A stretch of 32,000 nucleotides of DNA from Thermodesulfobacterium commune DSM 2178 (GCF_000734015.1 NZ_CP008796.1:870001-902000); one strand, 5' to 3'; shown: positions 1 through 32,000, counted from the stretch's first letter. Numbers and translations are program-made. Notes: generated from the sequence alone by a model not told the origin.

Positions 1-379
1 AGGCATCCTTTCTCTCCCAAAGGCCTACATTTTCTAACAAATCTTTGATTTTTTCTTTTAACTGACTTATTTTATGAAGTTTTCCATAGATAAACATATT
101 CTCGTATACTGTCAAATCTCTATCTAAGTTATTTTCCTGAGGAACCACACCGATAAATTTTTTTATTTCATAGGCCTTTTTTATCACATCAAAACCGTTG
201 ATAAAACATCTACCAGCATCAGGCTTGGTTAAGGTAGTTAAAATTTTTACTATCGTAGTTTTTCCTGCACCGTTTGGGCCAAGAAGTCCAAAAATCTCTC
301 CTGATTTTATCTCAAAACTTACCCCATCAACTGCCTTGACCTTCCCATAGTATTTAACAAGCCCTTCAACCTTAATCAT
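1..379 (-). CDS. ABC transporter ATP-binding protein; N-terminal part only, gene runs off the window start
   Basis: Not in the ORF track. Minus-strand translation from ATG (379..377) reads MIKVEGLVKYYGKVKAVDGVSFEIKSGEIFGLLGPNGAGKTTIVKIL... with Walker A GPNGAGKT. The frame stays open to position 1. Confidence 0.85.
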   Translation of the reverse strand, partial: MIKVEGLVKYYGKVKAVDGVSFEIKSGEIFGLLGPNGAGKTTIVKILTTLTKPDAGRCFINGFDVIKKAYEIKKFIGVVPQENNLDRDLTVYENMFIYGKLHKISQLKEKIKDLLENVGLWERKDA

Positions 380-458
380 AAAAAAAACCCTTTCATCGAC
401 AAAAAACTAACATAAAAAGAATTTTTCTTCACTTTTTCAACCAACTTTTTTAAAGTTA

Positions 459-487
459 ATAATACCTTGTATTTAAGCACTATGCAA
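459..487 (-). promoter_or_regulatory. candidate sigma70-type promoter for the ABC ATPase gene
   Basis: Minus strand: TTGCAT (487..482), 17-nt spacer, TATTAT (464..459), about 75 nt upstream of the ATG at 379. Hexamer match only, in AT-rich DNA. Confidence 0.3.
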
Positions 488-857
488 TCCTAAATCCTTA
501 GGAAAATTCAAAATATTCTTCTACCCGTTCTTTTACTCCAAAATCATTCAAACAGTCAAAACGATAACAGTAAAAAGGGAATTAAGACTTTTTGGACATA
601 GAAAAAACAACTTACCCCTTATTTTTCAAAAATTATCTCTTAAAACAATTTGCCTTGTTAAAATAGATCTTTAATAGAATAGGCTACAGGGCAGGGAATG
701 ATTTGAGAGGTTAGTTTGTAGGAGGATGGTATGACCTACCAGTAGTAACCTGCCCTATTTAAAAAATATGGGTGATTGATAGGTTTATTGAAGGGGTTTA
801 CGTGTGGTGAGTGTGGTAGGGAATAGATGTCTGAAAGGGTGTTTTACACCTTAGGAA

Positions 858-944
858 TGGTGCCGGGGGCGGGACTTGAACCCGCACGGAGGTATCTCCA
901 CTGGATCCTGAATCCAGCGCGTCTACCTATTCCGCCACCCCGGC
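858..944 (-). tRNA. tRNA-Leu (anticodon CAG), class II with long variable arm, CCA encoded
   Basis: The reverse complement folds as a cloverleaf. Acceptor GCCGGGG/CCCCGGC; anticodon stem CTGGA/TCCAG with loop TTCAGGA; variable arm GGAG-ATAC-CTCC; T arm GCGGG-TTCAAGT-CCCGC; terminal ACCA. Much more GC-rich than its flanks. Confidence 0.93.
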
Positions 945-3449
945 TATGAAAGGATATTTAACAAGAAGTTCTTCTTCTGGCAAGGGTTTATCAAACAAGA
1001 AGCCCTGTACGTAAGTACAACCAATTTGTTTTATTATATCAAGTTGTCCCTGGGTTTCAACCCCCTCAGCTAAAGTCTCTATACCTAATTTTTGGGCTAA
1101 AAGTACTATCACTTCAACCAAGTCCTTATCTTTCTTATTTTTTATTATATCTTTAATAAAACTCATATCTATTTTTATCACATCGATCGGTAAAAACCTT
1201 AAACAACTTAACGCACAATACCCAGTCCCGAAATCATCTATCATCACCTTTATATTTTTCTCTTTAATCCTTTTTAAAATCTCTTTCGCATATAATATAT
1301 TTTCTATAAAAACCCTTTCTGTAATCTCTAATCTGACTTCCTTATGTTGAAAACGCGACAGAAACCTCTCTATAAAATCCTCTCTATTAAAAGAACGGGC
1401 AGAAATGTTAACCGAAATAGGTACCCTAAACCTCTCAGTCTTTTTACTTATCTCCTCAAACATCCACTCCTCAAATTTAGGTAAAAACCGGCTCCTCTCC
1501 AGATAATCTATAAACTGTGATGGGTTGTAAACCGTACCATCTACCTTTATCCTAACCAAAGCCTCTAACCCTGCTAAAGAAAGGTCTTCCACCTTAAAAT
1601 AAGGTTGGTAGTAAAAAACAAAAAGATTCTCTTTTAAAGCCTTTTCTAAGAGATAATCTAAAGAAATGATCTCCTGTGCTTTTAACTCCATAAATTGAGC
1701 AAAAAATCTAAATTCTCCTGCTCCAACTTTTTTAGCCTCACTTAAGGCAAGAGATGCCTTTTCGAGTAAATCCCTAAAATTACCTCCATCTTGAGGATAA
1801 AAACTAATACCGATGTTTGTAGAAAGGGCTATTTCTTGCCCGTCTATATTAAAGACCATTTCTTTTATCAAAGAAAGCTTCTCTATCAATCCTTGAATAT
1901 TATGATATTCCTTCTTTTCCAAAAAACAAGCAAACTCATCAGATCCGATCCTGGCTGTTAATTGATTGCTTTTTTGAAAAAGACTTTTAAAAAAATTACC
2001 TAACTCTTTTAAAATCCTATTTCCTGTCTCAAAACCATAAGTTTGGTTTACGTAAACAAAATTGAATATGTCTAAAACTATCAAACAGCCTTCGTCCACT
2101 CTTTCCAAAATCTTATTAACTCTTTTCTCAAGCCCATCAAGGTTTAAAAGACCGGTAAGTAAATCCTCTGTGGTGACCTTCTCTAATTTATAGATAAGTT
2201 CTCTCTCTGTACTAACATCTCTCCCTATTAAAAGATACCTGCGTTCTTTTTCTGAAATTCTTAAAGGATATATCTTAGTCTGTAAATAAATATTGTTCTT
2301 GGTGCAGAATAAAATATCCGAAAACTCTTTATCTTCTTGTGATATAACCTGAAAAAAAGTTTGATTAAAATCATAATCAAGACCCTGCAAGCCTAATATC
2401 TCTAAAGATTTCCCATAAAGTTCTTCAAAACTGAGGCCACAACTCTTAGATACAGTTTCATTACAAAAAGTTATCCTTCCTCTTTCGTCTAAAACTATTA
2501 TAGCTGCAGGAGATTTGATAAGAGCCTGAGAGATAATAACATTATTTTTGATCTCCTCTATCCGCTTTAAAGCAAACTCTATGTCTCCCCTCAGCTCTTC
2601 TAAAAGCCCTAAAGTTTCATCGGTAAAAAAATTGGGCTCCTTAGCATAAAGCCCTAACACACAATAGGGATTACCATCTTTATAGATAGGTATCCCTGCT
2701 ACTGAAAGATACTGCCTCTTCAAAGCCTCTTCTCTCCAAGGATAAAAACGAGGGTCAGTTCTTATGTCAGAGATTATGACAATTCTGTTTTCTCTTAATG
2801 CTGTACCCAAAGCCCCTCTTCCCTCAGGAACATCTCCACTTACAGAAACCCTGATTTTTTCAAAAAGTCCTGCCTCATATCCATAGTAATACATAGGTTT
2901 AATAAGTAGTGTCTCCCAATCAGGAAACCCTACCCAAACAAACCTAAGCCCTATCTTCTCTACCAGGTTTTTACAAATCTTCTCAAAAACCTCCTCTTCG
3001 GTTAGGGAACTGGTTATCGTCTGGTTAACCTCTCTAAGCATCAAAACTATGTTTTCAAGCCTTTTCTGCCTGGTAATATCTATCAAAACCACAAAACCTG
3101 CTGGCTTACCCTGATAGGTGATGGTGTTGGCAAAAGTAAGGGTATACCTTATCTCCCCAGTTTTTCTTAAAATTTTTAATTCGTTATAAACCCTTGTAAA
3201 CCTTTCCCCTCTAAGTCTTCTTTCCACTATGGATTTAAGATATTCTTTCTCTTCGGTTGGGAAAATATCCAAAATACTCATCCTGTTTAACTCTTCTAAG
3301 TAATATCCAGTAAGTTCTAAGAAAAACTTATTAGCATAAGCTATGTTTTCCTGATAAATCAGAACTCCTACCGAGGGAGCATCTAAGATAGCCTCGGCGA
3401 TATCTTTCAAATGAGCACATTCTTTAGTTTGTAGTTCATAAATCTCCAT
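927..3449 (-). CDS. PAS-GAF-PAS-GGDEF(degenerate)-EAL c-di-GMP signalling protein, probably a phosphodiesterase
   Basis: 840-aa ORF. The GGDEF-position motif reads RIGSDEF. EAL-domain residues are all present by eye: EALVR, NISARS, EITE, DDFGTGY, KIDMSF, EGVETQ, QGFLF. A GAF-like block (GALGTAL...AGIPI) lies between two PAS-like blocks. SD AAGAGGA precedes the ATG. Confidence 0.9.
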   Translation of the reverse strand: MEIYELQTKECAHLKDIAEAILDAPSVGVLIYQENIAYANKFFLELTGYYLEELNRMSILDIFPTEEKEYLKSIVERRLRGERFTRVYNELKILRKTGEIRYTLTFANTITYQGKPAGFVVLIDITRQKRLENIVLMLREVNQTITSSLTEEEVFEKICKNLVEKIGLRFVWVGFPDWETLLIKPMYYYGYEAGLFEKIRVSVSGDVPEGRGALGTALRENRIVIISDIRTDPRFYPWREEALKRQYLSVAGIPIYKDGNPYCVLGLYAKEPNFFTDETLGLLEELRGDIEFALKRIEEIKNNVIISQALIKSPAAIIVLDERGRITFCNETVSKSCGLSFEELYGKSLEILGLQGLDYDFNQTFFQVISQEDKEFSDILFCTKNNIYLQTKIYPLRISEKERRYLLIGRDVSTERELIYKLEKVTTEDLLTGLLNLDGLEKRVNKILERVDEGCLIVLDIFNFVYVNQTYGFETGNRILKELGNFFKSLFQKSNQLTARIGSDEFACFLEKKEYHNIQGLIEKLSLIKEMVFNIDGQEIALSTNIGISFYPQDGGNFRDLLEKASLALSEAKKVGAGEFRFFAQFMELKAQEIISLDYLLEKALKENLFVFYYQPYFKVEDLSLAGLEALVRIKVDGTVYNPSQFIDYLERSRFLPKFEEWMFEEISKKTERFRVPISVNISARSFNREDFIERFLSRFQHKEVRLEITERVFIENILYAKEILKRIKEKNIKVMIDDFGTGYCALSCLRFLPIDVIKIDMSFIKDIIKNKKDKDLVEVIVLLAQKLGIETLAEGVETQGQLDIIKQIGCTYVQGFLFDKPLPEEELLVKYPFIAGVAE
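955..983 (-). promoter_or_regulatory. candidate internal promoter for tRNA-Leu, inside the 3' end of the EAL-protein gene
   Basis: Minus strand: TTGCCA (983..978), 17-nt spacer, TAAATA (960..955), 10 nt before the mature tRNA 5' end at 944. Confidence 0.3.
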
Positions 3450-3529
3450 CCTAAGTCCTCTTTTTAGGTCTTATATATTTAAGATTGTATAAAAAAATCT
3501 AAACAAAGTAAAGGAAAAAATTTAAAGTT

Positions 3530-4054
3530 TTATATCCAAGAGACTACTTCACGGATTGGTTTTCTATGAGGAGGTGTGGGAATTTTAGCAGGATATCCCA
3601 TAGGAATAAGAGCTACAGGTCTTACTTTATTGGTTAAACCGACTATCTTTTTTACCGCTTCTTCGTCAAAAGCTCCAACCCAGCAACTACCAATTCCTAA
3701 AGAGGCAGCAGCTAAAAGCATGTTTTGAACAGCTGCAGCTGTATCTTGAAGGCAGTATAGTTCCTCTCCTCGTTTACCATAACGGGAGCTTGATATCCAG
3801 GGTAAAGCACATACTACGATAACTACAGGTGCCTGGGCGATAAAAGTTTGGTTTAAGGCTGCGATAGATAAAAGTTTTTTGAGTTCTGGGTTACGCACCA
3901 CGACAAAATGCCAGGGCTGGAGATTACCGGCTGAAGGTGCCCAGATAGCGGCTTCTAAAATAAGCTTTAAATCTTCTTCTGGAATAGGGTCTTTTTTAAA
4001 CGACCTTATACTTCTTCTGTTTTTTATTAACTCAAGTACTGGGTTTAATCCCAT
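3530..4054 (-). CDS. nitroreductase-family oxidoreductase
   Basis: 174 aa. N-terminal RRSIRSF...P followed by APSAGNLQPW, typical of the FMN nitroreductase fold. Confidence 0.85.
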   Translation of the reverse strand: MGLNPVLELIKNRRSIRSFKKDPIPEEDLKLILEAAIWAPSAGNLQPWHFVVVRNPELKKLLSIAALNQTFIAQAPVVIVVCALPWISSSRYGKRGEELYCLQDTAAAVQNMLLAAASLGIGSCWVGAFDEEAVKKIVGLTNKVRPVALIPMGYPAKIPTPPHRKPIREVVSWI

Positions 4055-4078
4055 TTTTCCTCCTTAAACACAGAACTT

Positions 4079-4561
4079 TTAATTACAGCTTACATATTTG
4101 TTTAAAATGTTTAAAAAAGCTCCTGCTGATTTAAAACCTATCATTTTTTCTATCACCTTACCCTCTGGGTTCAAAAGGTAGGTGGTAGGAACTTTAGAAA
4201 AATCTGGAAAAATCTTGTTAAGGTTGTTTGGAGCTAAACCAACCTCATAAGTTAATTGTTTAGAGTTCACCAATTTAGGAAGAAGATATCCTGATTCTTT
4301 GTCTACCATAAGAGACACTACTTGAACCTTAGAGGCAGGACAAACCTTAGATATCTTGTTTAAAGCATTTAATTCTATCATACAAGAAGCACAGTAGCTT
4401 GCAAACAGATTGAGCAGCACATACTTTCCTCTATGGTTAGTAAGACTATGTTTGGCACCTTTATAGGTATAATATTCAAAATTAAGGGATGAGGTATAAC
4501 CAGAAGAAACACCAAGAAACACACACAAAACTAACACCATCAAACCTTTCCTAAACCTCAT
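4079..4561 (-). CDS. secreted TlpA/redoxin-like thiol-disulfide oxidoreductase
   Basis: 160 aa. Hydrophobic N-terminal signal sequence, CxxC active site (YCASC), thioredoxin-fold length. Confidence 0.75.
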   Translation of the reverse strand: MRFRKGLMVLVLCVFLGVSSGYTSSLNFEYYTYKGAKHSLTNHRGKYVLLNLFASYCASCMIELNALNKISKVCPASKVQVVSLMVDKESGYLLPKLVNSKQLTYEVGLAPNNLNKIFPDFSKVPTTYLLNPEGKVIEKMIGFKSAGAFLNILNKYVSCN

Positions 4562-4636
4562 TTTTTAATCCTCCTGATATAGTTTTATATTTATTAATAT
4601 AACATCTCAACTATTTTATCCAAGGGGGTTATTTTG

Positions 4637-5296
4637 TTAGCTTACCTCAAAAACTTTTCCGTTTTCTAACTTTAAGATCTCATCTCCAACCGTAAAGGCA
4701 AAGGGACTATCGTGGGTGGCTATAACTATGGTAGTGGTTTTTTGTTCTTTGATCTGAATTAAAAGTCTTTCGATAAGCTTTACGTTCTCAGCATCTACAA
4801 AAGCTGTAGGTTCGTCTAAAAAGAGAAACTCAGGTTTTATCACCATCGCCCTTGCAAGGCCCATCCTCTTTGCCTCTCCACTTGAAAGGGTTAATGCGTT
4901 TTGCTTTTTTTTATGCGACAGTCCTACGAAATCAAGCACTTCTTCTACTTTAGAGTTTATCTCTTTTTTGTTAAAACCCCTTATTTTTAATCCATAGGCT
5001 ACGTTATCAAAAACTGAAGTATTGAAAATACCTACCTCAGGAAATACATAAGTAATTTTTCTAAGAAGATTAATATCTTTAGGTAAAATCTTATTGGTTG
5101 AATTGTAGTAATGGACCTCTCCTTTATCAGGTGTTTCAAGTAAAGCACAGATTTTTAAAAAGGTAGTTTTTCCACTTCCATTAGGCCCCATTACTACGTA
5201 GACCTTTTTCTCATCAAACACATAGGATAGGTCTTTTAAAACGGTTTTGTCCCCATATCCCTTCCAAAGGTTAGAAATTACCAGTTTTAAACTCAT
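4637..5296 (-). CDS. tupC: tungstate ABC transporter ATP-binding protein
   Basis: Walker A GPNGSGKTT, signature LSSGE, Walker B LFLDEPT. Overlaps the permease gene by 4 nt. The tungstate assignment comes from context with TupA. Confidence 0.8.
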   Translation of the reverse strand: MSLKLVISNLWKGYGDKTVLKDLSYVFDEKKVYVVMGPNGSGKTTFLKICALLETPDKGEVHYYNSTNKILPKDINLLRKITYVFPEVGIFNTSVFDNVAYGLKIRGFNKKEINSKVEEVLDFVGLSHKKKQNALTLSSGEAKRMGLARAMVIKPEFLFLDEPTAFVDAENVKLIERLLIQIKEQKTTTIVIATHDSPFAFTVGDEILKLENGKVFEVS

Positions 5297-5997
5297 GGGT
5301 TGGTTCTTATTTCTTTTTTTTGAATATAGTATAGCAAAAGATTGATCAAAAAAGAGATAGAAAGAAGGATTATACCTAAAGCAAGGGCAAGCTCGAAGTT
5401 TCCTTTATCGGTTTCCAAAGCTATGGTGGTAGTCATAACCCGGGTATAACCGGCGATATTTCCTCCTACGATCAAAATAGCTCCTACTTCAGCCATTACC
5501 CTTCCTAATCCACCCAAGATCCCTGTAAATATCCCATAGCGGGCTTCTTTTATCAAGGTCAAGGTAATCTGGAAAGGAGTAGCTCCAAGGGTTTTGGCCG
5601 TAAGTTTGATTATAGGGCTAACCTTTCTTACAGAGGCTTGAGAGATAGAAGCCACTATAGGAAAAGCCAGGATAAACTGTGCGATTACCATAGCGGTAGG
5701 GGTATAAAGGAGGTTTAAAAAACCTAAAGGCCCACTTCTTGAAAAAAGCATATAAAGAAAAAGACCAACCACCACAGGAGGCAGCCCCATCCCGGTATTA
5801 AAAAAAATTATAACCAAACTCTTACCTGGAAAATCTTTCATTCCTAAGAAGGCCCCAAACGGAACTCCAAAAAAAGAAGCTAATAAAATTGCAGAAAGAG
5901 ATACTTTTAAAGAAAGCAAGATGATCTCAAGAAGTTCTCTATCTAAATTAACGATAAGAAAAAAGGCCTGTTTAAAAGCCTCTATCAAAAAATCCAT
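5293..5997 (-). CDS. tupB: tungstate ABC transporter permease
   Basis: 234-aa polytopic membrane protein of the binding-protein-dependent permease type, sandwiched between tupA and tupC. Confidence 0.8.
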   Translation of the reverse strand: MDFLIEAFKQAFFLIVNLDRELLEIILLSLKVSLSAILLASFFGVPFGAFLGMKDFPGKSLVIIFFNTGMGLPPVVVGLFLYMLFSRSGPLGFLNLLYTPTAMVIAQFILAFPIVASISQASVRKVSPIIKLTAKTLGATPFQITLTLIKEARYGIFTGILGGLGRVMAEVGAILIVGGNIAGYTRVMTTTIALETDKGNFELALALGIILLSISFLINLLLYYIQKKEIRTNP

Positions 5998-5999
5998 GG

Positions 6000-6815
6000 C
6001 TACCTATACTTAGGGATAAAAAGTACGTTTCCCAAGTTATCTTTAAAAGATCCTATGAGTTTTTGTCCCTCAGGAGAGGTAATCCAGTCTATAAATTTCA
6101 TAGCCCCTTCATAGTTTACATAAGGATGCTTTTTAGGATTTACAGCCATAACGCTGTATACATTATAAAGAAGAGGATCCCCTTCAAAAAGGACAGTTAA
6201 ATATTTTAAACGGCCTTTCGTAGCAAGCCATGTTCCCCTATCAGTAAGGGTGTAAGCGTCTTTTTCGTTAGCTATAAATAAAGTCTTTTCCATCCCCTGA
6301 CCAGACTCCAGATACCAGGGTTTTCCTTTAGGATTAAGGCCTGCTAATTCCCATATTTTCAGTTCTTTAAAATGGGTCCCTGACCTATCTCCTCGGGAAA
6401 CAAAAAAAGCTCTGGCTTGGGCAATCTGTTTAAAGGTAGAAACCACGTCTTTAGACCCTTTTATCTTAGCTGGATCATGCTTAGGACCAACGATGATAAA
6501 ATCGTTATAGCACACCTCTTTTCTATTAACAAAAAACCCTTCTTTTATGGCTTGAAGCTCAAGGTCTTTTGCATGAACAAACACTGCATCCACATCTCCC
6601 CTTTTCCCCATTTCAAGCACAGCCCCTGTGCCTCTGGCAACCACCTTTACCTTTATTCCGGTCTTCTTTTCAAACTGAGGTAAAAGATAACTTAACAGTC
6701 CTGAATTTTCTACAGAAGTGGTTGTACCAAGAATCAACATTTTTTCTTTAGCAAAGACAGAATCTGTAAAAAATAAAAGCAAAAAAACAACGAGCAAAAT
6801 AGCTTTTATTTTCAT
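6000..6815 (-). CDS. tupA: tungstate-binding periplasmic protein
   Basis: Signal peptide followed by TupA-type motifs: GTTTSVENSGLL, GTGAVLEMGKRGDVDAVFVH, YNDFIIVGP, SRGDRSGT, GQGM. Confidence 0.85.
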   Translation of the reverse strand: MKIKAILLVVFLLLFFTDSVFAKEKMLILGTTTSVENSGLLSYLLPQFEKKTGIKVKVVARGTGAVLEMGKRGDVDAVFVHAKDLELQAIKEGFFVNRKEVCYNDFIIVGPKHDPAKIKGSKDVVSTFKQIAQARAFFVSRGDRSGTHFKELKIWELAGLNPKGKPWYLESGQGMEKTLFIANEKDAYTLTDRGTWLATKGRLKYLTVLFEGDPLLYNVYSVMAVNPKKHPYVNYEGAMKFIDWITSPEGQKLIGSFKDNLGNVLFIPKYR

Positions 6816-6820
6816 GTTAT

Positions 6821-7771
6821 CTACCCCATTGAGGTTTTATTTTTAAGTATTTTTTGTATAAATTCAAGAAGGCCTTCTACCTTTATAGAAAAATCTAAAA
6901 AAAATAGGTTTTCAGACCATGGAAGTTTAACTCCATCTTTTAAGGTGGTGAGGTAGTTTTCTTTAGACGATAGTTCAAAGGCTCGATAATCGTAATGGTC
7001 TGGGAAAGCAATAAAGCGTTTGATTCTAAGACCTAAACGTTTTATAGTATCTAAAAACTGGGTATTATCTCCAAGCCCACAAAAGGCTATAAACTCTTTT
7101 TTTGGAGGAGACACAGGCTCTAACCTGTAATTTAAAACCTGCCAGTTTTCTCGGTAAAGCTTAAACACTGGTTTTTGGTCAAACTCAAAATCAAAAGGGA
7201 AAAGTTCTTGATAGGTAAGGATAAAGGCGGTAGCTCTTTTTAATCCTGAAAGAGGTTCTCTCAGTTTCCCAAAAGGTAATACCTTTTGGGTCAGGTCTTC
7301 TTTTTTTAAAAGCACAAGGTCTATGTCTCTAAAAAGTCTTCTGTGTTGGAATCCGTCATCAAGAAGGATAAGGTTTGCCCCAAACTCTTTAACCGCTCTT
7401 CTGGCCCCTCTTACCCTATCTTCGTCAACGATAATCACCAGGTCCAAACCTTTTTTCTCAAACACCTTAGCCAAAAAGTAAGGCTCATCCCCTGCCTTTT
7501 CCACCGGCTGAAGAACTTTTTTTTGAAAATAAACTAACTGAAAACCCTTAGATCTTCTTTTATAACCTCTTGATACTATGGCTACCTTACCTAAACAAGA
7601 AAGCTTTTCAGCCAGATACCTTACCAAAGAGGTTTTTCCACTCCCCCCTACAGAAAGATTCCCAACCGAAATAACCGGGACCTCTAACTTAAAACTTTTA
7701 AAAACTCCCAGATCATAAAGAAAATTTCTTAGGGTTATTAAATAACAGTATGGATTTAAAAGATTTAGCAT
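6821..7771 (-). CDS. lpxK: tetraacyldisaccharide 4'-kinase (lipid A biosynthesis)
   Basis: 316 aa. LpxK P-loop VISVGNLSVGGSGKT, then SRGY and DDGFQH motifs. Confidence 0.9.
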   Translation of the reverse strand: MLNLLNPYCYLITLRNFLYDLGVFKSFKLEVPVISVGNLSVGGSGKTSLVRYLAEKLSCLGKVAIVSRGYKRRSKGFQLVYFQKKVLQPVEKAGDEPYFLAKVFEKKGLDLVIIVDEDRVRGARRAVKEFGANLILLDDGFQHRRLFRDIDLVLLKKEDLTQKVLPFGKLREPLSGLKRATAFILTYQELFPFDFEFDQKPVFKLYRENWQVLNYRLEPVSPPKKEFIAFCGLGDNTQFLDTIKRLGLRIKRFIAFPDHYDYRAFELSSKENYLTTLKDGVKLPWSENLFFLDFSIKVEGLLEFIQKILKNKTSMG

Positions 7772-8763
7772 TCCTTAAAAAAACTATGTTTTGTTTGAGA
7801 GTTCTTTTTATTTAAAAGGTCTTTTGTACCCATCACAAAAAAAATGACTCCACCTATCATAGCACTAAGATACTGGCTGAGTATTCTCCAAAGCATGGCA
7901 AAGATCCCTATGGACTCAACAGTTAAAAAATCTTTAAAAACTACTATAGCCCCTAATTCTCCTACCCCACTTCCTCCTGGGGTAGGGCTTATAAAGATAG
8001 CATAGAGTAAAGGGAGTTGGTTTGAAAACAAAGCCCAAAAAGGAGCTTCTTGATGAAAAGCCTTAACCAAAAAAATTCCTACCATAAGAAAGGAAATGTA
8101 CATAAAAAGACTAAAAAGAATGGCTAAAAAAAACACTTTTTTATGGATTTTAAAGAAATTTTTACAAATAAGTAAATATTTCAAAAAATTAAACTTTAAC
8201 CTAAACAAAAACGAACCAGAAACAATCTGAGGTCTTTTTTTAAAAATAACCTTTCCTACTATAAAACCCAAACCAAAAATAGCCAACAAACTTCCTATTA
8301 TCAGTAAAAGCTCTAAGGCCTTTTCAGGATGCTTTACGAGATTTTCTAACATAAAAGGGAAAAACAAAAGATAAAAAACTAAACCGGCAAAACCTTTGAG
8401 GGTAATTACACTCAGAATCTGAGCTATCTCACCTCCTACCCTTCTTAAAGTATAAAAGGGAAAAATCTCACCACCTAAATGAGCAGGGGTTATGGTAGCT
8501 CCAAAGGTGCTTACCAAAGAAACCTGATATCCATACCAAAAAGGATACCTAAAACCCAGAGCCCTTGAAATAAAAAACACCCTTAGGTTATCGAAAGTAT
8601 GAAAAGAAAACAAGGATAAAAAGGAAAAAAGCAGATGCTTCTTGTTTAAAGAAAAAAGAACCCCTTTTAAATTAGGCGGAATATGTCTGAGAAATATGTA
8701 TAAAAAAGAAAGACATACTACCAAAAGGGTTAAAAATATTCCGTAAACAATATTTTTATACAT
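7765..8763 (-). CDS. flippase-like / LPG-synthase-TM family (UPF0104) integral membrane protein
   Basis: 332-aa polytopic protein with the family-typical PTPGGSGVGE motif. Its stop overlaps the lpxK start (ATGCTAA). Confidence 0.7.
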   Translation of the reverse strand: MYKNIVYGIFLTLLVVCLSFLYIFLRHIPPNLKGVLFSLNKKHLLFSFLSLFSFHTFDNLRVFFISRALGFRYPFWYGYQVSLVSTFGATITPAHLGGEIFPFYTLRRVGGEIAQILSVITLKGFAGLVFYLLFFPFMLENLVKHPEKALELLLIIGSLLAIFGLGFIVGKVIFKKRPQIVSGSFLFRLKFNFLKYLLICKNFFKIHKKVFFLAILFSLFMYISFLMVGIFLVKAFHQEAPFWALFSNQLPLLYAIFISPTPGGSGVGELGAIVVFKDFLTVESIGIFAMLWRILSQYLSAMIGGVIFFVMGTKDLLNKKNSQTKHSFFKEC

Positions 8764-8792
8764 ATAAAGTTATAAATATCAAAACCTAACAA

Positions 8793-8820
8793 TTTACAAA
8801 CGTTTATTTTGTGTTATGAT
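8793..8820 (+). promoter_or_regulatory. candidate promoter for the HIT gene
   Basis: TTTACA (8793..8798), 16-nt spacer, TGtTATGAT extended -10 (hexamer 8815..8820), 50 nt upstream of the ATG at 8871. Confidence 0.35.
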
Positions 8821-8870
8821 TAGGTATTTATCATTTTACCCTTAAATTCGTCTTTAGAAAAGGGGGAAAT

Positions 8871-9365
8871 ATGGAACGAAAAATTTTGTGGGCTCCCTGG
8901 AGAGGAGAATACGTATCAGGTAAAAAAGACCTTGGTTGTATTTTTTGCCCTCCTGAAGGGAATCTGCCTGATGAAGAAAGACTCATACTTTATAGAGATC
9001 CTTTTGTTTTGGTTATCATGAACAAATTCCCTTATAATGCCGGGCACCTTCTGATAGCTCCAAAAAGACATGTGGCTGAACTCGAACAACTAACCCCTGA
9101 GGAGGTCACCGCTTTGATGAAAATGGCTCAAGAAGCCATCAAGATTTTGAAAGAAGTCTTCAAACCCCATGGGTTTAACGTTGGGTTTAACTTAGGGAAA
9201 GTGGCAGGAGCTGGATATCCTGACCATCTACACCTACAAATAGTCCCCAGATGGGAGGGAGATGTTAACTTTTTGGCTGTCCTTGATGAAGTAAGGGTAA
9301 TCTCCCAACATCTTTTAACTCAATACCGTATCTTATTCCCTTATTTTCAAAAAATTAAGCTTTAA
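8871..9365 (+). CDS. HIT-superfamily nucleotide transferase/phosphorylase-like protein with an HxHxQ variant motif
   Basis: 164 aa. N-terminus LWAPWRGEYV, triad region DHLHLQIVPRW. SD AAGGGGGA upstream. Confidence 0.85.
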   Translation: MERKILWAPWRGEYVSGKKDLGCIFCPPEGNLPDEERLILYRDPFVLVIMNKFPYNAGHLLIAPKRHVAELEQLTPEEVTALMKMAQEAIKILKEVFKPHGFNVGFNLGKVAGAGYPDHLHLQIVPRWEGDVNFLAVLDEVRVISQHLLTQYRILFPYFQKIKL

Positions 9366-9541
9366 AACTTTTTTTTAAAGTTTTATAACATCCTTCTGTC
9401 AAAAATTTGACTTCCTAGTACAAACACTATTCATAGTATACTAACCTTTTAAAACAAAAATTTTCTAAGCTTTTTAAACGGTATGTTTTTTGATAACTAA
9501 TGCTATAGTAAAAACATTAGATCTTTATTTTGGAGGAAATA

Positions 9542-11683
9542 ATGCTTACCGTTCAAGCCAAAACCAAACTAAGTTTTGAGTTTAACGGTTATCAATTTAA
9601 CCTAAAACCTGGGGAAAAGCTGCTTTTTGCTAACGATGTGTTTGGTCTTTTACCTGCCAACCTTCAAACTCAGTTTGAGAAAACCTATTCTGTCCTTCCT
9701 CCTTTTTATGATGGAGAGGACCTAAACGGAAAAACCCTTTTTGTGTTTATGCAAGGTGCCATAGGGGATGTGCTTTGTTCTACGGTGGCTTTACGTGAAA
9801 TCAAAAGACGCTATCCAAAAAGTAAACTCTGGGTAAGTGTTTCTGGAAGGGCTCGTATAGTCTTAGAAAACCTGCCTTATATAGATAAACTTTTACCTCA
9901 TCCTGCTCCTATAAAAGAGGTGGTAAAAGCTAACTACATGGTTAAGGCAGTAGAAATGGTTAATTCCCCTCATTTTGATAACCTAAACATGGTAGAATGG
10001 TTTTTATGGAAGTTTAAACTTTATTTTGCTGAAGACGAAACCCCTGACGTTTGGGTTGACTTAAACGTGGTAGAGGAGATAAAAAAAATATTTGAAGAAA
10101 TCAAAAAGGTTTCCGGAAAAGACAAGATACTGCTTTTTCACTATCTTGCTTCTTCTATCCACAGAACCCTTCCTCCTAAACTCCTTAAAGAAATAGAAGA
10201 CCTAATTTCTAAAGAGTTTGTTCCTGTTATTTGTAGTCTACCTGACGAAGATTTAACAGTAGAGGTAACCCTTGATGTTTACGGGATAAAAGCAGCCAAC
10301 CTTTCTGCCTTAATGAAAGACCTCAGGTATTTGATAGCTGCTGTTTACTTATCTGACGCAGTCATCACTGCAGATACTTCTACTTTACACATAGCAGGAG
10401 GCCTTAAAAAACCTACAGTTTTTATAACCGGTCCTATTGAAGGTAGACTGAGATCTGACACTTATCCAACGGTTATTCCAGTTCGTCCTAAATACACAGG
10501 ACAAACCTGCAAATCTCCCTGTGGAATCCATGCTATTAATGAACCCTGTTCAGAGGCTAAGGTTAAGCATCAGTTTTACAGCCCCTGTATCGAAAGCATC
10601 CCTCCTAAAGTGATTTATTTTGCTTTAAAAGATGCTCTGTTAGCCTGTCAAGAAAACTATGAAAAACCAGAAAGCTGCCCCTTGTGTAGTTTTAAAGGAC
10701 CGTTTAGCCTGTTTGAGGTCATAAACCAGCACCGCATTTTTGAATGCCCAAGCTGTGGACTTCAATTTGGTTATCCTCGTAAAAGTATGGACTATGATAT
10801 AGCCTATGAACAAAAGATTGATGACCTTTTAAGTTTTGGAGATACAGCTTACAAAAATTATCAACAATTAGAAAAAGAGGAGGACAAAGAACTAAAAAAA
10901 TGGAAAGGTCTTCCCAGGTTTAACGTATTGCTTCCTATTTTAGAGGTTTTACCTAAGGGTAAACTTTTAGACGTAGGATGTTCAAGTGGTAATTTTATGT
11001 TGATTGCTAAGGCTAAAGGGTTTGAGGTTTACGGAATAGATGCAAGTGAAAAAGCGGTTGAACTTGCCAAAAAATACTACAAACTTAGGGTAGCTAAAGC
11101 CTTAACCTTTGAAGAACTCCCTTCAGATTTTAAAGGCCCCTATAAGGTAATCACAGCCTTTGAGGTAATCGAACATGTAGAAAACCCTTTAACCTTTCTT
11201 AAGGAAATCTACGAACTTTTAGAAGAAGGGGGAGCCACCATTATCAGCTGTCCTCCTTATTTTGCTTTTAAACATTTAGCCAAATCCTATCTAAAATACC
11301 AATGGTGGGGCAATGACTACCCACCTCATCACCTAAACCGTTTTAAACCCTGGACCTTGTATTACGGTTTAAAACTTGCCGGGTTTGATGAGGTAGTCAT
11401 TTTTACAGAACCTTTAATCCCAGGGACCGTGCTTGAAGGAATAACTCCTAAAAGCGCCGAGGTAGAGTTAGATGAAGGACAAAGACTTTTCATTCCTTCA
11501 AGATTTACGGCTAATCTGGTTTTAGCAAACCTCACCCCTCTATACATCAACGCACGATACTTAGGAAACTTTCAGTATGCTATAGGAATAAAAGGAAAAA
11601 GTGGGCTTAACTGGGAAAAAATTATTCAAAGGGCAATAAATATTTCTGCGGTAGACATACTGTGGAAGGATGATAAAATCTAA
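9542..11683 (+). CDS. fusion protein: GT9 (heptosyltransferase-like) glycosyltransferase + Cys4 zinc ribbon + class I SAM-dependent methyltransferase
   Basis: GT9-like blocks: GAIGDVLCSTVALREIKRRYP, ADTSTLHIAGGLKKPTVFITGP, and a Cys-rich tail TCKSPCG...PC. Zinc ribbon CPLCS-x18-CPSCG (about 10676..10756). SAM motif I LLDVGCSSGNF (about 10964..10996). I prefer the ATG at 9542, 5 nt after GGAGG, over the track's TTG at 9530. Confidence 0.8.
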   Translation: MLTVQAKTKLSFEFNGYQFNLKPGEKLLFANDVFGLLPANLQTQFEKTYSVLPPFYDGEDLNGKTLFVFMQGAIGDVLCSTVALREIKRRYPKSKLWVSVSGRARIVLENLPYIDKLLPHPAPIKEVVKANYMVKAVEMVNSPHFDNLNMVEWFLWKFKLYFAEDETPDVWVDLNVVEEIKKIFEEIKKVSGKDKILLFHYLASSIHRTLPPKLLKEIEDLISKEFVPVICSLPDEDLTVEVTLDVYGIKAANLSALMKDLRYLIAAVYLSDAVITADTSTLHIAGGLKKPTVFITGPIEGRLRSDTYPTVIPVRPKYTGQTCKSPCGIHAINEPCSEAKVKHQFYSPCIESIPPKVIYFALKDALLACQENYEKPESCPLCSFKGPFSLFEVINQHRIFECPSCGLQFGYPRKSMDYDIAYEQKIDDLLSFGDTAYKNYQQLEKEEDKELKKWKGLPRFNVLLPILEVLPKGKLLDVGCSSGNFMLIAKAKGFEVYGIDASEKAVELAKKYYKLRVAKALTFEELPSDFKGPYKVITAFEVIEHVENPLTFLKEIYELLEEGGATIISCPPYFAFKHLAKSYLKYQWWGNDYPPHHLNRFKPWTLYYGLKLAGFDEVVIFTEPLIPGTVLEGITPKSAEVELDEGQRLFIPSRFTANLVLANLTPLYINARYLGNFQYAIGIKGKSGLNWEKIIQRAINISAVDILWKDDKI

Positions 11684-11698
11684 AAAGGAGGGTTAATA

Positions 11699-12424
11699 AT
11701 GTTTACTCCGTCTCAACTTTTTAAAAATCCTGTTATCCTTGAACCAGAAGAACATAAAAATTTAAAGGTTCTAAAACCTGATAACTATTCCTTTATGGAA
11801 GGGGTAGAAATCATACCCCTTGGCTATTCAGAAATACTTCCGGCTACGATGTATTATCCCGTGTTTTTTGGTATGTCTGAGGGGATGGTTTTTCCTTTTG
11901 CTGTGCTTGGGGTCCAAGGCAAGAATCCTTATTTAACCAAGGAGGGAAGTTTTAAGATAGACTATATTCCCAAGTTAGTAAAGTTTTATCCCTTTGGGCT
12001 GGTTTATCTTAGAGAAGAAGGGAAAGAAAACTTTCTGGTTGCTGTGGACGAGAGATTTACCACAACCGAAGAAGGAGAGCCCCTTTTTACCGAAACAGGA
12101 GAAGAGACTTCTTTCTTTGCTGAGGTAAAGAAAAAACTCACTGATTTAGCTTTAGACTTAAAGAAAGCTCTAGAGTTTAGTCAGGATCTTTTAGTAAAAG
12201 GTTGTATCACCCAGACATCTTTTGTGATGAACGGACCTTTAGGAAAGGTTGAGTTTAAAAATCTGTTTCTTGCAAACATCGAAACCTTAAGACGTCTTCA
12301 GCCTGAAAAACTTTATTATCTAAACACTTCAGGATACCTTCCTGTACTTTATGGAGCCTATTTTAGTGTCAGAAATTTTAAGATTTTTGAACTATTGTAT
12401 AGTGTAACCATAGAAATTTATTAA
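11699..12424 (+). CDS. SapC-family protein, function unknown
   Basis: 241 aa. The N-terminal pattern NPVILEPEEHKNLKV...SF...IIPLGYSEI..A...YPVFF and the later YIPKLVKFYPFGL resemble the SapC family (PF07277) as I recall it. SD AAGGAGGG lies 7 nt upstream and 15 nt after the preceding stop. Confidence 0.65.
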   Translation: MFTPSQLFKNPVILEPEEHKNLKVLKPDNYSFMEGVEIIPLGYSEILPATMYYPVFFGMSEGMVFPFAVLGVQGKNPYLTKEGSFKIDYIPKLVKFYPFGLVYLREEGKENFLVAVDERFTTTEEGEPLFTETGEETSFFAEVKKKLTDLALDLKKALEFSQDLLVKGCITQTSFVMNGPLGKVEFKNLFLANIETLRRLQPEKLYYLNTSGYLPVLYGAYFSVRNFKIFELLYSVTIEIY

Positions 12425-12428
12425 ATTT

Positions 12429-13169
12429 TTATCCGCTATCCTTGTTTTGATTCTTTTGGGCTAAGGCTTTTTCTATTTCTTCGGCGATCTCTATACATGT
12501 TTTTTCAGGAGAAAAGGCTTCTCTGATAGGTCTTCCTATCACAAGATAGTCTGCACCAGAAAGGATGGCTTCATAAGGGGTGACTACTCTTACTTGGTCG
12601 TCCTTTCTTGCTCCTTCCAACCTAATACCCGGGACCACAGTAAACAACTCAGGATAGACTTCTTTTATTTGAGATGTTTCTTTGGCTGAACAAACTATCC
12701 CATCACAACCAGCTTTATAAGCAATCTTGGTTAACCTTAAAACCAAGTCTTTAACCTCCCTTACCAGTTCAGCGTTAAAGCCTAATTCCATAAGGTCTGC
12801 TCTCTCAAGTGAGGTTAAAACCGTAACAGCTAATATTTTTAGGTTGTTGTAAGCGGCACTTACCGCGCTTTTTAAACTTTCTGCCCCAGAAAGAGCATGA
12901 ACGGTTATCCAATCAACCCCTAAATTAGAGGCTACCCTTATAGTCCTAAGTACAGTGTTCGGGATGTCGTTTAATTTTAAATCTAAAAAGATTTTGTTAT
13001 TGCATCTCTTTTTTATCTCTTCTATTACTTTGGGGCCACAACTTGTATAAAGTTCAAAACCAACTTTAAAGACCCCTACCAAGTCCTTTAGTCTATCTAC
13101 CCATCTTAAAGCCTCATCTATAGTTGGGACATCTAAAGGGAATACTATCCTATCACGAGGGTTCATCAT
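12429..13169 (-). CDS. pyrF: orotidine 5'-phosphate decarboxylase
   Basis: 246 aa. Motifs IVFPLDV, FKVG, FLDLKLNDIPNT, LVIGRPI. Confidence 0.92.
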   Translation of the reverse strand: MMNPRDRIVFPLDVPTIDEALRWVDRLKDLVGVFKVGFELYTSCGPKVIEEIKKRCNNKIFLDLKLNDIPNTVLRTIRVASNLGVDWITVHALSGAESLKSAVSAAYNNLKILAVTVLTSLERADLMELGFNAELVREVKDLVLRLTKIAYKAGCDGIVCSAKETSQIKEVYPELFTVVPGIRLEGARKDDQVRVVTPYEAILSGADYLVIGRPIREAFSPEKTCIEIAEEIEKALAQKNQNKDSG

Positions 13170-13611
13170 GGTTCAACTCTTTTATTTGGGTTAGAAATTC
13201 TTCTACGTCTTTAAAGTCCTTATAAACTGAAGCAAAACGTATATAAGCCACCTTATCCCAAGCCTTTAAAGCCTGCATTACCCGTTCTCCCAGATATCCA
13301 GAAGGCACCTCTTTTTCTCCCCTTTGAATAAGGTCAAGCTCAAGCTCGTTTACAAAACTTAAGATAGCCTCTTCGCTGATAGACCTTTTGTGACAAGCCT
13401 TTCTTATGCCTGAAATAAGCTTTTCCCGATTATAAGGTTCTCTTCTTCCATCCTTTTTAACTATCATGATATCTAACTCAAGTTTTTCATAGGTAGTAAA
13501 CCTGTATCCACAATTGGTACATTCTCGCCTTCTTCTTATGGTATACCCTTCTTCTATAACCCTTGAGTCTATGACTTTGGTTTCTAAGACCTTACATCTT
13601 GGACATTTCAT
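13153..13611 (-). CDS. nrdR: transcriptional repressor NrdR (zinc ribbon + ATP-cone)
   Basis: 152 aa. MKCPRC...VIDSR...RRRRECTNCGYRFTTYE, followed by an ATP-cone. Overlaps pyrF by 17 nt. Confidence 0.93.
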   Translation of the reverse strand: MKCPRCKVLETKVIDSRVIEEGYTIRRRRECTNCGYRFTTYEKLELDIMIVKKDGRREPYNREKLISGIRKACHKRSISEEAILSFVNELELDLIQRGEKEVPSGYLGERVMQALKAWDKVAYIRFASVYKDFKDVEEFLTQIKELNHDEPS

Positions 13612-13669
13612 AGAGAATTATTATACTTTATTTTGAAAATTTTTAAATTATACGTATCTGTTAAATAAG

Positions 13670-14632
13670 CTAAACTAACTTGATAATTTTAGCGACAAAA
13701 AAGCCTACGGCATCTATTTTATGAGTATAATACCTTTTAGTAAGCCTTAGGTCTGGATGATAAGGTTTGCCTTCCCATTCAGTAACTCCTTCATGATAAG
13801 GAAGAGGAGAAACCCAATCTACCAGTTTAGCCTGTCTTTTTCGCAAAAGATAGTCTACTACTTCCTCGTTTTCTTTTGGGTTTATCGTACAGGTGCTATA
13901 AACCAACACCCCTCCTGGAGATAAAAGGTCAAAGGCTCTTACTAACAAACCCTTTTGAATAGATTGAAGGTTGGTTTTACCATGTCCTTTTTGATAAAGT
14001 ATTTCACCTTCAAGCCCTACCCTATATCTTCCTTCTCCAGAACAAGGGGCATCGACCAACACCTTATTAAAAGGAATCCCAAAGGGGAACTGTTCTCCTC
14101 GATAACGGGTAGTTATGGCAGAAGCAACCCCTAAACGTTTAAGATTGGCTACCAAAGCGGTTAAACGGTCTACTCTTTTGTCGTTAGCTACCACGGTAGC
14201 TTTATCTTGGGTTAAAATGGCTATAAGACAAGTTTTCCCTCCTGGAGCAGCACATAAATCAAGCACTAAATCTCCTGGTTTAGGATCAAGGGCTATTACA
14301 GGAAGACTACTCGCTAAGGTCATAGAATGGATTAAACCTAAACTATACTCCTCTAAATTTCCTAACGAAACCTCTTCGTTGTTAACCACCCTATAAAAAA
14401 AAGGAACCTCTTGAACCGGTTCAAACTGAATATTTTTTTGTCTTAAAATTTCTAAAAGACGCTCCTTCTCCTCGTGAGTTCTTATCTTTAGGGTGTTTAT
14501 ACAAAAATACTGACGATGCTGTTTTTTTAAACATTCTAAAAACTCTGAATAATCAGGGATCAAATCCTGATATTGTGCAAAATACTCTTTATAGTCCAAA
14601 GGTCTGTGGTTTTTAACCCTTTCCTTTCCCAT
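13670..14632 (-). CDS. NOL1/NOP2/Sun-family RNA (cytosine-C5)-methyltransferase (RsmB/RsmF-like)
   Basis: 320 aa. SAM site DLCAAPGGKT, motif IV VLVDAPCSGEG, motif VI LVYSTCT. Confidence 0.85.
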   Translation of the reverse strand: MGKERVKNHRPLDYKEYFAQYQDLIPDYSEFLECLKKQHRQYFCINTLKIRTHEEKERLLEILRQKNIQFEPVQEVPFFYRVVNNEEVSLGNLEEYSLGLIHSMTLASSLPVIALDPKPGDLVLDLCAAPGGKTCLIAILTQDKATVVANDKRVDRLTALVANLKRLGVASAITTRYRGEQFPFGIPFNKVLVDAPCSGEGRYRVGLEGEILYQKGHGKTNLQSIQKGLLVRAFDLLSPGGVLVYSTCTINPKENEEVVDYLLRKRQAKLVDWVSPLPYHEGVTEWEGKPYHPDLRLTKRYYTHKIDAVGFFVAKIIKLV

Positions 14633-15272
14633 TCAACAAAACCTCTTTAAGCTCGGTATGGTCTTTTACTATCAGGTCTGCCAACCTTAGGTGTTCCTCA
14701 GGTAAGGTGGTAGTAATAGCTACACAAAAAAGATTTGCCCTTTTGGCTGAAGTCACTCCTGCAGGAGAATTTTCTACCACCAAACCTTGTTCTATCGAGA
14801 CATTAAAAGCCTTTAACGCCTCTAAATACGGATCTGGATGAGGCTTTCTTTTCTTTATTTTATCCCCTGTAAGTACTACCGAAAAATAAGAATAAAAACT
14901 CTTAGGTAAAACTTTCTCTAAAATTTCTGCATGAGAGCTGGTAACCAGGGCTAAACCTTTCTTTTCTTTTTTTAAGGTTTCTAAAATACCTGGAACCTCA
15001 GGAAAAGGTTTGACTTTCGAGGCATAACGACTAAGAAAAATAGCCTTTTGTTTTTTAAAGAGAGCCTCGAAGAAATCTTTGTCTATGTTAAATCCTTTTT
15101 GCAGAAAAATGTCTCGGACCATCTCAAACTCTATAGCCCCTTCGTATAGATACACCTCTTCTTCTTTAAACTTTATACCATATTCAGCCAGAGCCTCTAT
15201 CCAGGCTTTAGCATGATAAGGCATACTGTCTATTAGAGTTCCGTCAAGGTCAAAAAAAACAAAGGGCTTCAT
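14613..15272 (-). CDS. HAD-superfamily phosphatase (beta-phosphoglucomutase-like subfamily)
   Basis: 219 aa. Motif I FFDLDGTLIDS, motif II LVTSS, later K...P...ENSPAG. Overlaps the downstream methyltransferase gene by 20 nt. Confidence 0.85.
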   Translation of the reverse strand: MKPFVFFDLDGTLIDSMPYHAKAWIEALAEYGIKFKEEEVYLYEGAIEFEMVRDIFLQKGFNIDKDFFEALFKKQKAIFLSRYASKVKPFPEVPGILETLKKEKKGLALVTSSHAEILEKVLPKSFYSYFSVVLTGDKIKKRKPHPDPYLEALKAFNVSIEQGLVVENSPAGVTSAKRANLFCVAITTTLPEEHLRLADLIVKDHTELKEVLLNGKGKG

Positions 15273-15285
15273 ATATGGTCCTTTT

Positions 15286-15561
15286 TTAATCCCTGTCTAA
15301 AACTTTTTTGACATAAATCTCAAATTGATTGAGATCAAGCCCTTCCAAGTTTACCAGTTTTTTAGGTTGAGTTTTTCCTTTGAGAATTTTTATCTGCTTC
15401 TCTGAAATGTTAAAAATTGTGCTCAAAAATCGGATTAAGGCTTCGTTAGCCTGGTTATTTTGAGGTTTGGCCTTAAGCTCTACCTCTAAAAAATTAGGGA
15501 GTTTATAACCTGAAATACGGTCTTTCTTTTTTTCTGGATGAACCTTTATCTCTAACACCAT
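15286..15561 (-). CDS. DUF167 / YggU-family small protein
   Basis: 91 aa. The size, the pattern (KVHPEKKKD...ELKAKPQNNQANEALIRFLS) and its position next to yggT fit the YggU family. Confidence 0.7.
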   Translation of the reverse strand: MVLEIKVHPEKKKDRISGYKLPNFLEVELKAKPQNNQANEALIRFLSTIFNISEKQIKILKGKTQPKKLVNLEGLDLNQFEIYVKKVLDRD

Positions 15562-15571
15562 AACAGGAATT

Positions 15572-15856
15572 TTAGAAAAATAGATATCTGGTTACTAAGT
15601 ACTGCATCAGGTTTTGAACAAAGTAAATCAAGAAAATCACCAATATAGGGCTCAAGTCTAAACCAGCTATCGGTGGGATAATCCTTCTTGCTGGCCCAAG
15701 CACAGGTTCAGTTACCCTATATAAAAACCTTACTACCGGATGATAAGGATAGGGGTTTACCCAAGAGATAATACACCTTGCGATGATAATCCATACATAA
15801 ACACTTAACAAAAGGTCTATCACCTGGTAAAGAGATTTTAATAGAATGCTTAGCAT
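15572..15856 (-). CDS. yggT: YggT-family membrane protein
   Basis: 94 aa, two TM segments. Motifs ARCIISWV and DLSPIL are typical of YggT. Its start abuts the phoH stop (TAAATG). Confidence 0.8.
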   Translation of the reverse strand: MLSILLKSLYQVIDLLLSVYVWIIIARCIISWVNPYPYHPVVRFLYRVTEPVLGPARRIIPPIAGLDLSPILVIFLIYFVQNLMQYLVTRYLFF

Positions 15857-16849
15857 TTAACCTTTCTTCTCCTTTTGTTCTTTTTTTTCATAGGCCTCTA
15901 TAATTCGTTGAACGATAGGATGTCTTACTACGTCACTCTTAGTAAAGTAAATAAAAGAAATACCTTCAATACCCTCAAGAACTTCCATAGCCTCAAGAAG
16001 ACCTGATTTTTTAGGATCAGGCAAATCTATCTGGGTCACGTCTCCGGTGATAACTGCTTTAGAATTTTGCCCAAGACGGGTCAAGAACATTTTCATCTGC
16101 TCAGAGGTTGTGTTTTGAGCTTCATCCAAGATGATAAAGGCCTCATTCAAGGTTCTTCCTCTCATAAAGGCTAAGGGAGCTATCTCTATCGCCCCTTTTT
16201 GAAACAACCTTGCCACCTTATCAAAGGAAAGCATATCATAAAGAGCATCATACAAAGGCCTAAGATATGGATTAACCTTTTCTGCAATGTCACCAGGTAG
16301 AAAACCTAATTTTTCTCCTGCCTCTACCGCAGGTCTGACTAAAATAAGTCTGTTAACCTCTCCTTTCATCAGGTAAGAAACCGCCATAGCAACAGCCAAA
16401 TAAGTTTTTCCCGTACCAGCAGGTCCTATCCCAAAAACTATTTCAGACCTTCTGATGGCCTCTATATATTTTTTTTGCGTAATACCCTTAGGGGTAATAA
16501 CCTTACGCCCTGAGGTAACAAAGATGGTATCTAAAAAAATCTCCTTAAGGTTAGCTTTTGGGTTTTCAAGGATAATCCTTGAGGCATATTCTACGTCTGA
16601 AGGATAGATGGTATATCCTGATTTTATTAATCCATAAAGCTCAGCTATGGTTTTTTCCGCAAGCTCAAGGTCTATAGGCTCTCCTTTGATAAAGATGTGA
16701 TTTCCCTTAAGAGAAATCTGAACCCTAAAAAAATTTTCTAAAATTTTAAAATTGTTTCCCCTTTCTCCATAAAGGGTTCTAACAATAGGATAATCCTCTA
16801 AAACCACTTCTTTAACGCTTAATTCTGGTTTTACTTCCTGTAAACTCAT
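15857..16849 (-). CDS. phoH: PhoH-like ATPase (YbeZ type)
   Basis: Walker A GPAGTGKT, Walker B ILDEAQN, and ITGDVTQIDLP. I prefer the ATG at 16849 (MSLQEV...), downstream of GAGGTG, over the track's TTG at 16867. Confidence 0.9.
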   Translation of the reverse strand: MSLQEVKPELSVKEVVLEDYPIVRTLYGERGNNFKILENFFRVQISLKGNHIFIKGEPIDLELAEKTIAELYGLIKSGYTIYPSDVEYASRIILENPKANLKEIFLDTIFVTSGRKVITPKGITQKKYIEAIRRSEIVFGIGPAGTGKTYLAVAMAVSYLMKGEVNRLILVRPAVEAGEKLGFLPGDIAEKVNPYLRPLYDALYDMLSFDKVARLFQKGAIEIAPLAFMRGRTLNEAFIILDEAQNTTSEQMKMFLTRLGQNSKAVITGDVTQIDLPDPKKSGLLEAMEVLEGIEGISFIYFTKSDVVRHPIVQRIIEAYEKKEQKEKKG

Positions 16850-16927
16850 CAATCCATTACACCTCAACTTTAAAATTTAGTTAGTTAAATAATAAATAAT
16901 AAATCGAGATTTTCAAGTGCTTAAAAA

Positions 16928-16944
16928 GAAACCCCCGCGGTTTT
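16928..16944 (-). terminator. weak hairpin plus T-run downstream of the MCP-like gene
   Basis: Minus strand AAAACC-GCGGG-GGTTT followed by CTTTTT. The stem is only about 5 bp, so support is weak. Confidence 0.25.
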
Positions 16945-17016
16945 GATTTAGAATATTCAACACTCAATTTAAATTTCGGCAGGTAAAAACTGAAAGGTTA
17001 ATCATTTTGACAAACT

Positions 17017-17730
17017 TTACCAGTTTTTAAAAAGTTCTATTTTGGGGGCTTCCTCTTTTATTTTGGTCTCTTCATTAAAAACCTCAGCGTGAACTCTTCT
17101 CTGGTCTGCCATGATATAATCTTGTTTCATTTTCTCAACCAAAACCTTTATCTCCTCAGGTTTTTCTTCTTTATCAGGGTTATCTACCCAGCGTAAACGT
17201 CTTCTGCTATATTCAGAAATCTCAGAACATACCTCACAAAACTTTTCAAGTCTTTGTCTTACTACATCTTGGAATTGAACCTTCCCAAGCAAATCAGAGA
17301 TGGTGTTAAAGATGATGGTATTTTTCTTGTCTATCTCACCGACAAGTTTTGCAATCAAACTACCTACCTGTTCAAAATCTCTCTCCATTTTTTGTGTTGA
17401 TTTTTTCATAGCCTCAAGCATCAAAGAAAGCTCTGTGTTTTTTAACTGGGCCTAAAAAAATTCATAGCTTTTATCCATTTCTTCCTGTAGTGTTTTCATT
17501 TTAAAAAGAATATCCTTTACTATACTCTCAATTTTTATCGCAAGTTTCCTTATTTCATCAGCAATCACAGAGAATCCAGCCCCTGCCTTTCCAGCACGAG
17601 CTGCCTCTATGCTTGAGTTTATAGCTAAAATGGTTATCTGTTCGGAGATGTCTTTAATGTGGTTTAAAACAGTAAGCATTAAGTCTACCTTTTGCTGTAA
17701 ACTGTAAATTCTGCCAAAACCCTCCTGCAA
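17017..17730 (-). pseudogene. methyl-accepting chemotaxis protein signalling-domain gene, N-terminally truncated and interrupted by one in-frame TAG
   Basis: Track ORFs 17452..17730 and 17017..17424 share a frame. The junction reads ...KSYEFF-TAG(17454..17452)-AQLKNTELSL-MLEAMKK... MCP hairpin-tip signature [31 protein letters not shown]. No ATG or SD at the 5' end, and an in-frame TAA at 17736..17734. Confidence 0.55.
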
Positions 17731-17992
17731 TTTTTATAGTTTAAACAGCACTGGACAACCATAAAGAAAATTTGCTTGGTTAAGATTAAACTGCACTTTG
17801 GTGCCTGCGGTAAAGAGTGGTAAAGTTCTGGTAGACAAAAAAAGCCCAAGTTCAAGTTTTGGAACTTTAAAGTCTTGTTTAGAGATAAGAGTCGATGTGG
17901 AGCTTGATGTTGAACTTCATTTTAAAACAATTTGAACCCATACCAAGTTGAGTAAATTCCCCACAAATTGGCAACTAAAATATTTATAATAA

Positions 17993-18021
17993 ATTTTAAG
18001 TTAACTCAAAAACTTCGTCAA
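17993..18021 (-). promoter_or_regulatory. candidate sigma70-type promoter in the 540-bp ORF-free region
   Basis: Minus strand: TTGACG (18021..18016), 17-nt spacer, TAAAAT (17998..17993). This is the best hexamer match I found in this gap. Confidence 0.4.
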
Positions 18022-18270
18022 GATATAAATTACCCTTGTAAGTTCACATTGTCCTAAATTTTCCGATAGAGAGTAAAATAAAAATTTTTCTATAATTTTT
18101 ATCCAAATACCATTTCCAAATATCATTTTCAAATCTACCCATTTTCTACCTACAACCTATTCTTTGCAACAATTTTACCTGGTTTTAAAAATATTACTCC
18201 ATATCCTCTTTTAAACTCTCAAACACAGCCTCGTCCGATAAGGCGCGTGAAGATGGTTTGAATATATTGA

Positions 18271-19557
18271 TTACAAAAACTTTACCGTGTTTCTGCCTAA
18301 AGACTTGGCATTATAAAGTGCCTGGTCTGCTATATCAATAAGTTCTTCTAAAGATTTGTCTGGATGTAAACCCAAAGAGGTAACTCCAAAGCTTGCGGTA
18401 ATCTTAATTCCGTCTACATTAGCTTCTTCAAGTTCTTTTCTCATCTCTTCTGCCTTCCTAATCACCTGTTGGTAGTCCATATGAGGGCACACTATCAAAA
18501 ACTCTTCGCCTCCATACCTTATTCCATAATCTGTCTTTCTTATGTTGTTTAAAATGATCTGAGCAAAGGTTTTGATAACCTTATCTCCGGTCAGATGTCC
18601 AAACTTGTCGTTTATCTCTTTAAATTTATCTAAATCAGCCATTATAAACCCTATATCGTAGTTATGTCTTTTGGCCCTTTCAAATTCTTTTAGCAAAAAA
18701 TCTTCAATCACGTTGCGGTTGTAAAGACCGGTCAACGGATCTTTTATGTAGAGACTTTCTAATTCTCTTATCTTTTCTTTCAAACGATCTAAAACTTTCT
18801 TTTTAGTGAGATAATTAAAAACCTTGATTAAAATTTCTTCTTTTAAAGGGGGCTTAGGGATGTAATCATCTGCACCTGCTTTAAAAAGCTCTATCCTTCT
18901 TGCAGGTGTATCATATCCGGTAAGCACTATGATAGGAACATCTCCTTTTTCCGGGTTTTCTCTTATACTTCTAACTAAATCTAACCCTGAATCTCCTACA
19001 CCTAAAATGTAGTCGGTTATCACAAGGTCTATATCGTTTTGTTCAAAAAACTTTAAAGCTTCTTCTACGGTTTGAAAAGAGAAAACTTTTAATTTAGTCT
19101 GTTCTAAAAGATGGGTTAAAAATTCTATGTATAAATTGGTATCTTCTACATAAAGAATGTTACCTTCTAAATGTTGCAGCTCTATGATTCTGACAAAATC
19201 TTTTAAAACCTTAGGAAGTTTTTTAGGTATATCCTTTTTCAGGATAACCTCTAATACACCTTTTTTTAAAGCCCTCTCTATCAACTCTGGGTCCTCTTCT
19301 GAAGTTAACAATAAAACCGGAACTTTTTGGATTTTTTGCTCTTTTTCAAGTGCTTCTAACAGATCAAAAACATCTCCATCCTCTAAAATATATGAGGAAA
19401 TTATCAAATCAGGAATTTGACCAGCTTTTATCAAACTCAAAGCTTCTTTGACTGTAGCTACTAAAGAAATATCGTGAAAGTAATTTTTTAGTATATCTTC
19501 CACCAATTTTCTTAAAAATGTTACAGGAAGTATTACCAAAATCTTTCTCATCATCAT
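18271..19557 (-). CDS. response regulator diguanylate cyclase: pseudo-receiver + REC + GGDEF with I-site
   Basis: Start taken at the ATGATGATG run (19557), 7 nt after AAGGAG. REC1 lacks the acidic pair and the phospho-Asp (VILPV, PDLIISS). REC2 is canonical (VED, DLVITD, VLTG, IPKP). The GGDEF domain carries RYGGEEF with RKTD five residues upstream. Confidence 0.9.
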   Translation of the reverse strand: MMMRKILVILPVTFLRKLVEDILKNYFHDISLVATVKEALSLIKAGQIPDLIISSYILEDGDVFDLLEALEKEQKIQKVPVLLLTSEEDPELIERALKKGVLEVILKKDIPKKLPKVLKDFVRIIELQHLEGNILYVEDTNLYIEFLTHLLEQTKLKVFSFQTVEEALKFFEQNDIDLVITDYILGVGDSGLDLVRSIRENPEKGDVPIIVLTGYDTPARRIELFKAGADDYIPKPPLKEEILIKVFNYLTKKKVLDRLKEKIRELESLYIKDPLTGLYNRNVIEDFLLKEFERAKRHNYDIGFIMADLDKFKEINDKFGHLTGDKVIKTFAQIILNNIRKTDYGIRYGGEEFLIVCPHMDYQQVIRKAEEMRKELEEANVDGIKITASFGVTSLGLHPDKSLEELIDIADQALYNAKSLGRNTVKFL

Positions 19558-19669
19558 GCTTTTGCTCCTTTTATTTTTGACAACATAAAAAACTAAGTTT
19601 ATAAGTTTTATTCTAAAAAAAATTTTATAATAAAATTTATAAACGAGTGATAAATTTTTACCAATTTTA

Positions 19670-19698
19670 TTGACCGTTTCAAAATTTTTGGTTAATAA
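19670..19698 (+). promoter_or_regulatory. candidate promoter for the rubredoxin-like gene
   Basis: TTGACC (19670..19675), 17-nt spacer, TAATAA (19693..19698), about 38 nt upstream of the ATG at 19736. Confidence 0.4.
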
Positions 19699-19735
19699 TT
19701 TATTATTAGAAACATTTACAAAATGAGGTGAGGCC

Positions 19736-19939
19736 ATGATCACCAAAGATTTAAAAAACGCTTGGGTTTGTACTTTGAACAACTGTGGTTATATCTATCT
19801 TCCCTCAAAAGGGGATAAACACCAACACATCCCTCCAAACACCCCTTTTGAGGCCCTTCCTGAAACCTGGACTTGTCCTAACTGTGGAAACCCTAAAAAA
19901 AATTTTAAGAGACTTAAGGACCTTGTAGAAGAAAAATAA
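19736..19939 (+). CDS. rubredoxin-like protein with Cx4C...CxxC cysteine spacing (type-2 / Rdl-like)
   Basis: 67 aa. [12 protein letters not shown]...[21 protein letters not shown] aligns with the rubredoxin consensus except for four residues between the first Cys pair. SD GAGGTGAGG upstream. Confidence 0.85.
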
Positions 19940-19960
19940 ATAAAGGAAAATAATAAAAAA

Positions 19961-19985
19961 AGCCCCTGGGGATTTCCCAGGGGCT
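19961..19985. terminator. rho-independent terminator hairpin between the convergent rubredoxin-like and groEL genes
   Basis: Perfect 10-bp GC-rich stem AGCCCCTGGG / CCCAGGGGCT with loop GATTT. An A7 run on the plus side gives T7 after the hairpin for minus-strand groEL. Confidence 0.8.
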
Positions 19986-20002
19986 AAAGACTCAATCAGA
20001 AC

Positions 20003-21646
<1,644 letters not shown>

Positions 21647-21677
21647 TTATTTATATTTACTTTAGAACTTAGCCTTA

Positions 21678-21968
21678 TTAGTCTTCAATGATAGCTAAGA
21701 CATCATCTTCTCTCATGATAAGATACTCTTCACCTTTGATCTTAATTTCAGTTCCAGCATATTTACTGAAAAGGATTTTATCTCCTTCTTTGACGGTTAA
21801 AGGCTGTTTTTGACCGTTTTCTAAAACCCTACCATCGCCTACAGCAATCACTTTACCCATGATAGGTTTTTCCTTCGCTGTATCTGGGATGATGATTCCA
21901 GATTCAGTCCTCTGTTCTTCTTCGATGCGTTGAACTAAAATGCGATCATGTAAAGGTCTGATCTTCAT
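21678..21968 (-). CDS. groES: co-chaperonin GroES (Cpn10)
   Basis: 96 aa: [12 protein letters not shown]...[34 protein letters not shown] upstream. Confidence 0.97.
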
Positions 21969-22069
21969 ACTGCCACCTCCTCCTTAAAGATTTTTTGATT
22001 TTTAAACCCTAAGAATTAAATTACGAAAAAAAAATAATCATTCGATTTTAAAAGACAAGGTAGTCAAGA

Positions 22070-23617
22070 TTAAATTTTTAAAAATTCAACAAGACTTTTC
22101 ATAAGGGTTTCTACAGGATAGGTTGTGTCTAAAACCAACAAAGGAGAACATTCCTTTGGGGGTTCAAACTTATCTTTTTGAGCAAGATAAATATCCCACA
22201 AAGCATCAGAACAGGTATTTTCTTTTCTCTTAAATAACCTTTCCCTAACTACATTATCTTCAGCGGTACACCACACCCAAAAAACCTCCGCCTTAACCTC
22301 TTTTATCCCCTCAAGCAACCAGCTTCTGTATTTTTTATCTCTAAACGTAGCATCAATTATTACATCTCTCCCATAACTAAGCTCTTCCTTAGCCATCTCT
22401 ATCATTTTCTTGTAAGTTTTTTCAGTAATCTCTGGGGTATAAATACCCTTTTCAAACTCTGCATAATAATGCTTAGATTCTGGCAAAGACAAAAGACGTT
22501 TTCTGGTTATGTCTGAAGAAAGGTAAACCGCAGGGAGCTTAGACATAAGGTTTTGCGAAAGAAAGCTTTTACCAGTACCTGAAAGCCCCATAAATACTAT
22601 TAGCTTGGGAATACCCTCTGCATATTGATAAGCAAGGTCAAAATATCTTCTAGCTTGTTCCAAAAATTCGTATTTTTCAGGCCTTATTTGTTGGGTAGAG
22701 GCATAGGTAAAACATCCTATCTTACCCCTCACATAAGCCCGATAACATTTATAAAAATTCAAAAGTTTGTTGATCCCCTGGTCTTGGCTCTTAGAAACAT
22801 ACTGAGTTATAAAATACTCAGATAGACTTCTTTCTCTATAAAAATCTAAGTCCATAGCCAAAAAAGCTATGTCTGAACACACATCACCACACCTAAACCG
22901 TTCGTTAAACTCTATACAATCAAAGATATAAACCTTGTTTACATTCTCAAAACAGATGTTAGCTGAATATAAATCTCCATGTCCGTCTCTGATAAATCCC
23001 TTATCTATCCTTTCTTGAAACAAGACTTGATTTTCTTCTAAGAACTTGCGTGTAAATTGTATTATATGTTCGTATTTATATTTGGCTAAAGCTAATCCGA
23101 CAAATTCTTTGGTTTGAGCAAAATTTTCTTCAGTATTAAACCTGATAACCTCTATCCTTCCATAAGAGTTTACCCTTTCCCCAGTTTCTGCTTTTTGATA
23201 GAAAGGCACCAACACTGAAACTATAGAGTCTATATGAGCTTCAGTTACTTTCTTTTCTTTTAAAAGATTAACCATCATCCCTTCTTCAGGAAGTTTCTTC
23301 ATCTTTACGGCATATTCTACTATCTCCCCTTCAACCTCAAACTTATATCCCTCAGAAGTTTTTACCACAGAAACAACTCCTAAGTAGATTTCGGGAGATA
23401 ATCTTTTGTTTAAGATCACCTCTTGTTCACAAAAATATTTTCTCTTTTCTAAAGTAGTGTAATCTAAAAAACCAAAGTTAACTGGCTTTTTTATTTTGTA
23501 AACGAACAGGTCTGTGATAAAAACATAGGATATATGAGTTTGAACTACCCTTAAAGTTTGAGTAGGATGTGGGAAAGAGTAAACATTTATTAACTGTTCC
23601 CAGGCCTTTGGTTCCAT
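22070..23617 (-). CDS. two-kinase fusion: aminoglycoside-phosphotransferase-like (protein-kinase-fold) domain + P-loop (AAA_33-like) kinase domain
   Basis: 515 aa. N-terminal half has the HGDLYSANI catalytic loop and a DCIEF metal-binding region. C-terminal half has P-loop GLSGTGKS. Confidence 0.75.
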   Translation of the reverse strand: MEPKAWEQLINVYSFPHPTQTLRVVQTHISYVFITDLFVYKIKKPVNFGFLDYTTLEKRKYFCEQEVILNKRLSPEIYLGVVSVVKTSEGYKFEVEGEIVEYAVKMKKLPEEGMMVNLLKEKKVTEAHIDSIVSVLVPFYQKAETGERVNSYGRIEVIRFNTEENFAQTKEFVGLALAKYKYEHIIQFTRKFLEENQVLFQERIDKGFIRDGHGDLYSANICFENVNKVYIFDCIEFNERFRCGDVCSDIAFLAMDLDFYRERSLSEYFITQYVSKSQDQGINKLLNFYKCYRAYVRGKIGCFTYASTQQIRPEKYEFLEQARRYFDLAYQYAEGIPKLIVFMGLSGTGKSFLSQNLMSKLPAVYLSSDITRKRLLSLPESKHYYAEFEKGIYTPEITEKTYKKMIEMAKEELSYGRDVIIDATFRDKKYRSWLLEGIKEVKAEVFWVWCTAEDNVVRERLFKRKENTCSDALWDIYLAQKDKFEPPKECSPLLVLDTTYPVETLMKSLVEFLKI

Positions 23618-23700
23618 TAAAAGGTATTTTAACGGCTACCCCAAATTTGGCAAGCTTTTTGAGGTCAAATTTTTATCCTACTTTTATGTTTTTTCTTTTA

Positions 23701-23723
23701 TTATCTTGAAATAATCAAGATAA
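23701..23723. promoter_or_regulatory. perfect 9-bp inverted repeat overlapping a CTTGAAA box upstream of lon
   Basis: TTATCTTGA-AATAA-TCAAGATAA, 48 nt upstream of the lon ATG. CTTGAAA (23705..23711) and the downstream ...CATTTA loosely resemble sigma32-type -35/-10 elements. Confidence 0.35.
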
Positions 23724-23770
23724 GGTTTTACATTTAAACAATATTAAGAAACTTTTTGAAAGGGAGTAGT

Positions 23771-26137
23771 ATGAAAGAAGGATTAGAAGTTAATTTTACA
23801 GAGGTTTCGGAAGGGGAGATCATAGACGTTCCTGAAGTTTTACCCTTAATGGCTATAAGAGACATCGTCCTTTTCCCTTCGATGGTAATCCCCCTTTTTG
23901 TAGGAAGGCCAAAATCTTTAAAAGCAATAGAGGAGGCATTAAATAAAGATAAACTAATCGTTCTTTCTACACAGAAAAACTCTCGTATAGAAAATCCCAA
24001 ACCCGAAGATATTTATAAAATCGGAACGATCGGACTTATCCTTAAAACCCTCAATCTCTCTGAAAACCGTCTAAAAGTAGTAGTCCAGGTGCTTTCAAGA
24101 TGTGAAATTCAAGAATTTTTAGAAACGGAGCCTTGTTTTAGGGTTAAAATAGAACCTTGTAAAGAAAAGGAACCAGAAATCATAACCCCTGAAATAGAAG
24201 CTTTAATACGCACAGTTAAAGAAAATACAGAAAAGTTATTGGCATTAAAAGGTATTTTAAATCCAGAGATTTCCACAGTTGTTCATTCTATAGAAGAACC
24301 AGGAAGACTCGCAGACCTTATCACAGTCTACCTTAAATTAAAGGTCAAAACCGCCCAGGAACTTTTAGAAACTTTAGATGGAGTAGAAAGGCTTAAAAAA
24401 ATTTCTGAGATCCTCCTACAAGAAATAGAGATCACCACCCTTCAAAACAAAATCCAAGCCCAAGCCCAAGAAGAAATTGGGAGGTCTCAGAGGGAATATT
24501 TTTTAAGAGAACAACTAAGGGCTATAAAGAGGGAGTTGGGAGAATTTGAGGATGTTGAAGACGAGATTGAGGAGTTAAAGAAAAAGATTAAAAAAGCCAA
24601 AATGCCTAAGGAGGTAGAAAAGGAGGCGTTAAAACAACTTAAGAGATTAGAATACATGCATCCTGACTCTTCTGAGGCAGCGGTAATAAGAAATTACCTC
24701 GAATGGTTGATAGATCTTCCTTGGAATAAGTCTACCCGAGACAATTTAGACCTAAAACATGTTAAAAAAGTTTTGGACAAAGACCACTATAACTTAGATA
24801 AGGTAAAAGACAGAATAATTGAGTTCTTAGCGGTTAAAAAAATTAATCCTAAGGCTAAAGGTGCCATCCTTTGTTTTGTAGGACCTCCTGGGGTTGGAAA
24901 AACAAGTCTTGGAAGATCCATTGCTGAAGCCTTAGGTAGAAGATTTGTCAGGGTAGCCTTAGGTGGTGTAAGAGATGAAGCTGAAATAAGGGGGCATAGA
25001 AGAACCTATGTAGGAGCTTTGCCAGGAAGGATCATTCAAGGAATAAAACAAGCTGGGGTAAACAACCCGGTGTTTTTACTTGATGAAATAGATAAACTGT
25101 GTAGCGATTTTCACGGTGACCCTGCAGCAGCTCTTTTAGAAGTTCTTGACCCAGAACAAAATAAAGACTTTGTAGACCATTATTTAGACGTGCCCTTTAA
25201 CTTATCTAAGGTTCTTTTTATAGCTACAGCTAACATGACAGAACCTATACCCCGGGTACTTTTAGACAGAATGGAAGTAATCTATCTTTCAGGATATACC
25301 TATCAAGAAAAATTAGAAATCGCCAAAAGACACATCCTGCCTAAACTCTTAAAAGAACACGGACTAAAAAAAAACATCCTTAAAATCTCTGACGAGGTTA
25401 TTCTAAAAGTTATCGAAGAATATACTTACGAATCAGGGGTACGTGAGTTAGAAAGAAAGCTTGCAGCTATCTGTAGAAAGATAGCGAGAAAACTTGCTGA
25501 AGGAGAAAAAGGCCCTTTTAGCGTTACCGAAGAGAATTTAGTAGAATTTTTAGGGCCTCCTGAATACATAGAAGAACTTAAACAAGAAGAAGATGAAATA
25601 GGAGTAGCAACTGGACTTGCCTGGACCCCCAATGGTGGAGAGGTGCTCTACGTAGAGGCGGTAGTTATGCCAGGGAAAGGTAATCTAATTTTAACAGGGC
25701 ATTTAGGAGAGGTGATGAAAGAAAGCGCCCAGGCAGCTTTATCCTATATTCGTGCCAAGTATAAAGAGTTGGGGATTGACCCTAAGTTTTATACAAAGTA
25801 TGACATCCATGTGCATGTACCCTCTGGGGCCATACCTAAGGATGGACCAAGTGCTGGGATTACTATAGCGGTAGCGATGATATCTGCCTTAACCCAAAAG
25901 CCCATTTCCAAAGACTATGCGATGACTGGAGAAGTCACCCTTAGGGGTAAAATTCTTCCTGTAGGTGGGATAAAAGAAAAAAGTCTTGCTGCCTTAAGAA
26001 AGGGGATTAAAAACGTCCTTATTCCTGCAAAAAACTCAAAGGACCTGGAAGATATCCCAAAGGAACTTAGAGAAAAAATAAACTTTATCTTGGTTTCTCA
26101 TCTCGATGAAGTTATAAAATTAGTTATCAAAAATTAA
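23771..26137 (+). CDS. lon: ATP-dependent Lon protease (LonA)
   Basis: N-terminal LON domain, Walker [10 protein letters not shown], Walker B LLDEIDK, protease site [10 protein letters not shown] prefer the ATG at 23771, 4 nt after AAGGGAG, over the track's TTG at 23756. Confidence 0.96.
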
Positions 26138-26212
26138 TCCCAAGCCCTTTATTTTTTTTATTTTTCTGTAATATTTATCTCTAATTATAGTTACAAAGGT
26201 ATATATTATAAA

Positions 26213-26794
26213 ATGAATGAAAATTTCAACAATAAAAAAGGAAGAAAACCTAAAGAAACTCCAGAAAGTCGCAAACGTGAGCTTTTAGAAGCAGTCGATG
26301 AAAACTGCAACCCCATCACCATCCTAAAAAGAGAGGAAATCCATCAAAAAGGCTATTTTCATAAAACAGTGCATATTTTTTTGTTTAACAAAGAAGGAGA
26401 AATCTATCTTCAAAAAAAATCTAAGTTGGTTGAGGAAAACCCTGGTTTGTGGACTTCCTCTGCTTCGGGACATGTGTTGGTAGGAGAAAGCTTTTTAACC
26501 ACTGCTCAAAGGGAATTAAAAGAAGAACTGTCTATAAGAACAAAATTAGAAGAGGTACTTCGTATCACTCCAAAAGATTTTAACAACACTATAGACTGTT
26601 TAGTCCTTTTTACAGGAACTACTAGTAAAATACCTAAGCCTAATCCTTTAGAAATAGAAACTGGAGGGTTTTTTCCTTTAGAAAAAGTGGATAAGTGGAT
26701 ACAGAAAAATCCAGAAGATTTTACTTTTTCTTTTAGGTTGTTATGGCAACTTTATTGGAAGGTTATGACTCAAAAAGCTCTGAAGGGAAGATAA
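26213..26794 (+). CDS. Nudix hydrolase (IDI-like subfamily, lacking the isomerase catalytic Cys)
   Basis: Nudix box GHVLVGESFLTTAQRELKEELSI. WTSSASGH sits where type-1 IPP isomerases have a Cys. Lys/Arg-rich N-terminal extension of about 25 aa. Confidence 0.8.
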   Translation: MNENFNNKKGRKPKETPESRKRELLEAVDENCNPITILKREEIHQKGYFHKTVHIFLFNKEGEIYLQKKSKLVEENPGLWTSSASGHVLVGESFLTTAQRELKEELSIRTKLEEVLRITPKDFNNTIDCLVLFTGTTSKIPKPNPLEIETGGFFPLEKVDKWIQKNPEDFTFSFRLLWQLYWKVMTQKALKGR

Positions 26795-27440
26795 GACCTT
26801 CTTTTTCGATGATAGTTTTTAACAGGTCTAAATCTCTATTTCGTATATATTGAGGTATAGGAGCCATTGCAAGCCGATGCAGTTTAATCTCTTTTTCTGT
26901 GGGAGAAAGATTTAACTCAAGGATTTGTTTTCTTAAGTTCTCCATAAGTTTTAGGTATATTTCATATTCTGGGCCAAACTGCATTTCTAAACTTTCTCTT
27001 ATCCTTCTTGCTACCGCAGGGCTTGCCCCAGAAGTAGAGATGGCTATGGTTAAACTTCCTCTTTTTACCACAGAAGGCACGATAAAACTGCAAAATTCAG
27101 GAACATCTACCATGTTACAAAATACCCTTTTTGCGTTAGCTTCGTCATATATAGACCTTTGGGTAGAAGGGTCATTGGTTGCAGCAACCACCAACCAGGC
27201 TCCTTCAAGGTCTCCTGGCTGATAAATCCTTTTTTCCCAGAGTATCTGACCTTCTTCAGCTAACTTTTGTAAAACTGGAGTAGCTTCAGGAGAAATCAAC
27301 TTAACAAAAGCTTTAGCCTGAAGCAAAGACAAAACCTTCCTTTCACCAACTTTTCCTCCTCCTATAACCACACAAAGCTTCCCTTCTAAGTTTAAAAAAA
27401 CCGGAAAATAGACGTTAGTCAACTTCTCCCCATCCTTCAA
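26763..27440 (-). CDS. siroheme-synthase N-terminal-domain protein (precorrin-2 dehydrogenase / sirohydrochlorin ferrochelatase, CysG-N/Met8/SirC family)
   Basis: 225 aa. FPVFLNLEGKLCVVIGGGKVGERK NAD-binding N-terminus, and SPAVARRIR. TTG start at 27440, 7 nt after GGAGG. Confidence 0.85.
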   Translation of the reverse strand: MKDGEKLTNVYFPVFLNLEGKLCVVIGGGKVGERKVLSLLQAKAFVKLISPEATPVLQKLAEEGQILWEKRIYQPGDLEGAWLVVAATNDPSTQRSIYDEANAKRVFCNMVDVPEFCSFIVPSVVKRGSLTIAISTSGASPAVARRIRESLEMQFGPEYEIYLKLMENLRKQILELNLSPTEKEIKLHRLAMAPIPQYIRNRDLDLLKTIIEKEGLIFPSELFES

Positions 27441-28578
27441 GTTTAGACCTCCAAAACTGAGTAGCCTTAGGGTATAGTTTTACAAATTCCACTTTTAAAT
27501 AGCCTTTTTCTTTTACTACCTGTTTAACCTCGATGTTTATCTTTGCTGCCCTAAAATGAGCAAGCATAGCCAGATAACTGCTCTCCTTTTTAAACCTTAC
27601 CCTAAAGGTTTCGCTTACCACCTGATTTTTTTCAAAAAAACTTAAAACTTCTTCAAAAAGATTTACAGGTAGTTTATTATAAACCTCTTCTTTAAATTCT
27701 TCAAATTCATAAAGGTTCAGAGCAAGCCTTATCAATCTTAGGTAAATAAAATGAGGATCTACCTCTCCCAAGTAAGGAAAGACTACCCTTAAGTCCTCAA
27801 GATTAGAAAATGGAGTCACGTATTTAATCCTGTATTTCCCATCTTCGGACTTAAAAACTACCCCTTCTCTTTTTTCTTGGTGGTAACGCCTTAAAAGTTC
27901 TCTTATGTTTTCATAATCCTTTACCGGGTCAAAAGGCCCATAGATTTCAGGGGCGTTAAAACTATAGGTTTCAAGGAGATTCAACTTTTCTGACTGAGAC
28001 AAAAATCCTCCTCCACCTGTTTTCATAAAATCAAAAACAAAGTAGTTTACATCCTCTTTGATATAAGCAGGATATTCACTAACAAAAGGATTCTCTGGTC
28101 CGGCTACTTCAGCACAAACCACCAAATTTGGATGTTTCTCAAAAAACTCAGGAAGATTAGGTAAAAAATCCTCCCATCGATCGGTAGCAAAAGGACAGAT
28201 GAATCCTCTTCGGGTAAAACCTAAAATTTCATCTCCTACTTTAAAAAGTCTTACGTTATACCCTTCTACCTTTTCTTCAGCATAAAAAGGAGAAGTCATA
28301 TATCTTACCAATCCCGTTTTTAATACATAAACCCTGGGAATCTGAGGGTAACCTCTTACCAAAACCTGGTCGTTAAAAAAAGTTCCCATAGGGAAACTTT
28401 TAAAATCCTTGTTTAGCCTAAAAAAGCCTTTATCTTTCCAGGTAAAAAACAAAATTTTTCCTGTTTGTAAACCTTTTTCCCATTCCTCTAAGGGATACCT
28501 TTTTAAATCTGGATTTTTCTTCCAGCAGTGTTGAAAATACTCCCTTACTTCTTTTTCATTCTCGGTAAAGGTTAACAT
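27415..28578 (-). CDS. ATP-dependent RNA ligase, Rnl3 (Pab1020/MthRnl-like) family
   Basis: 387 aa. Nucleotidyltransferase motifs I EEK(103)VEGYNVR, III YFVFDF, IV REGVVFK, V YRIKYV. The N- and C-terminal extra domains are sized like the archaeal homodimeric ligases. Confidence 0.75.
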   Translation of the reverse strand: MLTFTENEKEVREYFQHCWKKNPDLKRYPLEEWEKGLQTGKILFFTWKDKGFFRLNKDFKSFPMGTFFNDQVLVRGYPQIPRVYVLKTGLVRYMTSPFYAEEKVEGYNVRLFKVGDEILGFTRRGFICPFATDRWEDFLPNLPEFFEKHPNLVVCAEVAGPENPFVSEYPAYIKEDVNYFVFDFMKTGGGGFLSQSEKLNLLETYSFNAPEIYGPFDPVKDYENIRELLRRYHQEKREGVVFKSEDGKYRIKYVTPFSNLEDLRVVFPYLGEVDPHFIYLRLIRLALNLYEFEEFKEEVYNKLPVNLFEEVLSFFEKNQVVSETFRVRFKKESSYLAMLAHFRAAKINIEVKQVVKEKGYLKVEFVKLYPKATQFWRSKLEGWGEVD

Positions 28579-29611
28579 ATCCCTTCTCCCCTTCTTTGCC
28601 TTCGATGGTAATTTTTAACTCAGGTAAAAACTTAGGGATCAACCAAGCTTGAGTAAGAAGATGTTTGGTCACCTTAGCCACAGAAAACCTAAAAATTTTA
28701 GCAGACCGCAGTTTTAAAAGGGCTAAACTTATAGGTATCAAGATCTGGTCTGCCAGATGTTCTTCAAACTGGGTTTTAGTGCTTAAAAAATTTTTCCATT
28801 CTCTTGCTACCTTTTTTCCTACCTCCTCTGCTGGATAACCACGTTTTCCTAGCTCGGTAAATCCAGCATATAAAACCTTTTCCTTATTCAAAGCCTTTAA
28901 GAAAACAAAAGTTCCGTCAGATCGAGACTTCACTCTTTCTTTATAGACTGTAAGGTTCTCACAGTTTGGCAACTCTGACAATACACCTTTTAGTTGCCTT
29001 TCTACGATATGTACAGGAAGTCTTTCGGAAGATACGCTATAGATGATAATGTTCTCAGGAATAAAATACTCTGGCAGAGCTGGCAAGAAAAATTCCTCCC
29101 AAGGTTTAATGAAAGCTCTTATCTTCCCCCCACCTGCAGAATAAAACCCATAGGCTTCAAGATAAAGGTCTACCTCCAGACCAAAAAGTTTGGCCATTGG
29201 TAAAAAAACTTCTTTTACATAGTGATAACAGGGACTAAAGGGAACATGGGTACCTCCTTTGATTACCACTTCTCCACCTTTGTTCAAACTTAGAGGATAC
29301 ACAACTGTCTGGAAAAGAAGCAAGGTTGAGCCTGCAGTTCCTATATCAAAGGAATAGTTGCACCTTTCTGGAAGTTTTTTGGGAATAAAAACTATCTCTT
29401 GAGAACCTAACTCATCCCCTTTTACCTCTGCCTCTGAAAGATAAGCTACTGCTTTCACACAAGCTAAATGCTGAGGCTGAAGACCTGGTTTAGGTCTGTT
29501 AGCTCTGATATTAACAATTCTAAAAGGTTTGCCGGTGACTACTGAAAGCGATAAAGAAGTACGTAAAACCTGACCCCCACCTTCACCATAAGCACCATCT
29601 ATCACAAGCAT
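28556..29611 (-). CDS. rtcA: RNA 3'-terminal phosphate cyclase
   Basis: 351 aa. IDGAYGEGGGQVLRTSLSLS..GKPF.I.NIRA.R..PGL..QH N-terminus and the His-bearing EEHLADQILIP motif. Confidence 0.9.
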   Translation of the reverse strand: MLVIDGAYGEGGGQVLRTSLSLSVVTGKPFRIVNIRANRPKPGLQPQHLACVKAVAYLSEAEVKGDELGSQEIVFIPKKLPERCNYSFDIGTAGSTLLLFQTVVYPLSLNKGGEVVIKGGTHVPFSPCYHYVKEVFLPMAKLFGLEVDLYLEAYGFYSAGGGKIRAFIKPWEEFFLPALPEYFIPENIIIYSVSSERLPVHIVERQLKGVLSELPNCENLTVYKERVKSRSDGTFVFLKALNKEKVLYAGFTELGKRGYPAEEVGKKVAREWKNFLSTKTQFEEHLADQILIPISLALLKLRSAKIFRFSVAKVTKHLLTQAWLIPKFLPELKITIEGKEGEKGYVNLYRE

Positions 29612-30333
29612 TTTTCCTCAAACTCTTTTTCCATCTTTTCGATTTCGCTTATCAAAAATTCTACTAACCACTCTACCATCTTTTTGCCTTTTTCAACAGA
29701 TGCCTTTCTTGGGTCACCCCATATTCCAGTACTCCAGTATTTCTCTTTCTCAAACACCACCCTAAACTTAGGAAATTTAGGATAATCTTCAAATCCCCCG
29801 TCTTTTACCAGATCTGGTTTTAGATAAAGCATAAGGGAGGTTTCCCATTCTCCTGCATGAGAATCCTCCTCAGAGATATCCATATTTTTTAAACAAGGCC
29901 TAAGTAGCTGAAAAATGTCGGCTACAAAAAAATTACAATAAGGAACTAACGATATAAAAGATTCAGCTGCGTCTACCAAATAGGCGTTGTGGGTACCTCC
30001 TGCATGTCCAGAAAGAACCATAAAATTTTTAAAACCACAAAGATAAAACTGATAAAAAAGGTTTATCATCAATTTTTTTAATACCTCTCCGGTAATACTT
30101 ATCGTCCCAGGAAGGGTGCTCGTACTTCTACAAAGACCATAATAAATCGGTGGGGCTATAAGAACCTTTTTTTTCTCGGCTACCTTTTTACAGACCTCAT
30201 AGATAGTATAAAGGTCTGTAGCTAAAGGTAAATGAGGACCATGAGCCTCAACAGAACCTACAGGGAAAATAACGGTCTTTACTTGTTTTTTAGCCTCTTC
30301 AAATTCTAAAGAAGTAATCTCCTCTACTAACAT
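29602..30333 (-). CDS. creatininase-family (creatinine amidohydrolase / ArfB / MftE fold) metal-dependent hydrolase
   Basis: 243 aa. Motifs PVGSVEAHGPHLPLATD, LSGHGG-like SGHAGG, and SHAGEWETS. SD AAGAGG upstream. Confidence 0.8.
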   Translation of the reverse strand: MLVEEITSLEFEEAKKQVKTVIFPVGSVEAHGPHLPLATDLYTIYEVCKKVAEKKKVLIAPPIYYGLCRSTSTLPGTISITGEVLKKLMINLFYQFYLCGFKNFMVLSGHAGGTHNAYLVDAAESFISLVPYCNFFVADIFQLLRPCLKNMDISEEDSHAGEWETSLMLYLKPDLVKDGGFEDYPKFPKFRVVFEKEKYWSTGIWGDPRKASVEKGKKMVEWLVEFLISEIEKMEKEFEEKCL

Positions 30334-30392
30334 AATTTAACCTCTTGGAACTATCGATATTTTGATTATTTGAATTATAATTAAAATTTGCT

Positions 30393-31733
30393 ATGAAGAA
30401 AAGGGTTTATATAAAAACTTTTGGTTGTCAAATGAATGAAAACGATTCAGAAAAGGTACTCATTCTTTTAAAAGAAGAGTATGTTCCTACCGATAACCCT
30501 GAAGAAGCAGACCTTATCATAGTAAATACCTGTTCTGTAAGGGAAAAACCTCAACACAAAGTCTATAGTGAGGTAGGGAGGTATAAACCCTTAAAAAAGA
30601 AAAAAAAACATCTCCTCATAGGTATTATAGGATGTGTTGCCCAACAAGAAGGAGAAAACCTGATTAAAAAACTTCCCTATGTAGATTTCGTGTTAGGAAC
30701 CCAAAGTTTTTATCAAATAAAGGAGGTTATAACTAAACTTCAAAAGGATCCTAAACCTATTGTGTTAACCGAATTAACTAACGAGTTTAAACCACCTTTA
30801 GTGCTTCCTGAGGAGACTTTATCTAAAAACACCGAAAAGGTTACTGCTTTTGTCACGATAATGCAAGGATGTGATAATTTTTGTTCTTATTGTATCGTTC
30901 CTTATGTCAGAGGAAGAGAAACAAGTAGACCTCCAGAAGAAATCATAGAAGAGATAAAGAGATTGGTAGAATTAGGGGTAAGGGAGGTTACCCTTTTAGG
31001 ACAAAACGTAAACTCCTATGGGCTAAAGGAAAAGGGTTATCCTGATTTTCCAGAACTCTTGAACCAAATCGCAGCCATAGAAGACTTATGGAGAATAAGG
31101 TTTACTACCAGTCATCCTAAAGACCTTTCAGAGAAACTAATAAGAACTATGGCTGAAAATCCCAAAATATGTCATCATATCCATCTCCCTCTTCAGGCTG
31201 GTTCAAACAGAATATTAAAACGAATGAACCGTAAATATACTAAAGAAGAATATTTAGAAAAAGTAGCAAAACTTAGGGAGCTAATTCCTGACATAGCTAT
31301 TACTACCGATATCATTGTAGGATTTCCAGGAGAAACTGAGGAGGATTTTGAAGAAACTTTAGAAATGCTAAAAACAGTAAGGTACCATGAAATTTTTTCT
31401 TTTAAGTACTCAGATCGTCCGTTTACCACAGCTAAAAATTTCGAGGACAAAATTCCTGAAGAAGAAAAAGAGATAAGACTAAAACTTGTTCAGGAACTAC
31501 AAAAAACTATTACCCAAGAAATCTACCAACAATATGTAGGGAAAGAAATGGAAGTGTTGGTTGAAGGTTTTAGCTCAAAATCTAAAACTCAACTTATGGG
31601 ACGTACCAGCACAAACGTAATAGTGAATTTTTACTCTCCAAGGCTTGACCTAAAAGGTAGATTAGTTAAGGTTCGAATAGAAGAAGCAGGAAAACACTCT
31701 TTAAAGGGTAGGTATCTTGAAATTCTAAAATAA
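30393..31733 (+). CDS. miaB: tRNA-i6A37 methylthiotransferase (radical SAM MTTase)
   Basis: 446 aa. N-terminal FGCQMNENDSE...VNTCSVREK, radical-SAM CDNFCSYC, C-terminal TRAM domain. Confidence 0.92.
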   Translation: MKKRVYIKTFGCQMNENDSEKVLILLKEEYVPTDNPEEADLIIVNTCSVREKPQHKVYSEVGRYKPLKKKKKHLLIGIIGCVAQQEGENLIKKLPYVDFVLGTQSFYQIKEVITKLQKDPKPIVLTELTNEFKPPLVLPEETLSKNTEKVTAFVTIMQGCDNFCSYCIVPYVRGRETSRPPEEIIEEIKRLVELGVREVTLLGQNVNSYGLKEKGYPDFPELLNQIAAIEDLWRIRFTTSHPKDLSEKLIRTMAENPKICHHIHLPLQAGSNRILKRMNRKYTKEEYLEKVAKLRELIPDIAITTDIIVGFPGETEEDFEETLEMLKTVRYHEIFSFKYSDRPFTTAKNFEDKIPEEEKEIRLKLVQELQKTITQEIYQQYVGKEMEVLVEGFSSKSKTQLMGRTSTNVIVNFYSPRLDLKGRLVKVRIEEAGKHSLKGRYLEILK

Positions 31734-31736
31734 ACT

Positions 31737-31772
31737 AAATTGCAATTTATACAAAAATTGCAATTTTTACAA
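31737..31772. repeat. tandem 18-bp direct repeat (x2), each unit containing the perfect palindrome AAATTGCAATTT
   Basis: AAATTGCAATTTATACAA (31737..31754) and AAATTGCAATTTTTACAA (31755..31772), 17/18 identical, starting 4 nt after the miaB stop. Confidence 0.8.
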
Positions 31773-31901
31773 AATCAAACTACAGTTTAATTTATCTACT
31801 TTTGGATAAAGTTTAGCAGGTCTATCATAAGAAAAATTTTTTAAAATGGTATGTTTTTTGCTGAGAGTTGTGTGAGCGTGTTTTTTGTGTGTTCTTTAAA
31901 G

Positions 31902-31925
31902 TTAAAACTTTAATATTAAAACTTT
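31902..31925. repeat. 10-bp direct repeat TTAAAACTTT x2 (14-bp period), just upstream of the next gene's SD
   Basis: 31902..31911 and 31916..31925. AAGGAGG follows at about 31930. Confidence 0.6.
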
Positions 31926-31944
31926 GAGAAAGGAGGTATTATCA

Positions 31945-32000
31945 ATGAGAAGGATAGCGGCAAGTTTGATAATGCTTAGCTTTTTGGGTTTAATAGTTAC
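31945..32000 (+). CDS. start of a secreted or membrane protein; signal-peptide-like N-terminus, truncated by the window end
   Basis: ATG at 31945, 8 nt after AAGGAGG. Reads MRRIAASLIMLSFLGLIV... Only 18 codons are visible. Confidence 0.55.
   Translation, partial: MRRIAASLIMLSFLGLIV

Follow-up and report, generated by a model that had tools for sequence, protein, structure and literature searches.

In the 32-kb window analysed here (the whole stretch of 32,000 nucleotides from Thermodesulfobacterium commune DSM 2178, a thermophilic sulfate reducer), the gene encoding an RNA 3'-terminal phosphate cyclase (rtcA) overlaps the gene encoding an ATP-dependent RNA ligase of the Pab1020/MthRnl type (rnl3), and this pair overlaps in turn with a creatininase-family gene and a SirC-like gene. 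The question raised by this locus is which of the four genes belong together, and how a cyclase and a ligase of these types could share a role at RNA ends.

Organization of the gene cluster

The four genes lie on the minus strand in the order of a predicted creatininase-family (PF02633/COG1402) metal amidohydrolase gene (29602..30333, 243 amino acids), rtcA (28556..29611, 351 amino acids), rnl3 (27415..28578, 387 amino acids), and a gene for a predicted SirC/CysG-N-like precorrin-2 dehydrogenase/sirohydrochlorin ferrochelatase (26763..27440, 225 amino acids, TTG start). Direct reading confirmed these open reading frames and the three overlaps described in the first-pass annotation: 10 nt between the creatininase-family stop and the rtcA start (29602..29611, ATGCTTGTGA), 23 nt at the RtcA/Rnl3 junction (28556-28578, ATGTTAACCTTTACCGAGAATGA, in the junction region 28556..28590), and 26 nt between the rnl3 stop and the TTG start of SirC (27415..27440, TTGAAGGATGGGGAGAAGTTGACTAA). 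As had also been claimed, a Shine-Dalgarno (SD)-like sequence is found 5' of each start, namely, AAGAGG for the start at 30333, GAGGA for 29611, GGGAGAAGGG (28581-28590, inside rtcA) for 28578, and GGAGG, 7 nt 5' of the TTG, for 27440. If SirC began at another in-frame TTG, at 27422, the overlap would be 8 nt; the SD spacing there is poor.

The sole non-coding space able to drive transcription of the four genes is the 59 nt (30334..30392) that separate them from the divergent miaB gene, a region carrying TATAAT (30374-30379) and AAGAGG (30341-30346) on the minus strand. A promoter scan of this region returned a plus-strand site only, and we infer that the minus-strand promoter of the four genes lies here. 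The four genes are tightly packed and probably co-translated as one unit, in line with the single translationally coupled unit proposed earlier. However, 7 of the 21 same-strand junctions in the window overlap, including NrdR/PyrF (17 nt), HAD hydrolase/RsmB/F-type methyltransferase (20 nt), and LPG-synthase/LpxK (7 nt). Since unrelated genes in the window also overlap, overlap alone is little proof of cooperation. The NrdR/PyrF and HAD/methyltransferase pairs are what would be expected if the cluster were an operon of convenience, in which no two of the four genes cooperate, same-strand genes of a 1.7-Mb thermophile genome are packed and overlapping whatever their function, and the adjacency of RtcA and Rnl3 is an inherited accident not yet broken.

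The cluster had been described as RtcB-less. With E. coli RtcB as the tblastn query, neither the window nor any of 86 related loci (±8 kb) gave a match at E ≤ 1e-3, and the description holds at that scope. No RtcR was found in the window; in some of the loci, the matches lay several kb away in σ54 activators and spanned no more than their generic AAA+ region (residues ~160-440). The σ54 promoter pattern TGGCAC-N5-TTGCW gave 10 matches against 7.3 expected, none of them upstream of the cluster. The absence of RtcR and a σ54 promoter near the cluster is thus supported. On the other hand, the RtcA–RtcB pairing that had been taken as the classical norm is not the norm; as a rule, RtcA is unlinked to RtcB (Das & Shuman 2013, PMC3854526).

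Properties of RtcA and Rnl3

RtcA scored 306 bits with TIGR03399 (cut-off, 250), which bears out its earlier identification, and contained PF01137 (1e-65) and the PF05189 insert domain (5e-10). The Rcl1 model TIGR03400 gave 34 bits (cut-off, 228), distinguishing this protein from Rcl1. The best PDB match was RtcA of Pyrococcus horikoshii (4o89, 4e-61), followed by that of E. coli (1qmh, 2e-48). Both motifs named in the first-pass annotation, GGGQVLRTSLSLS and EHLADQ, are present, and EHLADQ is conserved, but it is not the catalytic motif; the nucleophile is H317 in KHLLTQ, which aligns with His309 of E. coli RtcA in SCHLLTN. In a four-sequence alignment including E. coli RtcA, E10, R17, R36, R39, Q47, and H48 were invariant, a set that takes in the Arg, Glu, and Gln residues for phosphate/ATP binding.

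Rnl3 matched PF09414 and PF18330 (Lig_C, the C-terminal domain of Pab1020; 2.8e-28) and scored 296 bits with TIGR01209 (cut-off, 137). Together with the near full-length PDB matches (3qwu, 1e-73; 8uce of Palaeococcus pacificus, 1e-66; Pab1020 2vug, 7e-61; MthRnl 5d1o, 3e-30), these scores place it in the family to which it had been assigned. The full ligase motif set reported earlier, with the motif I lysine (KxxG) and motifs III, IV, and V, is present (K103 in EEKVEGYNVR, D183 in FVFDF, E238/G239/K243 in EGVVFK, and K252 in RIKYV), and K103, R123, D183, E238, G239, K243, and K252 were invariant in an alignment of 15 bacterial homologues. As judged from the alignments, both RtcA and Rnl3 retain their catalytic residues.

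The archaeal enzymes (Pab1020, MthRnl, Thermococcus kodakarensis Rnl, and P. pacificus Rnl3) share the domain architecture and motifs of this Rnl3 and are 35-45% identical to it along almost their entire length. By homology, Rnl3 would work as a homodimer, using ATP to close single-stranded 5'-P RNA into circles. For MthRnl, cyclisation of 3'-P ends has been described, as has removal of a 3'-terminal A that leaves 2',3'>P (PMC5599603); RNA circularisation, 3'-P cyclisation, and 3'-A trimming are expected of this Rnl3 by homology. Whereas the known in vivo targets of Thermococcales Rnl3 are C/D-box sRNAs (PMC9014305), the bacterial host here is without C/D-box sRNAs.

Conservation of the RtcA–Rnl3 pair in Thermodesulfobacteria

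RtcA was encoded directly upstream of Rnl3 on the same strand in 42 of the 46 evaluable species-level genomes of the class Thermodesulfobacteria (loci L001-L036, L039, L041-L043, L047, and L048). The neighbourhood census that had been suggested earlier therefore shows, as to RtcA, conservation beside Rnl3 far beyond this genome. Between the RtcA stop and the Rnl3 start, the spacing was -14 to -56 nt in most loci and, in the Thermodesulfatator group, +4 to +64 nt; values of -14, -20, -23, or -53 nt, or of +4 to +64 nt, accounted for 41 of the 42 loci. A GGAGG-type SD sequence 6-8 nt upstream of the Rnl3 start was conserved at the junction among related genomes.

The genes around the pair were variable. 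Upstream, the creatininase-family gene occupied 12 loci, a FabG-like SDR gene 17 (in Caldimicrobium), and an ABC ATPase gene about 10 (in Thermodesulfatator/Thermosulfurimonas), while SirC, permease, or MiaB genes were located downstream. Within 8 kb of Rnl3 in the Thermodesulfatator/Thermosulfurimonas group, no creatininase, SirC, Nudix, or Lon gene was found; RtcA stays. In a neighbour-joining tree of the ligases, the RtcA–Rnl3 pair traced back to a single origin, basal in the Rnl3 clade of Thermodesulfobacteria, and both flanks have been replaced at least three times while the pair was retained. The conserved unit is RtcA–Rnl3, and we judge the creatininase and SirC genes to be passengers.

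Because the linkage had one evolutionary origin, the 42 genomes are not independent observations. This single origin fits an inherited accident, as do the loss of adjacency in four in-clade genomes (L038, L040, L045, and L046) and the unrelated PMT_2 glycosyltransferase gene between rtcA and rnl3 in L007. The lack of any RtcA-Rnl3 fusion protein among the 150 best family representatives points in the same direction. In contrast, where ligase identity has fallen to 47-53% and all other neighbours of the window have been replaced, RtcA is still directly upstream with the SD sequence or the overlap kept, which argues against mere convenience.

In the library available to us, no publication reports rtcA and rnl3 as an operon. 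The earlier statement that no such combination had been described is borne out for this pair, and the RtcA–Rnl3 pairing is apparently undescribed so far.

Rnl3 neighbourhoods outside Thermodesulfobacteria

Rnl3 had been regarded as mainly archaeal; bacterial Rnl3 is already documented, with HARP (PF08745), the protein-only RNase P, as its partner (Seshadri & Gopalan, mBio 2025, PMC12153264). In that study, Thermodesulfobacterium, Caldimicrobium, Thermodesulfatator, and Thermosulfurimonas are HARP-positive and ligase-positive with co-localisation given as 'No' (Table S1), and archaeal genomes positive for both HARP and Rnl3 show an enrichment of the RTC insert domain (supplement), RtcA not being named as an operon partner.

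A HARP–Rnl3 pair was counted as co-localised when a PF08745 gene, as a rule convergent, lay no more than 5 kb from Rnl3. Outside the class, 23 loci with bacterial Rnl3 qualified, and in most of them HARP faced the ligase gene tail to tail, with a spacing of -38 to +22 nt. This arrangement was recovered in genomes of Aquificota, Nitrospirota, and delta- and gamma-proteobacteria, and a HARP-Rnl3 fusion protein exists. Neither the 32-kb window nor the 8 kb on either side of Rnl3 in L001-L049 contained a HARP gene; thus, although the ligase belongs to the same family, in Thermodesulfobacteria HARP is not co-localised and RtcA is the immediate co-directional partner. The two bacterial clades also differ in that the RtcA-linked Rnl3 has an N-terminal extension of ~25 residues, which was absent in the HARP-linked clade in the 15-sequence alignment.

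Other neighbours outside the class were a Clp1-type RNA kinase, in one lineage only (L092), and occasionally a DHH-CBS-PolyA_pol nucleotidyltransferase (tRNA nucleotidyltransferase). Hence Rnl3 neighbours outside the class are also RNA-end enzymes (HARP, the Clp1-type kinase, the nucleotidyltransferase, and the HARP fusion), which stands against convenience, as does the statistical enrichment of RtcA in HARP/Rnl3-positive archaeal genomes (PMC12153264). Convenience is favoured by the Aquificaceae, whose Rnl3 gene shares a mixed directon with gyrA, purS, and purQ, and by the loci obtained with an archaeal Rnl3 query: adjacent RtcA was absent at P. abyssi PAB1020, the only one of these loci that is clearly archaeal, and at L091-L093, which are of uncertain or bacterial origin. 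At the PAB1020 locus, neither RtcA nor HARP occurred within 7 kb.

Proposed division of RNA end chemistry between RtcA and Rnl3

We consider it fairly probable that RtcA and Rnl3 form a functional unit whose members share an RNA pool and divide it by end chemistry, the creatininase-family and SirC genes being passengers. The mechanism that we infer for the pair is as follows. RtcA and Rnl3 would be made together and act on the same processed or broken stable RNAs, probably tRNA-related. Rnl3 would adenylylate 5'-P ends and seal or circularise RNAs with a 3'-OH, while RtcA would convert 3'-P (and slowly 2'-P) into 2',3'-cyclic phosphate, an end that Rnl3 is predicted to be unable to join. Cyclisation may block futile ligation and tailing, leaving the end for RtcB or a phosphoesterase encoded elsewhere. 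The creatininase-family amidohydrolase and SirC would be small-molecule housekeeping enzymes, present on the shared transcript because gene density is high in this genome.

That RtcA and Rnl3 both act on RNA termini by AMP transfer speaks further against an adjacency of pure chance. Taking this together with the retention of RtcA at diverged loci and the RNA-end enzymes beside Rnl3 in other phyla, and setting against it the single origin, the losses, and the overlaps of unrelated genes, we regard convenience as possible but rather doubtful.

A narrower variant of the preferred reading is that RtcA, as a 5'-adenylyltransferase, may feed AppRNA to the ligase. RtcA adenylylates 5'-P ends, and AppRNA supply to ligases has been proposed as a possible role (PMC3854526). 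Taken to its full extent, this would make RtcA chiefly a 5'-adenylyltransferase producing AppRNA that Rnl3 seals in the ATP-independent step 3, with activation apart from joining. In its favour, the E. coli enzyme has a 5'-adenylylation rate of 0.18 per min on RNA and DNA with 5'-P ends, though the role was put forward speculatively (PMC3854526), some Rnl3 enzymes, e.g., that of P. pacificus, adenylylate well but ligate weakly (PMC12153264), and the rtcA-then-rnl3 order with translational coupling fits a fixed stoichiometry. However, Rnl3 retains Lys103 and every motif for adenylylating itself and RNA, so that a hand-off from RtcA is not required, and we consider this full form of the hand-off improbable. 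What weighs against the preferred reading itself is that the product of the cyclase is no substrate for the ligase, that both accessory activities are already present in Rnl3, and that no step strictly needs both proteins.

An ATP-dependent RNA ligase is also found beside an RNA-termini enzyme in healing-and-sealing cassettes (T4 Pnkp–Rnl1 and bacterial Pnkp/Hen1), in which the partners of the ligase make ligatable 5'-P and 3'-OH ends. RtcA, in contrast, makes non-ligatable 2',3'>P, and a true healing partner, the Clp1-type kinase, is found by Rnl3 only in L092. E. coli-type rtcBA, an RNA repair operon controlled by RtcR and σ54, resembles the present pair in that genes for an RNA 3'-phosphate cyclase and an RNA ligase share a transcript, a predicted one in the present case, and that the two enzymes work via covalent nucleotidyl-enzyme and activated-RNA intermediates. 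Why the genes are paired is equally unclear in the two, the cyclase not being strictly needed by the ligase (PMC3854526). They differ in the ligase, because Rnl3 is ATP-dependent, forms lysine-AMP, and uses 5'-P/3'-OH ends, whereas RtcB is GTP-dependent, forms histidine-GMP, and joins 3'-P or >P to 5'-OH. Moreover, the cyclase gene leads here, its surroundings lack RtcR, a CARF domain, and a σ54 promoter, and the ligase cannot join the cyclase product.

Creatininase-family and SirC genes

The assignments of the outer two genes as creatininase-fold and SirC-like proved correct. SirC scored 164 bits with TIGR01470 (the CysG N-terminal domain; cut-off, 62) and matched PF13241 (3e-32) and PF14824 (8e-10), so that both the NAD-binding domain and the sirohaem synthase central motif are represented. 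Its gene follows Rnl3 in 30 loci, in Thermodesulfobacterium and Caldimicrobium-type genomes, and was not within 8 kb of Rnl3 in Thermodesulfatator and Thermosulfurimonas. The adjacency of SirC is confined to one family, and we judge the gene a passenger.

The creatininase-family protein matched PF02633 at 5e-56 and is a member of the PF02633/COG1402 superfamily. Its scores were below the equivalog cut-offs of TIGR04448 creatininase (113.5 against 235 bits), MftE (108.6 against 172), and IolN (76.7 against 245). The metal ligands E29, H31, D40, H110, H159, and E164, which make up the core E-x-H...D...H...H-x-x-x-x-E set of the superfamily, were invariant in 23 orthologues, and the position of the creatininase ligand Glu122 is taken by Gly112 in the GHAGG motif, so that the full binuclear-metal ligand set is lacking. 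Identification as creatinine amidohydrolase (EC 3.5.2.10) proper was rejected on the basis of TIGR04448 and this replacement. The AlphaFold model (pLDDT, 93.4) gave TM-scores of 0.84-0.87 to 3a6k, 1j2t, and 3no4 (0.87 to creatininase 3a6k). The structure-prediction check that had been suggested earlier matched creatinine amidohydrolase-family structures only, with no phosphoesterase among the significant hits.

The gene lies beside rtcA only in the genus Thermodesulfobacterium (12/12 species genomes), and orthologues with 49-60% identity in Caldimicrobium and Thermodesulfatator adjoin Mfd or AhpC instead of RtcA/Rnl3; it is thus not a conserved neighbour of the pair. The first-pass annotation had also raised a pathway of three enzymes, in which the creatininase-fold metallohydrolase supplies the missing end healing, for instance by opening 2',3'>P or removing a terminal phosphate, so that Rnl3 seals RtcA products; although the gene is the first of the cluster, overlaps rtcA by 10 nt, is so placed in all 12 Thermodesulfobacterium genomes, and keeps most metal ligands, the genus-limited linkage, the other genes upstream of the pair elsewhere, the creatininase-only matches of the predicted fold, and the nature of the characterised family members (creatininase, MftE, and IolN in NCBIfam), which are small-molecule or peptide hydrolases, mostly amidohydrolases, make such end healing very unlikely. 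One source names the creatininase-family protein 'Fe-dependent FAPy formamide hydrolase'.

Organization of the gene cluster

The cluster comprises four minus-strand genes: a creatininase-family gene (29602..30333, 243 aa, PF02633), rtcA (28556..29611, 351 aa, TIGR03399), rnl3 (27415..28578, 387 aa, PF09414, PF18330, and TIGR01209), and a SirC/CysG-N-type gene with a TTG start (26763..27440, 225 aa, TIGR01470). Direct reading of the strand confirmed these four open reading frames and the start/stop overlaps claimed for them in the first-pass annotation, namely 10 nt between the creatininase-family gene and rtcA (ATGCTTGTGA), 23 nt between rtcA and rnl3 (ATGTTAACCTTTACCGAGAATGA), and 26 nt between rnl3 and the SirC-like gene (TTGAAGGATGGGGAGAAGTTGACTAA). 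Shine-Dalgarno (SD) sequences had also been placed within the upstream genes, and a purine-rich SD-like element was indeed found inside each preceding gene: GAGGA for rtcA, GGGAGAAGGG for rnl3, and GGAGG, 7 nt from the TTG codon, for the SirC-like gene. A divergent intergenic region of 59 nt, which the cluster shares with miaB (30393..31733, plus strand), forms its boundary. At the far end, a NUDIX gene (26213..26794, plus strand) is convergent with the SirC-like gene, their 3′ ends overlapping by 32 nt, and the Lon gene (23756..26137) lies beyond it. The NUDIX hydrolase is weakly IPP isomerase-like, under all cut-offs, and is syntenic with Lon throughout Thermodesulfobacteriaceae.

No internal signals splitting the cluster stood out, with seven promoter-like consensus matches against 11.2 expected from shuffles and five terminator-like matches against 5.0 expected; a TTGAAG-17-TATAAT match within rnl3 (27676–27704) is a putative promoter only. 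Repeats in the region were short and at chance level. Rfam families had no match in the cluster region, the single tRNA-Leu being distant (858–944), and a PADLOC search of five local proteins for anti-phage defence families gave no match.

When the longest-ORF starts are taken, seven of the 21 same-strand junctions of the window overlap. Among them are the minus-strand pairs NrdR/PyrF (17 nt, region 12429–13611) and HAD hydrolase/RsmB/F-type methyltransferase (20 nt, region 13670–15272), each of unrelated functions, and LPG-synthase/LpxK (7 nt). Overlapping of functionally unrelated genes is routine in the T. commune genome. The overlaps of the cluster, which had been read as the sign of one unit, argue for co-expression and not for a common pathway.

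Identities of the gene products

Profile searches bore out the family assignments of all four genes. RtcA (RNA 3′-terminal phosphate cyclase) scored 306 bits against TIGR03399 (cut-off 250), and its closest solved structure is that of Pyrococcus horikoshii (4o89, 4e-61), followed by the E. coli enzyme (2e-48), a hint that the Thermodesulfobacteria RtcA may group with archaeal enzymes. Its identity as RtcA stands; the nucleophile histidine is not in the motif EHLADQ earlier cited for it but is H317, which sits in KHLLTQ and aligns with the E. coli His309 region. The ligase matches PF09414, the Pab1020-specific C-terminal domain PF18330, and TIGR01209 (296 bits), and its PDB matches are 3qwu, 8uce (Palaeococcus pacificus), Pab1020 (2vug), and MthRnl (5d1o). 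The motif set previously read in it held, K103 and motifs III–V being invariant in the alignment. Among 464 relatives (one genome per GTDB species), the closest ligase is that of Thermodesulfobacterium thermophilum DSM 1276 (99% identity), whose RtcA and creatininase-family protein are 91% and 95% identical to those of the window, respectively.

The creatininase-family protein matches PF02633 at 5e-56, and its scores against the NCBIfam models of true creatininase, MftE, and IolN are far under the cut-offs. Its metal-binding residues E29, H31, D40, H110, H159, and E164 are invariant among 23 orthologues, and the position of creatininase Glu122 is occupied by Gly. The AlphaFold model built with these orthologues as input (pLDDT 93.4) has TM scores of 0.84–0.87 to creatininase structures. 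A phosphoesterase-like fold was considered and rejected, the significant Foldseek matches of the model being creatininases alone.

Conservation of the RtcA–Rnl3 adjacency

We searched 80 species-level loci, and loci fetched by protein identity, with the window proteins using tblastn, and judged adjacency in the 46 loci of the class Thermodesulfobacteria ligase clade (L001–L049) whose upstream sequence was sufficient. In 42 of these loci, a co-directional RtcA lies immediately upstream of Rnl3. From the RtcA stop to the Rnl3 start, about 25 loci show −14 nt, others −20, −23, or −53 nt, and the Thermodesulfatator group +4 to +64 nt; related loci keep a GGAGG-type SD at this junction. Adjacency was lost in four related MAGs (L038, L040, L045, and L046), and in L007, a MAG of the Thermodesulfobacterium clade, the gene for a 511-aa PMT_2-family glycosyltransferase (6430–7965, plus strand) stands between rtcA and rnl3 in the same orientation. 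In a neighbor-joining (NJ) tree of the ligases, all RtcA-linked enzymes fall into one clade, indicating that the linkage arose once. With 298 representatives in 1.84 billion proteins, the ligase family is small, and no RtcA–Rnl3 fusion was found among the best 150 of these representatives.

The genes around the pair vary. Upstream of RtcA, the creatininase gene occurs only in the 12 Thermodesulfobacterium genomes and a FabG-like SDR gene in about 17 Caldimicrobium-type genomes; Thermodesulfatator and Thermosulfurimonas have a gene for an oligopeptide-type ABC ATPase at this position. Downstream of Rnl3, SirC is present in 30 loci, all of one family, and a convergent permease or MiaB in the loci without it. 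SirC is a sirohaem enzyme, as expected in a sulfate reducer. The gene for MiaB, a tRNA methylthiotransferase, adjoins the pair in two ways: in Thermodesulfobacterium it lies upstream and is divergent, and in Thermodesulfatator autotrophicus (L083:9227–10558) it follows the pair immediately in the same orientation. The RtcA–Rnl3 linkage was kept while each flank was replaced at least three times, and neither the creatininase gene nor SirC has a conserved link to it. Conservation of the linkage beyond T. commune, a check named in the first-pass annotation, thus holds for RtcA–Rnl3 and not for the creatininase gene, which is a neighbor in the genus Thermodesulfobacterium only; of the proposed four-gene, three-enzyme cassette, the two-gene cyclase–ligase pair remains, without the creatininase and SirC flanks.

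The cassette had also been described as lacking RtcB, and this holds for the window and for ±8 kb in 86 loci, where an E. coli RtcB query had no match. An RtcR query matched only generic σ54 AAA+ domains in some of these loci and nothing in the window, and no σ54 promoter was found upstream of the cluster. RtcB, the classic partner of RtcA, does not require RtcA. According to Das & Shuman (PMC3854526), the two genes mostly lie apart in bacterial genomes and never cluster in archaeal ones, so finding RtcA with no RtcB beside it is in itself ordinary.

Rnl3 in other lineages

Outside Thermodesulfobacteria, the gene directly downstream of Rnl3 encodes a convergent PF08745 protein, and these neighbors match structures of the RNA-free ribonuclease P (HARP) at 1e-94 to 1e-48. 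The 3′ ends of the two genes are −38 to +22 nt apart in 22 of 23 loci. Convergent HARP–Rnl3 loci (L050, L052–L055, L057, L058, L060, L062–L066, L069, L070, L073, L076, L078, L080–L082, L085, L086, and L091–L093) come from Aquificota, Nitrospirota, and delta- and gamma-proteobacterial genomes. HARP was found neither in the window nor in the Thermodesulfobacteria loci. The HARP–Rnl3 association is known from the work of Seshadri & Gopalan (mBio 2025, PMC12153264), who reported an Rnl3-type ligase in 89% of HARP-positive genomes and co-localization of the two genes in 80% of bacterial cases. Their Table S1 lists Thermodesulfobacterium, Caldimicrobium, Thermodesulfatator, and Thermosulfurimonas as HARP- and ligase-positive, not co-localized, and their supplement places the RTC insert domain among the functions that come next in enrichment in HARP-positive archaeal genomes. 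An N-terminal extension of ~25 residues and a distinctive C-terminal KLEGWGEVD tail mark the RtcA-linked Thermodesulfobacteria ligases and are missing from the HARP-linked bacterial clade (ligase alignment A1).

Further co-directional genes accompany Rnl3 occasionally. In the bacterial MAG L092, the gene for a Clp1-type polynucleotide 5′-kinase (5004–5885, plus strand; PF16575, 98 bits) lies directly upstream of co-directional Rnl3 (6001–7140) with HARP convergent downstream, which makes a trio of kinase, ligase, and nuclease genes. In Nitrospirota and delta-proteobacterial MAGs (L050:1–2487; L085/L086:5369–8044, plus strand), a co-directional DHH-DHHA1-CBS-PolyA_pol gene of the tRNA nucleotidyltransferase/poly(A) polymerase family overlaps the Rnl3 start, which hints at a link to tRNA 3′-end metabolism. 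In a subset of Aquificaceae, a family of a second phylum, an RtcA-GyrA-PurS-PurQ-Rnl3 directon is followed by convergent HARP (L081/L082:4643–10692; also L055, L060, L066, L069, and L073); RtcA is here 3–6 kb upstream of Rnl3, with housekeeping genes between, and merely 34–39% identical to the window RtcA. P0394, a 580-aa protein from the search for Rnl3-family fusions, joins an N-terminal PIN_5/HARP domain (38–213) to a complete Rnl3 (293–576) and is either a Rosetta-stone fusion supporting HARP–Rnl3 coupling or a merged gene call. The P. abyssi PAB1020 locus has neither RtcA nor HARP nearby. In L091–L093, obtained with an archaeal query, HARP is present and RtcA was not found nearby; L092 and L093 look bacterial by their neighbors, and their ligases group with delta-proteobacterial ones in the NJ tree.

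Possible roles of RtcA and Rnl3

RtcA homologues convert 3′-P ends and, slowly, 2′-P ends to 2′,3′>P, and also adenylylate 5′-P ends (PMC3854526). Rnl3 homologues seal or circularize 5′-P/3′-OH RNA, and one also cyclizes 3′-P ends and trims the 3′-terminal A, leaving >P (PMC5599603). RtcA and Rnl3 are two AMP-transferring RNA-end enzymes with intact sequences, whose tight co-directional coupling is kept across the class. We consider it probable that they form a real functional module, with the creatininase and SirC as passengers. The two would be co-expressed to manage the ends of the same RNAs: Rnl3 would take 3′-OH ends, and RtcA would turn phosphorylated 3′ ends cyclic, making them inert to Rnl3 and open to other enzymes. 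The partners of Rnl3 elsewhere, an RNase P-type nuclease, an RNA kinase, and a CCA-family nucleotidyltransferase, suggest that its substrates are tRNA or similar stable RNAs. Combined, the contexts (HARP, RtcA, RNA kinase, and tRNA nucleotidyltransferase) suggest that bacterial Rnl3 acts on RNA ends, probably those of tRNA.

That the adjacency is pure genomic happenstance is less likely, though it keeps a sizeable chance, favored by the normal overlapping of unrelated genes in this genome and set against a linkage that outlasted its flanks. Rather unlikely is an obligate, undescribed two-enzyme pathway in which a histidine-AMP cyclase and a lysine-AMP ligase act sequentially on the same RNAs, with, for example, RtcA pre-activating 5′-P as AppRNA or cyclizing 3′-P, and Rnl3 sealing, circularizing, or 5′-capping. 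If true, it would yield circular or doubly protected (5′-App, 3′>p) stable RNAs at 70–80 °C, provide a physiological role for RtcA that does not involve RtcB, and constitute a bacterial RNA-circularization or capping system evolutionarily tied to the HARP–Rnl3 module. Within the functional module, a hand-off of AppRNA from RtcA to Rnl3 seems improbable.

A three-enzyme pathway including the creatininase-fold hydrolase, originally proposed to supply a missing end-healing step, is very improbable, as its orthologues in Caldimicrobium thiodismutans, Thermosulfurimonas, and Thermodesulfatator (49–60% identity) adjoin Mfd or AhpC far from RtcA–Rnl3, tblastn found no creatininase gene within ±8 kb of the pair in these sister genera, and the predicted fold is purely creatininase-like, which removes the only support for that role. 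The census drops this enzyme and SirC from the pathway and spares effort on a model that the genomes do not support.

The literature searched, including PMC12153264, contained no description of an RtcA–Rnl3 operon; an earlier mention in the comparative RNA-repair literature is possible. The pair is restricted to one small thermophilic class, has a single origin, and falls within the published Rnl3/HARP story. Even so, it is of use in providing a second, natural and independent genetic context for asking what the cyclase does: here RtcA has long been retained in translational coupling with a ligase of another, ATP-dependent kind. It also extends the HARP–Rnl3 story to a class that swapped the neighboring RNase P-type nuclease for a cyclase. 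RtcA and Rnl3 of T. commune should be thermostable and readily purified.

Two other genes of the window are of note. A 515-aa P-loop kinase (22070–23617, minus strand) was rejected as a missing polynucleotide kinase, having weak AAA_33/gluconokinase-like matches only, no match in the PDB, and synteny confined to the two closest genomes; its AAA_33 domain is C-terminal, the N-terminal 330 aa being without assignment. A HIT-family protein (8871–9365, plus strand), ~18 kb from the cluster, is ATP adenylyltransferase/Ap4A phosphorylase-like (NF052622, 154 bits, below the cut-off of 290) and, judging from its sequence, is probably an enzyme of adenylylated-nucleotide metabolism.
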